Part shown: positions 1-64,000 of the stretch, in pieces
Numbering within the stretch: position 1 is the first letter of the stretch
Layout: the number at the start of each line of letters is the position of its first letter
The notes under the pieces: model-generated
The model's input: the letters and a program-made list of their open reading frames with translations, nothing else
Database searches by the model: none
What the model was told of the DNA's origin: nothing
Program-made: the position numbers and the translations under genes
From: a virus
IMG/VR virus record: IMGVR_UViG_3300045988_120820
Location: 72,335-136,334 of that record
Direction: 5' to 3' (one strand)
Length of the DNA stretch: 64,000 bases

Positions 1-153
1 TAATGAAATAGTCATACATTCTACTATCATTCCATTTATGTTATTGTAAATATAATCGTCACCTAATGTAACTGAACTTGAATTATCTCCAACTGTAGTT
101 GTTCCTAATGATTGCCATGCCCCATCAACCTTGCCTAATATTGATAAATTCAT
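1..153 (-). CDS. hypothetical protein, N-terminal part only (gene runs off left edge)
   Basis: ATG at 153..151 preceded by GGAGG (revcomp of 161..165). Open for 51 codons to the window edge (MNLSILGKVDGAWQ...). No TM segment. Confidence 0.45.
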   Translation of the reverse strand, partial: MNLSILGKVDGAWQSLGTTTVGDNSSSVTLGDDYIYNNINGMIVECMTISL

Positions 154-164
154 TAAATCACCTC

Positions 165-1934
165 CTAAAATCCATTTTTGTGATTAGCTCTTACATATGT
201 TGGATAATCGAAATAGCAAGTATCGTAATCTAAATCTCCATTGTGTCCTGGAAGTCTTTTAGTAGCTGACATTTGCCATAACTTAACCTCGGTTCTAGTC
301 CAAGTACAAGCTGAACTCCATTGAGCTACCCATATGTGGTCAGTATATTTTATATTACTCCAATTCACATAACTTGTTGCCCATGAGTTATTAGTGTAAA
401 TTCCTGCCATATAACCTGCATCATTTATTATTTGACAGAAAGTATTCATACAATTAGTTAACACTGTTTTTCCTGGATTACCCATTTTATCAACTAAGTC
501 ATTTTCTTGGTCAAAGAACACTGGGAATTCAAATGTTTGAGAATATTTATTTAATTGTTGAACCACCCAATTCGCTTCTATTTTAACCTTTTCAACTGTA
601 TTTGCATATGAGAAGAAATAAACACCTACAGGGATTTTATTTTCAACACACAATTTTAAATATTCTTCAAATTTTGGGTCTATTATAGGTTGTCCACCTT
701 TTCTGCTACCATAACCAATTCTTAATATCACAAAATTTATACTACCATTTTCTTTTAAAGTTTTTAAATCTATTGTACCTTGCCATCTTGATATATCTAT
801 TCCATAACAAGGCACTGTGAATCCTGTACTACCTCCTACTTCTCCTGTTCCTCCTGCATCAACTGTTATCGTAGATATACTTACATATGAACTACTAGCA
901 TTTATATATCCTATACTATTATTATAGCTTACTTTAACCCATGAAGTATTTGTATAAGTTTCAAGTATTGGTAGTGTATATCCCTTAGGTACTGCTCCTA
1001 ATACACTATATTTTACACCCATTCCACTTCTAACATTTAAAGCATTACAAATTACTTTTGCAACTTTAGTAGTAGAAGATAATAATAATCCCACATACGC
1101 TTTACCTGTATTTTCTCCTATTGCAGTAGCAGTAGGTTGGTCTTTACAGTTTATAGCGAATACGGGAAGACTGTGTGAAGAACTTAATCCTAAAGCATCA
1201 TTACTTATTGTTCCTGTTATTTGGAATACCTTACCGTCTATATCCTTTCCAGTGTCTGCAAATTTAACATATTGTCCAACATATCTTTGGTCAGTAGTTA
1301 AACATACATTTTTATCTGGATATTTATCACTTGTAAATTCTGAATCTATATAATAACCCATTATAGTTGAGTCTAAAGTTAAATTAGACACCCATACAGT
1401 TTTATCTTCAGCGGGTGGCTTTACAGGTGTTGGATTACTTGGGACATCTTTTCCATCATCGTCATCATCTTTAGGTTCTTCATAAATTCTTATCCATAAT
1501 TTATATTTTGGGTCATTAGGAATATCACTACCAATATATATTTCTTCTTCTGTAAAATGTTCAAACATATATTTAAATATATCATTAAGAGAATCAAATT
1601 TAGTTCCTTCAACTAAACCCTCTTTGTAACTACATAATTCTTTTCTCATAGTTTCAATTAATTCGTCTTTAGTCATATCATTGTTATCTAATAAAGCTCC
1701 TATACCTTTTACTTCATACGCAACTTTAATTTCCGTATCCAACTCTTCAAAAGAGGAAACTATCAAGCATTCTTTTTCTTCGTCATATTCTGGTTCTACT
1801 CCGTTTATTTTTTTAAACCCATATTTTTTCATTAGGTCTTCATTTGTATTAAAGTTAGTTATTAAATTCCCTTCTGAAGTTTTATAATTCATAGGAGCAT
1901 ATACTAATTGATTATTTATAATTTTTCCGTACAT
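165..1934 (-). CDS. GH25 muramidase-domain protein with SH3b-like domain and long N-terminal region (endolysin or virion-associated lysin)
   Basis: C-terminal GIDISRWQG...FVILRIGYG...VGVYFFSYA... is the GH25 lysozyme pattern. ALNVRSGMGVKYSVLGAVPKGYTL...WVKVSYNNSIGYINASSSYV is SH3b-like. A D-rich/PxP linker follows residue ~155. Confidence 0.85.
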   Translation of the reverse strand: MYGKIINNQLVYAPMNYKTSEGNLITNFNTNEDLMKKYGFKKINGVEPEYDEEKECLIVSSFEELDTEIKVAYEVKGIGALLDNNDMTKDELIETMRKELCSYKEGLVEGTKFDSLNDIFKYMFEHFTEEEIYIGSDIPNDPKYKLWIRIYEEPKDDDDDGKDVPSNPTPVKPPAEDKTVWVSNLTLDSTIMGYYIDSEFTSDKYPDKNVCLTTDQRYVGQYVKFADTGKDIDGKVFQITGTISNDALGLSSSHSLPVFAINCKDQPTATAIGENTGKAYVGLLLSSTTKVAKVICNALNVRSGMGVKYSVLGAVPKGYTLPILETYTNTSWVKVSYNNSIGYINASSSYVSISTITVDAGGTGEVGGSTGFTVPCYGIDISRWQGTIDLKTLKENGSINFVILRIGYGSRKGGQPIIDPKFEEYLKLCVENKIPVGVYFFSYANTVEKVKIEANWVVQQLNKYSQTFEFPVFFDQENDLVDKMGNPGKTVLTNCMNTFCQIINDAGYMAGIYTNNSWATSYVNWSNIKYTDHIWVAQWSSACTWTRTEVKLWQMSATKRLPGHNGDLDYDTCYFDYPTYVRANHKNGF

Positions 1935-1961
1935 ATAATACCTCCTTTATTAATTATTAAA

Positions 1962-3308
1962 TTATTTTAGATTTTTTTCAATCAATGGTATATAAAAAGT
2001 GTTATATCCTAATTCATTTGGATGTGTTCCATCTGAATTATTTGTGTATGTGTTTTTATGTTCTGAAATATATGTATTTAAACCACCACAGTCATATACA
2101 TCTATAATTGGTATAGACCATCTTTTACATAATACTTTGGCTCTTTTACTATAAGTATTCTGTAATTCTGTATCCCTAGAACTCATTTTATGAACACAAA
2201 CATAGAATACTGGCACACCTTTCCAATAAGTTTTTAATCTATAACAAATTTCTTCAAAAGCACCAGAAAATGTATTTGTATTTTTTGTTTGGCTATATCC
2301 ATCAGATATTTCACCTAAATCTTTCACAGCGCCATTATTAATATCATTTGTAAATCCATCAAATAATATATAATCTGCTGTTTTTTTATCATTTTTTGCT
2401 TTTTCAATTTGAGTTAATATATCGTTTGTAGAAGTTGTTATTGTAGCACCACCCACAGCATAATCATAACAAATCATATCATTCTTCTTAGCTAATAATT
2501 CGGCATATCCAATACCGTTATTGCCATCTCCAGCACCTATGCTATCACCAAAATTTAAAATAGTCTTACCTTTTAATATGTTATTTAATAAATATATTTC
2601 ATTTTTTACTTCTTCTTTTAAGCTTTCATTTAATTTTAATTTATCTATTATTATTTTATTTTCTTCGTATTCCATTTTTTCATCACCAAAATATAACATT
2701 GAATTATCCGCAAGATTCTTTTCAAAAGAGACTCTGATATATGCTACTTCTTTATTTCCATTATAAGTTATTGACTCTTTTGTAAAATTTGTATTATCAT
2801 AATAATAATCTGTTAATACATTATAAGAATTATCATAAAAACACGCAGTTCTTATAGCTCTTCTTGTCATATTTGTATTCTGTGTTGGGTTATCCATCCT
2901 AGATAGGTTTATTTTATCACCTTTGCTAAACGGTATATATGTAGTCGTTACATAATTTCCATTTTTTATTTCCCCATTAGAATATACATATCCACCAACT
3001 AATTCATCAATATTTAATATATTATTTCCATATTTGGCAAAATTAGTTTTGTATGGAGTTACTTGTTCATCTACTATATTTTCACTTAATATAGTATTTT
3101 TTCCCACTACTGCTACACTTCCACCAGTTATTGCCTCTTTTATATCTTGCCCCATATTAGCCATAGTGAATACCTCATTTTTATCAGCTTTATTATTTAA
3201 ATTTTCTCTTAATGTCTTACTATCTTTACACAATACATTGTCATCAGTAGACCAAAATGAAATGACATTTCCATTCTCATCACCATATTTATTCTTCATA
3301 TACTTCAT
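1962..3308 (-). CDS. tail-fibre-like protein with C-terminal SGNH/GDSL hydrolase domain
   Basis: ILNFGDSIGAGDG (block I GDS) and DGTHPNELGY (block V DxxH). The N-terminus FWSTDDNVLCKDSKTLRENL recurs in other fibre-like ORFs here. Confidence 0.75.
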   Translation of the reverse strand: MKYMKNKYGDENGNVISFWSTDDNVLCKDSKTLRENLNNKADKNEVFTMANMGQDIKEAITGGSVAVVGKNTILSENIVDEQVTPYKTNFAKYGNNILNIDELVGGYVYSNGEIKNGNYVTTTYIPFSKGDKINLSRMDNPTQNTNMTRRAIRTACFYDNSYNVLTDYYYDNTNFTKESITYNGNKEVAYIRVSFEKNLADNSMLYFGDEKMEYEENKIIIDKLKLNESLKEEVKNEIYLLNNILKGKTILNFGDSIGAGDGNNGIGYAELLAKKNDMICYDYAVGGATITTSTNDILTQIEKAKNDKKTADYILFDGFTNDINNGAVKDLGEISDGYSQTKNTNTFSGAFEEICYRLKTYWKGVPVFYVCVHKMSSRDTELQNTYSKRAKVLCKRWSIPIIDVYDCGGLNTYISEHKNTYTNNSDGTHPNELGYNTFYIPLIEKNLK

Positions 3309-3322
3309 TGCTTCATACCTCC

Positions 3323-4564
3323 CTAATTTATATAACTCTCTTCAGAAGAAATTTTATTAAAAGGAATTTTTGTAATAGTTCCTGTTACCCCTCCTGATGT
3401 GTCTTCCTTAACTATTGGTACATTTTCATCATGTATTAAAGTATCTCCATACCAAATTTCATTTAAATAACTTAATTTTATTTGACATAATACATCTTTT
3501 TTTAATATCGGTTGCGTTCTCCATGATATACTCGGAAATATTAAAATTAAGTTATCCACTGTTGGTCTAATAAATAAATTCAATTCCATAAATTCATCCA
3601 CATCTGGTAATACGATAGTCGATAATGTTTCTGTTTTTAAATATTGATATTTATCTCCGGTTAAATTTAATTTATCTTCATCATCGGCGATAACTACATT
3701 TAAATAATCTACTATTTGTTCTTTTTTATTTTTTATTTTATTAAATTTATATAGTTTGAAATAATCTTCATTAAAACAACATAAACCGTATGTATAAGTA
3801 TCTGTATTACTTGTTATATATGCATAATTTCTATTACCATCTAAATATATTATTTCAGTACTAGAATTAAAATCTTTTGCCCAACCTTTTAATATATAAG
3901 AACTTTTACTTAATTCTGATATTATTATAGGTGTATCTTCTGTACCTTTTTTAATTGTATAGCCTTTACTTTCTTCTAATTCTATTAATTTTGTCTTATG
4001 CTGTAATATCTCATCTTTAATTTCGCTAGTTGCTTGTTCTAATTTGTTCAATTTAGAATCGGTAATTACATCTCCAGATATCCAAATAGTTCTATTATAA
4101 GACCCGTCGTCATTGAAAGTTTTTAATTCTTTTCCATATTTAGCAACTTTTGTGTTGTCTATTGCTGTTCCATCAACTGTTCCATAAGATAAATCGTCAT
4201 CGTCCACTTCACATTCTTCAACTGACATTATAAAATAAGGTAATTTTATTCTTCCACCTTTATCGTCATAAATTCTAATATGAACATGATAATTTCCTAT
4301 TTCATCAATTTGATTCATTATTTCATTATTAATTGTAAATAATATTTTATTATCTATAATAGGTACTATATCTGATTTTATTTGTTTTTTTAAAGGACTA
4401 ACTAATACTATATCAGATAATAAATAATTAGAACTTAAATCTAAATAATCAGTATCCATCAATTTGAAATATATATCTATACCTTTATCGTGTTGAAATA
4501 TTGATAGCTGACGATTTAAAATACTCTTTTGTTTATTAATAATTATCGAATATTCTTTTTTCAT
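3323..4564 (-). CDS. BppU-like baseplate upper / receptor-binding scaffold protein
   Basis: N-terminal ~120 aa pattern (LSIFQHDKGIDIYFKL...GNYHVHIRIYDDKGGRIKLPYFIMSVEE) resembles the BppU N-domain. Paralogous N-terminus in 25972..27141. Confidence 0.55.
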   Translation of the reverse strand: MKKEYSIIINKQKSILNRQLSIFQHDKGIDIYFKLMDTDYLDLSSNYLLSDIVLVSPLKKQIKSDIVPIIDNKILFTINNEIMNQIDEIGNYHVHIRIYDDKGGRIKLPYFIMSVEECEVDDDDLSYGTVDGTAIDNTKVAKYGKELKTFNDDGSYNRTIWISGDVITDSKLNKLEQATSEIKDEILQHKTKLIELEESKGYTIKKGTEDTPIIISELSKSSYILKGWAKDFNSSTEIIYLDGNRNYAYITSNTDTYTYGLCCFNEDYFKLYKFNKIKNKKEQIVDYLNVVIADDEDKLNLTGDKYQYLKTETLSTIVLPDVDEFMELNLFIRPTVDNLILIFPSISWRTQPILKKDVLCQIKLSYLNEIWYGDTLIHDENVPIVKEDTSGGVTGTITKIPFNKISSEESYIN

Positions 4565-4578
4565 CTATTTGCTCCTTT

Positions 4579-6105
4579 CTAAACATTTGTATTATTTTCA
4601 AGAGCATCTAATCTTGATTCTATGTTAGATAATCTTGAATTTATATTTCCTATTTTAGAATTTAAATCATTGACTTGATTTTGAACTTCTAAGATTTTAT
4701 CATTTAATCTTTTTTCAATTTGTTGTAAATTAACTTCACTCGTTGCTGAATTAATTAAGTTTATACAGTTTAACATTTGTGAGTTCAATTTATTTCTAGC
4801 TTCCCTATATAATGCTAATCTTATAGTGAATCTTTTTCTTTCATCTTTATTAAAAATTAAATCTTTCATATCTACTTTTATTGAATTAATAAAATCTGTG
4901 TGTTTTGCTTTAAAATCATCAAAATATTCTTTTAATAATTGTTTATTATTATCGCCTAACTTCTCATTATTATAGTAAGATTGATAACTAGCTTCTATTT
5001 TAGAAACGTAATTAACCATTCCATTTGCTAAAGCGTCCAACGAATTATATTGTGCTACCGTTAATTTCCCATCCACGTTTAACAATGAATTAATTATAGG
5101 TAACATGTCATTTGAGTACTTTTGATTTGCATCAAAATATCCTTGAATAGTTTGTTGTTCTTTAGCGAAAGAATTAATCAATGAAGCTTGTAATTCACTC
5201 ATATTACTAGATAAATCATCTATTCTAGCATTTGTATTATAAACTTCATCTGATATAGTACTTGAAGCCCCTAATGTTTTTTCGCCTTCTGAACCTATAG
5301 ACAATATTGTACTACATGAATCTTTAAAAGAAGATAATGTTATCAATATCGTAGTTATATTAGATGTTATGGAAGAAATATCTGCTAATGTTATATTTTC
5401 TCTATCATCCTCTGTGACGATTTTAATTTCTACAATTAAATCAGCCAGCATTTTTTGCAAAGATAGTTGATATTCTAAAAAAGATGTTGTGTCTACATCA
5501 TTAGAATTTTCTGCCATCATATCAATTAAAGCATCACTATATCCTAGCATTTCTTCAAATTTATTATTGATTGTATCTAACCTATAATTGACATCTGCTT
5601 TTTCTGCTGAATTAAATGTCTCATCGGAAAGTCTATCGGTTAATGTGGTTTTTAAATCTATCATTAAAGAATTGGAATTTATTATTGCTGTATTTAATAA
5701 TTCTTTAATTTGTTCAAATGATAAGTTTTCTTGATATTCTTTTGATAAACTTTCTATATTATCTTGAGTGATTTCAAGTTGTTTTTTATAAAATTTATTG
5801 TTTTCAGTGACTCCTTTTAATTTCTCTGCTATCGACTTTTTATTATATCCATCAAATAACATTTCCAATGTATCTGTTGTAGTTGTAACACTAACACCCT
5901 CTATATTTTTAATTATAAATATCAAGTCTTCTTTGTCATCTAATTTATTATTTGAACTTACTAAATCAGAAGTTTCTATCTTCCAATAGATATACTTGTC
6001 TTTTGTATATATATTATTTATAGGAAATATTTGTTCATTATATTTAATGGATAAATCCTTTATGTAAATGTATCCTTGAGTTGGTGCGTTATTAATTATT
6101 GCCAT
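4579..6105 (-). CDS. coiled-coil tail fibre/structural protein
   Basis: Long heptad-rich sequence in the tail module. The likely start is the ATG at 6105, 8 nt after AGGAGG (the track's GVG start at 6114 abuts the SD). Confidence 0.45.
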   Translation of the reverse strand: MAIINNAPTQGYIYIKDLSIKYNEQIFPINNIYTKDKYIYWKIETSDLVSSNNKLDDKEDLIFIIKNIEGVSVTTTTDTLEMLFDGYNKKSIAEKLKGVTENNKFYKKQLEITQDNIESLSKEYQENLSFEQIKELLNTAIINSNSLMIDLKTTLTDRLSDETFNSAEKADVNYRLDTINNKFEEMLGYSDALIDMMAENSNDVDTTSFLEYQLSLQKMLADLIVEIKIVTEDDRENITLADISSITSNITTILITLSSFKDSCSTILSIGSEGEKTLGASSTISDEVYNTNARIDDLSSNMSELQASLINSFAKEQQTIQGYFDANQKYSNDMLPIINSLLNVDGKLTVAQYNSLDALANGMVNYVSKIEASYQSYYNNEKLGDNNKQLLKEYFDDFKAKHTDFINSIKVDMKDLIFNKDERKRFTIRLALYREARNKLNSQMLNCINLINSATSEVNLQQIEKRLNDKILEVQNQVNDLNSKIGNINSRLSNIESRLDALENNTNV

Positions 6106-6120
6106 GCATTTCACCTCCTA

Positions 6121-6151
6121 CATAAAAATAACACCTATAAAATATAGGTGT
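6121..6151 (-). terminator. rho-independent terminator after the free-standing endonuclease gene
   Basis: Stem ACACCTATA/TATAGGTGT, followed on the - strand by TATTTTTAT. Confidence 0.65.
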
Positions 6152-6165
6152 TTATACTAAATTTA

Positions 6166-7395
6166 TTAATTATTTTTAATCTGTAATGTTTCTAATAAAA
6201 TTTCTTCTATATTATCTATATCATAATACCAAATTTCTAATAAATTAATATTACGTTCTTTTGCATATTCCTTTTTTCTACGGTCATGTTCTAATTGACG
6301 TTCAAATTTTTCTTTAGTTTGCCAACCCTCTTGCCATTTTTCATGTTGAATTCCTTGACATTCTATTAATAGATTATAATCTGGTAAATAAAAATCGTAA
6401 GATAAATTACCACCTTTTAATCCAATTAAACCATTATATTCTACTTGAATATTATAGTTTATATTATATTTTTCTAAAATATCTTTAGTTTTTATTTCTA
6501 ACTGTGAAGAATTGCACTCTTTACACACTACACCTGTATCTACTTTATTTAAATTTAATAAACTTCTTTCAAATTCTTGTCCGCATTTTTCACAAATAAA
6601 TTTATATTTTTTGTTACTCATAGGTGAAACTTCAAAAGGTGATTTTTTATTATTTTTACTCCAATATTTAGCTTTTTCGGGATATAAACTACCAAAGCTG
6701 TCTTTCGGATGTACTTTATGATTACTACAATATGAACATCTACAACCATTGTAAAATTTACTTGGAATGGTTTTATACCCACCATAATCATTATGATAAT
6801 CTTTTTCTTGACACAATATCCAAATATCTCTCGCATTATTTTTACTTATTTTAAATGGATTTAAAGTATTTTTGCTACTCCAATATTTCTCTACAGCATC
6901 TTCTCCATAAGTATTTATTAAATATTGTCCAAAACTGTCTTTAGGATGAACTTTTTTACTAGAGCAATAAGGACATCTTGCTTCTTCTGTGAAATGAGCA
7001 GGTGTTATAAAATAACTTCCATGATAATCTTTCTTATCACATTTAATAACCACCTTTTCTTTATAATATTTATTTATTAAATAAGGATTGACTGTATTTT
7101 TCTCCCAATCCCAATATTTATTTAAAGGTTCTTGTAATTCTTGTTGAATATAATAAGCAAAAGAATTTTCATAAGTATTACAGCAGTTAGTACATTTACA
7201 CTTATGTTTTCCTACAAAACCTCCCAATCGTACATCATATTCTTTACCACAATATGGACATTTTACTCTAATATAACTTAAATTTTTAGAATATTTACCG
7301 TCGATAGTAATTTCTCCGCAATGATAACTCCCAATATAAATATATCCATCACCACGATTTTCAACTTTTTCTTTATGCTCTTCATTATAATACAT
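6166..7395 (-). CDS. free-standing homing-endonuclease-like protein: repeated treble-clef zinc ribbons plus C-terminal Vsr/PD-(D/E)XK-like nuclease fold
   Basis: Repeated CPYC...C..C and W.W.KN...P motifs (DUF4379-like). C-terminal YDFYLPDYNLLIECQGIQHE...ERQLEHDRRK resembles DUF559/Vsr-type nucleases. Paralog at 39236..40249. Has its own SD and terminator. Confidence 0.6.
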   Translation of the reverse strand: MYYNEEHKEKVENRGDGYIYIGSYHCGEITIDGKYSKNLSYIRVKCPYCGKEYDVRLGGFVGKHKCKCTNCCNTYENSFAYYIQQELQEPLNKYWDWEKNTVNPYLINKYYKEKVVIKCDKKDYHGSYFITPAHFTEEARCPYCSSKKVHPKDSFGQYLINTYGEDAVEKYWSSKNTLNPFKISKNNARDIWILCQEKDYHNDYGGYKTIPSKFYNGCRCSYCSNHKVHPKDSFGSLYPEKAKYWSKNNKKSPFEVSPMSNKKYKFICEKCGQEFERSLLNLNKVDTGVVCKECNSSQLEIKTKDILEKYNINYNIQVEYNGLIGLKGGNLSYDFYLPDYNLLIECQGIQHEKWQEGWQTKEKFERQLEHDRRKKEYAKERNINLLEIWYYDIDNIEEILLETLQIKNN

Positions 7396-7478
7396 AATAT
7401 CTCCCCTTTATTAATTATTTTTGTTTCCCTTTTTATTCTTTCCAATTGCAACTTAAATTAAACCTTTTGAGAAATTGA

Positions 7479-10400
7479 TTATTTATTCCAGATTTGATTT
7501 ATCCATGAATTTTCAAAAAATGTTTTATCATCTTCTTTGAATTTCCAGAAATTAATCAAAGTTCCACCATATTTCATATAACTTGTAAATCTTGTTTTAT
7601 ACTGACTTATTTTACCATAATAATTCATAGCCCAATTATAAGATTGAGTATAACTCCATGCTAAAGATTTATTTCCGTATTCAACAATATAAGCATCCAC
7701 TCGTAAAGGATTTGTCATTTTTGAACTTACATCAGAATAAGATTTTCCCAAAAATAAATCGAAATCTGTTCCACCGACACCTGTGTCACAAACAGTTACA
7801 ATACCATCTTTATTGCCCCATTTTCCTTTTAAGAAAGGGATATAAATCTTACTACCATATGGTAAATTGTATGAACCGACACTTTTTGCGACTTCTAATG
7901 GTAAACCAGAACCTCCTGTTGTATATTTTGCTGAATAATATCCAGTCATACAACAATTAGTTAATTTAGCTACATAATTTACTCCATCTATTGTTCCATT
8001 TTCATAGAATACATTTGGATGTTCAGAGTCTGAAACATTTGTATTTGTATTTCCATTAGAACTGTTTTTATCAGCTTCAGCAACTTGAGGTAATCTAAAG
8101 AATATCCATTGATTTTTATCAAAAGTTCTTTTTCCTTTTCTTATACCACTTGAGTAACCAGATGCCTCATACATTTCATAATCTGAATATCCGTAAATCA
8201 TAACATGATGTGTCCTACAAGTGAATACATTATTTCTATTAAAACTTACTCCATCATTAACACAAAGAACAATATCTCCTGGTTTTGCATCTTTCAATCC
8301 CTCTTCTTTATATAACCAATATTCAGCTCCTAGTTGTTTTAATTTCTGTTGTAAAGTTCCTGCTCCACATGACAATCCTTTTAAATCGGGTATACCTGCG
8401 TAATCATAACAACATCCTGTATAACTAGAACAATCCCATCCATATGTTTGATTTAACACTACCCATGATGGCTGGGAATATGTCACGCCACCAACCGTTT
8501 CATAACGTCCTTTAATTGTATTTGGATTCCTGTAATCTACAGTTCTATAATATTGACTGTAATTTGCTTGATGATTAACACACATTCTAACTATTTCTTC
8601 AGCTTTTTCCATAATTTTTTGTCTTATGAAATTTACTCCATTTGTCTCATTATCTTCATCATCTGGAGGAATAAATGTGCCAACATTATTTTTGATTTGA
8701 TATTTAATATTATTTAATAACATTTTACATCCTACTACATTTAAGTCTAATCCATTATAAGTATAATGTGAGGCTAATACTTCATTTTCCACCATTCCAC
8801 CTTGAACTGTTATAGATTTTAACCCTAATTCATTTGCGATTTTTTGTAACATATTATTATAATTTTTAATTTGACTATTTAATTGTTCATAGTTATAATC
8901 TACAGTTGCATAATTTATACCGACAGGTAATTCATTTGCTACAAATATATATTTTCCTGTGTATTTAGTTTTTATAGAATTTAACAATGTCTTTATTTTA
9001 CTTATGTCACATAGAGAGTCATTGTTTAATCCTAACATAACAACGATAGCTTTTGGGTCTGATGGATAAGTTGTAATATCAAAATCTTCAACAATATTTC
9101 CAAAATACGTCATTTTTGGGGCTAAGTTATACTCTTGTAGATTTTGAATTCTTTTTGTTCCTATAATTAATACTTCATCTAAATCATCTATATTTATTTC
9201 TGCCTCTTTACCACTAACCGTAACAGTACAAGATGCTTTTATTTTAGTATTTTTATTTGATATAGCTGTTATAGTGCATTTTCCTTGACCTACACCTGTT
9301 ATTAATCCCTCATTTGATACTTTGGCTATATTACCATCAGAACTAATATATGTTATTGATTGATTTGCATTAGTAGGGATTACTGTAGGCAATAAATAAA
9401 CTGATTCATGTTTATCTATTTCTAATGAATTTGTATTCAATCTAATGCCCGTAACGTTAACATTACTACTATCTCCCATATCAACTTCTACGACTACTTT
9501 ACAAGTATCTGTTTTATTACCATCTTCTGTTATTACAGTTATTATACAAGCTCCATATCCATTTCCTACTATTACACCATCACTTACACTTGCAATGTTT
9601 TCATCACTACTAATCCATATTACATTTTTATTTTTAGCTGTATCTGGTAGTATTGTCGCCTTTAAAATATATTCTTCATTTAAATTTATATTTAAAGTAT
9701 GCTGACTTAAATCCACACTTGAAACACTGTCAACGTAAGCTTTATTAGGGGAAAAATCTAAGTCTAAATCCATACCAGTCATTAATGTACTATTAACTTT
9801 ATTGTATTTTTGTTTATTCCATAACCATTTATTAACTGATACAATTTTTTTTGTTTCTTTTGATTTTTTTAATAAATCAGCAATTACTCTAGTATCTTCT
9901 TTATTAGTTTTTTTATTTGAGAAGGTTAAACTTAATTTATTATCTTCGTAATTCATAGCCCAACCTGTAAAGAAAACTAATTCTTCTTTATCTCTTTCTT
10001 TATCGTAAGTAGATATAACGTCTCCTAAACCTAATTGAATTTCTGGACTTAATCTAATTTTGTCACCTAGCAATCTATTCACAAAATTTGCAGAATCTAT
10101 CGAGAATTCTACTGTAGGTTTACATTTAGATTCTAAAATATGTTTTCCTGTTTTTATTAATTCGTTAGCATCTACAAAACTATCATCTGAATATGTATCA
10201 TAATAAATGTAATCTTTTAATTCACTTAATAAATTTTCATTGAATAATAAATTACCTGCGTCGTCTTCTGACGTTTCTCTTCTACATAATTTATTTAATC
10301 TATTAATTTTAATATCTAATTCTTTTAATTCTTTTTCTATTTTATATATTTGACTTGAAACAGATTGCAATTCTAAATTAGATACATCTAATTCACTTTT

Positions 10401-11447
10401 TATATCGTCTAATAAATAATATTCTTCTTCAGTTTCCATATCCGTATAACCGTCTATTATATTTTGTAATTGATTACATTTAGTCATAAGTATATTCTCT
10501 GAAGAATCCAATGTAGACAATTCTGAATTTTTTTGTGCTTTTAAACTTACATATTCTTTCCATTTTTTCATTCTTTTAGGTGTTAATACTTCAAATAGTT
10601 TTAAAGCTCTAATTAATTCTTTGCTCATATCTTCGTTTTCTATAAAGTATGAATAATTTTCAATATAATTTAATCCTGTTGGATTTGCTTCTTCTACTAT
10701 ACACTCTTCTTCATTGCCTTCAAGGATTAATCTAGTTACAATGTCAGAAGAATTAAAAGTTTTTTCCAATGATTTTAAATAATTATCTTTATTTAGAACT
10801 AATTTTAAATCATTTCCAAATCCGTCAATATCGTATAGATTTATTAATTTATTTTTTCTATCAAATATAGGAACACAACAAAATTGTTCTGCAATAGTTT
10901 CAGTTATAAATGAATAAAAGGAAGTATTTGTTTCCTCTTGCATACGCATTTTAGGTTCTCCATTATCCATGTATCTAACTGAATCGTCTATATGACCTAA
11001 TCTCCAACCCGTTTGTTGATATAAATATTCATCAAAAGAATAAACATATGTATCTTCGTCTTTATCTTTTAACATAAGTCCACAATCTGATAAAGCTATT
11101 GTATTCTTTTCTAATTTCTTTTCCAATCCATAAGCTGTAATTGTTTTCGTATGATTTGATTGATTTTCATTTATTTCTTTAATTACAAAATACTCACCAT
11201 CAACGCATATTAATCTTTCTGCTATAACTTCATCATATACATAATAATTTACCATTTTCTTTGAAAAATTATCTCTATATCTCAAAGGTATTGTAAAAGT
11301 TATCGTGTCTACTTCATCGATATTTCTACTTTCTTCTGTTAAATAAAATATAGGTATTTCTGCAATAACGTCTCCGTTTAATTTTGTCAATGTAATCTCT
11401 TGTATTGGTTTTAATTCCTTAATAATTATATCGTTCATATTTATCAC
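7479..11447 (-). CDS. tail-associated lysin / distal tail (Tal-like) protein with Big_2 repeats, SGNH-like region, NlpC/P60-like and 3D-like domains
   Basis: 1322 aa directly after Dit. Two Ig-like Big_2 repeats (VIWISSDENIASVSDG...; ITYISSDGNIAKVSNEG...). Cys-containing NlpC/P60-like stretch (GWDCSSYTGCCYDYAG). C-terminal YGSKIYIP...VCDTGVGG..FDLF is 3D/lytic-transglycosylase-like. Confidence 0.75.
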   Translation of the reverse strand: MINMNDIIIKELKPIQEITLTKLNGDVIAEIPIFYLTEESRNIDEVDTITFTIPLRYRDNFSKKMVNYYVYDEVIAERLICVDGEYFVIKEINENQSNHTKTITAYGLEKKLEKNTIALSDCGLMLKDKDEDTYVYSFDEYLYQQTGWRLGHIDDSVRYMDNGEPKMRMQEETNTSFYSFITETIAEQFCCVPIFDRKNKLINLYDIDGFGNDLKLVLNKDNYLKSLEKTFNSSDIVTRLILEGNEEECIVEEANPTGLNYIENYSYFIENEDMSKELIRALKLFEVLTPKRMKKWKEYVSLKAQKNSELSTLDSSENILMTKCNQLQNIIDGYTDMETEEEYYLLDDIKSELDVSNLELQSVSSQIYKIEKELKELDIKINRLNKLCRRETSEDDAGNLLFNENLLSELKDYIYYDTYSDDSFVDANELIKTGKHILESKCKPTVEFSIDSANFVNRLLGDKIRLSPEIQLGLGDVISTYDKERDKEELVFFTGWAMNYEDNKLSLTFSNKKTNKEDTRVIADLLKKSKETKKIVSVNKWLWNKQKYNKVNSTLMTGMDLDLDFSPNKAYVDSVSSVDLSQHTLNINLNEEYILKATILPDTAKNKNVIWISSDENIASVSDGVIVGNGYGACIITVITEDGNKTDTCKVVVEVDMGDSSNVNVTGIRLNTNSLEIDKHESVYLLPTVIPTNANQSITYISSDGNIAKVSNEGLITGVGQGKCTITAISNKNTKIKASCTVTVSGKEAEINIDDLDEVLIIGTKRIQNLQEYNLAPKMTYFGNIVEDFDITTYPSDPKAIVVMLGLNNDSLCDISKIKTLLNSIKTKYTGKYIFVANELPVGINYATVDYNYEQLNSQIKNYNNMLQKIANELGLKSITVQGGMVENEVLASHYTYNGLDLNVVGCKMLLNNIKYQIKNNVGTFIPPDDEDNETNGVNFIRQKIMEKAEEIVRMCVNHQANYSQYYRTVDYRNPNTIKGRYETVGGVTYSQPSWVVLNQTYGWDCSSYTGCCYDYAGIPDLKGLSCGAGTLQQKLKQLGAEYWLYKEEGLKDAKPGDIVLCVNDGVSFNRNNVFTCRTHHVMIYGYSDYEMYEASGYSSGIRKGKRTFDKNQWIFFRLPQVAEADKNSSNGNTNTNVSDSEHPNVFYENGTIDGVNYVAKLTNCCMTGYYSAKYTTGGSGLPLEVAKSVGSYNLPYGSKIYIPFLKGKWGNKDGIVTVCDTGVGGTDFDLFLGKSYSDVSSKMTNPLRVDAYIVEYGNKSLAWSYTQSYNWAMNYYGKISQYKTRFTSYMKYGGTLINFWKFKEDDKTFFENSWINQIWNK

Positions 11448-12188
11448 CTATATTACTTCTGGGAAACTACAATAAATAATTATATTGCATTCTCCTTCAA
11501 CAATTAATTGGTTATCTCCTTGTTTTAAATTAATCCATTTTCTATTACAATCTGATATGGGATAATATCGCTTATCGGATTTAACCAAACACATTTTATT
11601 GTCTATTTTAATAGTTTCCTCTTCAAGTAAATTATTTATTACAAAATTGTTTATTCTTACTATTTGATTTCTTTTACAATTACTTTCAATTACAATTACA
11701 GGTTCACAATTTAAATCTCCACTATTATGTATATCTATTAATTCTTTACCTTTTACTTCTTTTTCTATAATTACTTTTTTATATGCATATTGGCTTAAAG
11801 GTTTAAATGTGACTTCTATACAACCTTTAGGTTCACCGTATGTAAATTTTTTTTGTATTTTCGTACATTTTAAATAATACACATAATTTAAGTTGTCATA
11901 AGAAATAAATTCCTCAAAGTTATCACTTATTAACCATTTTTTAATCTCTCTAAAATTTTCACTAGTCCATATTAAAGGCACTCCGTCTTTTTCTAAATAT
12001 AATTGCAATATTATATCTTCGGGTTCTTCTTCTTTTTCATTATATAAATCTAAATTATCTTCTTTTTCTAATGTTTTATTATATGGAACTCCAAAATCAT
12101 TTAGAACATCATTATCAGTGGTTAATATACTTAAAAATTTATCTTTAGATTGTTTTCCTTTCCAAATAAAATATTGACTTTTAAACAA
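11448..12188 (-). CDS. distal tail protein (Dit-like)
   Basis: 246 aa between the tape measure and Tal, abutting Tal. The call is positional. Confidence 0.55.
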   Translation of the reverse strand: MFKSQYFIWKGKQSKDKFLSILTTDNDVLNDFGVPYNKTLEKEDNLDLYNEKEEEPEDIILQLYLEKDGVPLIWTSENFREIKKWLISDNFEEFISYDNLNYVYYLKCTKIQKKFTYGEPKGCIEVTFKPLSQYAYKKVIIEKEVKGKELIDIHNSGDLNCEPVIVIESNCKRNQIVRINNFVINNLLEEETIKIDNKMCLVKSDKRYYPISDCNRKWINLKQGDNQLIVEGECNIIIYCSFPEVI

Positions 12189-12231
12189 TTACATCACCCT
12201 CCTTATAATAGAGGGCTAATATATTAACCCT

Positions 12232-15200
12232 CTATAATGATTTATTAACAATATCTTTTAAAGTTTTATTAATCATTTCTTGCATGTCATCAAGAACATT
12301 TTCATCAACACTTCCTTCAACATTAATATTGATATCACCCACATTTAATGTTTTAGAAGTTGTATCTTTATTCATACCTTCTTTATAATTTACATTTCCT
12401 AATTGTTTGAATCCAAGTTCTTTAAATATATCTTTATAGTCTTTTAAATAATCCAAAGCTACTTCAAGATTATCACACAATTCTGTTTTAATTGAATCAC
12501 CTAATATTCCTACTGCGTCTCCACTTGTTTCTGCAAAGTCAATCAATTTATCTTGTAAATTGGTAATATTACCATTTAAATCAGTAAAAGTATTAGTCAT
12601 CATCGCATCTTTAACCATTTGTGCTATTTTTTGTGGAGTATAAGTGTCATCTATATTTTGTGTCATATCTTCTTTCTTTTTATCTAAAGCGTCTAATTGT
12701 TCTTGGAACATATTATCGATGTCTTCATCAACCTTATTTTGAACTGTTTCATCTAATTTATCTTGAGCTTCTTTTAAATCGTCTAATAATTCTTTCAACT
12801 TAGATTTACCACTCATAGAATTATCTCGTTTTGCTAATTCTATTTTTTTATTAATAGTGTCAATTTCGTCTTGTTGTTCTTTTAAATTTTTTGCATAATC
12901 ATCTTCATCACGTTGTTTTTTATAATCATCTCTTCTTTTTTCTATTAATTCTTTTTCTTTGTCATATTGTTTTTCTATAGCGTCTTTACGTTTATCTATT
13001 TCATCTTTTATTACATCTGTGATTTTATCTTCTATGTCTTTCACTTTATTAAGTTTATCTTTTTGTAAATCTACTATGTTTTTTTGTAAATCAGCATAAT
13101 TTTTTTCTGCGTCAGCTAAATCGTCATTTATTAAAGAAGTATATTCTTCTAATAAATCATTAACCTTTTCCAAATCTTCACTGTTTTGAAAACTGTTTAA
13201 TACTTCGTCTATATTGCTTACATTTCCTTCTACATCAAATGTGAAACCATATTTAGATAAACTTTCTTGATATGTAGGAATCTTATTTTTCATATTAGTC
13301 ATTAAATCCATTTGTTTAGATAGTTGTTCATTCATAAGTTTTAATTTTTCTTCTGTCAATTTAATTGTATCTACTCCATTTGAATTTTCTAGTTTAACAT
13401 CTATTATATCAATTTTATTTCCTAGTATATCGAATTGATTTTTTAATTGAGTTATGGCGTTGCTAAATTTATACAATTTATCTTCTCTAGTTAGTTTTTC
13501 AATTTCGTCATTATTTTCTTTAATTGTATTTTTCATTTCTTGCCATTGTTCTTCACAACTAAATATATCACTTTGTTGTATATCATAATATTTATTAGCT
13601 AAGTTTGTAAGTTTATCCAATTCTTCTTTATATTTACTAGCTTTATCGCTTGCTGTATTATTTGAAGAACCACTAGAAGAGCTACTTTTAGAAGATTTAT
13701 CGGCTACATCTTGAAGTCGTTTATATTCTTTTTGCATAGCCAATAATTTTTCTTCATAGTTAGTCATATTCCCATCTTCATTAAATTTGAATCCTTCTTT
13801 TTGAAGTTTTTGTTGAAGTGTTTCTCTTTCAGAAATTAAATCGTCATAATATTCTTTTTGAAGTTTAGCCTGTTCTTCTAATAATTTATTTTTTTGTTTA
13901 AGATATTTAATTTTTTCAGTACCTACTGCTTTTTCCATTTGTTTATCTAATAATGAAGTTTTCTTAGTTACTGTTTCAATTCTATATTGCAACTCTTTAA
14001 ATAATTCAACAGAGTACTCAATCATATCTAATACATTTTGATATTCAAGGCTTATAGGAGTTAAAGCTGTTTCTATATCACCTATACTATTAAAATCTCT
14101 CGTAGCATAAGTACTTATTCCACCAGAACTATCTGAAGTAGAATTTGTTGTGCTTATATCATTTGCAGTTACTACAGGTTGTGAAGTCACCATTGGTGTA
14201 GCACTCAATTGCTCTACAGAATAAGGATTATCTTCTATATTAGAAAATTCACCTATAGAATCTCCCCACATTACTGATTTTCCCTTTCCACTATGAGGAA
14301 CTTTTGATTTACCTTTTTCTGTATAGCTTAACGTAGCCATTATTGATATACTTCGTGGTATTTCGTTTATTTTTTGTTTTAAACTATCTAATTTATTTGA
14401 TATATCGGCACTATTACTAATTATTTTAATATATTTCTCTGGAATTTTTAATCCTTGAAGTGCATAAAGTTGCTGTAATGCTTGAAAAGCCATTACGGTA
14501 ACATCTACAACTTTATTTTTTAATTGTATAGCATCTACAGTTCCAAGTTCATCTAATGCATTAGATAATGCTACTCCAACTTCAATTTGTTTTTCTGCTG
14601 GTAGTTGCCCTATTAAGTCCATTACGGTTGCTATGTCACCTTGAGCTAAAGCTTTATCTATTTTTACTTTTATGTCTTTTTCATCTTTTTCATTTAATAG
14701 ACTATCTATTTCAGCCTTAGCAGTTTTTATTGTATCTTCACCTAAAACATTTATATGACAACTTGTTACTGCTTCTGGATGGTCAAATACCCATTGAATC
14801 ATGTCTTCATAAGATTTCAATTCAGATAAATCTTGAATGTTATTTTTAAAAAATGTTTCAATGTTTTTATCTTTACCTCTTAAATTATCCATTAATTTGG
14901 CATAATTTTCAACTTGGTCGGTATTTTCTATATTCGCTCTTAAAGTTTTTACTATTTCATCTTTTCCGTCAAATTGTTTAAAACTCGCAAAAGCGTCATC
15001 TATTTTCTTTTTATCGTCATCAGATACAGCATATTCTCCTGTAACAAACAGTTTACCTACATCTATTTTACCTTTTCCAAATTGTTTATCTACAAGATTT
15101 TGAACGTCTTGAATTAAATTATTTCTAGTTTCTTCATCATCTTCTACATAAATTTGAGATAATTTAGCTGTTAATTCCATATCGTCTAAAGAAAATTCAT

Positions 15201-16194
15201 TGTCGTCCATCAATCGATTAACCAAATCTTTTACTTTGTCTGGTAAATTACTATCTTCTAAAGTGGCTTTAACTTCTTTGATGTTGTAAACCATTTTTCC
15301 GTCTTTTTCTACTGTATCAAGACCACTTAAATCTTGAAGAAAATTATTGTAAGCGTCCCATGTTGCCATTAAATCTTTAGTTTCTTTATCTGTCATGTTT
15401 ATGTTTTTACCAAAAGAACGTAAATAAGCATCCATAGCATTTTGAGCCATTTTAGCACTTTCTGGTAACTCTACCATACTTCTAGCTACATCTTCATTTA
15501 CTCCCCATAATTTGGCTAAAGAAGGGATTAATTTTTCAATTCCTTGTTCATAAGCAGTAATGTCACTTGTGTCTGCGTATGCTTGTTGTAAATCATACAA
15601 TTTTCTTATTGATTTATCTATTGTTCCAGAATCAAACATTTTTTTCATATTCGATTCAAATAAACTTTGTTGTCCACTTGTTAATTGAGAAAAATCTAAT
15701 CCATTTACAACTTCTATCATTTCAGATTGAACGTCACTTTTTAATTTACTGAAACCATCACCTATAGACAAAGAGTTTACTATACTTTTATTAATTTTTT
15801 GAGATTCGGCACTTATTTTTGCTTCAGCATCTACAACTGCCTCTTTAGCACTAGCATACGTATCACTTAATTTAGCAAGCCTTTCTGAATAATCTTCTAG
15901 CCATGCTGAATCACCTGTTTGAACAAATGTGTTATTAAGTTCATCTTTCTTTTTTCTGATGTTTTCTATTTGTCTATTATATTCCTTAATTGCTTGTTTA
16001 TTGAAAGCCCCATCTTTACCAGCAAATCCTTGTCCTTCATTCATTTTGTCTGTAGCATTTCTTTGTTGGTCTTTATATTCTTGATTCAGAGCCTCTTGTT
16101 GTTTCTTGATTAATTTATCATATTTTGCAATTAATTTATCAATATCTCCACCCATCGATAAAATCGGGTTATTATCTTTATCATACAATATCTT
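12232..16194 (-). CDS. tape measure exon 5
   Basis: ORF 12232..16197 has only a TTG 'start' inside intron-like sequence and no SD. Coiled-coil rich. Frame joins ...EDIVLG|KILYDKDNNP. Confidence 0.8.
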   Translation of the reverse strand, partial: KILYDKDNNPILSMGGDIDKLIAKYDKLIKKQQEALNQEYKDQQRNATDKMNEGQGFAGKDGAFNKQAIKEYNRQIENIRKKKDELNNTFVQTGDSAWLEDYSERLAKLSDTYASAKEAVVDAEAKISAESQKINKSIVNSLSIGDGFSKLKSDVQSEMIEVVNGLDFSQLTSGQQSLFESNMKKMFDSGTIDKSIRKLYDLQQAYADTSDITAYEQGIEKLIPSLAKLWGVNEDVARSMVELPESAKMAQNAMDAYLRSFGKNINMTDKETKDLMATWDAYNNFLQDLSGLDTVEKDGKMVYNIKEVKATLEDSNLPDKVKDLVNRLMDDNEFSLDDMELTAKLSQIYVEDDEETRNNLIQDVQNLVDKQFGKGKIDVGKLFVTGEYAVSDDDKKKIDDAFASFKQFDGKDEIVKTLRANIENTDQVENYAKLMDNLRGKDKNIETFFKNNIQDLSELKSYEDMIQWVFDHPEAVTSCHINVLGEDTIKTAKAEIDSLLNEKDEKDIKVKIDKALAQGDIATVMDLIGQLPAEKQIEVGVALSNALDELGTVDAIQLKNKVVDVTVMAFQALQQLYALQGLKIPEKYIKIISNSADISNKLDSLKQKINEIPRSISIMATLSYTEKGKSKVPHSGKGKSVMWGDSIGEFSNIEDNPYSVEQLSATPMVTSQPVVTANDISTTNSTSDSSGGISTYATRDFNSIGDIETALTPISLEYQNVLDMIEYSVELFKELQYRIETVTKKTSLLDKQMEKAVGTEKIKYLKQKNKLLEEQAKLQKEYYDDLISERETLQQKLQKEGFKFNEDGNMTNYEEKLLAMQKEYKRLQDVADKSSKSSSSSGSSNNTASDKASKYKEELDKLTNLANKYYDIQQSDIFSCEEQWQEMKNTIKENNDEIEKLTREDKLYKFSNAITQLKNQFDILGNKIDIIDVKLENSNGVDTIKLTEEKLKLMNEQLSKQMDLMTNMKNKIPTYQESLSKYGFTFDVEGNVSNIDEVLNSFQNSEDLEKVNDLLEEYTSLINDDLADAEKNYADLQKNIVDLQKDKLNKVKDIEDKITDVIKDEIDKRKDAIEKQYDKEKELIEKRRDDYKKQRDEDDYAKNLKEQQDEIDTINKKIELAKRDNSMSGKSKLKELLDDLKEAQDKLDETVQNKVDEDIDNMFQEQLDALDKKKEDMTQNIDDTYTPQKIAQMVKDAMMTNTFTDLNGNITNLQDKLIDFAETSGDAVGILGDSIKTELCDNLEVALDYLKDYKDIFKELGFKQLGNVNYKEGMNKDTTSKTLNVGDININVEGSVDENVLDDMQEMINKTLKDIVNKSL

Positions 16195-19100
16195 CAATTA
16201 GGTTCGCTACTTCCTAATCAGTTCTCTTATGAACTTCTCTATGTTTCCATAGAAGTTGAGACTATATCTTTACCTTTATTAAAGGCACATACCACTTCCA
16301 CTCGCTTGAGTGTACGAGCATTTGCTCTAGTCGTTGAAGTTTACTTTTATTAATTGCTTAAATTATATTTTTTTGAAAATTCAATACTATTTTTTAATCT
16401 ATTAGGTTTATATTTCATATCAAATTTATAATAAAATTCTTTTGGTATATATTTTAAATAAGGTCTGACTACATCAAAAAATTTTCTAAAATTTGTAGCG
16501 TTAAAATACAATCTATAATATGTTCTATTCTTATATCCTTTGATTCCAGATTTATCAGTATGTATTTTTAAATCTATATCAAACCTTCTCTTAAACATGT
16601 CTTTAATTCTTACATTATCTTTATAACTGAAGCCTTGAGTATTTAGATACCCAAATCTTTTAGCATAATTATTTTTAAACGAAACATGCCAGTTTCCATC
16701 ATCTAAAAACCAAAGTAATAAACCAAAAGAATTTATATTGTTTAAAACTGTGTCTGATAAATATTTTTTACCATTTAATAATGTATTCTTTTTAAATTCT
16801 TCTTTATTAGGAATTTTTATTCTAACATTAGAATAAATATAAATACCAAATGTTGTATTTTTTTCATAATCATATTTAGAATGAGTGTCTATTCCTAAAG
16901 AACTAAACGTATATTCTAACCATTCAACATAAAATCTTTGTTTATTGGTATGGACACAACGAATATACTCTCCATTGATATCACCATCCCCTAACATCAA
17001 TCCATATAAACTATTTATTATTTCTTTCTCATTTTTAATCATGTGAATACTCACTCCTTTTTTTATTTTCGCAATTAACTTAAAGTCTTACCTGCTGATT
17101 GCCCAATCCTTAAACTTTTTAAAACCATCACGCTCATCATTACTGATTACGTTGTGGTATTAAGGCTCTAAGGGGTTTCCAGCAATTCAATATGTTTTCT
17201 AATAATAATTTCTTATTATAGGGGCTATTTATTAACCCAAGACAATATCTTCACCACAAATATCAATTATTTGTTGTTGTAACTCTTTAAATCTTTCTTG
17301 TTGTGCAGAAGTTTTATCTACTGTATCGTATAATTTTTTATATTCATCTCTAATATTGGATAAATTTGTTTTTGCTTTTGTTGAGCTAGTTACTTTATTA
17401 TTTAAATTGGTTATATTTTCTGCATTTTTTTCTAAAGCGTCATTAAGTTTATTAGCCTCGTCTGTAAAATGTTGAATAACTTTACCTATTCCCCATGATA
17501 CGAGCATACCTATACCCATATTTATAACGCCCATAGCTAAATTCATAGCTCCTAAAGCTACTTTTGTTCCTAATGCTTTAGCCTCTACACCTGCTAAAGC
17601 ACTTCTAACTGCTGTTAATCCAGAGGCAAATACTCCAGATGATTGACGAGCCTCTTTAAATGAAGTACCTATCCCTTTTATTACATTCCAAGATTTTCCA
17701 AGATAACTAGCTTGAAATCCTTCTTTTATTGTTGCAAAGAATCCTGGATTAGCAGTCCCAACCATCGTAGCACTAGATGCTTGTCGTGTTGCAGTGGCTT
17801 GTCCTTCTAGTGCAGTAGTTGTACTCAAAGCTTCGGCTTTTAATCTTCTTTCTTGATTAATTAATGCTTCAAATCCACCACTTTGATTAAATTTTATTGA
17901 TTCAAAAATACCAGAAATTGCCCCTGCTATTACGGGTAATCCTACACCCATGTCATCTATATACTTAACAAATTTATCTAACATGTCTAAAGCACTTATA
18001 CCAATGTCTAAAAATCCTTTTGCCGTATTTCCACTTACAGCTGTATTGACTATACTTCTCCATTTTTCTTGGAGTAATGTAAGTTTCCCTTGCACGGAGT
18101 CTATATATCTTGCATTCGTTATCTTCACATAAATTCGCTACATTTACGCAGTTCTCTTATGAACTTCCTATACTTTCATATAGAGTCGAGACTATTTCTT
18201 CACCTTCAGCATTATCTGTTAAGGGCAAAGTATTTCCACTATCAATAGCTTATAGTGTACGGTTTCACAACCTAGTCGTTGAAAGTTTAATCTAATTTAT
18301 TAATTATTTTTTAAATCTTTTAAATGATTTTTAATTATATTAGATTAATACTTGCATGAACACCCATTGTTTAAGATTACTTAGGATTTAACCATATAAT
18401 CATCCTTACGTTTTTTCTACTTTCGTACCTTCACGTTTATTGTTACCAATTACGTTGTGGTGTAAGGCTTTAGGGATTACCTGCTTTTAACTTTGTGTCC
18501 TACGCACATTTCTGTACGTACGGAGAATGTTGTTTCTCTTTCATTGAACTTCCGAAAGTGTCGCCATTTTCGTACTCTTTCATAAATTTTTCTGCTTGAC
18601 TCCAGTTACTCATTATTGCTGTGAAAACGTTCAGTTGGTTTTTCGGTTTGTTATCGTAAAGGCTTTTTATCCTCTACTTCTTATAGTTTCCTATAAGCCC
18701 AGCATACATTTTCACCCTCGTTTAACGTTAGGTATTGATGGTTGCAAACCCATCTCAAGTATTACTATATAATACTGTGGAGGAGGCTCGTGATAGGATT
18801 ATTGCTAACAATATCGCTCACCTATTATGCGTTACGGATGTTCTCTGTTAAGACACCCTCGGTATTACCATATCCGTTAAGGACTTAGGCTCTCTTACCA
18901 CCTTAATCTTTCGATTTAGTTGACCGATACACCCCTCTAATCTACATGATATTTCTACCATGAGTGGCATAATATTTAATTAATAGTTTATATTTTTTAA
19001 ATTTTCTTTCTAAATATATATTTGAATTTTTATAAATATAATCACAAAAAGTTAATACATCTTCTTTTTTATTAGTTACTAATCTAAAGATATCATTGGA

Positions 19101-22100
19101 TTTACAATTCGTTTTGTAAATTCTCCCCAATGGAATATTTGTATTCAAACATATACCTTCTAGGATATTTTTAGTTCCTAATATTTCTATACTTTGATGT
19201 TTTTCAGTACAAACAATACAACCATCTCCATCTAAATACCCTCTTATAAAATGAGGTGTTAATTCTTTAGGAACTTGTTCTTCTGTTGGAAAAGTTAATG
19301 TCAATGATTTTCTAGGAGTACATCCTAATTTAATTAAATCTTGCTTCATTTTTTTATTTTTAAAAGATACTCTACATCTAAAATCATCTACAATTAATTT
19401 TCCCTCAAACCCTATAAAATCTTTGAATTTTTGAAGATGCTCTTTATCTGATAATTGTAAAGAAAGTTCTATATCATTTCTTTTACCACTTGAAATACTT
19501 CCATCGGCATATAAAAATCCTAACCAATAAGCTTTTTCTTCAGAGTCTATTTTCTCAAATATATCATCGTTTATCTTCTTTTTATGTGGCATAATATTAA
19601 CTTTTATACCTTGGTTTTTTAAATAAGAAGAAAATCTACTTCTTGAAATTTTTAATTCTTTACTGATTCTAGCTGTAGATACTCCTTCTAAATACATTTT
19701 TAAACCCAAATTATATTTTTCTAAAGTTTCCTCCATCATAATATTCACCCCCTTTTTATTCTTTCCTTTATTAATTATTTTTAAACCTTTTAAACTATTA
19801 ATTTATATACCTGCAATCGCTTCAGCTACAGAAGATTTACTTTTTTTATCTAATTTATCCCACATTCCTGCTATATCGCCCATGATGTCATAGAAATCTC
19901 TAACTTGGCCATTTGAATCGTGCATATCAATTCCAGTTATTTTTTCTATGGCCATTGCTGTTTTATTCATTGAAATACTCGAATTGTTATTAACGTTAAG
20001 TTTTTTATCTTAACCTCTGGAAGTTTCCTTCATTTTCATCGATTGGTCATTTCCAATCCAGTCTGGCGTACATATTCCATCTCATATAAGACAGTCGGAG
20101 ACTCTTGGAGGAATTATATTCTATTTAAATAGTTTCATCCTCTACGCTCTACATTATTGAATAAGTTTTAATTTATTCAATTAACTCGGTATTAACTTAT
20201 CTTTATTAATTATTTTTAAGACTTAGTCTTTCTTACCATATGTATTACTACATATATGACCGAATTTCCCCGAACCGGCAATATTATTTACCGTCTTTAG
20301 CACTTGTTTTCCAACCTGCCATATTTTGCATGATTGTTTTTAAACCATTACCTAATTTACTTGCATTTTGTAATGGTTCTTGCCCTGCAATTATAATAGC
20401 AACCAACTCTTGCATACTAACACCTAATGTTTTCGCAACAGAAGATGAACGCATCATTGCTTCAGATACGTCTTTACCTGTAACAGCATAGTTGTTGTTT
20501 GCATAGTTGACCATATCCATCATTTGCATCATTTTGGTAGTTTCTTTGGTGTTACCTTTGACTTTCATTGTGACTTTATCTAATGAGTTTGCAACACCAC
20601 CATAAGATGCTAATGTTGATTTCAAGTATTTATCTGCATCTGCTTGGCTTGTATCTATAACGTTGGCAAACATAGATGCATTTTTAGCATATTGTAAAGC
20701 TTTACTAACATTATGGAAACCAGATTGTAATGCCTCGGCAGTGGAATCAATTATATCAATACTACTTCTGGCAACCTCTTGACCTGCCTCACTTGCTTTT
20801 TGAGTTAACCAATCTAATTGCTTGGCTGTTCCTGTAAAGGTGTCTGGTGCAACTTTTAATAATTTTTTAATAGCCGTATCTGTATCAATAATAGTACTAG
20901 GAATTGAAGATATACCTTGAGTGATAAGTCTACCAATCATATTTGGTATTGAATACATTGATAACATAGAGGCTAAATTACTGAAAAATCCAGACGTTTT
21001 CTTGGTTGCATTTCCTAATATATTCATTGCTTGAGTTGCACTTCTAGCACCATTAGCAACTCCGTTTATACCATTTCCGTTAATATTAGATAGACTACTA
21101 GAAAAAGTACTTACGTCTTTAGTCAGTGCTTTTAACTCTGCGTCTCTATCTTTTAAATTACTTATACTAGCTATAGTTTGTAGTCTTTGTTTAAATTCTT
21201 CTACCTTAGATGATGAAGCTCCTAATTCTTGACATCTTCTTGTTAAGTTTGTTAAATCTTGAGATACTTTATTAAAATCTGCATCAAATTTTACATTAGC
21301 TCTTTTAGTAGAAATTTCACTTTCAAATTGTTTATATTTATTTTCACATTGTGCTATTTTATCTTTTAAACCATCAAATTCAGCTTTAGCACCTTCTGTA
21401 TTAGGGTCTATATTTCGTAATTTTGATTGATATTGTTCTATTTGAGTTATTAGTTCTTGTATTCCAGATGTATTAGCAAATTTACTCGTTCCTAATTCAG
21501 CAAGTTTAGCTTTAAGAGATTCTAACTTAGCAACAGATGTATTTATCTTATCGGTGAATGTAATTGAACCATTCAATCCTTTTAATGACACCGACACATT
21601 ACTAATCTCTGCATTTAAATTATGTATTTGTTCATATGCCTTGTCAGATTTTAATATTTGACTTAAATCAGCACCTTTAACATTATTGATTTTATTTTGA
21701 AGTTCTTGAAGTTGTCCCATCTGTGAACTTGTTAAGTTTTTATTTTTGAACATATTATTAATTTGTTCAGAGGTATTATTAGCCTTTTGTTGAATTTTAT
21801 CAAATGAACTTATTAAATCTCTACTTATATCTATATTAGATTTATTTTTTAAGTTGTCCATTTTTTGTGCAGTAGATTGCATCTCACTGTTAATTTTTGA
21901 TAACTTAGATTCTAACTCGTTATAAGCTTGAGTATTTATAGTTTTAGACATTTGTTTTTGAAGTGATTCTGATTGTTTTTGTAAAACTTTATATTTAGCT
22001 ATAGTATTATCTAATTCTTTATTACCTGTAGAAGTCTTAGTAGAACCACTGCCAAATAAATTTTTTTGCACGTCTTTACTTAAAGAATTTATTTCTTTTA

Positions 22101-22320
22101 AAGTGTTTTGTATTTGTTTAAGATTGTTTAATTGGTCATCTTTAAGTTTAAAGGCATTGTTTAGTACTTTTTGAAGTTCTTCCATTTGAGCTTTCATTTT
22201 AGTAGTATCAAATTTTAGATTAACTTCTTTTTTCTCTAGCTTTTCCTTCAACTTAGCAACTTCTTGCTCTGCACCACTTCCATCTACAGAAGTTTTTAAC
22301 CTAATAGTTAAATCTGCCAT
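12232..22320 (-). CDS. tape measure protein, split gene (5 exons, ~2390 aa after removal of 4 intervening sequences)
   Basis: The TP901-type TMP core continues across ORF fragments and two hand-translated mini-exons. The downstream fragments lack an SD/ATG. The intervening segments are structured and GC-enriched. Confidence 0.85.
16195..17234 (-). mobile_element. group I-like intron D (family alpha) carrying a LAGLIDADG ORF
   Basis: An in-frame TAA follows GGT at the proposed 5' splice site. GCCC 9 nt inside can pair with exon GGGU (P1-like). GACTA...TAGTC (P7-like) pairing. GAAA-capped hairpin at 16232..16257. The 3' end ...CCTAATTG is aligned with intron C. Confidence 0.85.
16350..17042 (-). 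CDS. LAGLIDADG homing endonuclease (double motif), intron-encoded
   Basis: LYGLMLGDGDI and LLLWFLDDGNW motifs. ATG at 17042 follows AAGGAG. Confidence 0.9.
   Translation of the reverse strand: MIKNEKEIINSLYGLMLGDGDINGEYIRCVHTNKQRFYVEWLEYTFSSLGIDTHSKYDYEKNTTFGIYIYSNVRIKIPNKEEFKKNTLLNGKKYLSDTVLNNINSFGLLLWFLDDGNWHVSFKNNYAKRFGYLNTQGFSYKDNVRIKDMFKRRFDIDLKIHTDKSGIKGYKNRTYYRLYFNATNFRKFFDVVRPYLKYIPKEFYYKFDMKYKPNRLKNSIEFSKKYNLSN
17235..18125 (-). CDS. tape measure exon 4
   Basis: KITNARYIDSVQGKLTLLQEKW... matches the conserved ...Y.DS.QGK... segment of TP901-type TMPs. Followed by a Gly/Ala-rich hydrophobic stretch. Confidence 0.8.
18126..18533 (-). mobile_element. group I-like intron C (family alpha), ORF-less; 5' boundary uncertain (18534-18558)
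   Basis: Alignable along its length with the capsid-gene intron (35037..35415) and with the halves of intron D. GAAA hairpin at 18162..18188. Contains the junction motif at 18297..18307, where intron D carries its ORF. Confidence 0.75.
18534..18653 (-). CDS. tape measure mini-exon 3 (hand-translated)
   Basis: KNQLNVFTAIMSNWSQAEKFMKEYENGDTFGSS... continues ...AEAIAG from exon 2. This is the typical AIAGK.Q.NV..A.MSN TMP core. Confidence 0.7.
18654..19808 (-). mobile_element. group I-like intron B (family beta) carrying an HTH-LAGLIDADG ORF
   Basis: The 3' ~290 nt is alignable with the terL intron, including GATAAAAAGCC...GATAACAAAYCG at the 3' end. Hairpin with GAAA loop at 18690..18707. Confidence 0.8.
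18942..19739 (-). CDS. LAGLIDADG homing endonuclease with N-terminal HTH, intron-encoded
   Basis: WLGFLYADGSI and RGYLDGDGCI motifs. N-terminal TARISKELKISRSRFSSYLK is HTH-like. ATG at 19739 follows GGGGGTG. Confidence 0.9.
   Translation of the reverse strand: MMEETLEKYNLGLKMYLEGVSTARISKELKISRSRFSSYLKNQGIKVNIMPHKKKINDDIFEKIDSEEKAYWLGFLYADGSISSGKRNDIELSLQLSDKEHLQKFKDFIGFEGKLIVDDFRCRVSFKNKKMKQDLIKLGCTPRKSLTLTFPTEEQVPKELTPHFIRGYLDGDGCIVCTEKHQSIEILGTKNILEGICLNTNIPLGRIYKTNCKSNDIFRLVTNKKEDVLTFCDYIYKNSNIYLERKFKKYKLLIKYYATHGRNIM
19809..19975 (-). CDS. tape measure mini-exon 2 (hand-translated; 5' end approximate)
   Basis: ...NKTAMAIEKITGIDMHDSNGQVRDFYDIMGDIAGMWDKLDKKSKSSVAEAIAG matches the TP901 core region. 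Confidence 0.7.
19976..20289 (-). mobile_element. putative ORF-less intron A in the tape measure gene (family unclear)
   Basis: Separates two in-order TMP core pieces. GCCG 10 nt inside can pair with exon end GACGGU. Contains AGAGTCTC and the junction motif (20203..20213). Structure less clear than in the others. Confidence 0.55.
20290..22320 (-). CDS. tape measure exon 1
   Basis: ATG at 22320 with SD. MADLTIRLK... coiled coil, then ...LGNGLKTIMQNMAG... typical of the TMP core. Confidence 0.85.
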
Positions 22321-22341
22321 ATATTATCCTCACCTACCTTT

Positions 22342-22785
22342 CTATATAACATCCAATCCTTGCCCAATCAAATATCGTTTTAATTCTTCTGGTATTTGTT
22401 GAGCTATTTTAACTTGTGAATCTGGTATAATCGTTGTTGGAGGATAATAAGCAACCGTAGAATCACTTTTAAAACTCCAAACTTTACCTGCTTCCCAACC
22501 TATAATTGGAAAGAAATGTTCTCCCGTTTTTACACTTGTCCAATCCCCATTATCTTGAAATTCTACTACAGCACAATTCATATCAATACTTGATATCTGT
22601 GCTATTTCTCCCATTTGCCCTGTACGTTCATATACAGATGGTTCATGGTCGGCATATATTTGTTCATTTACTTCTTGTTGCATTATATCTACCATTTTAT
22701 TCGCCATAGGTGTCATAGCCGTAGAAACAACGGATTTAATATAATTGACTGCACTTTCAATATCATTTACAACCAAATTAATCAC
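22342..22785 (-). CDS. tail assembly chaperone, downstream frame (possible frameshift extension)
   Basis: Lies immediately upstream of the TMP. Overlaps the previous ORF by 8 nt at an A6G run. Only a GTG with no spaced SD. Confidence 0.4.
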   Translation of the reverse strand: MINLVVNDIESAVNYIKSVVSTAMTPMANKMVDIMQQEVNEQIYADHEPSVYERTGQMGEIAQISSIDMNCAVVEFQDNGDWTSVKTGEHFFPIIGWEAGKVWSFKSDSTVAYYPPTTIIPDSQVKIAQQIPEELKRYLIGQGLDVI

Positions 22786-23242
22786 CTTTTTTCATTTCTT
22801 TTATTTCCTCTTCTAATTTCTCACATTGTTTATTTAATATTTCTAATTTTTCGGCTTCTAATAATATTCTTTTACTTAAAGTTAACGAAGTCATATTTGC
22901 TAATAGGTTTTGTTTTTCTAACATGGCTTCTATAACAATTTCACTTACTATTTCATCTACATCTTGTGCAATAAACATTAATTCTTTTTTACCTTTATTT
23001 ATTGATTCTATTAAATCTTCGTCTAATTCTAAATCCGTAGCTAATTCAAATGCTTCTTTATATATAAGTTCCATTAATGCTTTTTCTTCTAATCCTTGTT
23101 CTAGTCCTTTAGATATTTTTTCTTTTAATTCGTTTCTATTCTTACCAAATATATTATAAACTAAAACAGTTTCTATTTCGTCATTTACTTCCACGTCATA
23201 TGAACTTCTAATCATATCTAATGTTAAATCACTTAATTTCAT
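22778..23242 (-). CDS. tail assembly chaperone (gpG-like, positional)
   Basis: Acidic 154-aa protein two genes upstream of the TMP. SD and junction motif lie upstream (23260..23270). Confidence 0.45.
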   Translation of the reverse strand: MKLSDLTLDMIRSSYDVEVNDEIETVLVYNIFGKNRNELKEKISKGLEQGLEEKALMELIYKEAFELATDLELDEDLIESINKGKKELMFIAQDVDEIVSEIVIEAMLEKQNLLANMTSLTLSKRILLEAEKLEILNKQCEKLEEEIKEMKKGD

Positions 23243-23375
23243 TTCTTAATCTCCCTTCTTTATTAATTATTTTAATACATCTTCTCCTATTTCACACATT
23301 ATACAAATAGTAATTAGAGTTATAACACAACTGGCTTTGTGTACGATTATATTATATGATTATTTTAAATTTATA

Positions 23376-23401
23376 TTCACAATATTTTTAAATTGCGAAC
23401 T
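23376..23401. repeat. imperfect inverted repeat TTCACAAT-N8-ATTGCGAA within a 21-nt repeat (copy 1)
   Basis: AATATTTTTAAATTGCGAACT at 23381..23401 is identical to 27290..27310. Confidence 0.8.
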
Positions 23402-23419
23402 TAATGGATATTAAACGAA

Positions 23420-23548
23420 CTATTCAACTATTAATTCTTCACATCCGCTTTCTATTAATATTTGTTTAACTTGCTCCTTTAACTTTGTAGGTACTTTTTT
23501 ATAAGTTAATTTACCTTGTATTATTCTATAAGCTAAAAATTCAGCCAT
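23420..23548 (-). CDS. small XkdX/CD1375-like protein (42 aa, below track cutoff)
   Basis: Hand-translated: MAEFLAYRIIQGKLTYKKVPTKLKEQVKQILIESGCEELIVE. ATG lies 1 nt after the upstream stop. This is the typical position after fibre genes. Confidence 0.55.
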   Translation of the reverse strand: MAEFLAYRIIQGKLTYKKVPTKLKEQVKQILIESGCEELIVE

Positions 23549-23549
23549 A

Positions 23550-23735
23550 TTATTCACCTCCTTCTAAAGTTAACATAATCAAATCTTGTATTGCCTGTGC
23601 TTGTCTTTCTTGTTCTTCTTGCATTAAATCAAGTTGAGATTTAGGCTGTTCAATTGTATTTTCCTGAAGTTCTTTAAAAAAAATCAATTCTTCTGTTGTC
23701 ATTTCACGTATTATACCATTTTCATATATTTTCAT
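23550..23735 (-). CDS. small acidic protein (XkdW-position), unknown function
   Basis: The ATG at 23735 (MKIYENG...) follows GGTGG. The track's TTG start is less likely. Confidence 0.5.
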   Translation of the reverse strand: MKIYENGIIREMTTEELIFFKELQENTIEQPKSQLDLMQEEQERQAQAIQDLIMLTLEGGE

Positions 23736-23743
23736 TTTACCAC

Positions 23744-24391
23744 CTATCTTCCATAAACCCAAAATTCTAAATTATTAATAGCAGTATTAAAAACTAAAAA
23801 TAATTTATCTACTTTTTTTACATTACAAGACCCAGGTTTCCAAACATTTGAAACCAAATCACTACCAAAGCTTACATTTAAAACATATGTGGATGCATTA
23901 CCCATATATCTTGTAGCATGAACTGTATCAGCACCAATTGTTATATTATATCTTATATATTTTTCTCTTGTCGTATCACCAAAACTATTATCTGACATTA
24001 ACATATCACTATTATCAGTCAAAGTACCCCTCAATAATTTAAATGTTTTCTTTTCACTTAATTTTGGTACTTTAAAAAATACCATAACTTCATTATATAA
24101 AAAAGAGTTGCCTTTATCATTTTGAGTTAATGACACAGTAGTTACATCTGCTGACAACACGTCATGTTTAACTAACTCCCAATCTTGTAATGTAAAACGA
24201 TTATTTAAAACATTTAATTGAGAATTTATATTGGTTATATTTCCAGTTATATCAGTTATTTTATCATTCATATTTGATATATTTTTTCTTAAATAATTTC
24301 CATCTTCACATAATACATTATTATCTGTACTAAAAAAAGATATATTTTTTTTTGATTGTTTATCTCTAAACATTTTTTTTAAAAAGTCCAT
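23744..24391 (-). CDS. short tail-fibre-like protein
   Basis: The N-terminus FFSTDNNVLCEDGNYLRKNI is shared with 1962..3308. Confidence 0.5.
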   Translation of the reverse strand: MDFLKKMFRDKQSKKNISFFSTDNNVLCEDGNYLRKNISNMNDKITDITGNITNINSQLNVLNNRFTLQDWELVKHDVLSADVTTVSLTQNDKGNSFLYNEVMVFFKVPKLSEKKTFKLLRGTLTDNSDMLMSDNSFGDTTREKYIRYNITIGADTVHATRYMGNASTYVLNVSFGSDLVSNVWKPGSCNVKKVDKLFLVFNTAINNLEFWVYGR

Positions 24392-24395
24392 TTTA

Positions 24396-25988
24396 TCACA
24401 TCCATTTTTTATTTAATAAATTTTTATAATTTGTAATAAATATCTCAGCATTAGTTTTTTCTTCACCATCGTTTGCATGATAATGAGTAACAGGTTTATC
24501 ATTATTATTATTAACTTTATTTATTGTAGAATTGATACTAGCTATATTGCATCTTACACCATTAATATTTATTGAATTTATATATGAATTTATAATTGTA
24601 GGGAAATGTATATTATTATGAAAAACAGCAGATTGCAATATACAATTTACACCAGTCCATCCTTGAACGCCATGATATATTGAATTTCCTAAAATGAAAG
24701 AATTAGATATCACGCTATTAATGCAACTATTCCATGCATCTTCCATATCTAATGACCAATCATATTTCCATCCATTATTTGGTTGAATTATTTTATTTAT
24801 ATGTAAATCTTGATTCCCACCAACTACATTAACAATCCCCGTTGCTGAAGAAATACAATTTATATTTTCTATGATACAATCTTTGTTCAAATTGCAAGGA
24901 AATATTCTCATAATACATACATCATCTCTAGGCTGTTTATTTTTAGGTTCTTTTTCTTGATAAATGCCTAGCTTATAATATGTAGCGTTTATAGGATATT
25001 GATACTCTCTATAGTATTGACAATCTTCTAATAATTCTATAAAATTACCTTCTGCGTCATAAAAAGCAATATTATACAATCTGACGTTTGTTGGAATCCA
25101 TGCATTAGAACATCCTACAACAAAAGTATTATTATCACATATAGGTAATTCAGAATATTCATTCATACACCAACATTTATTATTTGCAATTAACTTTCCT
25201 GTTATTTTATCTATGTATCCATTATAATTATTTTTATCAGACCATCTACCATGTGCTATTGTAGGTTTTATTGTTACATAATCCATATCAGAATAAATAA
25301 GAAAATTAAAACCGCATACATTTTTAAATTGTATATTTTTAATTATAGAATTTTCAGCATTTGCTAATTCGACAGTAAAACAATTATCACTATATTCATC
25401 TTTTTTACCATACATATCGTTTGAACCGTAAATTTTTACGTTAATTAAACCACTATAATCAGAATCTATTTTAAATCCTTTGTAATGAATGGGCGTTTTT
25501 ATAGTTGTTCCATCTTCTTCATATTCAACTTGTTCTGCGTGAGATATATTTATTGTTGAAAAATTAAAATCAATTATAGTTCCTTTTGGAATTGGATAAC
25601 TCTCATTAGTCAATTCAAAATTATAAATATCTTTTGGAATTGAAATATAAGAATCTTCTCCACATTGAGTAACAAATGATTTAAAATCTTCCCATGATGT
25701 TGGTGTATATTCATAATATTCTCTATTAATATTATTAAAAGGATTTTTTATAGCTTTTATAGTCTTACTATCTGTATTACCATATTGGTCTATACAATTT
25801 ATAGTGAAATTACCTTCATCTTTAATATAAATTGTATCATGAATAAGCACAACATTTTCATCATTACAAGTATACTTACACCAATATTGCAAAGGAGTAT
25901 AGAATCTAGGATATGCTATTATTTTATACCATCTACCAACAATCATCTTATCAGCACAACAAATCTTACACTTATTTTGTATCGTCAT
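24396..25988 (-). CDS. beta-helix (depolymerase-like) tailspike protein, paralog of 27309..28946
   Basis: Repetitive N/I/G-rich turns. Shares the segment YNIAFYDAEGNFIELLEDCQYYREY with YNIYFYDENKTFISKLKNCIQHEFY. Confidence 0.55.
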   Translation of the reverse strand: MTIQNKCKICCADKMIVGRWYKIIAYPRFYTPLQYWCKYTCNDENVVLIHDTIYIKDEGNFTINCIDQYGNTDSKTIKAIKNPFNNINREYYEYTPTSWEDFKSFVTQCGEDSYISIPKDIYNFELTNESYPIPKGTIIDFNFSTINISHAEQVEYEEDGTTIKTPIHYKGFKIDSDYSGLINVKIYGSNDMYGKKDEYSDNCFTVELANAENSIIKNIQFKNVCGFNFLIYSDMDYVTIKPTIAHGRWSDKNNYNGYIDKITGKLIANNKCWCMNEYSELPICDNNTFVVGCSNAWIPTNVRLYNIAFYDAEGNFIELLEDCQYYREYQYPINATYYKLGIYQEKEPKNKQPRDDVCIMRIFPCNLNKDCIIENINCISSATGIVNVVGGNQDLHINKIIQPNNGWKYDWSLDMEDAWNSCINSVISNSFILGNSIYHGVQGWTGVNCILQSAVFHNNIHFPTIINSYINSININGVRCNIASINSTINKVNNNNDKPVTHYHANDGEEKTNAEIFITNYKNLLNKKWM

Positions 25989-27141
25989 AATTAATCACTC
26001 CACTTTGAGAAAGATTGCATATTCCATTTTGATAATTACGTTCTGTTATATCTATATTTCCTTCGTCATAAGCTATTATATTTCCCTCTTCATCATATGC
26101 TAATGGTGAACCGCACCCTTTTGTTCCTTGTAATAAAGCTGTCGCATTTACAGTTTCATTTATAGTACACTCTTCTGAACTAACCTCTTCAAATATATTA
26201 TCTCCACTACTTGAAGATGTAGGTAAATCAGTTCCTTCATCTAATTTAGTTCCATCTGCTTTTGCTAAATATATTTTATTTCCTTCAATAATAGTTTTTT
26301 TCGCAATCTCTTTAAGTTGCGAATTAACCTCATTTATTGCAGGTATTATTTTTTTATTTGTAGTAGTTAATGTATCATGTGAAATATCATCTATGCCATT
26401 AAATGAAACATCATCTTTATCAAGTTCAATTTGATTCTCTTGTACTTCCTTTATTTTATTATTTACCTCATTTATCCCACCAGTAATTGTTTTTTCGTCG
26501 GTATTTAAAAATTCATCATTTTTCTTTTGATAATTCGTTAAATCTACAGTTCCTCCACCGATTCCAGAATTAACATCTTCTCTTAATTGATTTATCGCAC
26601 CTACTATAGTTTTGTTATCGCCAACTAAATTTTCATCTCGTTTCATCTGAATTTCATTTTTACTTATTCCATCAGTTATTTCTTTAACATCTTTTATTAA
26701 TTTTTCTAATATAGGGAGGTTTTTATCATTTTTTATTTTTTTATTTAACTTAGCAGTAATATTTGGTCTAACTACATAATCAAATTCTTCAGATGTAAAA
26801 CATTTTAATTCATTTTCTATTGTTCCAGAAACTCTTATTTCACATTCATAAGTTCCAATTATATCAAAATAATCTGTAGTTAAATCAACTTGATATAATA
26901 AATCTTCTTTAGATATTAATGTTGCGTCTAAAGGTTTGAATTCATCTGTCTCTGGTTTTAATACTGCAAGTTTAACTATTAAATCATCTGGTATGGTTTT
27001 ATCTTCATCAGTACAAATTAATTTTATAAAAATATTACATATATTTAAATCTGTATTATAGAAAAATATAGTTTTATCGGATTTAACTTTTGTATTTTTT
27101 AAATCTACGGTAATTAAATAATCTTTATCTATATTAATCAT
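25972..27141 (-). CDS. BppU-like receptor-binding scaffold protein (second copy)
   Basis: N-terminal domain pattern as in 3323..4564. Central coiled/GG.INE repeats. Confidence 0.55.
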   Translation of the reverse strand: MINIDKDYLITVDLKNTKVKSDKTIFFYNTDLNICNIFIKLICTDEDKTIPDDLIVKLAVLKPETDEFKPLDATLISKEDLLYQVDLTTDYFDIIGTYECEIRVSGTIENELKCFTSEEFDYVVRPNITAKLNKKIKNDKNLPILEKLIKDVKEITDGISKNEIQMKRDENLVGDNKTIVGAINQLREDVNSGIGGGTVDLTNYQKKNDEFLNTDEKTITGGINEVNNKIKEVQENQIELDKDDVSFNGIDDISHDTLTTTNKKIIPAINEVNSQLKEIAKKTIIEGNKIYLAKADGTKLDEGTDLPTSSSSGDNIFEEVSSEECTINETVNATALLQGTKGCGSPLAYDEEGNIIAYDEGNIDITERNYQNGICNLSQSGVINYDDTK

Positions 27142-27159
27142 TTAATCATCCTCCTTTTT

Positions 27160-27192
27160 GTATATTTTAAAAGGGTTATATAACATAACCCT
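27160..27192 (-). terminator. hairpin, terminator-like
   Basis: AGGGTTAT/ATAACCCT stem followed by TTTAAAATAT on the - strand. Confidence 0.45.
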
Positions 27193-27284
27193 CTAATTTA
27201 CATTTTTCTTTCTATATAAGTGTAAGCGATATGTATTTTTAGAAACATACATTACTATTTATTGTGTGTATTAATGTGTGAGTG

Positions 27285-27310
27285 TTCGTAATATTTTTAA
27301 ATTGCGAACT
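27285..27310. repeat. imperfect inverted repeat TTCGTAAT-N8-ATTGCGAA within a 21-nt repeat (copy 2)
   Basis: Identical 21-mer to 23381..23401. Overlaps the stop codon of 27309..28946. Confidence 0.8.
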
Positions 27311-28946
27311 AAATTTCTATATTACTAAAATTCCAAATGGTATTATCTCCATATGTTGTTCCTATGTTAAAAGGTATTCCTTTAATATAACTGTTATATG
27401 CTACAACTGCATCAGTTTTTGCACTAAACCCAAGTTTAACAAGATTTGAATCATTTGAAGTCCAATTATTTTTAAATATTCTATAGTTCTCGCTATTAAC
27501 TCTAAAATCTAAAATTGTATCTCGAAATTCATTATTATGTAATACTATATTTCTACTATTTACTGATATAACAAAACTAACCCCATCATTATTATTAATA
27601 AATCTTGAATTTCTAACGATATGTCCATGCATATAATGAGAATTATCTTCCCAATCTATTTGAGCCGAAGGGTCGTAATAACCACAATTTATGAAATCGC
27701 AATCATCAATTAAAACATTTGTTCCACCTTGTGGTGAAAGACCAGTAGACATAGCTTCTTTAAATTTACATTTTTTAAAAGTAATATTTTTTAATTCTTC
27801 AATTGCTAAAATATGAACAACTCCACCAAAATCGGGGTCTGCTTCCGTAGGAAGATAGTCTTGATAAAAATCTATTTTACAATAAGCAGAACCAGAAGGT
27901 CTTTCATAAAATTCATGTTGTATGCAATTTTTTAATTTGCTAATAAAAGTTTTGTTTTCATCATAAAAATAAATATTGTATATTCTACTTGTGACATATG
28001 GATATCCTAAACCTCCTTGAACATTCCCGACACTAAATTTTAAAGTAATATCTTTAATTTTATTAAGGGAGTCTAAAGATAAAAAATCTTTTGTTCTAAA
28101 TCTTGTTGAAATATCTTTATTTTCACCAAAATCATTTATTCCACCAATTTCTATATTATTCAATTTTAATGAAACTATGGTTTCTCTATGTTGTCTTTGC
28201 ATTAATCCAACATTAAATCCAGGAGCATAATTAAATTCACAATTTTCAATAAGTATATTATCACCACCACAAATATCTAAAGTTTCTTCTGCTTCAATAT
28301 GATAATTTTTATCCGTCATATAGTTTTCCCCATAAAACTTACCATTTAAGATTGTTAAATTTTTAGTACAATAAATTTTAAACATATGATATGCGTATTT
28401 ATTTCCAGGATTTACATGATTGTAATTTTTAATATCAATTGTTTTTCTTAATTCTAATTGTATTATAGAATTATTCCAATCAACTATCATATTACTTGGA
28501 TATTCTATAGTACCTACATCTCCTTGAACATTATATGTTCCAGTAGGGAATATTATTTTATTATAATTATTTTCTGATGCATATTTAAAAAGATTGATAA
28601 TACTTTGTGTGTTAGTTGTACCACTATCCTTTGCGCCAGTATTGTCTAATCCATATGTTTCTAAGTCTACATTTAATATTTTTAAATCATCAGAATTTAT
28701 ATTAGAACGTTCTATTACTTTTACTTCCATTTGTTTTGAAATATTTTGTCCTACATATTTTACAGTTATAATAGCAGTTCCAATATTATTGGCACGAAGT
28801 ACTCCAAATTGACATGATATAACAGAATTATTAGATGATGTTATAGAAACACTATTATTATCACCCCTCATATCCCATCTAAAAGGATGTTCTGATTCGT
28901 CTTGCAATCCTATTGCCCATAAAACATATTCATCACCAATATACAT
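27309..28946 (-). CDS. tailspike/depolymerase-like protein: N-terminal Big_2-like plus pectate-lyase-type beta-helix
   Basis: YGLDNTGAKDSGTTNTQSIINLFKYASENNYNKIIFPTGTY is typical of the pectate_lyase_3 N-cap. Repetitive beta-helix turns. Confidence 0.65.
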   Translation of the reverse strand: MYIGDEYVLWAIGLQDESEHPFRWDMRGDNNSVSITSSNNSVISCQFGVLRANNIGTAIITVKYVGQNISKQMEVKVIERSNINSDDLKILNVDLETYGLDNTGAKDSGTTNTQSIINLFKYASENNYNKIIFPTGTYNVQGDVGTIEYPSNMIVDWNNSIIQLELRKTIDIKNYNHVNPGNKYAYHMFKIYCTKNLTILNGKFYGENYMTDKNYHIEAEETLDICGGDNILIENCEFNYAPGFNVGLMQRQHRETIVSLKLNNIEIGGINDFGENKDISTRFRTKDFLSLDSLNKIKDITLKFSVGNVQGGLGYPYVTSRIYNIYFYDENKTFISKLKNCIQHEFYERPSGSAYCKIDFYQDYLPTEADPDFGGVVHILAIEELKNITFKKCKFKEAMSTGLSPQGGTNVLIDDCDFINCGYYDPSAQIDWEDNSHYMHGHIVRNSRFINNNDGVSFVISVNSRNIVLHNNEFRDTILDFRVNSENYRIFKNNWTSNDSNLVKLGFSAKTDAVVAYNSYIKGIPFNIGTTYGDNTIWNFSNIEI

Positions 28947-29014
28947 TTGAGATATAGGGTTAACTATTACTATTTCATTAATATTTCTATTCTGTTTTTT
29001 TGCTAATTCTGCTT

Positions 29015-30832
29015 TCAGAGATATGCCTCATCTGTACTAGAAATTTCTTTACCTACCACTACAGGAATAGTTTTAGTAAAATTCTTTGCAACAAGATTAA
29101 CCGTAGAAGTGCCGTCTTTTAATGCAGTAATACTATTATCCTTATTAATTTTTATTATATCGTCAGTATTTGGTTTTTTTAAAGACACACTATCTGAATA
29201 ATTTATTACCGGTGATGTAGAATATGGTATAGAATATGTTTCACCAATGCCCATATTCAATGTATTTATTGAATTTACACTTTCCACATCTAATGCTTCA
29301 AATATCACATCAGTAGTATAATTATTATTTCCATCAACAACTTTTATTGTTACAGTAAATTCTTTATCAGATAATCTTGTTACATTTCCTAAACTATCTA
29401 TTGTGGCATTATTTTTATCGCAGATAAATTCAATGTCATAAAATGATTTATCTTTTAAAGGAGTGGTAACAGGATGTAATGTTGTTATACTATTAACGGC
29501 ACTATTATATGATTTTATTTCAGTTGTAGACGTATCTCCACAATACAAGTTACCATCTACTTTCAAGTTTTTTACCCCTGTAACACTATTGTTACAATAA
29601 GGAGATAAAACATATTTATTATTATTGATAACTACATAACCATTTATAACATCTTTATATAATGGTTGAATGTTATATACCCATTTATAATTTGATGCTT
29701 TTATAAATCCTAATCTAATGAATTTTGTATTATTTCTTAATGTCATATAAGTCTTATCTCCAGTCCAAGGTGCATATATTATTCCACCTCTTTGACCATA
29801 AATTTCACCTATCTTAACTTTATTTTCGTCGTAACACACTATATTTAAAACAAGACCATAATAATTAGCACTAATTATTATTTCATTAGTATCAACCTCG
29901 ATGTATTCTTCGCTATAACATCCTGTTGACCAAGTATTGCCATAGTCGCCACTACTCATTACCGTATTGTGACCTCTTACCATAGTCAATGTCTCTTCTT
30001 TATTTATAATAGTTTCAGGTATTTTTTCACCTTTAACAGTTATTATTATATCACCAGTAACCTTGTCTATTGAAACAGTTCTTGATTCTTTACTATATGC
30101 TATATCAGTTATATTTATTCCTCCCATTGTAATAGACAACGAAGTTGGTTCATATTCCAAAATAGGTTCTAATTTAGCTACATACTTAGTATTTGGGTCG
30201 ATAGAAGTTTTCTTATTATCATTGGTATAATTAGTTAAATTGTTTATTATAGAATAACTTGTAGGCTGAACAATTTCTGTACATTTTACAGTTATAACTA
30301 AATCACCTGTAACACTAGATATATTAATATTACCATTATTATAAACAGTATTGGTGATGTCTGTACCACCCATAGTAATAATAACACTATTAATAGAATA
30401 TCCTTCATTAGCAGTAATAGTTGCAGTATAAGATTGATTCTCCTCTATTTCAGTTGCATTATTATTATTAATTGCATTAGATAATGTATTTGTTATAGTA
30501 TATTTTATTACAGTAGGTGTAGTAGAACCTAATGGTATTTCTGCTATTACTTTATTTCCGCATTTTATTTTGTAAGAATTAGTAGTTTGTTCTGTACTAA
30601 ATAAGTTCGCAATATCTTTAAATTGTGCATCAATTTTACTTGATGACCAAGTCTTATCAGTGCTGGTATTCACATCATCTATAGAAACACCGCCACCTGT
30701 TTCTATCTTGGTTTCTAATTCATTAAATTTAGTGGTAGCAGACTTCCCATTTTTATCTACAACTAAATCTGGTGAAGTGTAAGGGTAAGAATAGCCGTCA
30801 TTCCCGTCTCTCACTTTCATTTTATCGCTCAT
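29015..30832 (-). CDS. tail fibre protein with tandem Ig-like repeats and C-terminal Big_2-like domain
   Basis: Two ~85-aa repeats (...ITMGGTDITNTVY...VTGDLVITVK / ...ITMGGINITDIAY...VTGDIIITVK). Fibre-type N-terminus YTSPDLVVDKNGKS. Confidence 0.6.
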   Translation of the reverse strand: MSDKMKVRDGNDGYSYPYTSPDLVVDKNGKSATTKFNELETKIETGGGVSIDDVNTSTDKTWSSSKIDAQFKDIANLFSTEQTTNSYKIKCGNKVIAEIPLGSTTPTVIKYTITNTLSNAINNNNATEIEENQSYTATITANEGYSINSVIITMGGTDITNTVYNNGNINISSVTGDLVITVKCTEIVQPTSYSIINNLTNYTNDNKKTSIDPNTKYVAKLEPILEYEPTSLSITMGGINITDIAYSKESRTVSIDKVTGDIIITVKGEKIPETIINKEETLTMVRGHNTVMSSGDYGNTWSTGCYSEEYIEVDTNEIIISANYYGLVLNIVCYDENKVKIGEIYGQRGGIIYAPWTGDKTYMTLRNNTKFIRLGFIKASNYKWVYNIQPLYKDVINGYVVINNNKYVLSPYCNNSVTGVKNLKVDGNLYCGDTSTTEIKSYNSAVNSITTLHPVTTPLKDKSFYDIEFICDKNNATIDSLGNVTRLSDKEFTVTIKVVDGNNNYTTDVIFEALDVESVNSINTLNMGIGETYSIPYSTSPVINYSDSVSLKKPNTDDIIKINKDNSITALKDGTSTVNLVAKNFTKTIPVVVGKEISSTDEAYL

Positions 30833-30930
30833 TTAATCATCCTCCATTTCTATATTTTGTAAGAGCAATAATTTGCCCCCATATAATTTATATACTTTTG
30901 TAAAATCATTAATTCAAATATTCTTACAAA

Positions 30931-30969
30931 AGCATATAAAAAAATATGGGGACATTTCTGCCCCCATAA
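30931..30969 (-). terminator. rho-independent terminator after the putative major tail gene
   Basis: ATGGGGGCAGAAATGTCCCCAT followed by ATTTTTTT on the - strand. Confidence 0.75.
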
Positions 30970-30991
30970 GTTAAAATTTATTAATTATTTT

Positions 30992-31501
30992 TTATATATC
31001 TGTTTTATCTTCTTCAAATGTCATAAAATCTCCATTTGTATCAGTACCTACATCAAAAGTTACAGAATAAGTTTGTAAATCTAATGAACTTGTACCAAAA
31101 TCTTCAGTTATTTGTGGAGTACAGTTAGGTATTGTTGCATTTAATATTTTTCTTGTACCGTCTGGGAATTTTAATTTCATTTTTCCTGTATAAGTATAAG
31201 TAGTAGATGGAGAATCACCTATATGTATTTTACCTTCTGCATCTTTTGTAGCTCCTAAAGTAACTAAGAACATATCGAAATTCATAACTTCCATTTCTGC
31301 TGTGAAAGTCATAGCTTTATTTGCTTTTAATGTTATTTTATTTTTACCATCAGCTCTAGCATTTAAAGTATCTTCTGATTGACCTAAATTAAATGCATTT
31401 ACATAATCTAATGCTACGTCTTTATCTGCTCCAGTTTCACCATTTGGATGAAGTTTCCCTTGCATAGCACCTTCTATTACGAATAAAGTTTCTTGTGCCA
31501 T
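30992..31501 (-). CDS. putative major tail protein
   Basis: 169 aa, strong SD, followed by a strong terminator (a highly expressed unit). Beta-rich sequence. Call is by position and size only. Confidence 0.5.
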   Translation of the reverse strand: MAQETLFVIEGAMQGKLHPNGETGADKDVALDYVNAFNLGQSEDTLNARADGKNKITLKANKAMTFTAEMEVMNFDMFLVTLGATKDAEGKIHIGDSPSTTYTYTGKMKLKFPDGTRKILNATIPNCTPQITEDFGTSSLDLQTYSVTFDVGTDTNGDFMTFEEDKTDI

Positions 31502-31529
31502 TTCACATTACCTCCGTTTTATTAATTAT

Positions 31530-32270
31530 TTATTCATCCCTCATTAGTCTTGTACCCATATACCAAGGAGGAATTTCTTTACCTTTATATGCTCCCGCAA
31601 TAGCAAGTTTCCAAGCCAACTCGCAATCTTCCATTGCTTTCATTGATTTATAAGTGTCTTGTAATTGCCAAGCAGTCCAATTTTTTATTTCTTCATACGT
31701 AGTTTTTCTTGTATGTATCACTTGTCTTACTATTTCTTCAAAATATATAGCATTTTTTTTCATTTGTTTTTCTTTGTATTCTTTTTCATACTTTTCAAAC
31801 AATGCTATATCTTCAGCTGAACCTTCAATCTTTTGTTTAATTTCTTTTTTAGGTTCATCATAATACATTATTTCTAAAACAATTTTAGACAATATATTAA
31901 AATTACTATCGTCTATAAAAGATTCAATATTATCTTGAGATTTAATAAATATACTATATCCTTTATCTCCACAATTTTTTAACTTTATATCTTTTGTATC
32001 ATATAAAATCATAAGATACAATATTAAATCTACTAATAAAGATTTATTCTTTTGAGATAAGGTATAATATATATTAAAAGGCATTTCCACTTCTTCAAAA
32101 GCACCATTATTATTCCAATATCGAACCATGTAAAAAGGTTTTATAAACTCTATGCTATCCACCACCTCTATAAAGGTTTGAATCTTGGGCTGTTTAATAA
32201 TGCCTAAATTAAATTCTCTTAAATCAATATCTTTACCAGATAATAATTCTTTAGTGAATTTACATTTCAT
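31530..32270 (-). CDS. hypothetical neck/tail-module protein
   Basis: ORF with SD, overlapping its neighbour. No motif recognised. Confidence 0.5.
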   Translation of the reverse strand: MKCKFTKELLSGKDIDLREFNLGIIKQPKIQTFIEVVDSIEFIKPFYMVRYWNNNGAFEEVEMPFNIYYTLSQKNKSLLVDLILYLMILYDTKDIKLKNCGDKGYSIFIKSQDNIESFIDDSNFNILSKIVLEIMYYDEPKKEIKQKIEGSAEDIALFEKYEKEYKEKQMKKNAIYFEEIVRQVIHTRKTTYEEIKNWTAWQLQDTYKSMKAMEDCELAWKLAIAGAYKGKEIPPWYMGTRLMRDE

Positions 32271-32787
32271 TGAAATATCTCACTGTGACACTTGTTATAT
32301 AAGTGTTATAATCAATTGGTATTGAATAGTTTTGAGATGTAGTTCCTATAATTGGTTTTCCAATAGCTTCCAACCTTTCATCTTCTCTAAGAATTTCATT
32401 TATTCTTTTGTAAATGATAATGTCTCTTGACCCATTTAATGTATTGGAGCAACTATTGTGACAAACTACACCTATATCTAATCTAAAAGAACTTATAAAT
32501 GAAGAAGTTTTACCATTATTTAAAGAAGCTGGTTCATCTTTATACATATTTAAAAATATATAACAATCGGATTCAAATATAGCGTCAAAGAGTTTATTAA
32601 CTCTACGGTCTATAAATATTTTTTTATCATTAAGGTTTTTTATAGGCTCTTTTACTTTAGGTAAAGATAAAATATCATCTTCGGTAGTGTTTGTATAATA
32701 CAACATTTTATTAATTGTATCATCAAGCATTAAAAGAGTTCCCACTTTATTTATATATCTATCGGGAAATGTTATTAACTTACCCAT
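32260..32787 (-). CDS. hypothetical neck/tail-completion-position protein
   Basis: Position between the connector and the tail tube gene. Confidence 0.45.
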   Translation of the reverse strand: MGKLITFPDRYINKVGTLLMLDDTINKMLYYTNTTEDDILSLPKVKEPIKNLNDKKIFIDRRVNKLFDAIFESDCYIFLNMYKDEPASLNNGKTSSFISSFRLDIGVVCHNSCSNTLNGSRDIIIYKRINEILREDERLEAIGKPIIGTTSQNYSIPIDYNTYITSVTVRYFNEM

Positions 32788-32788
32788 T

Positions 32789-33784
32789 TTAAGACGCCCC
32801 CAATCCTCTTATTGTTATATTTTTAATATCTATAGTTTCACCATTTTTATTTTTTGCTATTAAAGTAATAACCTCTCCAATAATATCAAAATCTAAATCT
32901 ACAGATATAGTACATTCTTTATTGTTTGTATTAGTAATTTTACAAAAACCATAATCAAAGTCTAATTCAAAATTTACTTCTTCGTCATATTGGATTTTAT
33001 AAATTAAATCTTCACCTATATGTATTTTATCGTTTCCTTCTATCTTTCCGTATTTAACAGACGAATCATAAAAAGGATTGTAAGCAACTAAATTATCGTT
33101 ATCATCTTCCACTAATTGAGTAGTTTCAAGTAATAACCATTTGATTAATCCATCACCAGGAGTTTCTCTTCTAGTATACTCAAAATCATTTTTATGAGTT
33201 ATTTTATAAGCTTGTCTATCTTTTCCCATAAGTCTTGCACCGACGTTCAAACTAGAAGTTATCGGATTAGAACCTACTAAAACAGTTCTTTTTGCATCTA
33301 GGTTAGAAATATATTTATAATCGTGAATACCTTTAGAATACATCGTTAAGTTTGTGATATTAACTGGTGTTCTATAAATCTCACCTTTGTATCCAATATT
33401 GAACCATTCATTACATCGTTTTAATGTATACTTTTTATGAGTCATTGTACTTATTACTTCTTCAAATTCTAATATGTAATATGATTTATTCCAATATATA
33501 TAGCTACCTACATCTACAGGACATTCTAATCTACAAACTAAATATTTTTCATCAAATGCTGTTTTATCATTATCAGCCACATCTTTTATAACCATTCTTT
33601 CATATGAATTAGTTTCTTTATTTATTAATTCATCTGGTCTTGTATATTGGATTTCATAAGCACTTCGAGCCTCTTTAGTTAAGTAAAACTCAAAGTCGTT
33701 AATCATATCATTTCTTTCTTTTTCCTCTATTGTATTAAAATCTTTTAGATTTCTTTTTCTATATTTTTCAAAGTAATTACTCAT
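32789..33784 (-). CDS. hypothetical head-tail module protein
   Basis: 331-aa ORF, translationally coupled on both sides. Confidence 0.45.
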   Translation of the reverse strand: MSNYFEKYRKRNLKDFNTIEEKERNDMINDFEFYLTKEARSAYEIQYTRPDELINKETNSYERMVIKDVADNDKTAFDEKYLVCRLECPVDVGSYIYWNKSYYILEFEEVISTMTHKKYTLKRCNEWFNIGYKGEIYRTPVNITNLTMYSKGIHDYKYISNLDAKRTVLVGSNPITSSLNVGARLMGKDRQAYKITHKNDFEYTRRETPGDGLIKWLLLETTQLVEDDNDNLVAYNPFYDSSVKYGKIEGNDKIHIGEDLIYKIQYDEEVNFELDFDYGFCKITNTNNKECTISVDLDFDIIGEVITLIAKNKNGETIDIKNITIRGLGAS

Positions 33785-34187
33785 TTATGTCAACTCCTCT
33801 TGTGGCATAACCTATTCTTAACTTTCTCAATTCTTTAACATACATTTCTCTAGTTTTTAAAAGGTTATTTAATAAGGTTGCAGGTGACTTAATAGAATAC
33901 TCACTATCTGTTATATGAATAGTTAAAGCGTCTCTATTAAGTATTTTTGTATCCACAAAAGGAATCAACATACCTTTAGCTAATATTTGTTTTTCTTTCC
34001 AATTTAATTTAGATTTAAAATAGCCGTCCTCTATAGTTAAATCCTGTTTGCATTGTTCAAAATTAGATATTGAAACATATAAGTAGGATTCTAATAAATC
34101 TTCAAGGACGGATTCATCTATTTCTAATAAATCATCTTTACCTAAATGTTTTAGAAACAAATCATAAATTTCTGTAACAGGTGTCAT
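33777..34187 (-). CDS. head-tail connector (gp6-like) protein
   Basis: Small helical protein downstream of the capsid gene. Size and position are typical. Confidence 0.45.
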   Translation of the reverse strand: MTPVTEIYDLFLKHLGKDDLLEIDESVLEDLLESYLYVSISNFEQCKQDLTIEDGYFKSKLNWKEKQILAKGMLIPFVDTKILNRDALTIHITDSEYSIKSPATLLNNLLKTREMYVKELRKLRIGYATRGVDINE

Positions 34188-34197
34188 TTAATCACCT

Positions 34198-34818
34198 CTA
34201 ATCAATATCTAGTAATTGTTCTCTACCTAGTAAATCACATAATATTTTTTCTTTTCTTCTTGATAACTCGAAATCAGTTTCTTCTGATTTAGTCATCATT
34301 ATCGCTTTACAAGCTAGATTTCTTAGGAATGACTCTTTTCTATTTTGAATTTTTCTTTCAAATCTATCATCTGGAAGATTTAATAATTCTTCAGCTTTAG
34401 CAGTTAATTGATTTTCTTCGCTATTATAAATAGAAGCTATACCAACATAATCTACAACATTATCTATTGTGTATTCATCTGATAATACGTCTGTTACAAT
34501 TATCATATAATCTTTAAAAAAAGATTTACATTTATTTGCAACTTCCCATAATTCTGCTAAAGATATTTCAGTATATTCGTTTGGAAGTAAATCAAAATAT
34601 ACTTCTTCATTCTTATTCATATAAATAACACTCATAAAAGACATATTACAAATCTGAACATATATTTCATCTTGATTCTTTTTTAATTCCATATTAATTT
34701 GTCTTTTAGTTTTTTTCTTTTCTATTTTTTCTTCTACCTTTTCCATAACATCTTTAGTTACTTCATTGGCAGTTTTCGCTTTAGTTGATTTAGTAGTAGC
34801 TTTTTTTACTTTTTCCAT
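34198..34818 (-). CDS. hypothetical protein with basic K/T-rich N-terminus
   Basis: ORF with SD, directly after the capsid terminator. Confidence 0.5.
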   Translation of the reverse strand: MEKVKKATTKSTKAKTANEVTKDVMEKVEEKIEKKKTKRQINMELKKNQDEIYVQICNMSFMSVIYMNKNEEVYFDLLPNEYTEISLAELWEVANKCKSFFKDYMIIVTDVLSDEYTIDNVVDYVGIASIYNSEENQLTAKAEELLNLPDDRFERKIQNRKESFLRNLACKAIMMTKSEETDFELSRRKEKILCDLLGREQLLDID

Positions 34819-34835
34819 TTTGTTTATTCTCCCTT

Positions 34836-34871
34836 CTAAATTAAATAAAGCACTACCAACAAAGTAGTGCT
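34836..34871 (-). terminator. rho-independent terminator after the major capsid gene
   Basis: AGCACTAC/GTAGTGCT stem followed by TTATTTAATTT on the - strand. Confidence 0.7.
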
Positions 34872-34895
34872 ATGTTAATTATTAATTATTTTTGA

Positions 34896-36306
34896 TTAGT
34901 TTTGTATTTTTATTATAGCGTAAGTAGAAGCTATAGCTACACCTAAATGTACCATACGGTTCATTTCCATTTCGATTTGATAATCTTTTCTAGCTCCAGT
35001 AGTATCTTCGTTTAATTCTACATCGCCTAATCTTCGCATAAGGTCGTTATTCTTATACCGTTCTCTAAGGAACTGCTCATGCTTTCACATGAGAGGAGAC
35101 TATTTCTTCACCCTATATTTATAGGGGCAACCCACTTCCACCCACTTGGGTGTACGAACTTGCGTTCTAGTCGTTGGAGTTTTTCCTCGTTATATTATAA
35201 ATTTATTTATAACAGGGGAACTTACCTGCATGAACAGGGATTGTAATGAATTTAATCATTTAGTGTTTAGGATTTAACCATGCACCATCTCTACGTTTTT
35301 TCTACTTTCGTGCCGTTACGTTTTAGTTTTCACTATCCGCTTTGGTGTAGAGCTTTACCCATTACCTGCAATTCAAGTTGTGTCCTATACCGATTGCTCG
35401 ATATACGAGGCGTTAAGCTACGTTTAGCTCGTTACCTTCATATCCTAATTTTACAATTGACTCACCGGCTGGTAGTAAAATTAAGTATTTATCTTCTATA
35501 TCAAATTTACCTACTTCTTTATCATAATAGTTTGGTAATGGAACTAATGGAGTACCTTCAAACACTCTAGTATAACCATAATTCCTTCTATCATCTTTTT
35601 CTGCGTCAGATAAGAAAGTAGCATCAGTTTTTACATGAGCTAATGCTGATTTAGTACCTAATATTTGTACTTCTGCACCTGTATAGTCAGAAACTTTAGC
35701 TATCATTTCTCTTAATGTTTCTGCTAAAGCAGTATCTGGAGTAGCCTTGCATAAATTTGGATTTCCGGCAGTATCATAAGCCCCATATAAAGTTTTAGTT
35801 ACTAAAGTACATATTTTTTTATCAAAAGATTTAGAAACTCTTTCTACGAATAATGTCCAATCTATAGCACCTTTTAAGAAATCGAACATTTCTGCATAGA
35901 TTTTGATACCTAGTCTAAAACCTTTAGTATCAACTTTTCTATCAAAAATTCTTTGTCTATGAACAGTCTTGACACCAGTAGCCATTAAACTAACTTTAAA
36001 TAATTCATCATTTTGTACTAAATATTCTTTTTTATCACCTAAGTCGAATGTTTCAACATCAACTAAATCTCCATAAGATTCCATAGTTATTTCATTATGT
36101 GTTACTGTTATTAATTCTTCTAATAATTCAAATACAATAGTACCATTTCTATCTAACCATCTTTTATATTTAGATTTCTTTTCTGGTAATGGTTCTACTT
36201 TTTCAAATATCATATTTCTGATTATATCAGATGCTTCTTTTTTAGAATAATTACATACTCCATTATGTAAATCTACTATCATTTGTCTAACATCGTTATC
36301 TATCAT
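34896..36306 (-). CDS. major capsid protein, split gene (exon 1 35416..36306, exon 2 34896..35036)
   Basis: The 297-aa ORF ends ...GYEGNELNVA*. A hand-translated 46-aa continuation (RRLGDVELNEDTTGARKDYQIEMEMNRMVHLGVAIASTYAIIKIQN) lies beyond a structured 379-nt insert and has no SD of its own. Confidence 0.7.
35037..35415 (-). mobile_element. group I-like intron (family alpha), ORF-less, in the major capsid gene
   Basis: Alignable with TMP introns C and D. GAAA-capped hairpin at ~35074..35097 with compensatory changes. The 3' end ...CCTTATG is aligned with ...CCTAATTG of D. The 5' site could instead lie after GGT at 35434. Confidence 0.75.
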
Positions 36307-36345
36307 TATTTATAACCTCCTAATTTTATTAATTGTTTTTTGATT

Positions 36346-36855
36346 TTAATAGAATAATATTTTAACCATATCTCTACCTTGTACTGTAAGTACTTCTACA
36401 ACTTCACCAACTATTCTTTTAGCTCCTGTTTCACCAACACCTGGAGCAGTGTATTTTTTAAGATTATGTGAACTAGCTTTAACAGTTAATTGGTCTCCTA
36501 CGGCAACAGTTTCGTCTATAAGTGTTTTTTCTATAGTGACAACCATTCCTTTATGTAAAAAATAACCTCTCACAGGGTTTCCTGCTTCTGTATCTGGATA
36601 ATCTCCATGATTCCACATATCTCTTTTATCATATCTATGACCGTCAGATGCTACCATAGCTAATATTTTATTAGCGTCATCTTCTAAATCAGTTACTTCA
36701 TAACATTCACCTTCTGCCCCTATATCAGATACTTTAGCTAAAGTATTATCAGCAAGTCCTTTTACTAATACTACTTCTCCATTTTTTAATGCTTCATCTT
36801 CGCATATTATTGATTTGGCAAAATTATCTTCTACATAATTTAATATTTGTATCAT
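36346..36855 (-). CDS. hypothetical head-module protein
   Basis: 169-aa ORF between the scaffold and capsid genes. Confidence 0.5.
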   Translation of the reverse strand: MIQILNYVEDNFAKSIICEDEALKNGEVVLVKGLADNTLAKVSDIGAEGECYEVTDLEDDANKILAMVASDGHRYDKRDMWNHGDYPDTEAGNPVRGYFLHKGMVVTIEKTLIDETVAVGDQLTVKASSHNLKKYTAPGVGETGAKRIVGEVVEVLTVQGRDMVKILFY

Positions 36856-36880
36856 TATTTATACCTCCTAATTTTGTTAA

Positions 36881-38134
36881 TTATTTTTTGTTTTTCCATT
36901 TTTCCAATCTACCACCGTAAGGTGCATTAGAATCTGTAAATTCTTCATTTGGATTTATTATACCTACTGAATTAGTTTTTCCATTTTTAGGTTTACTAAA
37001 TGATTGAGTTTCTCTAACTTGATTAGCCCACATTATAGCTAATTTTCCTTCATATTCTTCTTTAGATATTTCATGTTTTAATGCTTTATCTTGAAGTGCT
37101 TTAGCATCTTCTGTATCTAAAGAATATTTTTCAGTTATAGAATCAATTTCTAATTTAAATTGTTTAGCATCGCTATCAGCTTTAAATTGTTTTAATTCTT
37201 CATAATCACTCATGCTTTCTAATTGAGCTTTTAATTCTTCGTATTCAATTTTTAATTGGTCAAAAGCAGTTTTTAATTGTGTATATTTTTCATCTTCTGT
37301 GTTATCTTCAACAGAATGATTTTCCTTATCTTTATCTTCTTTCTTTTCTTCAGAATCATCTTGAGAACATTCTTCTTTTTGTTCTTCTTCATCCGGAGTG
37401 AAATCTTCTTGTTGAGTTCCCTCTTGATTTTCAAACTCTTCAGTTTCTTGAACTTCTTGATTTTCAAACTCTTTATCCATTGTTTCACCTCCCTTTTCTA
37501 AAGAATAAATTTTCTTCATTTCTTCTAATTCAGTTTTAACATCTCCACAAGTGAACAGAGATAAGTTAGCTCCTGCCATAGCAGGTTGAACACCTACACC
37601 AAGCATTGTTATACCTAAAAAAGTAAAATCAGTTATTTCAAAGAATCCATCTTCTCTAAAGCTGAAATCGTCAACATTTATTTCCATAGATACTTCTAAT
37701 GCACCATCGTTAGAATCTAATACATCAAGTAATTGTTGGGAATACTCCCTCCATATTAATGCTGTGCAAGATAAATATTTCTTACCGTCTTTTTCTACTT
37801 GTGTAATTATAGTATCTTCTGGAACGAATCCATAAGCTTTTTCAAGATATATTAACTGATAATCGTAACCATCTGGAGTATCAGTAGCCTCCACTTTAGT
37901 ATCATGTCCACCTAAAACCCATTCGTCATCTTCATTTTTATAAACATGAGCTAATAAGGGTATACCTCTAATACTTTTTTCAGCACATTTCATTTGTGTT
38001 TCTGAATCAAACCAAGAACCATTTAAATTATCTTGGTCGTGACATACAAGTATTCTACATCCTACAAATCTACTATCACTTGAAGATTTAAAAACTTCCA
38101 TTTCACTATATAATTTTAAATGTTTATTTCCCAA
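36881..38134 (-). CDS. putative prohead protease-scaffold fusion protein
   Basis: The N-terminal ~200 aa has a prohead-protease-like pattern (...IRGIPLLAHVY...LEVSMEI...). An acidic linker and a coiled-coil C-terminus are typical of scaffolds. Confidence 0.4.
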   Translation of the reverse strand: MGNKHLKLYSEMEVFKSSSDSRFVGCRILVCHDQDNLNGSWFDSETQMKCAEKSIRGIPLLAHVYKNEDDEWVLGGHDTKVEATDTPDGYDYQLIYLEKAYGFVPEDTIITQVEKDGKKYLSCTALIWREYSQQLLDVLDSNDGALEVSMEINVDDFSFREDGFFEITDFTFLGITMLGVGVQPAMAGANLSLFTCGDVKTELEEMKKIYSLEKGGETMDKEFENQEVQETEEFENQEGTQQEDFTPDEEEQKEECSQDDSEEKKEDKDKENHSVEDNTEDEKYTQLKTAFDQLKIEYEELKAQLESMSDYEELKQFKADSDAKQFKLEIDSITEKYSLDTEDAKALQDKALKHEISKEEYEGKLAIMWANQVRETQSFSKPKNGKTNSVGIINPNEEFTDSNAPYGGRLEKWKNKK

Positions 38135-38158
38135 TTCTAATTCACACCCCCTTTCTTC

Positions 38159-38344
38159 TTAGAAAAATAATTTATTAGAAAACATGAATTTTCTTTTATC
38201 TTCATTACTGAATTTAACTTTAGTACTATTAAGAAAAATATAAACAGTTTTATTGTCTATAATACCTTCAGATAAAAACACTAATCCTCGATTTAAAAGT
38301 TCATGTTTATCTTCTTCATTAAATGCATATATGAATTTATTCAT
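38159..38344 (-). CDS. small protein, DUF5659-like pattern
   Basis: 61 aa. Its start overlaps the S8 stop (ATGAATAA). Loosely similar to 40332..40508 and to the N-terminus of 46530..46811. Confidence 0.5.
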   Translation of the reverse strand: MNKFIYAFNEEDKHELLNRGLVFLSEGIIDNKTVYIFLNSTKVKFSNEDKRKFMFSNKLFF

Positions 38345-39236
38345 AATGTATCACTCCATTACCTTGGAATCTAAAATCTAAATTTAAATCCCTACAATGT
38401 TTTATTAATTCAGCATATAACTCCATTTCACTAGGATTTCTACCTCTTTTAAATTTAAATTTTTGTTTTAATAAAGCTAAAAATCCCGCAACATGAGGTG
38501 ATGCTTGACTTGTACCACTAGCAGTGGCAAATTTATTATTTAAATAACAACCCCTTATATTGTAACCTGGAGCTACCAAATCTATTTCATCATTTGAATT
38601 AGAGAATTTTGTTATTTTATCATCTATACTTATTGCTCCTATTGCTATTGAATTATTTAAATATGCTGGGTAAGATATTTCATTAGTATTAAACTTACCA
38701 TCTCCACTGTTACCACTACTAACACAACATAAGATATCATTATCTATTGCTAATTCAATTAATTTATCTAATTCTTTATCATAAACATTTGTACCTAAAC
38801 TCATATTAATTATATCTACTTTTTCTTCTATCATATATTTAATACCATTAGTTATACATTCCATATCACCATTACCTTTTTTATTAAGTACTTTTCCAAC
38901 TACTAATTTAGCATTAGGTGCTACACCATAAATGCCTAAATGTTCGCCGTCAGGTTTTGCACATATTATAGAAGAAACATGAGTTCCATGCCCATTTAAA
39001 TCCTCAAAATTATCAGAATTACCTTCGGAAGTGAAATTTTTCCCTTTTAAAATATTATCTTTTAAACAATAATGAGAAGTACTTATTCCTGTGTCTAATA
39101 CACCTATCACTATATCTTCTCCTTTATATCCTTCATTCCATAAATTTTCAGTTCCAATATGTTTAATATTATCGGGAATTAAATCTGGAAGATTGTCGCT
39201 TATAGATTCTATTTTATAGTCTGCAATTTTAAACAT
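38337..39236 (-). CDS. subtilisin-like serine protease (peptidase S8)
   Basis: Catalytic triad motifs VIGVLDTGI (D), HGTHVSS (H), SGTSQASPHVAG (S). Confidence 0.85.
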   Translation of the reverse strand: MFKIADYKIESISDNLPDLIPDNIKHIGTENLWNEGYKGEDIVIGVLDTGISTSHYCLKDNILKGKNFTSEGNSDNFEDLNGHGTHVSSIICAKPDGEHLGIYGVAPNAKLVVGKVLNKKGNGDMECITNGIKYMIEEKVDIINMSLGTNVYDKELDKLIELAIDNDILCCVSSGNSGDGKFNTNEISYPAYLNNSIAIGAISIDDKITKFSNSNDEIDLVAPGYNIRGCYLNNKFATASGTSQASPHVAGFLALLKQKFKFKRGRNPSEMELYAELIKHCRDLNLDFRFQGNGVIHYE

Positions 39237-40249
39237 TATATCACCTCCTTATTTATTTTATTTAATTCTTTAATTAATATCTCTTCAATATTATCTATAT
39301 CATAATACCAAATCTCTAATAATCTAATATTATTTTCTTTAGCATAATTTCTTTTTCTTTTATCGTGTTCAAGTTGTCTTTCAAAATCTTCCTTAGTTAT
39401 CCAAGTTTTTTGCCATGATTCATGTTGCTCACCTTGACATTCTATAAGTAAGTTGTAATTTGGTAGATAAAAATCATAAGATAAATTGCCGTTTCCTAAT
39501 CCTAATAATCCTTCATATTTTATTTGTGTCTTATAGTCTATATTATATTTTTCTAATATATTCTTAGTTTTTATTTCTAATTGAGAAGAATTACATTCTC
39601 TACAAAACACACCTCTATCAACTTGATTTAAATTTGCTAAATTCCTTTCAAATTCACCACCACATTCTTGACATATAAATTTATACTTGTTACCACTTCT
39701 AGGGGTTACTTCAAATGGTGATTTTTTATTATTAGGAGACCAATATTTAGCCTTATCTGGATATAAACTTCCAAAACTATCTTTTGGATGAATTTTTCCT
39801 ACTTTTTTAGAACAATAAGGACATCTTTTTCCTTCTAAAAAATGAGCAGGAGTTGTAATATAATTGCCATGATAATATTTTTCATTACATATTAAAATAA
39901 TCTTTTCGTGACTTCTACGAGTTATACAATAAGGATTTATACCTCTTTTTTCGTTTTCCTCAAAATCCCAATAATCTTCTAATTTTTCATTTAATTCTTC
40001 TTCAATATAATATGCGAAACTATTATCGTAAGTATGACAACAACTAGAGCATTTACTTCCACGATTAAAATGATTAAATATAACGTCATATTCTCTTTTA
40101 CAATAAGGACATTTAACTCTAATATATACATTATTATTTTTCTTATTTTTATCATCTATAGTCACTTCATTTTTATGATAACTTCCTATATAGACATAAC
40201 CATCTCTACGATTTTCAACTTTTTCTTTGTGTTTTTCATTAAAATACAT
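39236..40249 (-). CDS. free-standing homing-endonuclease-like protein (zinc ribbons plus Vsr/PD-(D/E)XK-like C-terminus), paralog of 6166..7395
   Basis: Near-identical N-terminus (MYFNEKHKEKVENRRDGYVYIGSYH) and C-terminus (NLSYDFYLPNYNLLIECQGEQHE...LEIWYYDIDNIEEIL). Its stop overlaps the S8 start. Confidence 0.6.
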   Translation of the reverse strand: MYFNEKHKEKVENRRDGYVYIGSYHKNEVTIDDKNKKNNNVYIRVKCPYCKREYDVIFNHFNRGSKCSSCCHTYDNSFAYYIEEELNEKLEDYWDFEENEKRGINPYCITRRSHEKIILICNEKYYHGNYITTPAHFLEGKRCPYCSKKVGKIHPKDSFGSLYPDKAKYWSPNNKKSPFEVTPRSGNKYKFICQECGGEFERNLANLNQVDRGVFCRECNSSQLEIKTKNILEKYNIDYKTQIKYEGLLGLGNGNLSYDFYLPNYNLLIECQGEQHESWQKTWITKEDFERQLEHDKRKRNYAKENNIRLLEIWYYDIDNIEEILIKELNKINKEVI

Positions 40250-40290
40250 ATATATTCCTCCTCAATATTTTATTAATTACTATATTATTG

Positions 40291-40323
40291 TATTAACATT
40301 TCTATATTATAAATCACCTATGA
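40291..40323 (-). promoter_or_regulatory. class-2 promoter-like element, copy E
   Basis: - strand: CATAGGTGATTT-N11-ATGTTAATAC (TGnTAATAC is an extended -10). Lies 40 nt upstream of the 39236..40249 start. Confidence 0.55.
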
Positions 40324-40331
40324 TTTATTAA

Positions 40332-40508
40332 TTATTTTTTATTCCATTTATTTAATGCTAAGTCTAAATCTCTATTTCTCATAAATACCCAAAATGTTTT
40401 ATGATTATTAGGATTTAAACCACAAACATAATATTTAAGTCCTTCATTTATTAAAAATTTCTTTTGTTTAGCGTCATAACATATATATAATGGATTTTTA
40501 TAATTCAT
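40332..40508 (-). CDS. small protein (58 aa, below track cutoff), DUF5659-like pattern
   Basis: Hand-translated: MNYKNPLYICYDAKQKKFLINEGLKYYVCGLNPNNHKTFWVFMRNRDLDLALNKWNKK. GGAGGAAG SD. The stop lies inside the junction motif. Confidence 0.55.
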   Translation of the reverse strand: MNYKNPLYICYDAKQKKFLINEGLKYYVCGLNPNNHKTFWVFMRNRDLDLALNKWNKK

Positions 40509-40525
40509 ATTTCTTCCTCCTTATT

Positions 40526-42004
40526 TTAATAATCTCCAGCATTATCCGCTTCTGGCGCTCTATTCGGGTCACCAGACTCCTCTGATGCACTCGGTCTACC
40601 ACCTGTATTTTCAATATCTGCTCCCGACATTGTATGCGAATTAGCTAACGGACTCATAAGAGTTCCAAAATCTAATATACTTTCTATTTGAAGTATATTT
40701 AACGCTTCTAATGGTGAATATCCACATATTCCTAAATGTTCTAGCTTGCTTGTCCACGTTGTTAATCTATTGCAACTAGATTGAATTTTTTCCTCTTTAT
40801 TAAATTTGGTTGTATCACAGAAATATAATTGAAAATTTTTTAATGATGAATTTTTACTAAAAACATAATTTAACCATATTTTGATTCTATCTAATAAATT
40901 CAATGGTACTAAACTATCTACAATTGTCCCATAGATTACAGATTGAGTGCTACTTCTATTATCTCCGTTAAATAAATTGCTATCTATACCTGCTGTATCA
41001 TATACATTATTAGTTAAATTGTTTATTTCTTCATAATCAGAAACTTTATTGGTTTGTAATGAAACGGAATCTATTTTATAAGGAGAACTCACCACCCCTA
41101 TTCCGTCTCTAACATTTCTAACTAATGCTCTATGATAAAACATTGCCGTTTCTGGCTCTATGCTTAATTCACCATCATCATCTGTAGGTAGCAATTGATG
41201 AATTAATTTAAAGTTATTAGCTTCAATATTTTCCATACTAGCGTCAGCTAAATCTTTTATTCTACTTAAATCTAAAAGCAACCCAGAATAATATGGAATA
41301 CCTTTACTTTCTATTACTTCTGGAAGAAAAGCTATTGCATTTTCAAGTGGTAATTTGTAATAGTTATCTACGAAATTTTCATCATTCTTTAAATTACCTG
41401 CTTTATAATCGGCATATAAATTTTGAATATCTGTTGGGTAATATCCTAATTGTTTAGTATTAATACCACTAAGTTTTATACTATAACCCAACATAAAAGA
41501 TTCAGTATAAGTGACTTTACATAAATCTTCGGGTAAAGAAACAAATGTAATACTATCGCTTGTTTCCTGTTTATATAAATATATTTCTCCTTTTCTAAAT
41601 TCACTTTCTAAAACCCAAGGACAAAAAGTTTTTAGATTATATTTTTCTAATTCTAAACACGCTTTTCTATAAGATTTAAAAAAGTTATCCTGTCCTTTAG
41701 TTATAAATTTACTAGCATCTAATGGAACTAAATAATGGTCGTAAGTTAACAAATTCGATTTATAATTTATTATTTCTTTTAAATTACCATTAATTACTCT
41801 CATAAGTTCGGCTTGCTGTTGTAGTGTAGAAACATTAGAATAAGGATTTTCTAAAGCACTAGCTATAGTGTCAGTATCCACCTTGCTTCTTTTCCTATTA
41901 CTAGATATTTTGTCTATGTTACTTATATCAACCATCGAAGCTTGTTGTGCAAAACTTAAATTTTTCTTTTTATTATCTTTCTCTTCGCTCAAACATCTCA
42001 CCAC
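40526..42004 (-). CDS. portal protein
   Basis: 492 aa immediately downstream of terL. Acidic C-terminal tail. Size and position are typical. Confidence 0.7.
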   Translation of the reverse strand: MVRCLSEEKDNKKKNLSFAQQASMVDISNIDKISSNRKRSKVDTDTIASALENPYSNVSTLQQQAELMRVINGNLKEIINYKSNLLTYDHYLVPLDASKFITKGQDNFFKSYRKACLELEKYNLKTFCPWVLESEFRKGEIYLYKQETSDSITFVSLPEDLCKVTYTESFMLGYSIKLSGINTKQLGYYPTDIQNLYADYKAGNLKNDENFVDNYYKLPLENAIAFLPEVIESKGIPYYSGLLLDLSRIKDLADASMENIEANNFKLIHQLLPTDDDGELSIEPETAMFYHRALVRNVRDGIGVVSSPYKIDSVSLQTNKVSDYEEINNLTNNVYDTAGIDSNLFNGDNRSSTQSVIYGTIVDSLVPLNLLDRIKIWLNYVFSKNSSLKNFQLYFCDTTKFNKEEKIQSSCNRLTTWTSKLEHLGICGYSPLEALNILQIESILDFGTLMSPLANSHTMSGADIENTGGRPSASEESGDPNRAPEADNAGDY

Positions 42005-42007
42005 CTT

Positions 42008-44108
42008 TTAATTAGCTAAGAAAATATGTCTTTTTCTCTTGTTTCTATTTTTCTTTCTTATATCTTTTTCTATTAATTCAGCTAAATAATTACCATAAGT
42101 AATAGAAGAATATCTATCTTTACGATTTCTTCCTTTTTCTTTAAGAACTATATCACCATTTCCCATAGTTTCATAATCTAAGTTTATTGATTCAAATATA
42201 AAATTAGATGTTTGAATAAATGGTGCTATTTTATTAGCATGGTATTCAGCGTCTTGATGATATTTTAAGTCTTTACTAAAGTCTCCTCTTTTTTCATTTT
42301 CTTCTATTAATAATCTTATTTTTTTACTACCAAAAGCATTTTTAAGATATACTGCACAATCATTATTTATTTTTTGATTCCCTTTAATTACATATATACA
42401 ATTTATACCATTTTTTAAAGGTTGAAAATCTTTTGATTGTGTACTCATATCATAAATGCCAAAAGGTTCGTAATGTTCATCAATATTTTCGTCATAAGAT
42501 GATTTTTCCATCTCTTGTATTACTGCTATACCTAAACCACCACCATCTATAATGATTTTATCAGCTTTAAATTCTGTATATAATCTCTTAATTCTAGTGG
42601 CTTGTTTTTCAAATTTCATACCATTATGTGATTCCATATAAACAACTTCTCTAATAATATTATTTCCACTAGGAAGTAATCTCCATAAAGTAAAAATAGA
42701 GTTATCATTTTTATTTGATTTGTTAGCTTTTGCTGTGGCTACATCGACCGAAATTATTCTTATTTCGTCTTTCTTTTTAGGCATTTGTCTTAATTTCTTT
42801 TTCTTCTCTTCCGGATTTCTATAGTCGTCATCTGTTAATGGATAATAACAATTCTTTAAAACTCTAGCATTTAACATATCAGATGTATTAAAGAAGCAAT
42901 CACCACTTTGTCCATGCCATATAGCACCATATTCCATATTAAATACAAATTCGCCCATGTCCTCTTTATCTTCTTCAATCTTATCTTTTAATACAAGTTT
43001 ATGGTCTAAAGAAGCTAAATAAGGAATAGCACATGCAAATGATTTTCCACCCTCAAACATTCTATTTAGTATAGTCATAAACTTTTCATAACTCCAATGA
43101 ACTTTCATCCATGCAGAACTTAGATATATCTCCATATTAGCTTCTAATGGATAATCTGCATATTCGGGTTTTTCTAAAAATGGAGGTTTTCTTGGATTTG
43201 TTAAGAATTGTTTTAAAACTGAATTTATTATATCTAATTTGATAAGCCTAAATTCGTCTGCAACCAATACGTTACCTCTCAACGATTTGTTATCCTATAG
43301 GCTTTTTATCCCATAGTTCTTACATTTTACCATCATGTAAGTCCAGCATACATTTTCACCTTCAGCATTATCTGTTAAGGGGAGGAGGCTCGTGAGAAAA
43401 TTATTGCTCTCATATTATCGCTCATTTCTTATGCGTTACAAACAGTATTAGATATTACTGCTCTCGGTATTGTCCCTTGTGAATTGGAGGATTCTCTTTT
43501 AATTTTATACAAATTCAAAATGAAGATTTCCTGTGCTTTTTCTTCTCTTAATATAAAATTATTATTCATTTTATGAACCGATACACCCCTCTAATTATCT
43601 AAAAAATTTCTCTTTTAGACGGCTATACTTTTTAACCTCTCGCTCCATCATTAGAAGCTATAGCTGTTATTACAGAACCATTTTTAAAAATACATTTAAC
43701 ATTATCCTTATTATTTTGAACTTTTTTAATTTCTTTTGCTAACGCAGGGTAATCCCTGCGTAAATCTTCAATCTTTTCGGTTATAATTAATCCTGCTTGG
43801 TCTTTATTACCAGATGCAACTACTATCTTTGAACCCGGATATAATATTGCTCTACAACATACAAATATCGCGGTTATAAAACTTTTTCCCAAACCCCTCG
43901 ATGCAATCCAGCACACACTTGTACATATATTCATCATGTAAAGCAATACTTGTTGAAACCAATACAAATTAATTCCTAACCAATCCATACAAAATCTATG
44001 TGGATTTTTTCTAAAATATTCAGTCCATATTTTTACACCATCTAATAAGTTTTCATATGAATCCTTTTTTAAGTTTTTTCTTTGTTTACATTTTAATTTA
44101 TTTTCCAT
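42008..44108 (-). CDS. terL: terminase large subunit, split gene (exon 1 43635..44108, exon 2 42008..43282)
   Basis: Exon 1 has Walker A SRGLGKSF and ends ...SNDGARG*. Exon 2 starts (L)RGNVLVADEF (Walker B region) with no SD and continues into the nuclease half. The likely start is the ATG at 44108 (MENKLKC). Confidence 0.8.
43283..43634 (-). mobile_element. group I-like intron (family beta), ORF-less, in terL
   Basis: An in-frame TAA follows GGT. GCCGUCU 11 nt inside can pair with exon AGAGGU. Long alignable blocks with TMP intron B. Confidence 0.75.
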
Positions 44109-44943
44109 ATCCACGCTCATCCTCCTCTGTATAAGGAGTTGAATCATTGTTCATTAACTTCTTAATAGGGTTTAAGAAGTAACGATTTAACCACCATTTG
44201 ATTCTATCAACATCATCATATTCTGGATGAACATCTGGGATAGGTTCATTTTTTTCTATTTTAGCAATTAATGTCCCATAACTTAAGTTATCGTCTTCAC
44301 CATATTTACTCATCTTAGACGGTAAAACATTTAATTCTTCCATACGTTTGGAAATTTGATTAGTTAAGTTTTCAAATGCTTTTTGGTCATTCTTGACTAT
44401 AGCTCTTTCTCTTAGAACCTCTAACATACATATTGTTTTAATTAAATTAACTTCTTGAATGGCTTTAGATGGGTAATTATCTGTGTATTGTTCATATTTT
44501 CTTTGGAGTAATTCATACTCATCATCTTGAAATCCCTTACCCCAAAAGTTAACAACCTCACTTGAAGTAACTGTTTCCCCAGTAATAATATTAGTTACAC
44601 CATCATAAGTAAGTATATTATCTAAAGATGTTAATCCTTTAAATGCTTTGTCTCTATTGATTATTCTAGTATAATTACCTAAAAAATTATTACCATATTT
44701 TTCAACACATTTTAAATACGTTTCTTCATCATAATACATATCTAAAACCATACATAAATGTATGAAAGCTAACCTATGGTCGTTATTATAATTCTTTAAC
44801 AACTTTTTAAAATACTTGTCAACTACTTCCTTACTCATAGGTAATTTCTTATCATGTTCATAAAGCATTGATTGTGTAGAGTAGAAATCTCTAACGGTGG
44901 GTTTAAATTTACCTGTAGCTGAACATTGTTTTGTGTCTGCCAT
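44098..44943 (-). CDS. putative terminase small subunit
   Basis: 281 aa directly upstream of terL, overlapping it. First gene after three terminators. The call is positional. Confidence 0.5.
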   Translation of the reverse strand: MADTKQCSATGKFKPTVRDFYSTQSMLYEHDKKLPMSKEVVDKYFKKLLKNYNNDHRLAFIHLCMVLDMYYDEETYLKCVEKYGNNFLGNYTRIINRDKAFKGLTSLDNILTYDGVTNIITGETVTSSEVVNFWGKGFQDDEYELLQRKYEQYTDNYPSKAIQEVNLIKTICMLEVLRERAIVKNDQKAFENLTNQISKRMEELNVLPSKMSKYGEDDNLSYGTLIAKIEKNEPIPDVHPEYDDVDRIKWWLNRYFLNPIKKLMNNDSTPYTEEDERGYGK

Positions 44944-44960
44944 TTTATCACTCTCCTTTT

Positions 44961-45012
44961 AAAAATGAAAAAAAATGGTTACGACTAATGGAAGGAGTTT
45001 TTAGCCGTAACC
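44961..45012 (-). terminator. rho-independent terminator T3 just upstream of the terS SD
   Basis: GGTTACG...CGTAACC stem followed by ATTTTTTTTCATTTTT on the - strand. Confidence 0.7.
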
Positions 45013-45027
45013 TAAAGGGGAGAAATT

Positions 45028-45062
45028 ATTTTTTGAGCCTTATTTTAAAGACTCAAAAAATA
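45028..45062. terminator. bidirectional hairpin T2
   Basis: TTTTTGAG...CTCAAAAA, flanked by T/A runs on both sides. Confidence 0.55.
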
Positions 45063-45090
45063 CTGATATAATTATCAATATCATTTCAAT

Positions 45091-45125
45091 CCTTAAAATA
45101 AAAATACCACTCTTATTTGAGTGGC
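45091..45125 (-). terminator. rho-independent terminator T1 after the phosphoesterase gene
   Basis: CCACTC/GAGTGG stem followed by TATTTTTATTTT on the - strand. Confidence 0.7.
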
Positions 45126-45133
45126 TTAATTAA

Positions 45134-46261
45134 TTATTCAACTTTCATTACGTAACTTGCAACTACTCCATCTTCATCAAGTATTAATAATGTTTGAGAA
45201 GGTTTGTTATATAATTTTTTCTTCATAGCATAATCATCTGTTGAAATTAAACTACCATTTATATATATATTTGTATTATATTGTGAAAACATTTTAGGTT
45301 GATGATAATGTCCTAATAAAATTAAATCTATGTTTTCACCACCTATAACCATAGATAATTCTTCACTTACTTTATTTAAATTAACTTGGTCGCCATGACA
45401 TGAAACAACTGTATTTCCTTTTACATTCATTACAGATAGTTCACCATTATTTATCGAATCTAAAAATACAACATTAGATAAATTTGATGTTCTCATTTTA
45501 ATCATTTCATTTAATAACATAGAATAATTGTTACTATTACTTCTATCATCTTTCATCATTTCTACTGCTTCATGGTTACCATTGTTTTGAGTTACAGTTA
45601 AATAAAAATAATTTGATAATTTTTCTATTACCTGTGATATTATTTCACTAACACTTACTATTTGTTTTACCAAAGATTCTTGATTAGATAATTTAATACT
45701 ATTATGTAATTCACCAGATATTAAATCTCCGTTCAATACTAAATGTAATTTATCTATGTTATTATCAATACAATGTTCTATTGTTTTATTAATTATTTTA
45801 TCTAACCTTTTTATAGCTATATCTTTATTATATTTATTTATTGAATTTTCTACAGTCATAGAAATATGTAAATCGCTTAATATCAAAATTCCGTCTTTCC
45901 CACTAGAATCTTCTTTTGGAACATAGCGATTCAACAATGGATTTCTTGAATTTAAATTATTAATTTCTTCACTTATTAAATTCATTACATTTTCCATCCT
46001 AGATAACCCTCTTAATTGTCTATTCACTTCTGTCCTTAAATCAGTTAACTTTATTTTTTCCTTTTTTATTTCAGCTAATGTTTTGCTATCTACATCATTT
46101 TCATCTATAGTTTCAGAATATAATTTAAATCCATATGCTAATTTTCTTAAATGGTCGTCTGAATAATCTGTTTCATATTTTCTATTTATATCTTCCCATG
46201 ACATATCATTTAATTTATTAAGTTTATTTAAACAATCCTGTATTAATCCCTTTTTATTCAT
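45134..46261 (-). CDS. calcineurin-like metallophosphoesterase with N-terminal helical domain
   Basis: Motifs LSDLH, NGDL, NGNHE, CHGD, GHYH in canonical order. The ATG at 46261 follows GGAGGG. Confidence 0.75.
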   Translation of the reverse strand: MNKKGLIQDCLNKLNKLNDMSWEDINRKYETDYSDDHLRKLAYGFKLYSETIDENDVDSKTLAEIKKEKIKLTDLRTEVNRQLRGLSRMENVMNLISEEINNLNSRNPLLNRYVPKEDSSGKDGILILSDLHISMTVENSINKYNKDIAIKRLDKIINKTIEHCIDNNIDKLHLVLNGDLISGELHNSIKLSNQESLVKQIVSVSEIISQVIEKLSNYFYLTVTQNNGNHEAVEMMKDDRSNSNNYSMLLNEMIKMRTSNLSNVVFLDSINNGELSVMNVKGNTVVSCHGDQVNLNKVSEELSMVIGGENIDLILLGHYHQPKMFSQYNTNIYINGSLISTDDYAMKKKLYNKPSQTLLILDEDGVVASYVMKVE

Positions 46262-46276
46262 AATTCCCTCCAAATA

Positions 46277-46311
46277 AACAAAAAAATAATTGGGAGGTTT
46301 TTATGCCTCCC
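46277..46311 (-). terminator. rho-independent terminator
   Basis: GGGAGG/CCTCCC stem followed by AATTATTTTTTTG on the - strand. Confidence 0.7.
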
Positions 46312-46319
46312 TTATTTAA

Positions 46320-46511
46320 TTATCTTTCATTTACATTCTCTATCTTAATTTTAACTTTATCTTCTCCAATAAAATTATTAAATAAATCTTCCAAAGAAAA
46401 AGTTTCTAAACTATAACCATCTTTATCTAATTCTTCAACAACAATGCCGTTATCAGTTTCTTTAACCTTTGATATTTTTATTTCTAATGTTTTTCCTTCT
46501 TTAAAAATCAT
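46320..46511 (-). CDS. hypothetical small protein
   Basis: 63-aa ORF with SD and junction motif upstream. Confidence 0.5.
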   Translation of the reverse strand: MIFKEGKTLEIKISKVKETDNGIVVEELDKDGYSLETFSLEDLFNNFIGEDKVKIKIENVNER

Positions 46512-46529
46512 ATAATCATTCTCCCTTTA

Positions 46530-46811
46530 TTAATTATTATGAATTAATTGTTCAAGTATATATTCTAATGACGATTTTATCTCTTCAAAATTATAAGAAC
46601 GACATATGTCTGTTTTAAATATTCTACCACGTACACCTGTAGGATACATTCTATAAGCCAATACACTCTTATCATTTACCATATATGTTATTATTCTATT
46701 ACAATCATAACATACCATTTCATATGTTAATGTATCATTATTTAATTTAAATCCCAACTCTTTTAATTTATTGTCTATATCTTCATTGAAAATATAATAT
46801 TTATTAAACAT
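46530..46811 (-). CDS. hypothetical small protein
   Basis: 93-aa ORF with SD and junction motif upstream. Confidence 0.5.
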   Translation of the reverse strand: MFNKYYIFNEDIDNKLKELGFKLNNDTLTYEMVCYDCNRIITYMVNDKSVLAYRMYPTGVRGRIFKTDICRSYNFEEIKSSLEYILEQLIHNN

Positions 46812-46833
46812 TAAATTCTCCTCCCTTTATTAA

Positions 46834-47139
46834 TTATTCACCTTGTATTCTTTTAGCAACAGACTTTTTAAGTCTAACCTTAACAACTTCTTTATCTTCA
46901 GTTTTAAAAGGTGTTTCTTTTCCTTCTTTAGTTTTCATCACACCTTCTCTACCTTTTTTAACTTTCTTATCTACTAAGAACATTCCTAGAGAAACAGATT
47001 CATCAACATCTATTTGTTCATATACAGAAGCTACAACATCTTCTAATGCTTTTAACACCTCTCTAGCTTCTGCCTGTGATACTTTTAGACCTCTTTCTTC
47101 TAAAGCTCCTTGTAGTTCTTTTATTACGTTTATTTCCAT
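46834..47139 (-). CDS. HU/IHF-like DNA-binding protein
   Basis: About 100 aa. N-terminal helical KELQGALEERGLKVSQAEAREVLKALEDVV, then a basic beta-arm (KKGREGVMKTKEGKETPFK), as in the HU family. Confidence 0.5.
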   Translation of the reverse strand: MEINVIKELQGALEERGLKVSQAEAREVLKALEDVVASVYEQIDVDESVSLGMFLVDKKVKKGREGVMKTKEGKETPFKTEDKEVVKVRLKKSVAKRIQGE

Positions 47140-47276
47140 AAAACATACCCCCTTATAAATTATAAAATATTAATAAAAATAACAAATATTATAGGCTTTT
47201 TAGCCTTACATAATATATATTATAAATACTAGGAAAAAAAGGTAATATTTTGCAATACGTTTAAAATATATTATTT

Positions 47277-48461
47277 TTATCGGCATTTTTTACACATAGG
47301 CATTAGTCCTTGTTTACCATTTTTATTAAATTTATTTGTTAATTTAATCTCACCACAAGCATTACATTTCTTATACTCTCCTTTTCTTATATTTAAATAG
47401 TATATATCTTCTATTTTTTCTTCATATACCATTGTAATTTTTTTAATTATAGTATTCAACATACTTTCGACACTTTTTCTATCTTTACCCAATTCCTTAG
47501 CTATATTTTTAATTGTCATACCATTTTTCCACATATGTAATAATTCTTCCTGTTTATCGGTTAATTCTACTTCTTTTAATACAGTTTCTAAATCTTGAAA
47601 CATACATCCTAAATCGCTTTGAAAGTCATATACTTCAGACTCTTTATATAATTGTAATAAAGCTTTAATGTGAGTAGGGTCTAATTCATCAAATTCATTC
47701 CAATCAGCTTGACCATTATCTTTAAGTGGTGCTTTAAAATTTATAGGTCTTATTAATTCTATTTTAGTTTGAACCATATCGTTTTTTAATTTACCAATAT
47801 GGTTCATTAAAAATGTTTTAGCTTGTTTATTTGTTTTTATTTTTTTATAACCTTTATTCTGCATATATTCAACAAATTCATTCAGCCTATCTTCTTTAAT
47901 ATAAGCCGACAATCTATCTATTTCTTTTTTATATTCTCTAAGTTCTAGACATCTCTTTAAATCATCACTTGTTACGACTTCGTCTTTAGATTTTTTATAA
48001 TTATCTTTTCTCCTCAATATAATTATTTCATCATTAATTGTATTTTCACCGTATCTATTAATACATTTTTTTTCTTTAATTAATGCATTTTTAAAATCTT
48101 CTTCATTATTATAAATTTTAATATTTTCTTTTTTATTTTTATTAGGGTCAGCCCAAAAAATATAGTTGGCTAACATTTCTAATGTTTTAGCAATATTACT
48201 GTCAGTATAAAGTTCGGTCTCGTTATTAGGTGTTAAATCAATATAACTTGTCTTATTGGGTCTTTGTTCAAATACTTCATTCCAAAATTCATCATTGCTA
48301 AATTCGACTCCGTTTTCATCTTTTGCTACATTCAATAAATCATATATATATTGTATTCTACCCTCTAAGTCATCTATAGTAGTATCTAATTTTGTATAAT
48401 CATAAATATTTTTACCGTCTATTTTGCTGAAAAATCTGTTAAAATATATTCTATTTCCCAT
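47277..48461 (-). CDS. putative transcription regulator with sigma-70 region-4-like HTH and C-terminal zinc ribbon
   Basis: LTDKQEELLHMWKNGMTIKNIAKELGKDRKSVESMLNTIIKKI resembles sigma region 4/LuxR-type HTH. C-terminal CNACGE...CKKC. Confidence 0.5.
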   Translation of the reverse strand: MGNRIYFNRFFSKIDGKNIYDYTKLDTTIDDLEGRIQYIYDLLNVAKDENGVEFSNDEFWNEVFEQRPNKTSYIDLTPNNETELYTDSNIAKTLEMLANYIFWADPNKNKKENIKIYNNEEDFKNALIKEKKCINRYGENTINDEIIILRRKDNYKKSKDEVVTSDDLKRCLELREYKKEIDRLSAYIKEDRLNEFVEYMQNKGYKKIKTNKQAKTFLMNHIGKLKNDMVQTKIELIRPINFKAPLKDNGQADWNEFDELDPTHIKALLQLYKESEVYDFQSDLGCMFQDLETVLKEVELTDKQEELLHMWKNGMTIKNIAKELGKDRKSVESMLNTIIKKITMVYEEKIEDIYYLNIRKGEYKKCNACGEIKLTNKFNKNGKQGLMPMCKKCR

Positions 48462-48483
48462 TTTATATCATCTCCCTTATTTA

Positions 48484-49263
48484 TTAATCGTCTATTTCAA
48501 TTATATAATTGTATAACGCATTATATAATTTTTGTGGTATTTGATTTCTATAATAATCAGCTACCACCTTAATATTTTTCTCTTTATAATACTTGTAAAC
48601 TTGAAATGCCTTTTCTTGACTATTATAATAACCTAGATGTTCTTTTTTTGATTCGCCTGTTCCCATATTAATCATACGACAATGTACTTGATATTTACCG
48701 TTTTCAAGAGGACTTGTCCCTATAACTGAATCACCTCTTGATTTATCACATTTAACAAATAAAATATTAATTTTTTCTGGTACAAACATACAAGCTTCTG
48801 GACTATACATCTTGTTTTTCTTAACCAATATATCCTTGTCGAGACATATTCTCTCTCCTTTAATTTCATAATAGTTATCATAATACCACTTTGCAAAATT
48901 TTGAAAATTATGCCATTCATCACATACAATACAACCTTTATAAGTCGGATATTTTTCTTGATATTTTTCATCATAACATCTTCTTAACATATCGTGCCAT
49001 ATTTGATAACATTTGGTAATTTTACCATTTTCTTTTGTTTTATATTTTCCTTCGCCTAAATAACCTATTCGAAATATACTTTTGTCATATGGTGATTTTA
49101 TTTTACCTTTTTTAAAATCACCATATTGTGCTCCTTTAGTAGTATAATCATGTTTCGGAAAATATACATCTATATTATGACACCCTCTGTATTCAATAAT
49201 AATCATCTCATTACCAAAATTATTAATATTTTTCTCTCCTATCCTATCAATTTTCTTCGCCAT
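48484..49263 (-). CDS. AP2-like DNA-binding / homing-endonuclease-associated family protein (putative)
   Basis: IGYLGEGKY...YQIWHDMLRRCY...CDEWHNFQNFAKWY pattern and C-terminal GYYNSQEKAFQVYKYY (AP2-like). No catalytic motif recognised. Confidence 0.35.
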   Translation of the reverse strand: MAKKIDRIGEKNINNFGNEMIIIEYRGCHNIDVYFPKHDYTTKGAQYGDFKKGKIKSPYDKSIFRIGYLGEGKYKTKENGKITKCYQIWHDMLRRCYDEKYQEKYPTYKGCIVCDEWHNFQNFAKWYYDNYYEIKGERICLDKDILVKKNKMYSPEACMFVPEKINILFVKCDKSRGDSVIGTSPLENGKYQVHCRMINMGTGESKKEHLGYYNSQEKAFQVYKYYKEKNIKVVADYYRNQIPQKLYNALYNYIIEIDD

Positions 49264-49291
49264 ATTCTCTATCTCCCTTTATTAATTATTT

Positions 49292-49450
49292 TTACTTCGC
49301 ATAATTATTTATTTCATCAATTTTATATTCTATCCTTTCTAGTGAGAAAAACAATCTTTGTATACATTCCTTACTCTTGCCTTTTTTAATTGCTTGTTTA
49401 ATTTTCTCCTCTATTTTTATACTCCTGTCAATATTGGCTACTCTATTCAC
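49292..49450 (-). CDS. small coiled-coil protein (52 aa, hand-found)
   Basis: GTG at 49450, 10 nt after GGAGGTG. MNRVANIDRSIKIEEKIKQAIKKGKSKECIQRLFFSLERIEYKIDEINNYAK. Confidence 0.35.
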   Translation of the reverse strand: MNRVANIDRSIKIEEKIKQAIKKGKSKECIQRLFFSLERIEYKIDEINNYAK

Positions 49451-49451
49451 T

Positions 49452-49694
49452 TCATATCACCTCCAATTCATTTATTTTAAATACAAGCGATTCATACATA
49501 CTATCTAAAATACACTTATCATCTTCCATTGTTGTTATTGCCCAATCTTCATATTTAAATTGTCCTTTTATTTGTTTCTTTGCATATTCTTTCATTTTAT
49601 CTCTAGCTGTATTTTTATCTTTACAAACACATTTAATATCTTTCTGAACTCCTTCTTCGCTATAATATATTTCTGTGACAATATACACTTTCAT
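49452..49694 (-). CDS. hypothetical small protein
   Basis: The ATG at 49694 (MKVYIVTEIYY...) follows GGGGGTG. Confidence 0.5.
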   Translation of the reverse strand: MKVYIVTEIYYSEEGVQKDIKCVCKDKNTARDKMKEYAKKQIKGQFKYEDWAITTMEDDKCILDSMYESLVFKINELEVI

Positions 49695-49833
49695 GTTTAC
49701 ACCCCCTAAATTCAATTTTAAGCAATCCTATCTCTTTATTGAATAACTAATCCTATTTTCAATTAAAAGTTTTTAGAAAAGCTCTCATTAGATATTTTAG
49801 CTATATCTTGTTTAACCACTCCTTATATTACTA

Positions 49834-49866
49834 TATTAACATTACTGTGCAATAAATTACCTATGA
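49834..49866 (-). promoter_or_regulatory. class-2 promoter-like element, copy A
   Basis: - strand: CATAGGTAATTT-N11-ATGTTAATAT. Confidence 0.55.
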
Positions 49867-49915
49867 ATTTAAATTATTATTAATCTTTCGTATTTATGAA
49901 TGAAATGAATAAATT

Positions 49916-49960
49916 AAGAAAGAAGAGGAAAGAGTTTAATCGGTTTTGAATTAAACTCTT
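49916..49960 (-). terminator. rho-independent terminator
   Basis: 11-bp stem AAGAGTTTAAT/ATTAAACTCTT followed by TCCTCTTCTTTCTT on the - strand. Confidence 0.6.
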
Positions 49961-50240
49961 GACGAATAATTACAATTCTTTATCCCCTAGTCGTTCATAA
50001 TAATTAAAAACCAAATTATTACTCACTCCTTCCCCTTATCTCAATAATGGGAATTATTTTATTAATTATTTTTAATACTCTCTTATCTTATTCTTCTAAC
50101 CATTTTAAGAATAAATTTCTATCATCACTTTCTAAATAATCACTCAATCTTATCACTCCTACATCTTAGTTTCTAGTGTAATATTAATATATAACTAACT
50201 TAGGTTTAATATAGTTTTTTTATATTATTTCTCATTTTAG

Positions 50241-50292
50241 TACTGCACAAAATCTTGACCCACAGCTTATTTTACTGCACAAAATCTTGACC
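50241..50292. repeat. two perfect 20-nt direct repeats TACTGCACAAAATCTTGACC
   Basis: Copies at 50241..50260 and 50273..50292. The second overlaps the stop of 50292..51194. Confidence 0.85.
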
Positions 50293-51194
50293 TATGGTTT
50301 AATGACCAGTTGTTTACAAACATCTTTCATACATTGTATTTTATTACCTGCAAATAGAACTAATGGGTTAATCACAAAATAAGTTCTAAACTCTTTACCA
50401 TATTCAAAGGTATGTGCTCCAAATAAGTAATAATCATTACCTTGATAATTTATAGTAAAATTTAATAATGATTTCTTAAAAGCACTTATTGATTGCTTGT
50501 TATTTGCTGGAATATCTAGTAATTTCATAATGTCTCTTATTTCAGCTTTTTCATCATTAATTAAAATATGATTTGTATCAAAATCAACATAAGGTAATAG
50601 TTGTAAAACATATCCTAACTGTTTATGTTGTCTTGATGTGCAATGTTCATACAAATATCTAGTTGTATCTATGTAAAGTCTTATATAGTTATCTTTATTA
50701 TCCTTTATCTTACCTTTTGAAATATATTTTTCATTTATATAAAAAGCACCATCTTTTTCAGTTATTAATTCTTTAGATTTCATTTCTTTGATAAAATTAT
50801 AATAAGCCCTTTCACTTAGTTTCATCAATTTCATTATATCTTTGTTATTCATAGGTTTTATTTTTCCTTTTTCTTTTTTGACTAACATATTGCCATCTTT
50901 ATAGTTATAGCTTATATATGTAGCTAAATAAAGGAATCTACTTACATCTGCTGGATTCAGATTTAATTTATTATATAACAATTCATCTTTGACATAGAAT
51001 ACATGAACATATCCACCTAGAGTTTCAGCCATCTCACCCATAACATCCTTCTTTTGTAAATAATCTTTTTGTCCATCAGATAAGTCTTTTCTAGTTTGCA
51101 TTTCGATACTTTCACCCTTTTTAATAAAGACATTAGCTAATTCTTCACCTGTATCAACATTAATTGCTACAACTCTTTCGTATTTATTTTCCAT
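50292..51194 (-). CDS. winged-helix-like DNA-binding protein (replication or regulatory; unknown)
   Basis: LSERAYYNFIKEMKSKELITEKDGAFYINEKY looks wHTH-like. Direct repeats lie immediately downstream. Confidence 0.4.
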   Translation of the reverse strand: MENKYERVVAINVDTGEELANVFIKKGESIEMQTRKDLSDGQKDYLQKKDVMGEMAETLGGYVHVFYVKDELLYNKLNLNPADVSRFLYLATYISYNYKDGNMLVKKEKGKIKPMNNKDIMKLMKLSERAYYNFIKEMKSKELITEKDGAFYINEKYISKGKIKDNKDNYIRLYIDTTRYLYEHCTSRQHKQLGYVLQLLPYVDFDTNHILINDEKAEIRDIMKLLDIPANNKQSISAFKKSLLNFTINYQGNDYYLFGAHTFEYGKEFRTYFVINPLVLFAGNKIQCMKDVCKQLVIKP

Positions 51195-51221
51195 ATCATC
51201 ACCTCCTTTCTTATATTATTA

Positions 51222-51254
51222 TATTAACATTAGTTATTTAAAAATTACTTATGA
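51222..51254 (-). promoter_or_regulatory. class-2 promoter-like element, copy D
   Basis: - strand: CATAAGTAATTT-N11-ATGTTAATAT, 28 nt upstream of the 51194 start. Confidence 0.5.
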
Positions 51255-51475
51255 TTTTTATCTTTTCTCTTTTTAATTATAGCATCGTGAATTACTACCA
51301 TTAATAGTAATGTAATCATAGGGAGAAACATAATTCCTGTTAATGTTATTATGAAAGCCACCTCTCCAAATGCTTCACCAACTATAACTGAATATTTTAA
51401 AGCTTTAAATAATACAAATGCAGTTATCACAGCTCCTGATAATGTTGCACTATTTTTACCAGCATATCTCCACAT
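51245..51475 (-). CDS. small membrane protein (2 TM, basic C-terminus; holin-like topology)
   Basis: Two hydrophobic segments and a KKRKDKNHK tail. Confidence 0.5.
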   Translation of the reverse strand: MWRYAGKNSATLSGAVITAFVLFKALKYSVIVGEAFGEVAFIITLTGIMFLPMITLLLMVVIHDAIIKKRKDKNHK

Positions 51476-51510
51476 AATATCAACTCCTTTTTATTTATTT
51501 CTTATTTATG

Positions 51511-51543
51511 TATTAACATAACTGTATAAAAAATTACCTATGA
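51511..51543 (-). promoter_or_regulatory. class-2 promoter-like element, copy B
   Basis: - strand: CATAGGTAATTT-N11-ATGTTAATAC, 36 nt upstream of the 51475 start. Confidence 0.55.
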
Positions 51544-51646
51544 ATTACAAAAAATATGTTTGTCCTCCAAGATTTTTATTAAGTTTCTTTGACACCATTA
51601 CAAAAACACTCCGAATATATGTATTATTTTATAATTATATTTATAT

Positions 51647-51679
51647 AATTAACAACTAATAATGAAAAATTACCTATGA
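51647..51679 (-). promoter_or_regulatory. class-2 promoter-like element, copy C (degenerate box 2)
   Basis: - strand: CATAGGTAATTT-N12-TGTTAATT. Confidence 0.4.
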
Positions 51680-51793
51680 ATTATATTATTTAATATATAT
51701 AGTATTTAATTTAGTATTTAATAGTATTTAAGAAAGCTACTTCTATTGATATTCCTTGTATTCATCATATTATATATGAGTTTTAAAGGTTTT

Positions 51794-51968
51794 AATATGT
51801 GTTTTTAAGGGATATATATGTTAAATTAAGTATCATTTCGTTTATAAATATGTGTTTTTAAGGGCATTTTTATCTCCTTAATTACTCATAATAATTTAAA
51901 TATGTTAAAATAAGGGACTATTAATATGAGATATTAAGGGTTATAATATAACTATGAGAAATTAAGGA
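51794..51968 (+). repeat. iteron array upstream of rep (5 copies of AATATG-N7-TAAGGG)
   Basis: Copies at 51794..51811 and 51847..51864 are identical (AATATGTGTTTTTAAGGG). Degenerate copies at 51899, 51923 and 51951. The last overlaps the rep SD. Confidence 0.75.
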
Positions 51969-51977
51969 GGTTTTAAT

Positions 51978-52934
51978 ATGAGTAAAAATCAAATACTTAT
52001 GAAGAATAACACAATAGTTAGTGCTAGATATAACATATCTCTCATGCATAATAATATATTTATTTTCATATTGTATAAACTTCAGAAGGCTAAGTCTGGC
52101 AATGCATATTGCTATATAAGCAAACAAGAATTTCAAAATCTTATTTCAAATAAAACACAGAAAACAGTTCCAGGTATTAAAAAAGTATTAGATAATATGC
52201 TAGATGAAAAAATATATTTTAGAGAAGATGGTGAGTGGAGCTGTAAATATAGTATTATAGCTGGGTATGAATATAATAAAAAAGAAGATTTATTTAAAAT
52301 AGTTGTCATTGATAAAGTTTATCATCTTCTTATGAATTACAAAGCTTATACACCTATTAATATGAAAATATTTTTAACTTTAAAATCAATATATAGCCAA
52401 AGATTATATGACCTTCTTAGATTATGGAGTAATACAAAAGAAAATATAACATATGAACTAGACGAATTAAAAGATTTATTAATGTTAAACAACAAATATA
52501 ATTTGTATGCTGATTTTAAAAGAAATGTTCTTCAACGAGCTAAAAAGGAATTAAATAATACTGGAATGTTTGAATTATCATATACTGAAAATAAAAAAGG
52601 ACGAAGTGTAAAATCTATAACATTTCATGTAAAAGATTTAGATAAAAGAGTATATTTTAAAAAGAAACAAACTGAACAAATTTCACCATTGTCATACATT
52701 CCTAATAAGAGTTTAATATCAAATAATTGTATGTCGTCTCTTCAAAAAGATTTTGAGTTAATAGATTTCACGTATGAAGATATGAAACAGTCTTTTATTG
52801 AATCAGTCAATATAACATTATCTAAATTTAATGTAGATAAAATAGATTATAATGTATATCCTTACTTTAAAGCTGTGTTAAATAATAAAATTAAGTATTA
52901 TACTGACTTATTTATAAAGACAAGTATTTTTTAA
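51978..52934 (+). CDS. plasmid-type replication initiator (Rep_3/RepB family)
   Basis: N-terminal NTIVSARYNISLMHNNIFIFILYKLQ... and Y.QRLYDLLRLW motifs are typical of iteron-binding Rep_3 initiators. Iterons lie upstream. Confidence 0.75.
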   Translation: MSKNQILMKNNTIVSARYNISLMHNNIFIFILYKLQKAKSGNAYCYISKQEFQNLISNKTQKTVPGIKKVLDNMLDEKIYFREDGEWSCKYSIIAGYEYNKKEDLFKIVVIDKVYHLLMNYKAYTPINMKIFLTLKSIYSQRLYDLLRLWSNTKENITYELDELKDLLMLNNKYNLYADFKRNVLQRAKKELNNTGMFELSYTENKKGRSVKSITFHVKDLDKRVYFKKKQTEQISPLSYIPNKSLISNNCMSSLQKDFELIDFTYEDMKQSFIESVNITLSKFNVDKIDYNVYPYFKAVLNNKIKYYTDLFIKTSIF

Positions 52935-52942
52935 TTAATCTA

Positions 52943-52971
52943 TTGACAAAATATATTTTCCATGTTATCAT
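52943..52971 (+). promoter_or_regulatory. sigma-A-type promoter downstream of rep
   Basis: TTGACA, 17-nt spacer, TGtTATCAT. Confidence 0.5.
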
Positions 52972-53056
52972 GATATAGTACATTCTCATAAGAATTGCAA
53001 ATATCGCATATAACTTTAATTAAATTATTATATTTTATTTCCAAAATGTAATAATC

Positions 53057-53082
53057 AGCCCTTTTTAGGGCTTTTTCTTTTG
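53057..53082 (+). terminator. rho-independent terminator
   Basis: AGCCC-TTTTTA-GGGCT followed by TTTTCTTTTG. Confidence 0.7.
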
Positions 53083-53167
53083 TTTTTTATAAAAATAAGC
53101 AATTTTTCTTAATTTTTTAATGTTTTTTATGCATTTTTACTCATTTTTTTGCTAAAAATTTAGCATT

Positions 53168-53362
53168 TTATTCGTATTTTTTCTTAATAATTTCACCAAA
53201 TTTAGGAGGTTTTATTAAAATTTTCTCAAGTATTGACCTATCTTTATAAATTTCCATTGATGTTTCTAACTCCTCTAACGTATCTTCTTTAATTAATCCA
53301 CCAATTATTTCCATTCTATCTCTTGATTCCATCTTCCATTCTACTTCCCAAAGCTCTCTCAT
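53168..53362 (-). CDS. hypothetical small protein
   Basis: 64-aa ORF, last gene of the FtsK-like operon. Confidence 0.45.
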   Translation of the reverse strand: MRELWEVEWKMESRDRMEIIGGLIKEDTLEELETSMEIYKDRSILEKILIKPPKFGEIIKKKYE

Positions 53363-53374
53363 ACCATTAACCTC

Positions 53375-53557
53375 CTAAAATAATTTTTTAATTATTCTAT
53401 ATCCATATTCATATGAAGGATTTTTACTACATTTTTCTTTTAATTTATTTATTTCTTCTTCTATTTCTTTTTTATTTTTTGTTTCAATTTTATTCACATA
53501 AATATTTTCATATAAATCATCTCTATCTTCTATAGATTCATATAATGTATACTTCAT
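53375..53557 (-). CDS. hypothetical small protein
   Basis: 60-aa ORF. Its start overlaps the stop of the FtsK-like gene. Confidence 0.45.
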   Translation of the reverse strand: MKYTLYESIEDRDDLYENIYVNKIETKNKKEIEEEINKLKEKCSKNPSYEYGYRIIKKLF

Positions 53558-54687
53558 TATTTTACCTCCTCTTTCTTTTTACTATATTTTTCACTTATTT
53601 TTAATACAGTTTCTCTATCAATATAAAATGTCTGTATTTCTGTCCCATATTCTTCACAATCAAACACTCTCATATTTCCAGCTCCTCTTAATAAATGTAA
53701 ATATCCATAGTTAATTATCATATTAGACCTAATTTCATCTTTACATTTACCACCTATAACGATATTTATATTCTGTTTAGTTATATTAGGTAATATATCT
53801 TTAGAAGGTAATTGGGTAGTTAGTATTAGAAACACCCCTGCTCCTGCACCTCTACTAGCTATTAAAGCTAACATATTGTGAAAATCTTTATTCTTCATAT
53901 AAGAAGATAACTCCTCTATAACTATAAATCTAATAGGCATTTTTTTAAACTTTCTATATTGCCATATATCAGTACAATTTCTATAAGTAAACTGTTCATA
54001 TCTTTTATCTATATCTTGTATAGCATCAAATAATATATCTTCAGCTTCATCTCTATTTTCTGTATAATGAATTACATTTTTACAGTTTCTAAATTCAAAT
54101 AAATCTACTCTCTTTTCATTGATTAAATCTAACACAACGTCACATTTTCTTTTCATAACTAATTGAGATATAATAACTCTTAAACAATTAGATTTACCAC
54201 ATCTAGTAGCTCCTGCTAAATACATATGTGCATTAGAAGGCTCACTAAAATCAATATATCTAATACTACAATCTTCTAAATTAATTCCAATAGGTATTTT
54301 ATATCCTTTAGCTTTATGTTTTTCTAAATCAAAGTCAGCACACACTATCTCTTCCTTTTTAATTCTTAATTGAATATAATATCCATTCTTTTTAAAACTA
54401 ACATCTTCCTTTTCTTTATTTAATAAATGACAAAACTTATTCTTATTATTATTAAAATCGTCTATAGTCATCCCTGTAGGTATTATAAATTCATATATTT
54501 TATAGTTTTCGTCTTCCCATTTATTTCTTAACTTAGGTATATCTCCAGAAGCATTCTTCATATTGATATTATTAAAGAAATCAGTAAAATCAATATGTTT
54601 AATATTAAATATATCTAAAACTGATTTACATAATAATGTTATTGTATCCCAAATAGTATTTGTTAAAGGTTCTATTACATTACTCAT
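53557..54687 (-). CDS. FtsK/SpoIIIE-family DNA translocase-like ATPase
   Basis: Walker A GATRCGKSN, Walker B RFIVIEEL, RGAGAGVFLILTTQLPS signature. Confidence 0.75.
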   Translation of the reverse strand: MSNVIEPLTNTIWDTITLLCKSVLDIFNIKHIDFTDFFNNINMKNASGDIPKLRNKWEDENYKIYEFIIPTGMTIDDFNNNKNKFCHLLNKEKEDVSFKKNGYYIQLRIKKEEIVCADFDLEKHKAKGYKIPIGINLEDCSIRYIDFSEPSNAHMYLAGATRCGKSNCLRVIISQLVMKRKCDVVLDLINEKRVDLFEFRNCKNVIHYTENRDEAEDILFDAIQDIDKRYEQFTYRNCTDIWQYRKFKKMPIRFIVIEELSSYMKNKDFHNMLALIASRGAGAGVFLILTTQLPSKDILPNITKQNINIVIGGKCKDEIRSNMIINYGYLHLLRGAGNMRVFDCEEYGTEIQTFYIDRETVLKISEKYSKKKEEVK

Positions 54688-54805
54688 ATTATCATCTCCT
54701 TTTACTTAACTATATGCAAGTGTGTAGTAAATGTTTCCTAAATATTAAAAAAATATTTTAGTAACATTATTTAAATATATACATATACTATATTGAGGTG
54801 ATAAT

Positions 54806-55399
54806 ATGACGGAAAGAGATTTGAATGTATTAAACTTTATTAATTTAGTTACTATGTGTAGAACAGAACATATAAGAAACTTATTCTTTGCAGGATTAAC
54901 TAATACCACTTGGGATAGAAGAGCTAATAAATTAGTAGAATATAAGCAATTAAAACGCTTTAGAAGTGGAATATACAATAGAGAATATATTTATTATATT
55001 GAAAATAAACCTAACGAGAGATTACTTAGGCATGATATGTATATAACTGAATTAATATATAATTTATTATTACTAGGTGTAGAAATAATAAACGTAGATA
55101 GAAATGTTCAATTAGGTAATGTTATAGCAGATGGTTATATTATAATTAGATATAAAAAAGACAATACTATAATAAGGAAAGGTTTATTAATAGAAGTTCA
55201 ATTGCATGGTAGATTATCAGATTGTATAGATAAATATACAGATATTAATCCTATTAAAGAATATGTGATTGAACAAGGTATGCAAACTATTCCCTCTCTA
55301 CTTATTATAAGCGACTTACAGGGCAAGATTAGAAATAAAATTCTTAAAACTATGTGTGTAAACTGTAACTTAGAGTGTTTAGACAAGTGTATATTATAA
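54806..55399 (+). CDS. replication-relaxation family protein
   Basis: N-terminal wHTH-like LNVLNFINLVTMCRTEHIRNLFF and overall size match the pattern of that family. Confidence 0.55.
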   Translation: MTERDLNVLNFINLVTMCRTEHIRNLFFAGLTNTTWDRRANKLVEYKQLKRFRSGIYNREYIYYIENKPNERLLRHDMYITELIYNLLLLGVEIINVDRNVQLGNVIADGYIIIRYKKDNTIIRKGLLIEVQLHGRLSDCIDKYTDINPIKEYVIEQGMQTIPSLLIISDLQGKIRNKILKTMCVNCNLECLDKCIL

Positions 55400-55408
55400 T
55401 GTAAAATT

Positions 55409-55453
55409 GAGTGTGTGATACAGCTATTGCTTGTACTACACACTCTTTTATTT
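55409..55453 (+). terminator. rho-independent terminator
   Basis: GAGTGTGT...ACACACTC stem followed by TTTTATTT. Confidence 0.75.
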
Positions 55454-55467
55454 GGTATTTCAATGGT

Positions 55468-55497
55468 TTGACAAGGTAAAACTAATGGGTTTATATA
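55468..55497 (+). promoter_or_regulatory. sigma-A-type promoter reading into the ORF-free region
   Basis: TTGACA, 17-18 nt spacer, T(T)ATATA. Confidence 0.5.
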
Positions 55498-55795
55498 GAT
55501 GAATTAACATGAAATGGCGGTATATTATATCTGATTAAACCCGTATTTTCCCATTTATTTCCAATATATTAAATATACTATTAAATTCCCATTAAATCAA
55601 GTATTAATTTATAAACGTAAAATAACATATTTATAATATCATTTCCCGAGAGTAAGTACAATACGGTAATATCTAATTTTAATACTTTAAATTAGATAAA
55701 AATAAAGTATAATAAAAACTCATTTATTTCCTAGTATTCTTAATTTGTAAACATGTTGATGTTATAAAGATAGGAGTTTATAGAAATGGTTAAAA

Positions 55796-55900
55796 ATGTA
55801 ATTCGGTATTTTTTATGGCATGTAGTTGGTAAACTACTACACAGAATAAAATTTTTGTCAAGCCCTTCCGAATATGATACCACTCCCTAGATGTTGATAT
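55796..55900 (+). CDS. candidate 34-aa peptide (low confidence)
   Basis: AGGAG 9 nt upstream of the ATG. MVKNVIRYFLWHVVGKLLHRIKFLSSPSEYDTTP. Confidence 0.25.
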
Positions 55901-55944
55901 TTCAACATTTCTTGCCCTTTGAAAAAAAATTCCTTTGCCAAAAA

Positions 55945-55986
55945 GTACGATTAAGTATTAATTAATCGTACATTCTTAATTTTTTA
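55945..55986 (+). terminator. 10-bp hairpin plus T-run (terminator-like)
   Basis: GTACGATTAA...TTAATCGTAC followed by ATTCTTAATTTTTT. Confidence 0.45.
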
Positions 55987-55992
55987 AAGTGG

Positions 55993-56021
55993 TTGACTTG
56001 TCTAGGTGACGTGCTTATAAA
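55993..56021 (+). promoter_or_regulatory. sigma-A-type promoter firing into the DnaA boxes
   Basis: TTGACT, 17-nt spacer, TATAAA. Confidence 0.5.
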
Positions 56022-56036
56022 CACTATATCACATAG

Positions 56037-56067
56037 TTATCCACAGGTATTTTGCTATTTATCCACA
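56037..56067 (+). promoter_or_regulatory. two perfect DnaA boxes TTATCCACA, 22 nt apart
   Basis: 56037..56045 and 56059..56067, both followed by GG. Confidence 0.8.
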
Positions 56068-56159
56068 GGCTATTAATATATATAAATATATATACGAAAG
56101 CAAGTATTACTAATACTTACAACTACATTTCCGACTACATCTCAAGCTAACAACCTATA

Positions 56160-57400
56160 AGTCTATATAATCTAGTAATATCAACGCTTTCATACACTCA
56201 TACACTTTTTTTCTTAATCTAAGTTATCCACAAGTAAAATTTTTCTAATTTTTCCATTTTACATTTTCCCAGGTATCCCGTTTCACCTAATAATCTAAAG
56301 TAATTTATCTATTTTCCTTTATTTTCCTAAAGTGTTTACCTATAATTGTTTCACAGTTTACCTATATTAACCGATACCATATAACCGTTGCAACTACTAC
56401 ATCCTATACCTATACTGGGTATATTGTAAAGCGTGAAACCGTTGCAATTGCTACATTCTTCTACTTATTCTATTTGTGTATACCTATGCAGTGTATTCAA
56501 TCCTAGTTATATCAACACTTCTACTGTTTTCCTGTATATTTTTCTAAGTCCTGTAATGCTTGATAATGCTAGATAGTTAATAAATATACCTATGATAATA
56601 AAGATAATAAAGCATAATGTTAATTTACATTAATTAATTAAATCGCTCTCTTCTATTCTCTTTACTATATAAACTATGTATATATTTTGTCGAACTACTC
56701 TAAATCTAGTAATACCAACAACTATAGTATCTTATAGTAACTTTAAAATATAAAACTACTTCTATATTATTCCTAATTAAATAAAGTTAATACTTGATTT
56801 ACTTTACTATTTAAAAGGGACTCTATTATTTTACTTTAATTATTTAAGTTAGATATATTAATTGAATACTAACTTTAATTATTAAACTTTAAAATCAAAT
56901 TTTAAATCACTTATTCCATAAAAATAAATTTATACGATAAAATACTTTTTTGTGACTTTACTAAAATAAATAAATTGTACTATTCACTTTAAAATAATTT
57001 GTGACCCTATTTTTTACTATCAATAAATAAAGTATTCGACACTATAGACTTTATTTATGTAAAGTATTTGACATTAATTTATACCATATAAATTATTTTT
57101 TATGCAATTATTATCTTTTATGATACAATTATATTTTAATATATAAATTATTTTTTATGTAAAGAATTAATTATTTAGAGGGCGTAAACTTAAATAAATA
57201 AAGCGACCCTATTTTTCACTATCATTAATTAAAGTAAAACTTGTCGAACGCTTTAATAATTGACTGTGGAATCTATCTTTTACTTTAAAAATTAAAGTAT
57301 TTACCTATAAAAATTAATTTATATATAAATTTTTATTTTTATTATAGTTACCTAAAATATAGCTCAACCTGTTGATATTACTAACTTGTAGCGTTTTTGG
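56160..57400. repeat. mosaic of several short repeat families (origin/centromere-like)
   Basis: CTAGTAATATCAAC-like at ~56169, 56500 and 56702, inverted at 57366. AACCGTTGCAAYTRCTACAT at 56384 and 56446. GTTTACCTATA twice at 56334..56366. Five ~32-nt units, GAC(C/T)CTAT...TTTTACT...TAAAGTA, at ~56815, 56950, 57000, 57203 and 57271. Confidence 0.7.
56224..56232 (+). promoter_or_regulatory. third perfect DnaA box TTATCCACA
   Basis: Exact 9-mer, same orientation. Confidence 0.8.
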
Positions 57401-57431
57401 TTATCATTTTCTATCTATATATTTTTTTAGA

Positions 57432-57462
57432 AAAAAAATAAATTAAAAAAATTTAAAAAAAT
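57432..57462 (+). promoter_or_regulatory. phased A-tracts upstream of the first early promoter
   Basis: Three A7-8 runs about 11-12 nt apart. Confidence 0.5.
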
Positions 57463-57464
57463 GT

Positions 57465-57494
57465 TTGACAAGTTGAATAGAGGTGTGTTACTAT
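57465..57494 (+). promoter_or_regulatory. early promoter P1
   Basis: TTGACA, 18-nt spacer, TGtTACTAT. Confidence 0.6.
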
Positions 57495-57546
57495 ATAAAC
57501 ATAATAAACAACAAAAATAATTAATAAAAAAATTAATAAAAAGTTG

Positions 57547-57575
57547 TTGACAAAATAAACAACAAGTGATAACAT
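57547..57575 (+). promoter_or_regulatory. early promoter P2
   Basis: TTGACA, 17-nt spacer, TGaTAACAT. Confidence 0.6.
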
Positions 57576-57693
57576 TATAATATAAGTATTAGACAAGGGA
57601 GAACGCCCAATAGTTCATTAAGTAACAAAATATAATTCATGGGATTAGCTACTCACTAGCTAAAAATAATTAATAAAAATCCAAAAAAAGTAT

Positions 57694-57723
57694 TTGACAA
57701 AAGAATATAACTTGTACTACAAT
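57694..57723 (+). promoter_or_regulatory. early promoter P3
   Basis: TTGACA, 18-nt spacer, TACAAT. Confidence 0.55.
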
Positions 57724-57850
57724 TGAATTAATAATCAATCGACAACCTTGTATAACATAAGTAATAAAATCAAATCTAAAAAAACTTAAATGTTTTGATA
57801 TCCTCTATCAAGTGTTTAAGGAAATAATTAATAAAAAGGAGATAAGAAAA

Positions 57851-58207
57851 ATGTTAAAATTAACAGTAAAAAAAGAATTAGAAAACGGAAATTATCTAGT
57901 AAACTTTAATCTTGACGGTGAAGACTTAGGGAATAGAGAAGTAACATACGAATGGATAAGAGCCGACATAATAACTGGGAATAGAGAAGTAACATACGAA
58001 TTTGAAACAGACGTTAAATTCGACCATATAGAAGTTGACGAAGAAGACGGCGAAGGATTTGTATATATAATAACAACATTAGCTACAGAAGAAGGAATAA
58101 TGGTATTAAACGAAGAACAAAAAGTATACAAAAATTATAAAAGAGCATTAACACAAGGGCAAAAGCTAGCACAACAAATGGATACTATATTAATAGTAAT
58201 CAACTAG
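57851..58207 (+). CDS. hypothetical early protein with internal 16-codon duplication
   Basis: The ATG at 57851 follows AAGGAG. GNREVTYE occurs twice. Confidence 0.55.
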   Translation: MLKLTVKKELENGNYLVNFNLDGEDLGNREVTYEWIRADIITGNREVTYEFETDVKFDHIEVDEEDGEGFVYIITTLATEEGIMVLNEEQKVYKNYKRALTQGQKLAQQMDTILIVIN

Positions 58208-58251
58208 TTAGCATAATAAAAAAAATAATTAATAAATAGGGGGAGTAAAAA

Positions 58252-58695
58252 ATGTTGAAAGGTGAAATAAAAAAGGGAACAATAAGAAAAACAGAAGGAC
58301 AAGAAAAGAAATACGTGAAACAGTTCAAGAGTGACGACCTTCAAAAATGTATCATAGCAATAAATAATATGATGCATCAACGTATATACGCATCAAGTCA
58401 CTTGAGAAAAAAATCAACAGTATCATATAATATGAGAGCAATTTGTGAAATGTTGAAATATGGAGAATTTGACGTCATAGAATACAATTACACTAGAGGA
58501 CAAGGAAGAATATTAGTGGAAAGTTGGAGTACGTTTCCAGTAGAAATTGATGATAAAATGACACAATGTACAATGAAGGTTGTCGTTGAACCAAAAACAC
58601 AAAAAATTATAACAGTATGGTATAATAGCGTTGACGACACTCATACAAGTTTAAATATGAAAAGATATAACAAGGACTTAGAAATTGTGTTCTAG
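58252..58695 (+). CDS. hypothetical early protein; C-terminal half weakly DUF4258-like
   Basis: ...GEFDVIEYNYTRGQGRILVES...KVVVEPKTQKIITVWYNS pattern. Confidence 0.4.
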   Translation: MLKGEIKKGTIRKTEGQEKKYVKQFKSDDLQKCIIAINNMMHQRIYASSHLRKKSTVSYNMRAICEMLKYGEFDVIEYNYTRGQGRILVESWSTFPVEIDDKMTQCTMKVVVEPKTQKIITVWYNSVDDTHTSLNMKRYNKDLEIVF

Positions 58696-58748
58696 TCCTT
58701 CCAGCTCAATGCTATTATTTATGATAATGAAAACAATTAATAAAATTG

Positions 58749-58777
58749 TTGACAAATATTAAATGATAGTATATAAT
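58749..58777 (+). promoter_or_regulatory. early promoter P4
   Basis: TTGACA, 17 nt (…AAATGATAGTA), TATAAT. Confidence 0.7.
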
Positions 58778-58812
58778 ATCGATATAAAATAAATTGATAG
58801 GAGTGATGAGTT

Positions 58813-58959
58813 ATGAAGAAAGTATATTATAGCTTATATTTAGTAACAGAAGAAAGCGAAGAATTTTTAGCAAAAGTAAAGTCAAAAGGTCTTGCAATAA
58901 GAACTAAAATGTTATATAACAAAATATATGAAGGCAAAGGAAAAATAATTATTAAATAG
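58813..58959 (+). CDS. small early protein (48 aa, hand-found)
   Basis: AGGAG SD. MKKVYYSLYLVTEESEEFLAKVKSKGLAIRTKMLYNKIYEGKGKIIIK. Confidence 0.5.
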   Translation: MKKVYYSLYLVTEESEEFLAKVKSKGLAIRTKMLYNKIYEGKGKIIIK

Positions 58960-59031
58960 AGGATTTTAAGCCCTCTAGCTCAAGCTATCGAATGATAGCA
59001 AATTGTATTAATAAAAAGGAGATATAAGATT

Positions 59032-59196
59032 ATGAAAAATAAAATGTTATTTGTATTAGTGTTAGTATTAGGAATTGTTATATTTAAAAATCAAATATCC
59101 ATAGCATTGATGTATGCAGTTGACTGTATAGGTTATGCATTCAACATTAATGTGGTTGATATTATTGATTTGCTTAATACAATATACTATTTATAG
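59032..59196 (+). CDS. small membrane/secreted early protein (54 aa, hand-found)
   Basis: AAGGAG SD. MKNKMLFVLVLVLGIVIF... hydrophobic N-terminus. Confidence 0.5.
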   Translation: MKNKMLFVLVLVLGIVIFKNQISIALMYAVDCIGYAFNINVVDIIDLLNTIYYL

Positions 59197-59245
59197 TATT
59201 AAGTAATGATGGCAAAAATAATTAATAAATTTTTTAAAATAATTA

Positions 59246-59274
59246 TTGACAACATCTAAATGATAGCATATAAT
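59246..59274 (+). promoter_or_regulatory. early promoter P5
   Basis: TTGACA, 17 nt (…AAATGATAGCA), TATAAT. Confidence 0.7.
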
Positions 59275-59309
59275 ATTAAGTATAATAAATGAAAAGGAGA
59301 AATGATATT

Positions 59310-59657
59310 ATGAAAAATTTAAGAAATGAATTATTAGAAATGAGTGCTAAAGAAACTGGTATAAAATTATTTGTTATAAATGACTTATTAAGTCTAGAAA
59401 ATGATAGTGAAATAAAAGATTATATGAACGATGTTTTATGTTACGGTTGCCAAAGTGGAATTGTTACAAGTTTAATATATACAAGTGATACTAAAAACTT
59501 TATTAAAAAATACCTTGAAGAATGCTTAGAAATATTAGATGAGTTTATCCAACAAATAGGAAAACCAGCATTTATAATAGATAGCAACAGTATAGCCTGG
59601 TTAGCATATGAAGAAACATTGAGAAATTTAGTTGTAGAATTAGATTTAGATATATAG
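59310..59657 (+). CDS. hypothetical early protein
   Basis: The ATG at 59310 follows AAGGAG (the track start at 59289 precedes the SD). Confidence 0.55.
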   Translation: MKNLRNELLEMSAKETGIKLFVINDLLSLENDSEIKDYMNDVLCYGCQSGIVTSLIYTSDTKNFIKKYLEECLEILDEFIQQIGKPAFIIDSNSIAWLAYEETLRNLVVELDLDI

Positions 59658-59718
59658 AGGGTAAAATCCCTCTAGCTCAATACTATTAAAATGATAACAA
59701 AAATAATTAATAAAATTA

Positions 59719-59747
59719 TTGACAAGTTGTAAATGATAGTATATAAT
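59719..59747 (+). promoter_or_regulatory. early promoter P6
   Basis: TTGACA, 17 nt (…AAATGATAGTA), TATAAT. Confidence 0.7.
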
Positions 59748-59782
59748 ATTAAATATAGAATAAATAAAGGGGAGTCGATAAT

Positions 59783-60280
59783 ATGAAATATTTTGAAAGT
59801 TGTAAGAGTAAAGAAGACGCAAAAAAATTATATAAAAAATTAGCTTTCCAATATCATCCCGATAAAGGCGGGGATGTTGAAATAATGAAAGCCATCAATA
59901 ATGAATTTGATGACTTTATGAAGAACTTTAGAGAAGAAAAAAAAGATAGTAAAAAAGAATATGAATTTACGGCAACTACATACAGAAAACTTATAGAACA
60001 ATTAATAAAATTTGACGATATAACCATTGATGTAGTAGGCTGTTTTATATGGATAACTGGCAACACTTATCCAATAAAAGAAGAATTAAAACAATTAGGA
60101 TTTAGATTTAGTAAAAATAAAAAATCATGGTATATTGCGCCAGAAGAATATATGAAAAATAGAGTCAATTATAAGAAAAAATACAGTATGAATGAAATAA
60201 AAAATAAATATGGATGTACTTCTATAAAATCAAAAGGAGGATACAAGAAGGAAAAAGATAATATAATAATGATAGGATAA
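59783..60280 (+). CDS. J-domain (DnaJ-like) protein
   Basis: AKKLYKKLAFQYHPDKGGD contains the HPD motif and helix II/III pattern. Confidence 0.8.
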   Translation: MKYFESCKSKEDAKKLYKKLAFQYHPDKGGDVEIMKAINNEFDDFMKNFREEKKDSKKEYEFTATTYRKLIEQLIKFDDITIDVVGCFIWITGNTYPIKEELKQLGFRFSKNKKSWYIAPEEYMKNRVNYKKKYSMNEIKNKYGCTSIKSKGGYKKEKDNIIMIG

Positions 60281-60355
60281 ATAATTAATAATACTGCTTA
60301 TAAGAACATAAGCAGTATAGCTCAAAATGATTATATAAATTATTAATAAAAACTA

Positions 60356-60385
60356 TTGACAAAAGATAGTAAAATGTGATATTAT
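60356..60385 (+). promoter_or_regulatory. early promoter P7
   Basis: TTGACA, 18-nt spacer, TGaTATTAT. Confidence 0.6.
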
Positions 60386-60426
60386 ATAATCATGATAAAA
60401 ATAATTAATAAATAGGAGTGGTAAAT

Positions 60427-60657
60427 ATGAAATTACAAAAATTTGACGGAAGAATAATTAAATTGAATGATAGTACAGAAACTTATGAATGGACTTCTGG
60501 AGAACAAGAGTATCAATTGGTATATGACAATGAAGGAGATTTATTAGGGGTGAATATAGAAGGTATAGAACAGAATATACTAGATGATATAGTAGACAGA
60601 CCATACTCTTATGACTTCCCTTCTACATTAGATGAATATAACAAGGGTTTATTTTAA
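60427..60657 (+). CDS. hypothetical early protein
   Basis: The ATG at 60427 follows AGGAGTGG. Confidence 0.55.
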   Translation: MKLQKFDGRIIKLNDSTETYEWTSGEQEYQLVYDNEGDLLGVNIEGIEQNILDDIVDRPYSYDFPSTLDEYNKGLF

Positions 60658-60737
60658 GCCCTTTGCTCAAAAGCTATCAGAATGATAGTGAATAATATTA
60701 ATATAAAGTAAATTATATTAAAATAGGAGTGGTAAAT

Positions 60738-61286
60738 ATGAATAAAAAAACATTATGGACTATATTAGGTATAACAAGTAATGCTATATTTCTAATAGGA
60801 TTATTATTAATAATAGTATCATTTAAATATGATACTTATAAAGAATATGCATATACAGAAACGACTAGCATAAACATACAAAAAGATGACAAAATAACAG
60901 CTAATGAACGTCCTCTTGATGATAGTCAAGAGCATGACAATAGAGTTAATAAAGATAATAAAGATTATGCTACTAATAACACTAGTGATTATGTTATAAA
61001 AACAACTACAAAAAAATCTACATACAATAATAATAGCAAAAACAATAGTAATGATAATAAAAATTATAGTAACACTAATACTAATAATAGTAATAATAAG
61101 AATGATAGCAATAATAGTAATACTAATAATACTAATAATAGTAATACTAATAATAGTAATAACAATAATAACTATACAGTTGAATATACAAATACCAGTT
61201 ATTGCGGATTTTGTGGAAAATGCTTGAATAACAACGATGGTATTTGTCAAGACTGTAGAGAAATAAGAAGTAAATTAGGAGAATAA
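60738..61286 (+). CDS. membrane-anchored Asn/Ser-rich protein with C-terminal zinc ribbon
   Basis: N-terminal TM (LWTILGITSNAIFLIGLLLIIV), a long N/S/K low-complexity tract, and CGFCGKC...CQDC. Confidence 0.55.
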   Translation: MNKKTLWTILGITSNAIFLIGLLLIIVSFKYDTYKEYAYTETTSINIQKDDKITANERPLDDSQEHDNRVNKDNKDYATNNTSDYVIKTTTKKSTYNNNSKNNSNDNKNYSNTNTNNSNNKNDSNNSNTNNTNNSNTNNSNNNNNYTVEYTNTSYCGFCGKCLNNNDGICQDCREIRSKLGE

Positions 61287-61349
61287 TTTTTCTCCTTTGC
61301 TCAATGCTATCCAATGATAGTAAATAATATTAATTAGGAGTGATAAATT

Positions 61350-61598
61350 ATGAATAAGATAATAAAATGTTTAGAAGAAAATAATATAAAATATACAAAA
61401 GCAGTAAATAATAAATTATTAGTAGTCAAAATAGGTAATTATACTATAGAAATTTTAAAAGATGGTAAATTTTTTATAGCACAAAAATATAAATATGGTG
61501 AAAAATGTAGCCCAGAAATAAAGAAGGACTTGAACTATACATTAAGATTAATTAAACACGAAATAAGAAGAAATAATGGAGAATATAGTAGAATATAA
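61350..61598 (+). CDS. hypothetical early protein
   Basis: AGGAGTG SD. 82 aa. Confidence 0.55.
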   Translation: MNKIIKCLEENNIKYTKAVNNKLLVVKIGNYTIEILKDGKFFIAQKYKYGEKCSPEIKKDLNYTLRLIKHEIRRNNGEYSRI

Positions 61599-61613
61599 AA
61601 GGAAGGTGATATT

Positions 61614-61910
61614 ATGCAAATAATAATAAATCATATTGATAGAGTTAGAAAATATGTAAAAAATGATAGTAAAAATAGAATGATGATAGCTATTGATTAT
61701 AACGAAGAAAATAATAATTGGGAACGCTATCAAATATATTATAATAGAAATATGGAATTTTCCGAACCGTTTAACTATAAAGTATTACATACTTTAGAAC
61801 AAGTAAGAGAAGAAATGGACGATATAAGGGAATTTTTTGGTGAAATAGATTATATATGTTACTTTGATAAGAATAATGAATATAAAGAAATAAATATAAA
61901 ACAAAAATAA
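61614..61910 (+). CDS. hypothetical early protein
   Basis: GGAAGGTG SD. The stop lies inside the junction motif. Confidence 0.55.
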   Translation: MQIIINHIDRVRKYVKNDSKNRMMIAIDYNEENNNWERYQIYYNRNMEFSEPFNYKVLHTLEQVREEMDDIREFFGEIDYICYFDKNNEYKEINIKQK

Positions 61911-61922
61911 TTAATAAAGTTG

Positions 61923-61952
61923 TTGACAAAAGATAATAAAATATGATATTAT
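61923..61952 (+). promoter_or_regulatory. early promoter P8
   Basis: TTGACA, 18-nt spacer, TGaTATTAT. Followed by a 9-bp hairpin at ~61968..61994. Confidence 0.55.
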
Positions 61953-62026
61953 ATAAATATAAAAGGTTTACTGGTTTATCCTTAAAACCAGTAATAAAAA
62001 TAATTAATAAAATTATTAAAAAGCTC

Positions 62027-62056
62027 TTGACAAATTTATTTTTAGTATGATATAAT
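62027..62056 (+). promoter_or_regulatory. early promoter P9
   Basis: TTGACA, 18-nt spacer, TGaTATAAT. Its upstream 40 nt is repeated exactly at 63961..64000. Confidence 0.65.
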
Positions 62057-62090
62057 TAATATATAAGATAAATAAAGGGGAGTTGATAGT

Positions 62091-62330
62091 ATGAAATATA
62101 TAGAATTAACTGGTTATATATTAGAATGTAAAGCTGAATATATTGAATCGATAAGAAAATATTTAGATGACAAAGGATTCGATGGATATTATAATGTATA
62201 TGATTATTCTGAAGAGTCATTAAGAATCGTAGGCAGTATACCATGCGACAATAAAGAAAAATGTATTGACGAGTTTATAGACTTTTTAGAAAATAATAAT
62301 ATGTGCTTTATAGGTGTGTTTGGGGAGTAA
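62091..62330 (+). CDS. hypothetical early protein
   Basis: GGGGAG SD. 79 aa. Confidence 0.55.
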   Translation: MKYIELTGYILECKAEYIESIRKYLDDKGFDGYYNVYDYSEESLRIVGSIPCDNKEKCIDEFIDFLENNNMCFIGVFGE

Positions 62331-62386
62331 TTCCCCTTTAGTTCACCTTCAAATGATGAGGGAATATATTAATTAGGAGTGATAAT

Positions 62387-62614
62387 ATGCTAAATAAATG
62401 TTTAATAGCTGTAAAATCTAAAAACGAATGGAAAAATAATACATTTAATAATCCTTTAGGGGGATATTTATATTTAGGAAGTTTTAAAAATGATTTAAAA
62501 GATTTTATATTAAATGGTAATGTATCCTCTAAATCATGGACACAAATTCCACAAGATTATATTTTAGATAATACTGCTAGACAAAATTTTATATATTACA
62601 TTAAATGGGCATAA
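62387..62614 (+). CDS. hypothetical early protein
   Basis: AGGAGTG SD. 75 aa. Confidence 0.55.
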   Translation: MLNKCLIAVKSKNEWKNNTFNNPLGGYLYLGSFKNDLKDFILNGNVSSKSWTQIPQDYILDNTARQNFIYYIKWA

Positions 62615-62717
62615 ATGATACCAAAAATAATTAATAATACTGTCTATATTTTTATAGGTGGTATTGCTCAATACTGCAAGAATGATAGTAAATAATATTA
62701 AAGGGGATGAATATATT

Positions 62718-63512
62718 ATGAATGAATTACAAAAGACAAATAAGGATGATATAAGAATATCATCAAGAGAAGTGGCTGAAATGATGGGAATAGAACATAA
62801 AAATTTAATAAGAAAAATAGATAGTATCAACAAGGATTTTGACAGCGCAAAATTGAGCTACCAAAAATATTGGACGAAAAGCACTTTTAAGAATAGGGGC
62901 AAAACATATAGAGAATATCAAATTACAAAATTAGGTTGTGAATTTCTAGCACATAAAAGCACTGGAACAAAAGGTAATTTATTTACTGCTAGATATATGG
63001 ATAGATTTCAAATGATGGAAGAATATATTAATAATCAAATACCACAATTGTCACTAGAAGACCAAGCCGTATTAAATATAATAAATGCAAATGATAAACT
63101 TGATAAAGCGTTAGCTATAAAGGATTATAAAGATATCATAGAAAAGCCTTTAATTGAAGAGATAGACGAATTAAAAGAACTTAATAATAAATTTAAAGTT
63201 TTCATATCTAAAGATGGATTAATAGATGTTGATACATTCAGTAAAGTTTTAGCTATTAAAGAATTGGGAAGAAATAATATGTACAAGTGGTTTAGAAATA
63301 ACAAATACTTAATGAAGAATAACCGTCCTTATCAACATTATATAAATCAAGAATTATTCAAATTAAAAAACATAGGATATAAAACAAATTATATAGGAGA
63401 ACAAATACCTCTATTTAAAACATACATAACTAAAAAAGGATTAGGATACTTTTTAAATAAGTTCGTTGAAGACGGTTATATAACTTTTACAAATGATACC
63501 AAAAATAATTAA
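62718..63512 (+). CDS. Rha-family regulatory protein fused to KilAC/ANT antirepressor-type C-terminal domain
   Basis: ISSREVAEMMGIEHKNLIRKID (Rha N-domain) and ...FSKVLAIKELGRNNMYKWFRNNKYLMKNNRPYQHYINQELFKLK (KilAC-like). The ATG at 62718 follows AGGGGATG. Confidence 0.75.
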   Translation: MNELQKTNKDDIRISSREVAEMMGIEHKNLIRKIDSINKDFDSAKLSYQKYWTKSTFKNRGKTYREYQITKLGCEFLAHKSTGTKGNLFTARYMDRFQMMEEYINNQIPQLSLEDQAVLNIINANDKLDKALAIKDYKDIIEKPLIEEIDELKELNNKFKVFISKDGLIDVDTFSKVLAIKELGRNNMYKWFRNNKYLMKNNRPYQHYINQELFKLKNIGYKTNYIGEQIPLFKTYITKKGLGYFLNKFVEDGYITFTNDTKNN

Positions 63513-63524
63513 TAAATATTTATA

Positions 63525-63552
63525 GGCTGGAGTTTTATCCAGTCTTTTTTAT
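63525..63552 (+). terminator. rho-independent terminator
   Basis: GGCTGGA/TCCAGTC stem followed by TTTTTTATT. Confidence 0.75.
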
Positions 63553-63891
63553 TGCCTATAAAATGATAATGATTATCATTAACATTAAATATCAACTCCA
63601 GGAGCTTTTTTATAAAAACTCAATAAAAGCGACCTCTTAAATGCCATTCTAAGGCGTTTTAAAATGATTAAGGTATAAATACCTTGTGGACTATCGAATT
63701 CCTTTATAATGGATTATACAGTATATTTTATATTTTTATATATAATTGATAATGCTTTTCATTTATATATTTATTCTCAATTGGAAATGATACTAAAATA
63801 TATTAAATTATAAAATGATAATAATAATCATAACTATAAAAATTAATTTATATATAAAATAATATATTTTTAAAAAAGTTTATATTTATTA

Positions 63892-63920
63892 TTGATTTTT
63901 AAAATTAAATATGATACTAT
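63892..63920 (+). promoter_or_regulatory. promoter candidate
   Basis: TTGATT, 17-nt spacer, TGaTACTAT. Confidence 0.45.
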
Positions 63921-63990
63921 ATAACTATAGTAATGAATAAAAAGTTTTAAAAAGATTATAAAAATAATTAATAAAATTATTAAAAAGCTC

Positions 63991-64000
63991 TTGACAAATT
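63991..64000 (+). promoter_or_regulatory. -35 box of a duplicate of promoter P9 (cut by the window edge)
   Basis: 63961..64000 is identical to 61995..62034. Confidence 0.6.

What the first reader, a model, noticed from the sequence alone, without database searches (positions are those of the whole stretch)
34896..36306. Major capsid gene interrupted about 46 codons before its end by an ORF-less intron
The 297-aa capsid ORF stops at 35413. After 379 nt of structured sequence, a 46-codon frame follows (RRLGDVELNEDTTGARKDYQIEMEMNRMVHLGVAIASTYAIIKIQN, ending at 34896). It has no SD or start codon and is followed by a strong terminator (34836..34871). The insert aligns block by block with TMP introns C and D. 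Its 3' end (...CCTTATG|CGAAGA) aligns with intron D's ...CCTAATTG|AAGATA. The 5' splice site is ambiguous: either after GCT at 35416 or after GGT at 35434, where GCCU can pair with AGGU.
Basis: partly seen in the sequence, partly recalled or inferred. Interest (0 to 1): 0.7.

Follow-up and report, generated by a model that had tools for sequence, protein, structure and literature searches.

The report
Self-splicing intron splits phage capsid gene

Summary
The 297-codon ORF (36306..35413, minus strand) and the downstream frame ending at 34896 are two exons of one HK97-fold capsid gene, split by a group I intron.

- Seventeen uninterrupted homologues, up to 80% identical, read ...KLGYEG|DVEL... 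with no "RRLG".
- The 3' end aligns base for base with the known end of the T4 td intron. That places the terminal G at 35026.

Keeping the reading frame then requires exon 1 to end ...GAAGG (G35435) and the intron to start at U35434. The intron is therefore 35434..35026 and the protein has 333 aa, not 337 or 343.

So the 5' splice site follows a G. The usual U·G wobble sits one pair inside the intron, next to an internal loop. This geometry has been shown experimentally only for group B IStrons (BcISt1).

A nearly identical sister intron lies 36 nt upstream in relatives, uses a normal U·G, and supports this register. Splicing itself was not tested. This is a new member of a known kind, with a rare splice-site variant.

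The parts
36316..36321 (-). Shine-Dalgarno sequence AGGAGG, 9 nt upstream of the capsid ATG (36306..36304)
   Evidence: Read directly from the sequence; coordinates.
35435..36306 (-). Capsid exon 1, 872 nt: codons 1-290 plus the first two bases (GG) of Gly291
   Evidence: Matches PHROG 4088 positions 6-293. Intron-less alleles read gaaggt|gatgtt. Joining this exon to 35025..34896 gives a 333-aa ORF.
35026..35434 (-). Group I intron, 409 nt, td-like (IA2 architecture), no ORF. It begins UAAC and ends ...GAAGAUUAGG.
   Evidence: Rfam Intron_gpI, 48.7 bits, E = 2.5e-11. Covariation over 68 pairs. Boundaries from alleles with and without the intron and from alignment to T4 td.
35408..35437 (-). 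P1 and its extension. AGG|U (35437..35434) pairs with the guide sequence GCCU (35411..35408). The cleavage-site pair is G35435-C35410 and the +1 pair is U35434.G35411. A 3x3 internal loop (AAC/AAC) follows, then the hairpin GAGCUA/UAGCUU (35430..35425 with 35420..35415). The in-frame stop TAA is at 35415..35413.
   Evidence: Predicted in the minimum-energy fold. Compensatory change in L012: exon GAG with guide GCCC. The hairpin variants AAGCUA and AAGUUA keep pairing. The register matches the canonical sister intron in L020.
35386..35405 (-). P2 hairpin, UAUAUCGA-GCAA-UCGGUAUA
   Evidence: 5 of 8 pairs show changes on both sides; 100% of cells paired.
35183..35380 (-). P3 5' strand (35380..35377) and the P4-P5-P6 domain: P4 35370..35365 with 35233..35227, P5 35360..35358 with 35239..35237, P6a 35220..35217 with 35186..35183
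   Evidence: Rfam alignment. P5 GGG/CCC is swapped to CCC/GGG in intron C. P6a has several different pair types across the aligned introns.
35098..35172 (-). Catalytic core, 3' half: P7 GACUA/UAGUC (35172..35168 with 35102..35098), P7.1 (35167..35155), P7.2 (35152..35139), P3 3' strand (35131..35128), P8 (35126..35111)
   Evidence: P7 is invariant in all 8 aligned introns. All 4 pairs of P7.1 are compensated. The block is homologous to many phage group I introns.
35036..35093 (-). P9 (35093..35076), P9.1 (35073..35060) and P9.2 (35058..35036).
   Evidence: 5 of 6 P9 pairs and 4 of 7 P9.2 pairs show changes on both sides. The P9.2 loop AAUAACGAC matches td's AUUAACGAC.
35026..35035 (-). 3' tail GAAGAUUAGG, ending in the terminal guanosine G35026
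   Evidence: Aligns with td GAACAUAAUG|, intron D GAAGAUAUUG| and intron C GAAGAUAACG|, whose ends are fixed by intron-less alleles. The last G is invariant.
34896..35025 (-). Capsid exon 2, 130 nt: third base of Gly291 (C35025), 42 codons (DVELNED...KIQN) and the stop codon (34898..34896)
   Evidence: Matches PHROG 4088 positions 291-332. Against relatives, 13-15 of about 25 differences fall on third codon positions. The first base is C in most relatives and U in L019, which is synonymous for Gly.
34849..34871 (-). Terminator-like hairpin after the capsid gene
   Evidence: 9-bp stem followed by a T run. A similar hairpin follows the intron-less gene in L006.

Best explanation
The region holds one HK97-fold major capsid gene in two exons, 36306..35435 and 35025..34896 (minus strand), separated by a 409-nt ORF-less group I intron (35434..35026) of the T4 td type.

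How it most likely works:
1. The pre-mRNA folds into the group I core (P1-P9.2).
2. The guide sequence 5'-CGCCU (35412..35408) holds the end of exon 1 (AGG, 35437..35435) in P1.
3. An external guanosine attacks the bond after G35435.
4. The first bases of exon 2 (CG, 35025..35024) then pair with CG (35412..35411) to form P10.
5. The exon 1 end attacks the bond after the terminal G35026.

The product joins ...GAA GG|C GAU GUA... and encodes a 333-aa capsid protein reading ...KLGYEG-DVELNED....

Unspliced RNA would be translated only into a 297-aa truncated protein, ending at the TAA inside the P1 extension.

The unusual feature is that the last exon base is G, paired with C. The conserved U.G wobble is displaced one pair into the intron and abuts an internal loop, as in group B IStrons.

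What is shown and what is inferred:
- Shown: the fold, the homology and the exon boundaries relative to intron-less alleles.
- Inferred: that splicing occurs, that it is self-catalysed, and the exact phosphodiester bonds used.
For: Split gene:
- The PHROG 4088 profile is covered 6-293 by exon 1 and 291-332 by exon 2.
- 77 phage records and 17 metagenomic proteins hold uninterrupted homologues.
- The AlphaFold model of the 333-aa join (pLDDT 71.8) matches only HK97-fold capsids and encapsulins.
- Gene order (417-aa ORF, 169-aa ORF, then this gene) parallels the prohead protease / hypothetical protein / major capsid protein order annotated in Bacillus phage Kirov. I did not test homology of the two upstream ORFs.

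Group I intron:
- Rfam E = 2.5e-11.
- Over 8 related introns, 95.7% of 532 cells are paired, against 30-42% when the partners are slid.
- 33 of 68 pairs changed on both sides, and 0 of 500 shuffles reach the observed value.

3' boundary:
- Homologues lack RRLG.
L019 has T as the first exon base.
- The td 3' end ...CCUUAUCUGAACAUAAUG|CUACCG was verified by restoring the FLGLPFNIASYA stretch of thymidylate synthase, and it aligns to ...CCUUAUGCGAAGAUUAGG|CGAUG.

5' boundary:
- Only ...GAAGG + CGAUG... restores the frame and the 333-aa length of intron-less P0002 and L010.
- The P1 register is supported by a compensatory change in L012.
- The sister intron in L020-L024 has a nearly identical core and is canonical (CCGGU|UAAC...AAAAAG|UGGAG). 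Its wobble G lies 5 nt before P2, the same position as C35410 here.

Precedent:
- BcISt1 and other group B IStrons splice after AGGG|U. Their U-G pair is shifted by one base pair and followed by an internal loop. This was confirmed by RT-PCR (PMC4227781).
Against: - No RNA or protein data were available, so splicing and the exact junction are inferred.
- A purine at the last exon position goes against the almost universal rule. In the Anabaena intron, swapping the T-G pair to G-T at that position abolished activity (PMC12355055).
- The Rfam score is 1.3 bits under the gathering threshold, and the match is missed in whole-window scans.
- The junction base is ambiguous in L019 (U on both sides). 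The assignment there rests on requiring a terminal G.
- No intron-less allele carrying GGC at the junction was found.
Confidence: 0.8

Rival explanations
1. One reading: canonical 5' splice site after U35434 (AGGU/GCCU with U.G) and 3' splice site after G35037, giving a 337-aa protein with RRLG inserted after Gly291.
For: It is in frame in this window and obeys both textbook rules, a last exon U in a U.G pair and a terminal intron G. The joined 337-aa sequence still matches PHROG 4088 in one stretch.
Against: - None of 17 uninterrupted homologues has the four residues, including one that is 80% identical.
- In six relatives with the same intron, G35037 is replaced by A and the 12 nt contain an in-frame TAA.
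- G35037 is paired within P9.2, which is supported by covariation.
- The td, C and D introns all end 10-11 nt beyond P9.2.
Confidence: 0.05
2. Both textbook sites are used (after U35434 and after G35026). The ligated mRNA then carries one extra base, shifts frame and ends as ...EGRCRIKRRYYWS*. Exon 2 would not be translated in frame, or only by a rare alternative event.
For: A U.G wobble and a terminal G are both present at these positions.
Against: - Exon 2 evolves as coding sequence in the DVEL frame: 13-15 of about 25 differences are on third positions, and the amino-acid sequence is conserved.
- It is contiguous with exon 1 in intron-less alleles.
- In L019 this join would give GGU UGA, an immediate stop.
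- The canonical sister intron places the cleavage-site pair one position further in.
Confidence: 0.05
3. The 5' site is canonical (after U35434) and the intron ends one base later, at C35025. The terminal nucleotide would then not be G.
For: It gives the same 333-aa protein (GGU GAU) and matches the GGT seen in intron-less alleles.
Against: - The supposed terminal base varies (C in most, U in L019), as a synonymous third codon position would.
- The preceding G is invariant and aligns with td's terminal G.
- The P7 guanosine-binding helix is unchanged.
- From my own knowledge, no natural group I intron with a terminal pyrimidine is known.
- Intron C in the same genome has no U anywhere near its 5' junction, so splicing after a non-U is needed there in any case.
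Confidence: 0.05
4. The intron no longer splices. The capsid is made as a 297-aa truncated protein, with or without a separate 47-aa peptide started at ATG 35039.
For: There is an in-frame ATG at 35039..35037, and gene callers report the 297-aa product (P0001).
Against: - There is no Shine-Dalgarno sequence before that ATG.
- The ATG is absent and replaced by ATA ... TAA in relatives.
- The ribozyme structure is maintained by many compensatory changes.
- Exon 2 supplies the strands modelled at residues 309-320 and 327-332, and most of strand 285-298, of the HK97-like model.
- All intron-less relatives encode one chain.
Confidence: 0.03

Closest known systems
T4 td (thymidylate synthase) group I intron, subgroup IA2
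   Same: - Same architecture, including P7.1/P7.2 and P9.1/P9.2.
- The 3' region is recognisably homologous: P9.2 loop AUUAACGAC against AAUAACGAC, followed by a 10-11 nt tail ending in G.
- Both introns start UAA.
- The guide sequence GCCU is the same.
- Both sit in a phage protein-coding gene.
   Different: - td splices after U in a U.G pair (UUGGGU|UAAU), whereas the capsid intron splices after G (GAAGG|UAAC).
- td carries the I-TevI ORF; this copy has no ORF.
- The host gene is a capsid gene, not a nucleotide-metabolism gene.
Group B IStrons, e.g. BcISt1 of Bacillus cereus ATCC 10987 (Tourasse et al. 2014, PMC4227781)
   Same: - The last exon base is G (AGGG|U there, GAAGG|U here).
[quoted passage not shown]
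- The boundary was deduced in the same way, by comparison with element-free alleles. For BcISt1 it was then confirmed by RT-PCR.
   Different: - IStrons carry IS200/IS605-type or IS607-type transposase ORFs and move as transposons.
- This intron has no ORF. Its relatives carry homing-endonuclease-type ORFs (LAGLIDADG or zinc-finger/nuclease) in P6.
- I did not test sequence relatedness of the two ribozymes.
Group I introns in major capsid genes of crAss-like phages (Yutin et al. 2021, PMC7886860)
   Same: Group I introns inserted in core structural genes of phages, including the major capsid gene, sometimes several per gene.
   Different: Those phages belong to a different lineage with Bacteroidetes hosts. 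Their introns were recognised through their endonuclease domains, and splice-site details were not analysed in the passages I read.
Sister intron at 'site 2' of the same capsid gene in related phages (L020-L024, IMG/VR)
   Same: The core from P2 to P8 is almost identical. It sits in the same gene, 36 nt upstream, and has the same P1 layout: exon pairs, cleavage-site pair, +1 pair, internal loop, hairpin.
   Different: It has a canonical U.G at the cleavage site (CCGGU|UAAC with guide CAGCC), a different 3' tail (ACGAAUAAAAAG|) and a 237-aa ORF.

Membership tests
Group I intron (Rfam RF00028) | Conserved core helices P3-P8, including the P7 guanosine-binding helix | tested here: met
   The Rfam alignment covers model positions 1-253. 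P3, P4, P5, P6, P7 and P8 are all present. P7 GACUA/UAGUC is invariant in 8 introns and the other helices are supported by compensatory changes.
Group I intron (Rfam RF00028) | Score at or above the curated gathering threshold (50 bits) | tested here: inconclusive
   48.7 bits, E = 2.5e-11 on the 651-nt region. No match appears when the whole window is scanned. This is a curation cut-off rather than a biological feature. Homology to td and covariation supply the missing support.
Group I intron (Rfam RF00028) | P1 formed between the end of the 5' exon and an internal guide sequence | tested here: met
   AGG(U) pairs with (G)CCU and is predicted in the minimum-energy fold. In L012, A-U is replaced by G-C.
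Group I intron (Rfam RF00028) | The last exon base is U, in a U.G wobble pair at the cleavage site | tested here: not met
   Frame, homologues and intron-less alleles require the exon to end in G35435, paired with C35410. The U.G pair (U35434.G35411) is one pair inside the intron. The feature is 'virtually always' present but not absolute: BcISt1, an accepted and experimentally spliced group I element, has the same exception (PMC4227781). I therefore still file this as a group I intron.
Group I intron (Rfam RF00028) | Terminal guanosine as the last intron base | tested here: met
   G35026 is invariant in the alignment of 8 introns. It aligns with td's terminal G and with the ends of introns C and D, which are fixed by intron-less alleles.
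Group I intron (Rfam RF00028) | Excision restores a continuous host gene | tested here: met
   The join gives 333 aa, collinear with intron-less P0002, L010, L011, L013 and L014.
Group I intron (Rfam RF00028) | Guanosine-dependent self-splicing | not testable with these tools
   Needs in-vitro transcription and splicing, or RT-PCR.
Subgroup IA2 (td-like phage introns) | Extra helices P7.1/P7.2 between P7 and P3', plus P9.1/P9.2 | tested here: met
   The hairpins lie at 35167..35155, 35152..35139, 35073..35060 and 35058..35036, all supported by covariation or invariance. The 3' region is homologous to td. I did not run a formal subgroup classifier.
HK97-fold major capsid protein | HK97-like fold and position in the head-gene block | tested here: met
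   The top 50 Foldseek hits are all capsid or encapsulin shells, E about 1e-6, with TM scores of only 0.3-0.5 on a model of pLDDT 71.8. The Kirov homologue is annotated as major capsid protein after portal and prohead protease. The precomputed Pfam assignment is PF27364 (YonB). My own Pfam scan found nothing.
Homing-endonuclease-bearing mobile intron | Endonuclease ORF inside the intron | tested here: not met
   There is no ORF of at least 30 aa on the coding strand within 35026..35434, other than the exon 2 frame. Relatives carry ORFs in the P6 loop: L005 is LAGLIDADG-like, and L012 and L015 have 302-308 aa zinc-finger/RAP-like proteins. The window copy is an ORF-less form.
IStron (group B) | IS200/IS605 or IS607 transposase ORFs at the 3' end of the intron | tested here: not met
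   No ORF in the intron. Only the 5' splice-site geometry is shared.

The most novel reading that the evidence does not exclude
These SPbeta-like and phiCD211-like phages carry a family of td-type group I introns in which the 5' splice site is not set by a U.G wobble.

- The capsid intron cleaves after a G-C pair, with the wobble displaced by one pair.
- Tape-measure intron C (18535..18117) cleaves after GAG with no U.G anywhere in P1 (GAG|AA paired with UUCUC).

The cleavage position would then be set by helix geometry, at a fixed distance from P2. If so, the BcISt1 exception extends to ordinary endonuclease-type mobile introns in essential phage genes.

It would also provide natural, nearly isogenic ribozyme pairs for dissecting how the site is chosen: the capsid intron at this site (after G) against the sister intron at site 2 (after U).
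Probability: 0.7. Interest if true: 0.6.

Novelty: new member of a known kind. Interest (0 to 1): 0.45.

Why it matters
**Annotation.** Gene callers report this capsid protein as a 297-aa truncated product (P0001, a cluster of 106 sequences). A reader working by eye placed both splice sites wrongly. The correct product is 333 aa.

**RNA biology.** Group I introns in phage capsid genes are already known. The 5' splice site is the unusual part. The last exon base is said to be U (rarely C) in thousands of group I introns, and the only documented exception I found is the group B IStrons.

Here the same exception appears in a conventional td-like phage intron. A more extreme case (intron C) sits in the same genome, and a canonical sister intron with an almost identical core sits 36 nt away in relatives. 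That makes the question [quoted passage not shown] testable with natural constructs.

Tried and rejected
- **Rfam scans.** Whole-window scans at the gathering threshold and at E <= 10 found no intron. A 4.4-kb scan over the tape-measure region also found nothing. Only scans of about 0.5 kb detect the capsid intron and intron C. The gap at 19950..20320 ('intron A') gave no match.
- **Database searches with no result.** Megablast of the locus against phage records gave no match. Pfam on both exons and on the join gave no family in my copy.
- **343-aa join** (5' site after 35416): rejected. There is no guide pairing and it gives a 10-residue insertion.
- **Other in-frame pairs of a U-ending exon with a G-ending intron** (U35426 or U35420 joined to G35026): rejected. 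They insert NEL or NELNV, and their P1 would have U-A rather than U.G and no P10. This is my reasoning on the sequence, with the homologue alignment.
- **Search for the predicted ligated junction** (GGWTATGARGGCGATGTWGAAT) as an intron-less allele or transcript. There was no hit in viral contigs. The single metagenome hit is an unrelated gene encoding ...IGYEGDVEFFWG....
- **Covariance model.** I used nhmmer profiles of the two halves instead. They find only the capsid, C and D introns in the window.
Full report
**What is in the sequence.**
On the minus strand, a 297-aa ORF runs from 36306 to 35413, behind an AGGAGG Shine-Dalgarno site. After it comes about 380 nt that is richer in G+C than the flanks (0.36-0.39 against 0.23-0.27). 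Then comes a frame reading (M)RRLGDVELNED...KIQN that stops at 34896, followed by a hairpin-plus-T-run terminator at 34871..34849. The intervening stretch folds better than all 100 dinucleotide shuffles (z = -3.06). One detail differs: the downstream frame does have an in-frame ATG (35039..35037), though no ribosome-binding site.

**It is one gene in two pieces, and it is a capsid gene.**
- The PHROG 4088 profile (332 positions) is matched at positions 6-293 by the 297-aa ORF and at 291-332 by the short frame. A joined sequence matches in a single stretch.
- tblastn finds 77 phage records with an uninterrupted homologue. These include the 130-kb Clostridioides difficile phages of the phiCD211 type (37-41% identity) and Bacillus phage Kirov. 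In Kirov the gene is annotated as major capsid protein and follows the portal, the prohead protease and a small ORF, the same order as in the window.
- An AlphaFold model of the joined protein (pLDDT 71.8) matches only HK97-fold capsid and encapsulin shells in the PDB.

**The insert is a group I intron of the T4 td type.**
- Searched as a 651-nt region, it matches Rfam Intron_gpI over the whole model: 48.7 bits against a gathering score of 50, E = 2.5e-11. Whole-window scans miss it.
- Two relatives lie in the tape-measure gene of the same window: intron C at 18535..18117 and intron D at 17234..16186.
- I aligned eight members of this family: the window's capsid, C and D introns, plus variants from related phages in IMG/VR. 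I scored a hand-drawn group I structure of 68 pairs (P2 to P9.2, with P3 as a pseudoknot) on that alignment.
- 95.7% of cells form standard pairs, against 30-42% when the partners are slid by 1-3 columns. 33 pairs have changes on both sides. No shuffle out of 500 reaches the observed values.
- The structure has P7.1/P7.2 and P9.1/P9.2. Its 3' region is visibly homologous to the T4 td intron.

**Where the 3' splice site is.**
Four results exclude that.
1. All 17 uninterrupted homologues from the large protein collection read ...KLGYEG|D(V/L)... with no such insertion. One of them is 80% identical and 333 aa long.
2. Related 133-140 kb phage genomes carry the same intron at the same place: L008, L009, L012, L015-L019 and L025. 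In six of them (L015-L019, L025) the sequence is ...CTTATACGAAGATAATG C GATGTT.
3. G35037 lies inside the P9.2 stem, which is supported by compensatory changes.
4. I confirmed the td 3' end (...CCUUAUCUGAACAUAAUG|CUACCG) by showing that the join restores the FLGLPFNIASYA stretch of thymidylate synthase. It aligns to ...CCUUAUGCGAAGAUUAGG|CGAUG.

Introns C and D end at the homologous G as well. This is shown directly by intron-less alleles (L041, L045, L047-L050 and L054 for C; L050 for D). The terminal guanosine is therefore G35026.

**Where the 5' splice site is.**
- With exon 2 starting at C35025, only an exon 1 that ends ...GAAGG (G35435) keeps the frame. The join gives a 333-aa protein collinear with the intron-less alleles, which read gaaggt|gatgtt.
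- The first base of exon 2 is C in most relatives and U in L019. That is a synonymous third position of Gly291.
- Exon 2 behaves as coding sequence in this frame: 13-15 of about 25 differences from relatives are on third codon positions.
- Using both textbook sites (after U35434 and after G35026) would add one base and end the protein as ...EGRCRIKRRYYWS*. In L019 it would give an immediate UGA.
- The alternative that keeps U35434 as the last exon base requires a terminal C or U, which varies among relatives.

**The P1 register.**
The pairing is A35437-U35408, G35436-C35409, G35435-C35410 and U35434.G35411. A 3x3 internal loop (AAC/AAC) follows, and then a six-pair hairpin whose 3' strand ends at the in-frame TAA. 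The register is supported in two ways.
- L012 has GAG GG in the exon and GCCC in the guide, which is a compensatory change. The hairpin variants AAGCUA and AAGUUA also keep pairing.
- A sister intron sits 36 nt upstream in the same gene of L020-L024. Its core is almost identical, and its boundaries are canonical: CCGGU|UAAC...AAAAAG|UGGAG, restoring CCG GUU GGA GAA.
- The wobble G of that sister intron lies five nucleotides before P2. This is exactly where C35410 lies here. Its +1 U pairs with the next guide base, as U35434 does with G35411.

The cleavage-site pair in the window is therefore G35435-C35410. The first two bases of exon 2 (CG) can pair with C35412-G35411 to form a short P10. The ligated AGG|CG is then fully complementary to the guide CGCCU.

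**Is that known?**
A U.G wobble at the 5' splice site is described as critical and highly conserved. The last exon base is 'virtually always a U (or exceptionally a C)' in thousands of group I introns (PMC4227781). In the Anabaena intron, reversing the pair abolished activity (PMC12355055).

The same paper on IStrons reports one exception. Group B IStrons such as BcISt1 splice after AGGG|U. [quoted passage not shown] This was deduced from element-free alleles and confirmed by sequencing RT-PCR products. The capsid intron has this same geometry. Group I introns in phage capsid genes are also already known, for example in crAss-like phages (PMC7886860).

**Mobility context.**
The window copy has no ORF. 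In relatives the same intron carries an ORF in the P6 loop.
- In L005 it is a LAGLIDADG-type ORF, behind the same ribosome-binding sequence as the ORF of the window's intron D.
- In L012 and L015 it is a 302-308 aa protein with zinc-finger repeats and a RAP-like domain. The zinc-finger and RAP Pfam hits are all below Pfam's cut-offs.

Alleles with the intron, alleles without it, and alleles with an intron at the second site coexist among otherwise similar genomes. This is the pattern expected of a homing intron that has lost its endonuclease gene here.

**Verdict.**
The intron and the split capsid gene are real. The gene model is exon 1 36306..35435, intron 35434..35026 and exon 2 35025..34896, giving 333 aa.

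The mechanism (guanosine-initiated self-splicing with cleavage after G35435) is inferred from structure, homology and allele comparison, not from RNA data. I put 0.95 on 'group I intron interrupting the capsid gene' and about 0.8 on these exact boundaries. It is a new member of a known kind with a rare, previously documented splice-site variant. It is of moderate interest, mostly to people who work on group I ribozymes and on phage genome annotation.

Noticed in passing
window 18117..18535 (-): Tape-measure intron C (419 nt, ORF-less) appears to have no U.G pair in P1 at all. Intron-less alleles read ATGAAAGA(A/G)|AATGC. All nine intron-bearing alleles examined in relatives, and the window itself, have GAG| before the intron, while six of seven intron-less alleles have GAA. 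P1 is GAG|AA paired with UUCUC, and P10 is AAU paired with AUU. This departs further from the textbook rule than the capsid intron does. Rfam gives only a partial match (31.5 bits).
   Followed up: partly
window 16186..17234 (-): Tape-measure intron D (1049 nt) is canonical (UUGGGU|UAAU...GAAGAUAUUG|UAUGAU, fixed by the intron-less allele L050). It carries a 234-aa LAGLIDADG_2 endonuclease ORF (16350..17054, E = 2.5e-18) looped out of P6.
   Followed up: yes
window 18536..20283 (-): The tape-measure gene seems to be split by two further inserts upstream of C. One is a gap of about 310 nt between the 678-aa ORF (ends 20284) and a 55-aa TMP-like frame (19803..19970). The other holds a 268-aa LAGLIDADG_3/HTH ORF (18942..19748). 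Rfam found nothing in 19950..20320, and nhmmer profiles of the td-like family do not hit either, so their nature is unverified.
   Followed up: partly
L020-L024 (IMG/VR), about 3840..5033 in L020: A second intron insertion site lies in the same capsid gene, 36 nt upstream (between Val and Gly of ...IPV|GESL...). The ribozyme core is nearly identical, but the guide sequence and 3' tail differ, and it carries a 237-aa ORF. This looks like a recent move of one intron between two nearby sites, with the guide sequence retargeted.
   Followed up: partly
L005 1280..1490; L012 and L015 introns: The same capsid intron carries unrelated endonuclease-type ORFs in different relatives. L005 has a LAGLIDADG-like ORF. 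L012 and L015 have zinc-finger repeats plus a C-terminal ...RPDFILP..IWIEYDGEFHY... RAP-like module. This suggests ORF replacement within one ribozyme scaffold.
   Followed up: partly
L006 6553..7695: The intron-less relative (contig SRR14355400_19462) has an IS605 OrfB/TnpB-type gene (Cas12f1-like TNB domain) a few genes downstream of the capsid gene.
   Followed up: no
whole window: Rfam scans of long stretches (64 kb and 4.4 kb) miss all of these introns because of the speed filters. Only sub-kilobase scans recover them. Intron-split genes in this kind of AT-rich phage genome are therefore likely to be under-annotated, as the 297-aa called product P0001 (106 member sequences) shows.
   Followed up: yes
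window 36346..36855 and 36881..38134 (-): The two ORFs upstream of the capsid gene are 169 aa and 417 aa, the second with an acidic, low-complexity middle. They have no Pfam match. They sit where Bacillus phage Kirov has a 507-nt ORF annotated as a hypothetical protein and a 1389-nt putative prohead protease gene.
   Followed up: no

Follow-up and report, generated by a model that had tools for sequence, protein, structure and literature searches.

An endonuclease-less group I intron very probably interrupts the gene for the large terminase in an SPβ-like clostridial phage

The large terminase gene (TerL) in the 64,000-nucleotide stretch of viral DNA analysed here (the window) is split inside its ATPase domain, and we consider it very probable, from comparison with related sequences, that the interruption is a 352-nt group I intron whose gene for a homing endonuclease has been lost. 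The phage is SPβ-like and clostridial, with a G+C content of 26.6%. The intron is a further case of a well-known type of element: it is real, clean and ordinary, and it leaves the current understanding of group I introns unchanged. We infer that this copy is catalytically active and is spliced in vivo, and that its endonuclease gene was removed by deletion. The exons, the insert and the elements of its proposed secondary structure are collected in Table 1.

Table 1. Exons, intron and intron secondary-structure elements at the TerL locus (positions in the window; ^ here and in the text marks a splice junction)
Feature	Position	Strand	Description
TerL exon 1	43635..44108	-	ORF, 158 codons, MENKL...SRGLGKS (Walker A)...IASNDGARG; final base U
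Insert between exons	43283..43634	-	352 nt, no conserved ORF; UAA first, G (omega-G, 43283) last
TerL exon 2	42008..43282	-	ORF of 424 codons and a stop codon, with LRGNVLVADEF (Walker B) and the nuclease domain
P1 hairpin	43621..43637	-	exon GGU (43637-43635) and intron UA (43634-43633) with UAGCC (43625-43621); direct reading
P2 hairpin	43598..43619	-	UCUAAAAGA-GAAA-UUUUUUAGA
P3 5' strand GAGGGG	43586..43591	-	partner CUCCUC 43382-43387; 6/6 pairs 100% paired, 5 covary
P4 5' strand UCGG	43578..43581	-	partner CCGA 43464-43467; 100% paired
J4/5, P5 and AU-rich P5 extension (~106 nt)	43468..43577	-	overlaps non-conserved 46-codon ORF, 43429-43569
P6 hairpin AGCAGUA...UACUGUU	43441..43462	-	6/7 pairs covary; 90% of cells paired
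P7 5' strand GCAUA	43430..43434	-	partner UAUGC 43346-43350; 100% paired, two pairs covary
P7.1 hairpin AGAAA/UUUCU	43395..43429	-	conserved loop UGAGCG...AGCAAUAAU; 5/5 pairs covary, 100% paired
P8, CCUU...AAGG, inner CAG-AUAAUG-CUG	43359..43380	-	by-eye comparison with L229, L234, L191 and L239
P9 hairpin CUUACAU...AUGUAAG	43319..43341	-	compensatory changes relative to tape-measure intron B and L148
P9.1 hairpin and 3' tail	43283..43316	-	CUAUGGG-AUAAAAAG-CCUAUAG, tail GAUAACAAAUCG; ends in omega-G; 98% of cells paired, 5/5 covary

An initial annotation had proposed that TerL is split by a 352-nt insert without an ORF, and both the alignment of homologues and the exact gap in intronless alleles bear this out. 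Its description of the two reading frames also agrees with the sequence. Exon 1 carries Walker A and ends with IASNDGARG, the last codon being GGT (43637-43635), directly followed by an in-frame TAA (43634-43632), while the open frame of exon 2 'starts' with a TTG that has no Shine-Dalgarno sequence upstream and reads LRGNVLVADEF. Joined, the exons encode 582 amino acids, the same length as the intact homologues P0001-P0003, and exon 2 is collinear with intact TerL proteins. In the 37 intact homologues aligned (582 amino acids, up to 96% identity) the stretch GARG-[L/M]-RGN is continuous, with no gap at the junction, and alignment of the window with two intronless alleles, L004 and L002, leaves a gap of exactly 352 nt; in place of the window's GGU these alleles read GGG or GGC. 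As judged from these alignments, the junction pattern is far beyond chance.

Whether the joined protein has one or two RG dipeptides had been left to such a comparison; the homologues require both (GARG-L-RGN), and the boundaries are therefore GGU^intron...CG^UUG, with U as the last base of the exon and G as the last base of the intron, as is expected for group I introns. Boundaries slid by 1 nt (GGUU^...CGU^) yield an identical spliced product, so we chose between the two by the group I rule. The insert begins with UAAAAAGUAUAGCCGUCU. Pfam matches are consistent with a single interrupted protein: exon 1 matches Terminase_6N over positions 4-86 of 215, Terminase_6C (nuclease) lies in exon 2, and joining the exons raises the TerL_ATPase score from 20.7 bits, which is under the cutoff, to 27.2 bits, with both ATPase models then crossing the junction. 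The joined TerL matched nothing when searched by sequence against PDB, so that no solved TerL structure is near enough in sequence to locate the split in three dimensions. The insertion site had been placed at the most conserved catalytic motif, Walker B. It does interrupt a conserved block, GARG^LRGN, after the codon for G and before that for L, and adjoins Walker B, but the Asp-Glu of that motif (VLVADE) comes seven residues downstream of the split, which is therefore not within the motif.

The fold of the insert was examined by covariation in a sample of 18 diverse compact members of its RNA family, with two bracket types as P3 and P7 cross. Across the sample 92.8% of cells are paired, versus 32-54% with slid partners, and 30 of the 45 pairs change on both sides, those of the crossing P3/P7 pseudoknot helices included. 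Covariation scores 0.486, compared with 0.181 in shuffles, and none of 500 shuffles reaches the observed value. In this comparison, covariation supports a group I core for the insert. Single-sequence folding was set aside as uninformative (z = -2.0 only, with a minimum-energy fold unlike the comparative model).

At the 5' splice site, P1 consists on the exon side of G-C, G-C and then a U.G wobble, with GCC at 43623-43621 as the guide. The helix is short, with only these three exon-side pairs (GGU/GCC). RNR members of the family have 8-bp P1 helices with U.G; the same GGU/GCC P1 is found in L012, L148, L181, L260, L263 and two tape-measure introns. A longer pairing of exon AGAGGU with GCC(G)UCU had been suggested initially. 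Its GGU/GCC part stands, but the UCU belongs to P2: UCU...AGA forms the base of that hairpin, which covaries in L012 (UCUAGUU/AACUAGA) and L181 (UUUAAGUUA/UAACUUAAA). The AGA/UCU extension of P1 is also unable to form in L181 or L260; it was rejected as the main pairing and is probably coincidental.

The register of P3 is fixed across 53 family members, and P4 shows one compensatory change, G-C to A-U, in L012. The segment from J4/5 through P5 measures 23-29 nt in compact members, and the window and L148 are alone in having 104-106 nt there; we found no covariation support for the P5 extension. The 46-codon ORF that overlaps it was rejected as a gene: it has no Pfam match, is frame-shifted in L148 and is absent from L263. 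P7 takes several forms in the family (GCAUA/UAUGC, GACUA/UAGUC, GAGUA/UACUC and GCGUA/UACGC), and in the window it is flanked by an R-like J6/7, UGUAAC, before GCAUA and by an S-like J8/7, GAAAAUG, before UAUGC. All 18 sequences have G-C as the first pair of P7 (43434/43346 in the window), with J8/7 GAAAAUR and J6/7 GUAAC nearly invariant. Together these elements match the group I guanosine-binding site, at which binding is predicted.

P7.1, which is followed by a conserved CACGAG (43388-43394), corresponds to an insertion between P7 and P3' in the Rfam alignments of related introns. The P8 region was aligned poorly by MAFFT and gave no firm covariation support for that helix. At the 3' end, a complementary 7-bp P9.1 stem of diverse sequence is present in 130 of 135 motif matches in viral contigs. 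The intron ends ...AAAUCG^UUG, and most family members likewise have a G 4 nt after GAUAACAA. Conservation of this tail with a tape-measure intron, as first noted, is confirmed by the near-identical GATAACAAACCG at 18644-18655 on the same strand, with which an insert in the tape-measure gene ends.

The family comprises more than 118 loci of IMG/VR, which lie in genes for terminase, tape-measure protein and ribonucleotide reductase, and a profile built from the 3' halves of 68 members other than the window finds the window insert at E 5.6e-38. Rfam group I models returned nothing for the window at the gathering threshold or at E<=1, nor for the insert at E<=10; the sole Rfam matches, FTX_2 and snoR20a, are chance ones. 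The link to known introns runs through relatives. RF00028 aligns family member L182 over its full length at 39.2 bits (E 1.4e-6; gathering score 50) with the same helix assignment, including P7 and P9 (R = UUCAaAGACUA, S = AAGAUAUAGUC). It scores 55-81 bits for more distant introns that have the common 3' hairpin and GAUAACAA tail, and our 3'-half profile in turn matches these RF00028-positive introns at 1e-8 to 1e-14. In a Megablast search of GenBank phages only 91 nt of the intron core found a match, in two Clostridioides phage-plasmids, and the phage itself is absent from that collection. A scan of the genome collection with GCAATAATNNNNNCACGAGCCTC was discarded, as nine of its ten matches fall by chance inside coding sequence and only L019 is real. 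Gene callers can be expected to break this gene, which is essential for packaging, into two fragments or to call a truncated terminase, and Rfam will leave the cause unflagged. The related phage introns probably share this source of under-annotation, which a dedicated covariance model would mend.

The phage introns of the IA2 type and RF00028 (T4 td and nrdB, Staphylococcus phage Twort, SPβ bnrdE) are among the closest known systems. Like the window intron they have P1-P9 with a P3/P7 pseudoknot, R/S-like elements around P7, a P7.1 hairpin between P7 and P3', the U.G pair and omega-G; the window's 3' hairpin and GAUAACAA tail are also common to RF00028-positive introns. The window differs from them in P7 (GCAUA/UAUGC versus GACUA/UAGUC) and in J3/4-P4 (UGUA-UCGG versus AAU-UGCGGG). 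In the IA2 subgroup, P7.1 and P7.2 hairpins are inserted between P7 and P3'; in the window a P7.2 hairpin was not identified, and a single hairpin, P7.1 with its conserved 26-nt loop, stands in their place. P7.1/P7.2 have been named as class-defining features (PMC3984707).

In 2008 Tourasse and Kolsto (PMC2504315) reported phage group I introns of this kind, term-IVS1 and term-IVS2 in the large-terminase gene and TMP-IVS1-3 in the tape-measure gene of Bacillus cereus-group prophages. By description, those introns are like the one in the window: they belong to Firmicute phages, lie in frame at strongly conserved positions and often have a stop codon at their start, although they come from another host clade than the SPβ-like phages of Clostridia. 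The B. cereus terminase intron is homologous, except in P1, to a tape-measure intron of the same phage type, and only some of the copies have an endonuclease gene, in one case within P1 (PMC2504315).

Close relatives of the window show the TerL site in several states, consistent with the initial proposal of a homing-type intron: it is empty in 11, occupied by an ORF-less intron in L263 and L148, and occupied by a LAGLIDADG-encoding intron of ~1.2-1.25 kb in L260, L262, L264 and also L181. The four endonuclease-encoding introns are inserted as in the window, between the G and the L or M of GxRG^xRGN, and have the GGU/GCC P1 and the family core in common with it. Their P1 loop holds a LAGLIDADG ORF of 277-280 aa and their P5 is short, while the window has no such ORF and the 106-nt P5 extension. 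The last codons of the LAGLIDADG ORF (AAAAAGUAUAGCC) are the first bases of the window intron. No endonuclease gene is present in the window intron, whose only ORF is the non-conserved one of 46 codons, so the presence/absence polymorphism of a homing intron is found here but an endonuclease of its own is not. Since same-site relatives do encode LAGLIDADG enzymes, the window copy looks like a non-autonomous derivative formed by endonuclease deletion. Empty, endonuclease-encoding and endonuclease-deleted alleles at one site make up a clean natural series for the life cycle of a homing intron. A further case of a group I intron in a phage large-terminase gene is that of Lactobacillus delbrueckii phage LL-H, reportedly described, with an ORF, by Mikkonen and Alatossava in 1995.

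We propose the following course of events. The ancestor would have been a mobile intron bearing a LAGLIDADG homing endonuclease in its P1 loop, and the endonuclease gene was apparently deleted between short UUAAAAA repeats. The window copy would be unable to home alone; it would nonetheless protect the endonuclease target site, because it still occupies it. In the pre-mRNA, folded into P1-P9.1, an external guanosine bound in P7 would attack after the exon 1 U that forms the U.G wobble with guide GCC in P1, the terminal G (43283) would next take the same site, and ligation would yield ...GGA GCG AGA GGU^UUG AGA GGU AAC.... The expected junction in the ligated-exon RNA is GGAGCGAGAGGU-UUGAGAGGUAAC (or GGAGCGAGAGGU^UUGAGAGGUAACG). 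Splicing would restore the 582-aa TerL with GARG-LRGNVLVADEF; before it, the UAA formed by the first three bases of the intron should halt ribosomes arriving from exon 1.

Other readings fit the evidence less well. One takes the structural peculiarities together and sees in the family a distinct subclass of phage group I introns effectively invisible to Rfam, not neutral passengers but elements whose conditional splicing may time or gate terminase in late infection. The traits of such a subclass may be the divergent P4 region, the altered P7, the single P7.1 with its 26-nt loop and the lineage-specific 106-nt P5 extension, and the condition for splicing could lie in that extension or in a required protein cofactor. 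We regard this joint reading as unlikely.

It is also quite improbable that the window copy, though descended from a group I intron, no longer splices, TerL being a pseudogene in a decaying prophage. Such decay would fit the loss of the endonuclease gene, the unusual 106-nt AU-rich segment in P5 and the failure of Rfam to detect this intron. However, the window copy retains all 76 invariant columns of the family alignment and every core helix is intact. L148 still has an ORF-less intron with this P5 extension and L263 a shorter ORF-less one, and these two and the window copy, three independent copies at one site, differ by compensatory substitutions in P7.1, P9 and P9.1, which points to selection on structure. 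Moreover, both exons are intact ORFs, their protein is ~96% identical to that of intronless alleles, and the neighbouring structural genes are intact.

Separate translation of the two halves, which would then assemble as a split terminase without any splicing, has in its favour that the open frame of exon 2 begins at a possible TTG start codon. This codon lacks a Shine-Dalgarno sequence, however, and encodes the Leu or Met seen at that position in intact homologues; the break would sever Walker A from Walker B within the ATPase fold; a natural two-gene arrangement is reported for none of 1046 homologue matches; and every interrupted relative has a group I-type insert at the break. We therefore hold a split terminase to be very improbable. 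A DNA transposon or MITE, suggested by the 7-nt direct repeat GAGAGGT that flanks the insert like a target-site duplication (GAGAGGT...GAGAGGT), is scarcely credible: the repeat was not made by insertion, as intronless alleles already have both copies, encoding RG-x-RG (L004: GCGAGAGGGATGAGAGGT), and the insert has a covarying ribozyme core and no terminal inverted repeats.

An endonuclease-deleted group I intron in TerL is thus the reading we favour, and it is one of several introns in this structural module: four more lie in the tape-measure gene, and TerL of relatives holds up to three. This intron density is unusual, and because of it SPβ-like clostridial phages are suited to the study of whether introns affect competition between co-infecting phages.

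Joined across a gap of 352 nt, the two ORFs that the initial annotation had assigned to a split large terminase (TerL) found 1046 homologues, the top ones (96%, 88% and 78% identical) being 582 aa long, exactly exon 1 plus exon 2. No intact homologue in a 37-sequence alignment has a gap at the junction (G-[AS]-R-[GS]-x-R-x-[NH]...DE), and the nearest read GARG-[L/M]-RGNVLVADEF across it. Because intact homologues cross the junction in this way, both RG dipeptides are genuine; the initial annotation had left one or two to be settled by such an alignment. At the DNA level, aligning the window with the intronless loci L004 and L002 opens just one gap, of exactly 352 nt in each case. The junction codons (^ marks the junction) are GGG^ATG and GGC^TTG in L004 and L002 and GGT^...^TTG in the window, so that the last exon base is U only in the interrupted allele. 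In Pfam searches, exon 1 matches Terminase_6N (positions 4-86 of 215) and exon 2 matches Terminase_6C; exon joining raises TerL_ATPase from 20.7 bits, below the cutoff, to 27.2 bits, and both Pfam ATPase models cross residues 158^159 in the joined protein.

Coordinates of the TerL parts and of candidate introns in the tape-measure gene
Feature	Position	Strand	Description
TerL exon 1	44108..43635	minus	158 aa from ATG at 44108; ...SRGLGKSF...IASNDGARG, then directly TAA (43634-43632)
TerL insert	43283..43634	minus	352 nt; 5' end UAAAAAGUAUAGCC, 3' end GAUAACAAAUCG
TerL exon 2	43282..42008	minus	424 aa; TTG start; LRGNVLVADEF..., nuclease-type domain downstream
Tape-measure gene	12232-22320	minus	appears split by four group I introns (candidate junctions)
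Tape-measure intron	~19980-20289		ORF-less; TerL intron family (profile E 5.6e-14); exon GGU with guide GCC
Tape-measure intron B	18644-19802		TerL intron family; LAGLIDADG ORF 18942-19748 in P1 loop
Tape-measure intron	~18113-18535		canonical UUCAACGACUA and GAAGAAAUAGUCUC elements
Tape-measure intron	16198-17231		canonical AAUUGCUGGAAA, UUCAACGACUA and AAGAUAUAGUCUC elements; LAGLIDADG_2 ORF 16350-17054

Rfam gave no match to the insert, whether at the gathering threshold, with the insert alone searched at E<=10, or with the whole window searched at E<=1. A BLAST comparison of insert and window identified a related element in the split tape-measure gene, and the tail of intron B (18644-18655) is near-identical to that of the TerL insert, as had been noticed from the outset. 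Megablast against GenBank phages matched the insert core in two Clostridioides phage-plasmids, where the element, which contains an HNH ORF, sits in a ribonucleotide reductase gene and splits its active-site motif at NPC[A]^E. Pattern scans of IMG/VR found 13 loci with the core pattern, at least 118 with P4'-P6-P7-P7.1 and at least 120 with the 3' hairpin loop and tail; among the matches listed, 130 of 135 3'-hairpin sites show a 7-bp stem with complementary strands, whose sequence differs widely between sites. Rfam reported none of the four tape-measure introns.

We aligned 18 diverse compact family members with MAFFT and imposed on them the helices read in the window, with a second bracket type for P7 because it crosses P3. 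Standard pairs fill 92.8% of cells, against 32-54% when the partners are shifted by 1-3 columns; both sides change in 30 of 45 pairs, and the covariation score is 0.486 versus 0.181 in shuffles, none of 500 reaching 0.486. P3, P4, P7 and P7.1 are each 100% paired, P9.1 98% and P6 90%. P7 varies (GCAUA/UAUGC, GACUA/UAGUC, GAGUA/UACUC, GCGUA/UACGC) around an invariant first G-C pair, and P3 keeps a single register throughout 53 members, its variants including GAGGGG/CUCCUC, UUGGGG/CUCCAA, UCGAGG/CCUCGA and CCGGGA/UCCCGG. All 76 invariant columns of the family alignment are conserved in the window copy. Almost invariant across that alignment (A1) are the 26-nt loop (UGAGCG...AGCAAUAAU) of the P7.1 hairpin at window 43395-43429 and the CACGAG that follows; we found no pairing partner for either, and they may form a tertiary contact or pseudoknot.

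The secure part of P1 pairs exon GGU with GCC (43623-43621), has a U.G at the splice site and is lengthened by intron UA/UA. This arrangement is also seen in both tape-measure introns of the family and in the compared loci L012, L148, L181, L260 and L263. Of the longer pairing first proposed, AGAGGU with GCC(G)UCU, the GGU/GCC part thus recurs in relatives, whereas the AGA/UCU part is probably coincidental: UCU...AGA is instead the base of a covarying P2 (UCUAGUU/AACUAGA in L012, UUUAAGUUA/UAACUUAAA in L181), and neither L181 nor L260 could form the extension.

Three independent lines of sequence comparison tie the family to genuine group I introns. RF00028, the Rfam group I intron model, scores 55-81 bits in five loci with the common 3' hairpin and GAUAACAA tail (L054, L062, L065, L087, L089); the matches stop just 5' of this hairpin, and, like the window insert, all five have a P7-P3' insertion with CACGAG at its end. 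L182, a member of the family alignment, has a full-length, sub-threshold match (39.2 bits, E 1.4e-6) that places P3, J3/4-P4-P5, J6/7-P7, the inserted hairpin, P3', P8, J8/7-P7' and P9 as in the comparative model. A profile of 68 family 3' halves, built without the window sequence, finds the window insert at E 5.6e-38 and, in identical register, the introns positive for RF00028 (1e-8 to 1e-14). An ORF-less intron splitting TerL, as initially annotated, is supported by the gapless homologues and the covarying group I-type helices, and we consider it very probable that the insert is a group I intron bounded as GGU^intron...AUCG^UUG. Efficient splicing in vivo appears likely, with somewhat less confidence.

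The steps of splicing can be drawn by homology from characterised group I introns. Guanosine at the P7 G-C pair would attack after U43635, omega-G 43283 would then take its place, and freed exon 1 would attack the 3' splice site, yielding mRNA for the 582-aa TerL. On unspliced RNA, the UAA at intron positions 1-3 would halt ribosomes; a stop at the intron start is, according to PMC2504315, a general feature of group I introns in phages.

We read site occupancy in 18 close TerL relatives on 125-140-kb viral contigs, obtaining a complete allele series at one TerL site. The site between G158 and L159 is empty in 11 of them, and holds ~1255 nt in L260, L262 and L264 and 317 nt in L263; orthologues measure 342-345 nt in L148 and 1197 nt in the more distant L181. 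In the long inserts, the P1 loop carries an ORF for a LAGLIDADG protein of 277-280 aa. The 5' boundary reads GGU^UAAAAAUUU... in both L181 and L260, and the last bases of their ORFs are ...(U/A)UAAAAAGUAUAGCC; the window boundary, GGU^UAAAAAGUAUAGCC, is what a deletion between two UAAAAA-type repeats would be expected to produce, and we infer this route. The endonuclease-less window copy would spread only by recombination or with a co-infecting relative's enzyme, and its presence would destroy the target site of a relative's endonuclease. The P5 extension of the window copy includes a 46-codon ORF that matches nothing in Pfam; in L148 this ORF is frame-shifted, and L263 lacks it.

Compensatory differences among the three ORF-less copies (window, L148, L263) in P7.1, P9 and P9.1 argue that the ribozyme is still under selection, and an inactive group I intron relic in TerL, which they contradict, is unlikely. 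Separate translation of the two halves is very improbable: the TTG of exon 2 has no Shine-Dalgarno sequence before it and encodes the Leu/Met of intact homologues, and the break would divide the ATPase fold between Walker A and Walker B. A DNA transposon is scarcely credible: the flanking GAGAGGT repeat, ruled out as a target-site duplication, is already present in intronless alleles because it encodes RG-x-RG.

TerL holds three introns each in L148 (about 8-2971) and L181 (2699-6988). Recurrent sites lie inside Walker A after residue 74 (ASRGLG^KS), at G158^L159 and after W210, the last also filled in L012, L263, L267, L268 and L271; L181 has a further site after about residue 276, with a 261-aa ORF of unassigned type (5127-5912). 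The intronless alleles of L259 and L261 (3001-4747) are 1 nt longer (1747 nt), and align in two frames that overlap at about residues 65-73, for which a frameshift, a sequencing error and a programmed shift are all candidate causes.

Introns of this kind are already known, and the added value is modest. Bacillus cereus group prophages carry group I introns term-IVS1 and term-IVS2 in large-terminase genes (Tourasse & Kolsto 2008, PMC2504315) and TMP-IVS1-3 in tape-measure genes; these are in-frame at the most conserved regions and start with stop codons, a terminase intron and a tape-measure intron are homologous outside P1, and only some copies have an endonuclease gene, one within P1 (PMC2504315). 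Terminases are also listed among typical phage intron targets (PMC3984707). The window intron follows the same pattern but in a different phage group: neighbouring genes with YonG, YonD, YonB, YomW and YomV domains indicate an SPβ-like phage, and its TerL has relatives in Peptostreptococcus, Peptacetobacter and Clostridioides. What is added is a sizeable intron subfamily missed by Rfam, the allele series, and a structural module of unusually high intron density.

Family introns also appear to split another terminase type in nine loci (L182, L193, L203, L227, L235, L236, L098, L103, L016), parting the Asp of Walker B precisely from its Glu (...LILD^EYHQH; exon identity read by eye); these introns have a 6-bp P1 (CUCGAU/GUCGAG). 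Ribonucleotide reductase is interrupted at NPC[A]^EEPLP in L019, L196, L222, L165 and L001 (Clostridioides phage pCD1602_4, intron about 2917-3582), and the P5 region of some of these introns contains an ORF for an HNH endonuclease (L001 3098-3517; Pfam HNH_3). In L150, L155, L164, L175, L178, L210, L215 and L253 an ORF starts in P8, directly after CA[CA]GAGUACGG, and its N-terminus (...IYKATNLINNKIYIGQT...) looks GIY-YIG endonuclease-like by eye. If the GIY-YIG reading is right, the family carries its endonuclease gene in at least three loops (P1, P5 and P8), drawn from three enzyme families.

Follow-up and report, generated by a model that had tools for sequence, protein, structure and literature searches.

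Between a leftward block of replication, packaging and structural genes and a rightward block of early genes, the genome of an uncultured, ~137-kb gut clostridial phage(-plasmid) carries a long stretch without recognizable genes, and we asked what such a stretch might do. In the window (the whole 64,000-nt stretch of DNA that was analyzed), an ORF scan detects no open reading frame of at least 60 aa on either strand from 55444 to 57811, in agreement with a preliminary description made from the sequence alone; the runner-up ORF-free stretch measures 646 nt, this one being 3.7 times longer. The sole ORF here with a ribosome-binding site (34 aa, 55786-55890) was rejected as a small protein gene, its start codon or frame being lost in many relatives, and no tRNA, tmRNA or Rfam family was found in the gap. 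A strictly polar 13-mer located upstream of genes flips strand exactly across the gap. The gene bordering the gap on the left encodes a 197-aa protein that has no Pfam, NCBIfam or PDB match and whose AlphaFold model reaches a pLDDT of 45.

One possible answer is that the gap, whether a neutral spacer or the remains of former coding sequence, is merely a hypervariable hotspot of recombination that serves no function and in which motifs occur by chance or by hitch-hiking. Consistent with such a view, the gap diverges more than the flanking genes among close relatives, is a mosaic with swapped cassettes across lineages, and is a point at which assemblies break; moreover, its minus strand is purine-rich, like the coding strand of the neighboring leftward genes. 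However, the gene-free gap is 2.4–2.7 kb long in every relative found, its length and position being held even in lineages whose 197-aa protein is only 79% identical, and conservation of the gap center (56251-56900) is 0.925, exceeding the 0.88 determined for third codon positions of neighboring genes. Motif counts are maintained despite positional turnover, motif enrichments lie far beyond chance, and reassignment of TGA or TAG under alternative genetic codes rescues no reading frame and yields no long ORF. A neutral spacer is, on this evidence, highly improbable, and these comparisons indicate that the gap is a genuine, conserved non-coding locus rich in putative protein-binding-site motifs (Table 1). 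A fixed genome end within the gap was also considered and rejected, since contig ends are scattered; one relative circularizes.

Table 1. Coordinates of features in and around the gene-free gap (positions in the window)
Feature	Position	Strand	Basis or remark
Rep3 iteron origin (context only, outside the gap)	51616..51940	+	upstream of rep3 (51978-52934)
Intrinsic-terminator-like hairpin and U-run, ending the 197-aa gene	55409..55453	+	-20.3 kcal/mol, z = -4.6, then UUUUAUUU
Block conserved in all lineages, two hairpins	55869..55991	.	81% identity to L025, neighboring sequence unalignable there
Exchangeable cassette type A, carrying DnaA boxes	55992..56380	.	lineage comparison
Degenerate DnaA box TTATAAACA	56015..56023	+	22 nt before box 1; overlaps the '-10' of a previously proposed promoter
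DnaA box 1 TTATCCACA	56037..56045	+	exact match
DnaA box 2 TTATCCACA	56059..56067	+	exact match; GG directly after
24-nt A/T-only run, candidate local unwinding element	56071..56094	.	directly after box 2
CTAGTAATATCAAC family copies	56172..56185, 56503-56516, 56706-56719, 57371-57384	+, +, +, -	
DnaA box 3 TTATCCACA	56224..56232	+	exact match
GTTTACCTATA, two copies	56334..56366	+	22 nt apart
AACCGTTGCAAYTRCTACAT, two copies (56383, 56437)	56383..56456	+	flank a dyad
Dyad TATACC-N7-GGTATA	56405-56423		between the AACCGTTGCAAYTRCTACAT copies
Second dyad ATACC-N7-GGTAT	56479-56496		
Consensus Spo0A-type box TGTCGAA	56688..56694	+	7-mer match
Least stable 400-nt DNA duplex of the whole window	56774..57173	.	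15% GC, dyad-rich
A/T-rich 19-mer family ATATAAATT(A/T)ATTTTTATG (56917, 57086, 57141, 57306)	56917..57324	-, +, +, -	
49-nt repeat	56986-57034, 57188-57236		
Consensus Spo0A-type box TGTCGAA	57035..57041	-	7-mer match
Tandem partner of the 57035 box	57067-57073	-	32 nt away; TGTCAAA here, perfect in most relatives
Consensus Spo0A-type box TGTCGAA	57242..57248	+	7-mer match
A-tract (UP-like) run and three tandem sigma-A-type promoters	57435..57723	+	promoter scan
Individual promoters	57465-57494, 57547-57575, 57694-57723	+	fire rightward
First early gene	57851..58207	+	ATG and AGGAG ribosome-binding site; right edge of gap

The gap shows no DNA similarity to phage and plasmid records, and megablast of 24 kb returned only a 90-nt match, to C. 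difficile-type phage-plasmids; among genomes, the sole match is to an uncultured Firmicutes MAG, on a contig of 1.9 kb. The closest cultured relatives are the 131-kb C. difficile phage-plasmids of the phiCD211 / phiCDIF1296T type, with which the element shares a small terminase (~31% identity), a sigma-like factor gene, a metallophosphatase-type ('exonuclease') gene, and a single junction at which late genes diverge from early genes. At the phiCD211-type junction, however, HTH regulators and a parA-type partition gene are found, the gaps are only 0.4–0.9 kb long, and there are no DnaA boxes, no 0A boxes and no homologous gap. The closest Rep3 homologs are plasmid-encoded, in Paraclostridium, Clostridium and Clostridioides, each of which forms endospores; a Paraclostridium Rep3 plasmid was rejected as a counterpart, as it is without a homologous gap. 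From these plasmid homologs, and from phage relatives that infect C. difficile, we infer an endospore-forming host.

The left edge of the gap is set by the hairpin and U-run that follow the 197-aa gene. Farther to the right, the conserved block contains two palindromes reported previously (55891-55908 and 55945-55971); both are hairpin-forming inverted repeats, and the second resembles a bidirectional terminator. GOLLD and ROOL are examples of large non-coding RNAs in some Firmicutes phages, and a large structured RNA might likewise be suspected here, as a hairpin whose CTCAC loop is conserved but whose stem differs follows promoter P2 in both the window and L025. Yet the conserved block lacks compensatory changes, its conservation being at the sequence level; a sliding alignment-fold scan reveals no conserved structure in the center, where the C-rich, G-poor + strand is almost unfoldable (-3 to -11 kcal/mol per 120 nt); and Rfam 15 gives no match in this region of the window or in L032, even at E = 1. 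We regard a structured RNA as most improbable.

To the right of the conserved block lies a cassette of ~390 nt (type A); in L019, L025 and L032 its place is taken by a cassette (type B) that is about equally long but unrelated. The three exact, co-oriented DnaA boxes noted in the preliminary description lie within type A; they are the only exact copies of TTATCCACA in the 64 kb (0.84 expected), and three co-oriented copies within 196 nt are far beyond chance. A promoter, TTGACT-17-TATAAA (55993..56021), had been proposed immediately upstream of them. Although both of its hexamers match at five of six positions, the invariant final T is absent and our promoter scan missed it; because the '-10' reads TTATCAACA in most relatives, and is an exact box in L018, we interpret it instead as an imperfect first box in an array of three DnaA boxes with 22-nt phasing. 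Among 17 close relatives the 22-nt phasing is kept, with 2–5 exact boxes per gap in arrays of 2–6 boxes in total, as compared with only two exact boxes in all of their flanks combined. Box 3 is expanded in L014 and L016 to three or four boxes ~11–23 nt apart (two exact and one 1-mismatch box in L014, three exact and one 1-mismatch box in L016). The DnaA module is, however, absent from L019, L025, L027, L032 and L033, even though these keep a gap of 2.5–2.7 kb; the repeat spacing whose conservation had been put forward as a check is thus preserved in close relatives and the boxes are lacking in far lineages. Being lineage-specific, and missing where the gap is kept, the DnaA boxes cannot be the core of its function. 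Tandem DnaA boxes 22 nt apart were also rejected as a marker of this family, since viral contigs commonly show this arrangement, with at least 120 matches, and it is hence not diagnostic.

Box 2, GG and a pure A/T run follow one another in the canonical box-to-unwinding-element orientation. The basal unwinding system (BUS) of DnaA-dependent origins consists of one or two DnaA boxes, a tandem pair being up to 3 bp apart; three or more DnaA-trios (NAN) follow on the correct strand, no farther than 16 bp from a box, and then A+T-rich DNA (PMC8287927). Near-consensus boxes are present here (three exact and one degenerate in the window), and the sequence after box 2 and GG, CTA TTA ATA, reads 3'-5' on the complement as GAT AAT TAT, which amounts to three NAN units, the fourth triplet no longer fitting; where the DNA is A/T only, three such units arise by chance at about 1 in 8 per frame. 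Unlike the tandem pair of the BUS, boxes 1 and 2 are 22 nt apart, with 13 bp rather than at most 3 bp between them.

Of the shorter repeats that had been listed for the gap, the CTAGTAATATCAAC-like family (one of its four copies inverted, all within the gap), GTTTACCTATA, AACCGTTGCAAYTRCTACAT and ATATAAATTATTTTTTATG (two exact copies, to which we add two inverted relatives) were all recovered. What had been described as five ~32-nt units ending TAAAGTA has the 32-nt spacing but consists of two pairs (56800/56832 and 57028/57060), the right-hand one of which bears 0A-box cores. Sensitive self-alignment, one of the checks suggested for this region, gives only short scattered repeats and no larger tandem unit, and a hidden ~200-nt tandem unit was accordingly rejected. 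In far lineages, TAATTGCAA is found at similar offsets in place of the CTAGTAATATCAAC family, so that the lineage-specific repeat (TAATATCAAC or TAATTGCAA) switches together with the lineage, in the manner of initiator-iteron or repressor-operator pairs. The island conserved best across lineages is CGTGAAACCGTTG, and the A/T-rich 19-mer family persists in far lineages (four copies in L025). We suggest that the co-oriented, lineage-specific repeats and the dyads are probably sites for a phage-encoded DNA-binding protein. Sites of the SPbeta repeated element/MrpR operator type were also considered; those are dispersed at promoters and are not comparable.

Several co-oriented families of short repeats could alternatively mark the partition site (centromere) of a plasmid prophage, as had been proposed, particularly since rep3 and a gene for an FtsK/SpoIIIE/TraB-like ATPase lie near the gap; TraB of actinomycete plasmids binds short direct repeats (clt) beside its gene. 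The repeats are, however, dispersed at irregular spacings (331, 203 and 665 nt) and form no regular array, no ParA, ParB, ParM or TubZ-type gene was found among the neighbors, and the host parS consensus is absent from the gap. Moreover, phiCD211 has parA, whereas the equivalent junction here shows none. A centromere is highly improbable.

The right half of the gap contains A+T-rich, dyad-rich DNA, and both GC and AT skews reverse sign between ~57000 and 57400; neither this switch nor the divergence of gene orientation can be separated from the direction of transcription, and the Rep3 origin lies only ~4–5 kb away. In an unbiased scan of five lineages, the 7-mer most enriched in gaps was TGTCGAA (16 in 12.5 kb of gaps versus 3 in ~85 kb of flanks), and the 8-mer TTGTCGAA was found 13 times in gaps and 0 times in flanks. 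Perfect TGTCGAA boxes number two to five per gap in 18 of the 18 loci examined (~0.1 expected). In the window, three of them fall inside 560 nt, in the least stable 400-nt DNA and at the strand-composition switch. Box positions turn over between lineages, and far lineages keep only the core constant. The elements, their enrichment, and their conservation or turnover across lineages are direct observations, by which TGTCGAA stands out as the strongest family-wide sequence signal of the gap, present in all lineages. The preliminary description did not mention the TGTCGAA boxes.

TGTCGAA is the 0A-box consensus, and Spo0A~P blocks initiation at origin 0A boxes, as in oriC; 0A boxes also occur at phi29 origins and early promoters, with a role in blocking initiation (PMC2731898, PMC3485338). 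Each 0A box in the gap coincides with a weak TCGACA -35-like hexamer, and in the close lineage conservation reaches out to TGTCGAATACTTTA. Given this extended conservation, and the -35-like character of the complement TTCGACA, these boxes might really be recognized by a phage protein, or reflect a variant promoter. They lie 220–780 nt away from the strong early promoters, too distant for simple occlusion.

At the right end of the gap, the phased A-tracts reported earlier are present, with a period of 10 (57435-57462). The promoters had been thought to fire inward; all three strong ones (57465, 57547, 57694) fire rightward, out of the gap. Promoters of this type also precede every downstream early gene; each of the small early genes to the right has a near-consensus promoter, and the first of these genes is a replaceable cassette among relatives.

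These features raise the possibility that the gap is purely a transcriptional control hub and insulator that has no origin function. Terminators, phage-regulator operators and Spo0A/DnaA-responsive weak promoters would then time the early promoter bank and separate the divergent blocks, and some non-coding transcripts may be made. DnaA and Spo0A are, after all, transcription factors as well as replication regulators. The three strong tandem promoters with their UP-like A-tracts, the gene terminator and bidirectional-terminator-like hairpin on the left, and the -35-like hexamer underlying every 0A box all fit this explanation, as do an A/T palindromic 24-mer that is found again ~155 nt ahead of a different early promoter (at 63.8 kb), the almost unfoldable + strand of the center, which would suit Rho loading, and the lysis-lysogeny switch that occupies the equivalent junction in phiCD211. 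On the other hand, 2 kb is far above the needs of known switches, no regulator gene lies within or beside the gap, the weak internal promoters are not conserved, and a DnaA array against an A/T run, together with the least stable DNA at the skew switch, resembles an origin rather than an operator. We consider transcriptional control without an origin a serious, if somewhat doubtful, alternative.

A complete iteron-type origin is located beside rep3, where four ATATGTGTTTTTAAGGG-type iterons (51774-51940) adjoin a stretch of 8% GC (51622-51721), and so a second origin is not required. With up to 3 mismatches allowed, no iteron of this type is found in 55.4–57.8 kb, and the gap is thus separate from the Rep iterons, as originally stated. 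Two origins in one element have a precedent in the phage-plasmid P1, which uses oriR for plasmid maintenance and oriL for lytic growth, oriL lying inside repL and being activated by transcription; the B. subtilis plasmid pLS20 has a Rep-less, non-coding theta origin in a minimal replicon of ~1.1 kb. As in P1, the element studied here combines an iteron-and-Rep origin with a physically separate candidate second origin, and, as in pLS20, a non-coding, dyad-rich segment of at least 1 kb lies between divergent genes.

With B. subtilis oriC the gap shares co-oriented, helically phased consensus DnaA boxes, canonically oriented beside a run of A/T only, as well as consensus 0A boxes within the same locus and a position at a strand-composition switch between divergent gene blocks. 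It differs in that dnaA and dnaN genes are absent, the 0A boxes are 460–1000 nt from the DnaA boxes instead of overlapping them, and sister lineages lack the DnaA module; moreover, it belongs to a phage(-plasmid), which has a Rep3 iteron origin besides. A J-domain protein and an HU-like protein of the phage had been named as possible participants in origin remodeling. The J-domain match falls under the Pfam threshold, Pfam gives no match for the one HU candidate tested (101 aa, 46834-47139), and a rough search of the window for an HU motif came back empty.

In phi29 and Nf, consensus TGTCGAA is likewise concentrated in a non-coding phage control region for early transcription or replication (PMC2731898), and phi29-type 0A boxes would be expected to bring about shut-down in sporulating hosts (PMC2731898, PMC12991052). 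However, phi29 is a 19-kb, protein-primed, virulent Bacillus phage, as opposed to a ~137-kb clostridial phage(-plasmid) with a circular map, and its boxes lie right at promoters and linear ends, whereas those described here occupy an A+T-rich core of 0.6 kb, separated from the strong promoters by over 200 nt; a further difference from phi29 and Nf is that no parS sites were found in the gap.

The gap might also be compared with the injection-stop region (iss) of T5, a kilobase-scale untranslated mosaic of direct and inverted repeats and palindromes with several DnaA boxes, which adjoins the first-expressed, pre-early genes with their strong promoters and is conserved across relatives (bioRxiv 10.1101/866236). 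The descriptive resemblance is striking, all the more so as the mosaic examined here adjoins small early genes with near-consensus promoters, and one could imagine a DNA-entry or membrane-tethering region that pauses or anchors incoming DNA. But T5 box pairs are 3 bp apart, with a fixed 52-bp spacer, in a 131-bp inverted repeat whose partner is distant, while the boxes in the gap are direct, 22-nt phased and without a large inverted-repeat partner; the T5 region belongs to the terminal repeat of a linear genome in a Gram-negative host, while no terminal repeat or fixed end is evident here. The gap has no homology to the T5 iss, nor sequence similarity to any phage record, its DnaA boxes are lacking in far lineages, and the role of DnaA in T5 is itself only a hypothesis. 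A DNA-entry function is very unlikely.

Our preferred, albeit tentative, explanation is that the gap is a modular control region, possibly a host-state-sensing switch of replication and early transcription built from DnaA and Spo0A motifs. Its terminators would seal off the 197-aa gene; the exchangeable cassette, in this lineage, sets a 22-nt-phased array of host DnaA boxes against a pure A/T run; next to the probable sites for a phage-encoded protein comes the A+T-rich core (~0.7 kb), rich in dyads, where every lineage has consensus Spo0A-type boxes; and three tandem sigma-A-type early promoters complete the right end. The A+T-rich core, together with the DnaA module in this lineage, may constitute a second origin without Rep3 iterons, possibly the lytic origin, and the gap may also be the master early switch. 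Host DnaA would help to open the origin, and in sporulating cells Spo0A~P, bound at the 0A boxes, would close it down, as happens at B. subtilis oriC and, in phi29, at origins and early promoters. We infer origin function, and all of these protein-DNA interactions, from sequence. A more specific proposal, which we put forward as speculation and consider rather unlikely in its full form, is a family-wide hub that would read Spo0A~P in all lineages and DnaA through the cassette in one lineage, and would gate both the second origin and the early promoters, such that the element falls silent and rides into the spore, possibly aided by the adjacent SpoIIIE/FtsK-like ATPase. Of the preliminary description, the ORF gap, boxes, repeats and palindromes stand, while the promoter and 32-nt-unit claims fail or survive in part; its idea of a conserved, origin-like locus apart from the Rep iterons is retained, and the centromere, inward promoters and J-domain/HU proteins are not.

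If the preferred explanation is correct, this locus would couple replication and early expression of widespread, uncultured large gut phage-plasmids to the host initiator and the sporulation switch. It would provide a concrete cis-element for the choice between activity and dormancy made by temperate phages of spore-forming gut clostridia, and for their persistence in spores, and host-sensor modules, such as the DnaA-box cassette, would be swappable between lineages. The phi29 logic of 'spore entrapment' would thereby carry over to large, temperate phages of the gut whose host-sensor cassettes are modular. The gap also accounts for the frequent assembly breaks at this point in these elements, and it is the natural place to seek their replication origin and incompatibility determinants.

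The ORF-free stretch claimed in the preliminary description is present: 55444-57811 is free of ORFs reaching 60 aa, and this gap (2,368 nt) is 3.7 times as long as the next longest in the window. Reassignment of TGA or TAG creates no gene within it, and in many relatives its sole small ORF with a ribosome-binding site is broken by loss of the start codon or of the frame. Every relative has 2.4-2.7 kb without genes at the same place, even in a far lineage where the adjacent 197-aa protein is only 79% identical (loci L025, L027, L032 and L033). Among close relatives, mean pairwise identity reaches 0.925 in the gap centre (56251-56900) versus 0.88 at third codon positions in the genes on either side, so the centre is constrained. 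Across lineages, most of the gap can hardly be aligned; the survivors are a 120-nt two-hairpin block, short islands such as CGTGAAACCGTTG, a family of A/T-rich 19-mers, and the promoter bank. The observation is real and beyond chance.

The gap is also a hotspot for assembly breaks. Eleven of the 23 related contigs (L002, L003, L004, L005, L006, L010, L012, L015, L017, L018 and L020), near-complete ones of 114-136 kb among them, terminate within it or at its edge, between window positions 55402 and about 57610, and contigs of the 79%-identity lineage that carry the neighbouring gene are mostly 6 kb or shorter. A fixed genome end in the gap was rejected, as the 11 ends are scattered, which points to assembly breaks from micro-diversity.

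The window is the final 64 kb of a 136,390-bp scaffold from a human-gut metagenome (BRIT16-1, SAMN02333968), with 100% identity across the 5 kb that were aligned for comparison. Another 17 related IMG/VR loci lie on viral contigs of 114-140 kb, one of which overlaps itself end to end, so that the genome map is circular. This A+T-rich element (GC about 26%) carries leftward genes across 1-54.7 kb, including those for the small terminase (YonG_N), the terminase large subunit and structural proteins, and small early genes reading rightward from 57.85 kb. Immediately left of the gap are genes for a Rep3-family initiator, an FtsK/SpoIIIE-like ATPase, and the 197-aa protein, which has no assigned function. 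The closest Rep3 homologues (40-43% identity) are encoded by plasmids of Paraclostridium, Clostridium and Clostridioides. Among cultured relatives the nearest are phiCD211 and phiCDIF1296T, phage-plasmids of C. difficile that measure 131 kb and share about 31% identity with this phage in the small terminase; phiCD211-type relatives have regulator and partition genes at this junction instead of the gap. The large terminase appears to be split into separate ORFs for its ATPase and nuclease parts, about 350 nt apart, which could reflect an intron, an insertion or a frameshift. A 394-aa protein that weakly matches the sigma-70 region 4 and GerE-type helix-turn-helix domains probably corresponds to the phiCD211 protein annotated 'sigma factor', and is therefore a candidate phage-encoded sigma-like factor.

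The most informative feature of the gap, a conserved array of Spo0A-type boxes (0A boxes, consensus TGTCGAA), is new here, the motif having escaped the preliminary description. When all 7-mers and 8-mers were ranked, with no prior motif, by how far they are over-represented in five lineages' gaps relative to the flanks, TGTCGAA/TTCGACA came first (16 copies in 12.5 kb of gaps, 3 in approximately 85 kb of flanks); TTGTCGAA occurs 13 times in these gaps and never in the flanks. Every one of 18 loci has two to five perfect TGTCGAA copies in its gap, where a first-order Markov model predicts about 0.1. The number of boxes is kept across lineages while their positions shift. In the close lineage the conserved stretch around a box is longer than the Spo0A core, and in far lineages only the core and a 5' T are constant; TTCGACA also resembles a -35 hexamer. 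When phosphorylated Spo0A occupies boxes of this kind, initiation is blocked at the origin of B. subtilis and at those of phi29, and the early promoters of phi29 are repressed (PMC2731898, PMC3485338).

Features of the gap and its surroundings (window coordinates unless a locus is named)
Feature	Position	Strand	Remark
0A box TGTCGAA	56688	+	perfect
0A box TGTCGAA	57035	-	perfect
0A box TGTCGAA	57242	+	perfect
Fourth 0A box	57067-57073		degenerate in window, perfect in most relatives
DnaA boxes 1-3 (TTATCCACA)	56037, 56059, 56224	+	exact
Exchangeable cassette	55992-56380		bears the DnaA boxes
Terminator of 197-aa gene	55409-55453		left edge of architecture
Two-hairpin block	55869-55991		
Lineage-specific repeats			CTAGTAATATCAAC / TAATTGCAA
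Element CTATAAAAATTAATTTATATATAAA	57302-57326, 63831-63855		
Hairpin past promoter P2	57645-57663; L025 12683-12701	+ (window)	
AATAATTAATAAA, examples	1946-1958 (-), 53384-53396 (-), 57516-57528 (+), 63963-63975 (+)		
GCTCAA-N(1-16)-ATGATAR	58704, 58978, 59675, 60665, 61299, 62666	+ (all)	just downstream of early-gene stop codon
Structured-looking leader segments	L025 12850-13090; L032 12700-12830, 13050-13200		
Split large terminase ORFs	42008-43282, 43632-44147	-	Terminase_6N = N-terminal, Terminase_6C = C-terminal
394-aa protein	47277-48461	-	

The three co-oriented DnaA boxes described previously are the only exact copies of TTATCCACA in the 64 kb (0.84 expected). All 17 close-lineage loci have two to five exact boxes, as against two copies in all flanks combined, and in L014 and L016 the third box has multiplied to three or four, at spacings of about 11-23 nt; the boxes are clearly selected within this lineage. 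The segment bearing them is an exchangeable cassette: L019, L025 and L032 have no copy of TTATCCACA and carry unrelated sequence of similar length in its place, L019 despite a flanking gene 88% identical to that of the window. As to the 'good promoter' reported just upstream, the hexamer site exists, but its -10 lacks the invariant last T, and our promoter scan did not call it. In most relatives this '-10' reads TTATCAACA, 22 nt before box 1, and it is therefore the first member of a 22-nt-phased three-box array. After box 2 come GG and then 24 nt of pure A/T, in an orientation shared with chromosomal origins. Triplets one to three agree with the minimal DnaA-trio pattern, although within an A/T run such agreement is weak evidence. 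A striking descriptive parallel is the injection-stop region of T5, an untranslated repeat mosaic with DnaA boxes that adjoins the first-expressed genes (10.1101/866236); the likeness fails in box arrangement, terminal-repeat context and conservation of the boxes.

Between the terminator of the 197-aa gene and the two-hairpin block, whose second hairpin looks like a bidirectional terminator, lies a poorly conserved spacer. The remaining repeat families of the preliminary description were all found, together with its two inverted repeats that can form hairpins and its A-tracts of period 10. Its five 32-nt units ending TAAAGTA are really two pairs, the right-hand one carrying the TGTCGAA motif. 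The gap centre is C-rich and G-poor (GC skew -0.34, beyond the -0.12 at four-fold sites), its + strand is nearly unfoldable, and it bears ATACC-N7-GGTAT dyads and co-oriented repeats, of which the main one reads TAATATCAAC in close-lineage loci but TAATTGCAA in those of the far lineage; such a lineage-linked change would be expected of sites for a phage-encoded DNA-binding protein. An approximately 0.7-kb core of 15% GC holds many dyads, the 0A boxes and the A/T 19-mers. No 400-nt duplex elsewhere in the window is as unstable as the one within this core, which is also where GC and AT skews switch sign. As evidence for an origin, however, the skews are confounded by the orientation of the genes, and only about 5 kb separate the core from the Rep3 origin. 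The main rival, a purely transcriptional switch and insulator, could be served by the same motifs.

The promoters had been described as inward-firing, whereas the strong ones at the right end all fire outward. That end combines A-tracts with three near-consensus promoters of sigma-A type in tandem, a type that also stands ahead of each downstream early gene. In the early-block intergenic regions (58745-63990), many small genes are individually preceded by a near-consensus TTGACA-17/18-TATAAT promoter whose spacer contains the conserved motif AAATGATAG, an unusually dense array typical of host-takeover modules. The A/T palindromic 24-25-nt element CTATAAAAATTAATTTATATATAAA, a candidate operator, occurs twice, each copy preceding a TTGACA early promoter by about 155 nt, and further copies lie in early-region spacers of L025.

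The 13-mer AATAATTAATAAA (up to one mismatch) has 45 copies in the window (6.9 expected) and is strictly polar, with 27 of 27 on the - strand left of the gap, 18 of 18 on the + strand to its right, and none in 53397-57515; it directly precedes ribosome-binding sites or -35 hexamers and is missing at the rep3 and 197-aa genes. Intergenic GCTCAA-N(1-16)-ATGATAR (six copies, 0.13 expected), several copies of which contain a small GCTATC-N4-GATAGC hairpin, may act as a promoter specific to the phage, or else as a signal for processing or terminating RNA. The first early gene (57851-58207) is a replaceable cassette: otherwise close relatives share 7-41% identity across 57800-58200 and more than 90% from 58300. 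Past promoter P2, a hairpin has an identical CTCAC loop in the window and L025 on differing stems (TTAGCTA/TAGCTAA and GTTATGA/TCATAAC, respectively); it is possibly a small RNA or protein site, and has neither a U-run nor a significant folding z-score. The far-lineage leader, from promoter bank to first early gene, contains GC-richer, structured-looking segments such as GGCGGATAGCCCTTCGGGATTTAATC that are absent from the window; no Rfam family matched in L032.

A known or evidently structured RNA was rejected for the gap itself (no Rfam match, no conserved fold), as was a Rep3 origin: rep3 has four iterons and a stretch of 8% GC directly upstream of it (51.6-51.9 kb), and the gap has no iterons. 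Of the proposed origin/centromere, an origin-like element that recruits DnaA is plausible, if specific to one lineage; the centromere is unsupported and unlikely, with irregular repeats, no partition gene nearby and no host parS site. P1 is a phage-plasmid with two origins, to which a second origin in this phage would be a parallel.

Judged from its motifs, the gap is most likely an origin-like and early-control hub wired to host state. We infer all protein-DNA interactions here, and a sporulating host from the relatives. In this lineage, host DnaA would help to open an origin independent of the Rep3 iterons. The repeats that differ by lineage would be the sites of a phage-encoded protein. In all lineages, phosphorylated Spo0A would silence the locus once the cell sporulates. 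If this wiring to Spo0A and DnaA is true, the locus would be of greater interest.
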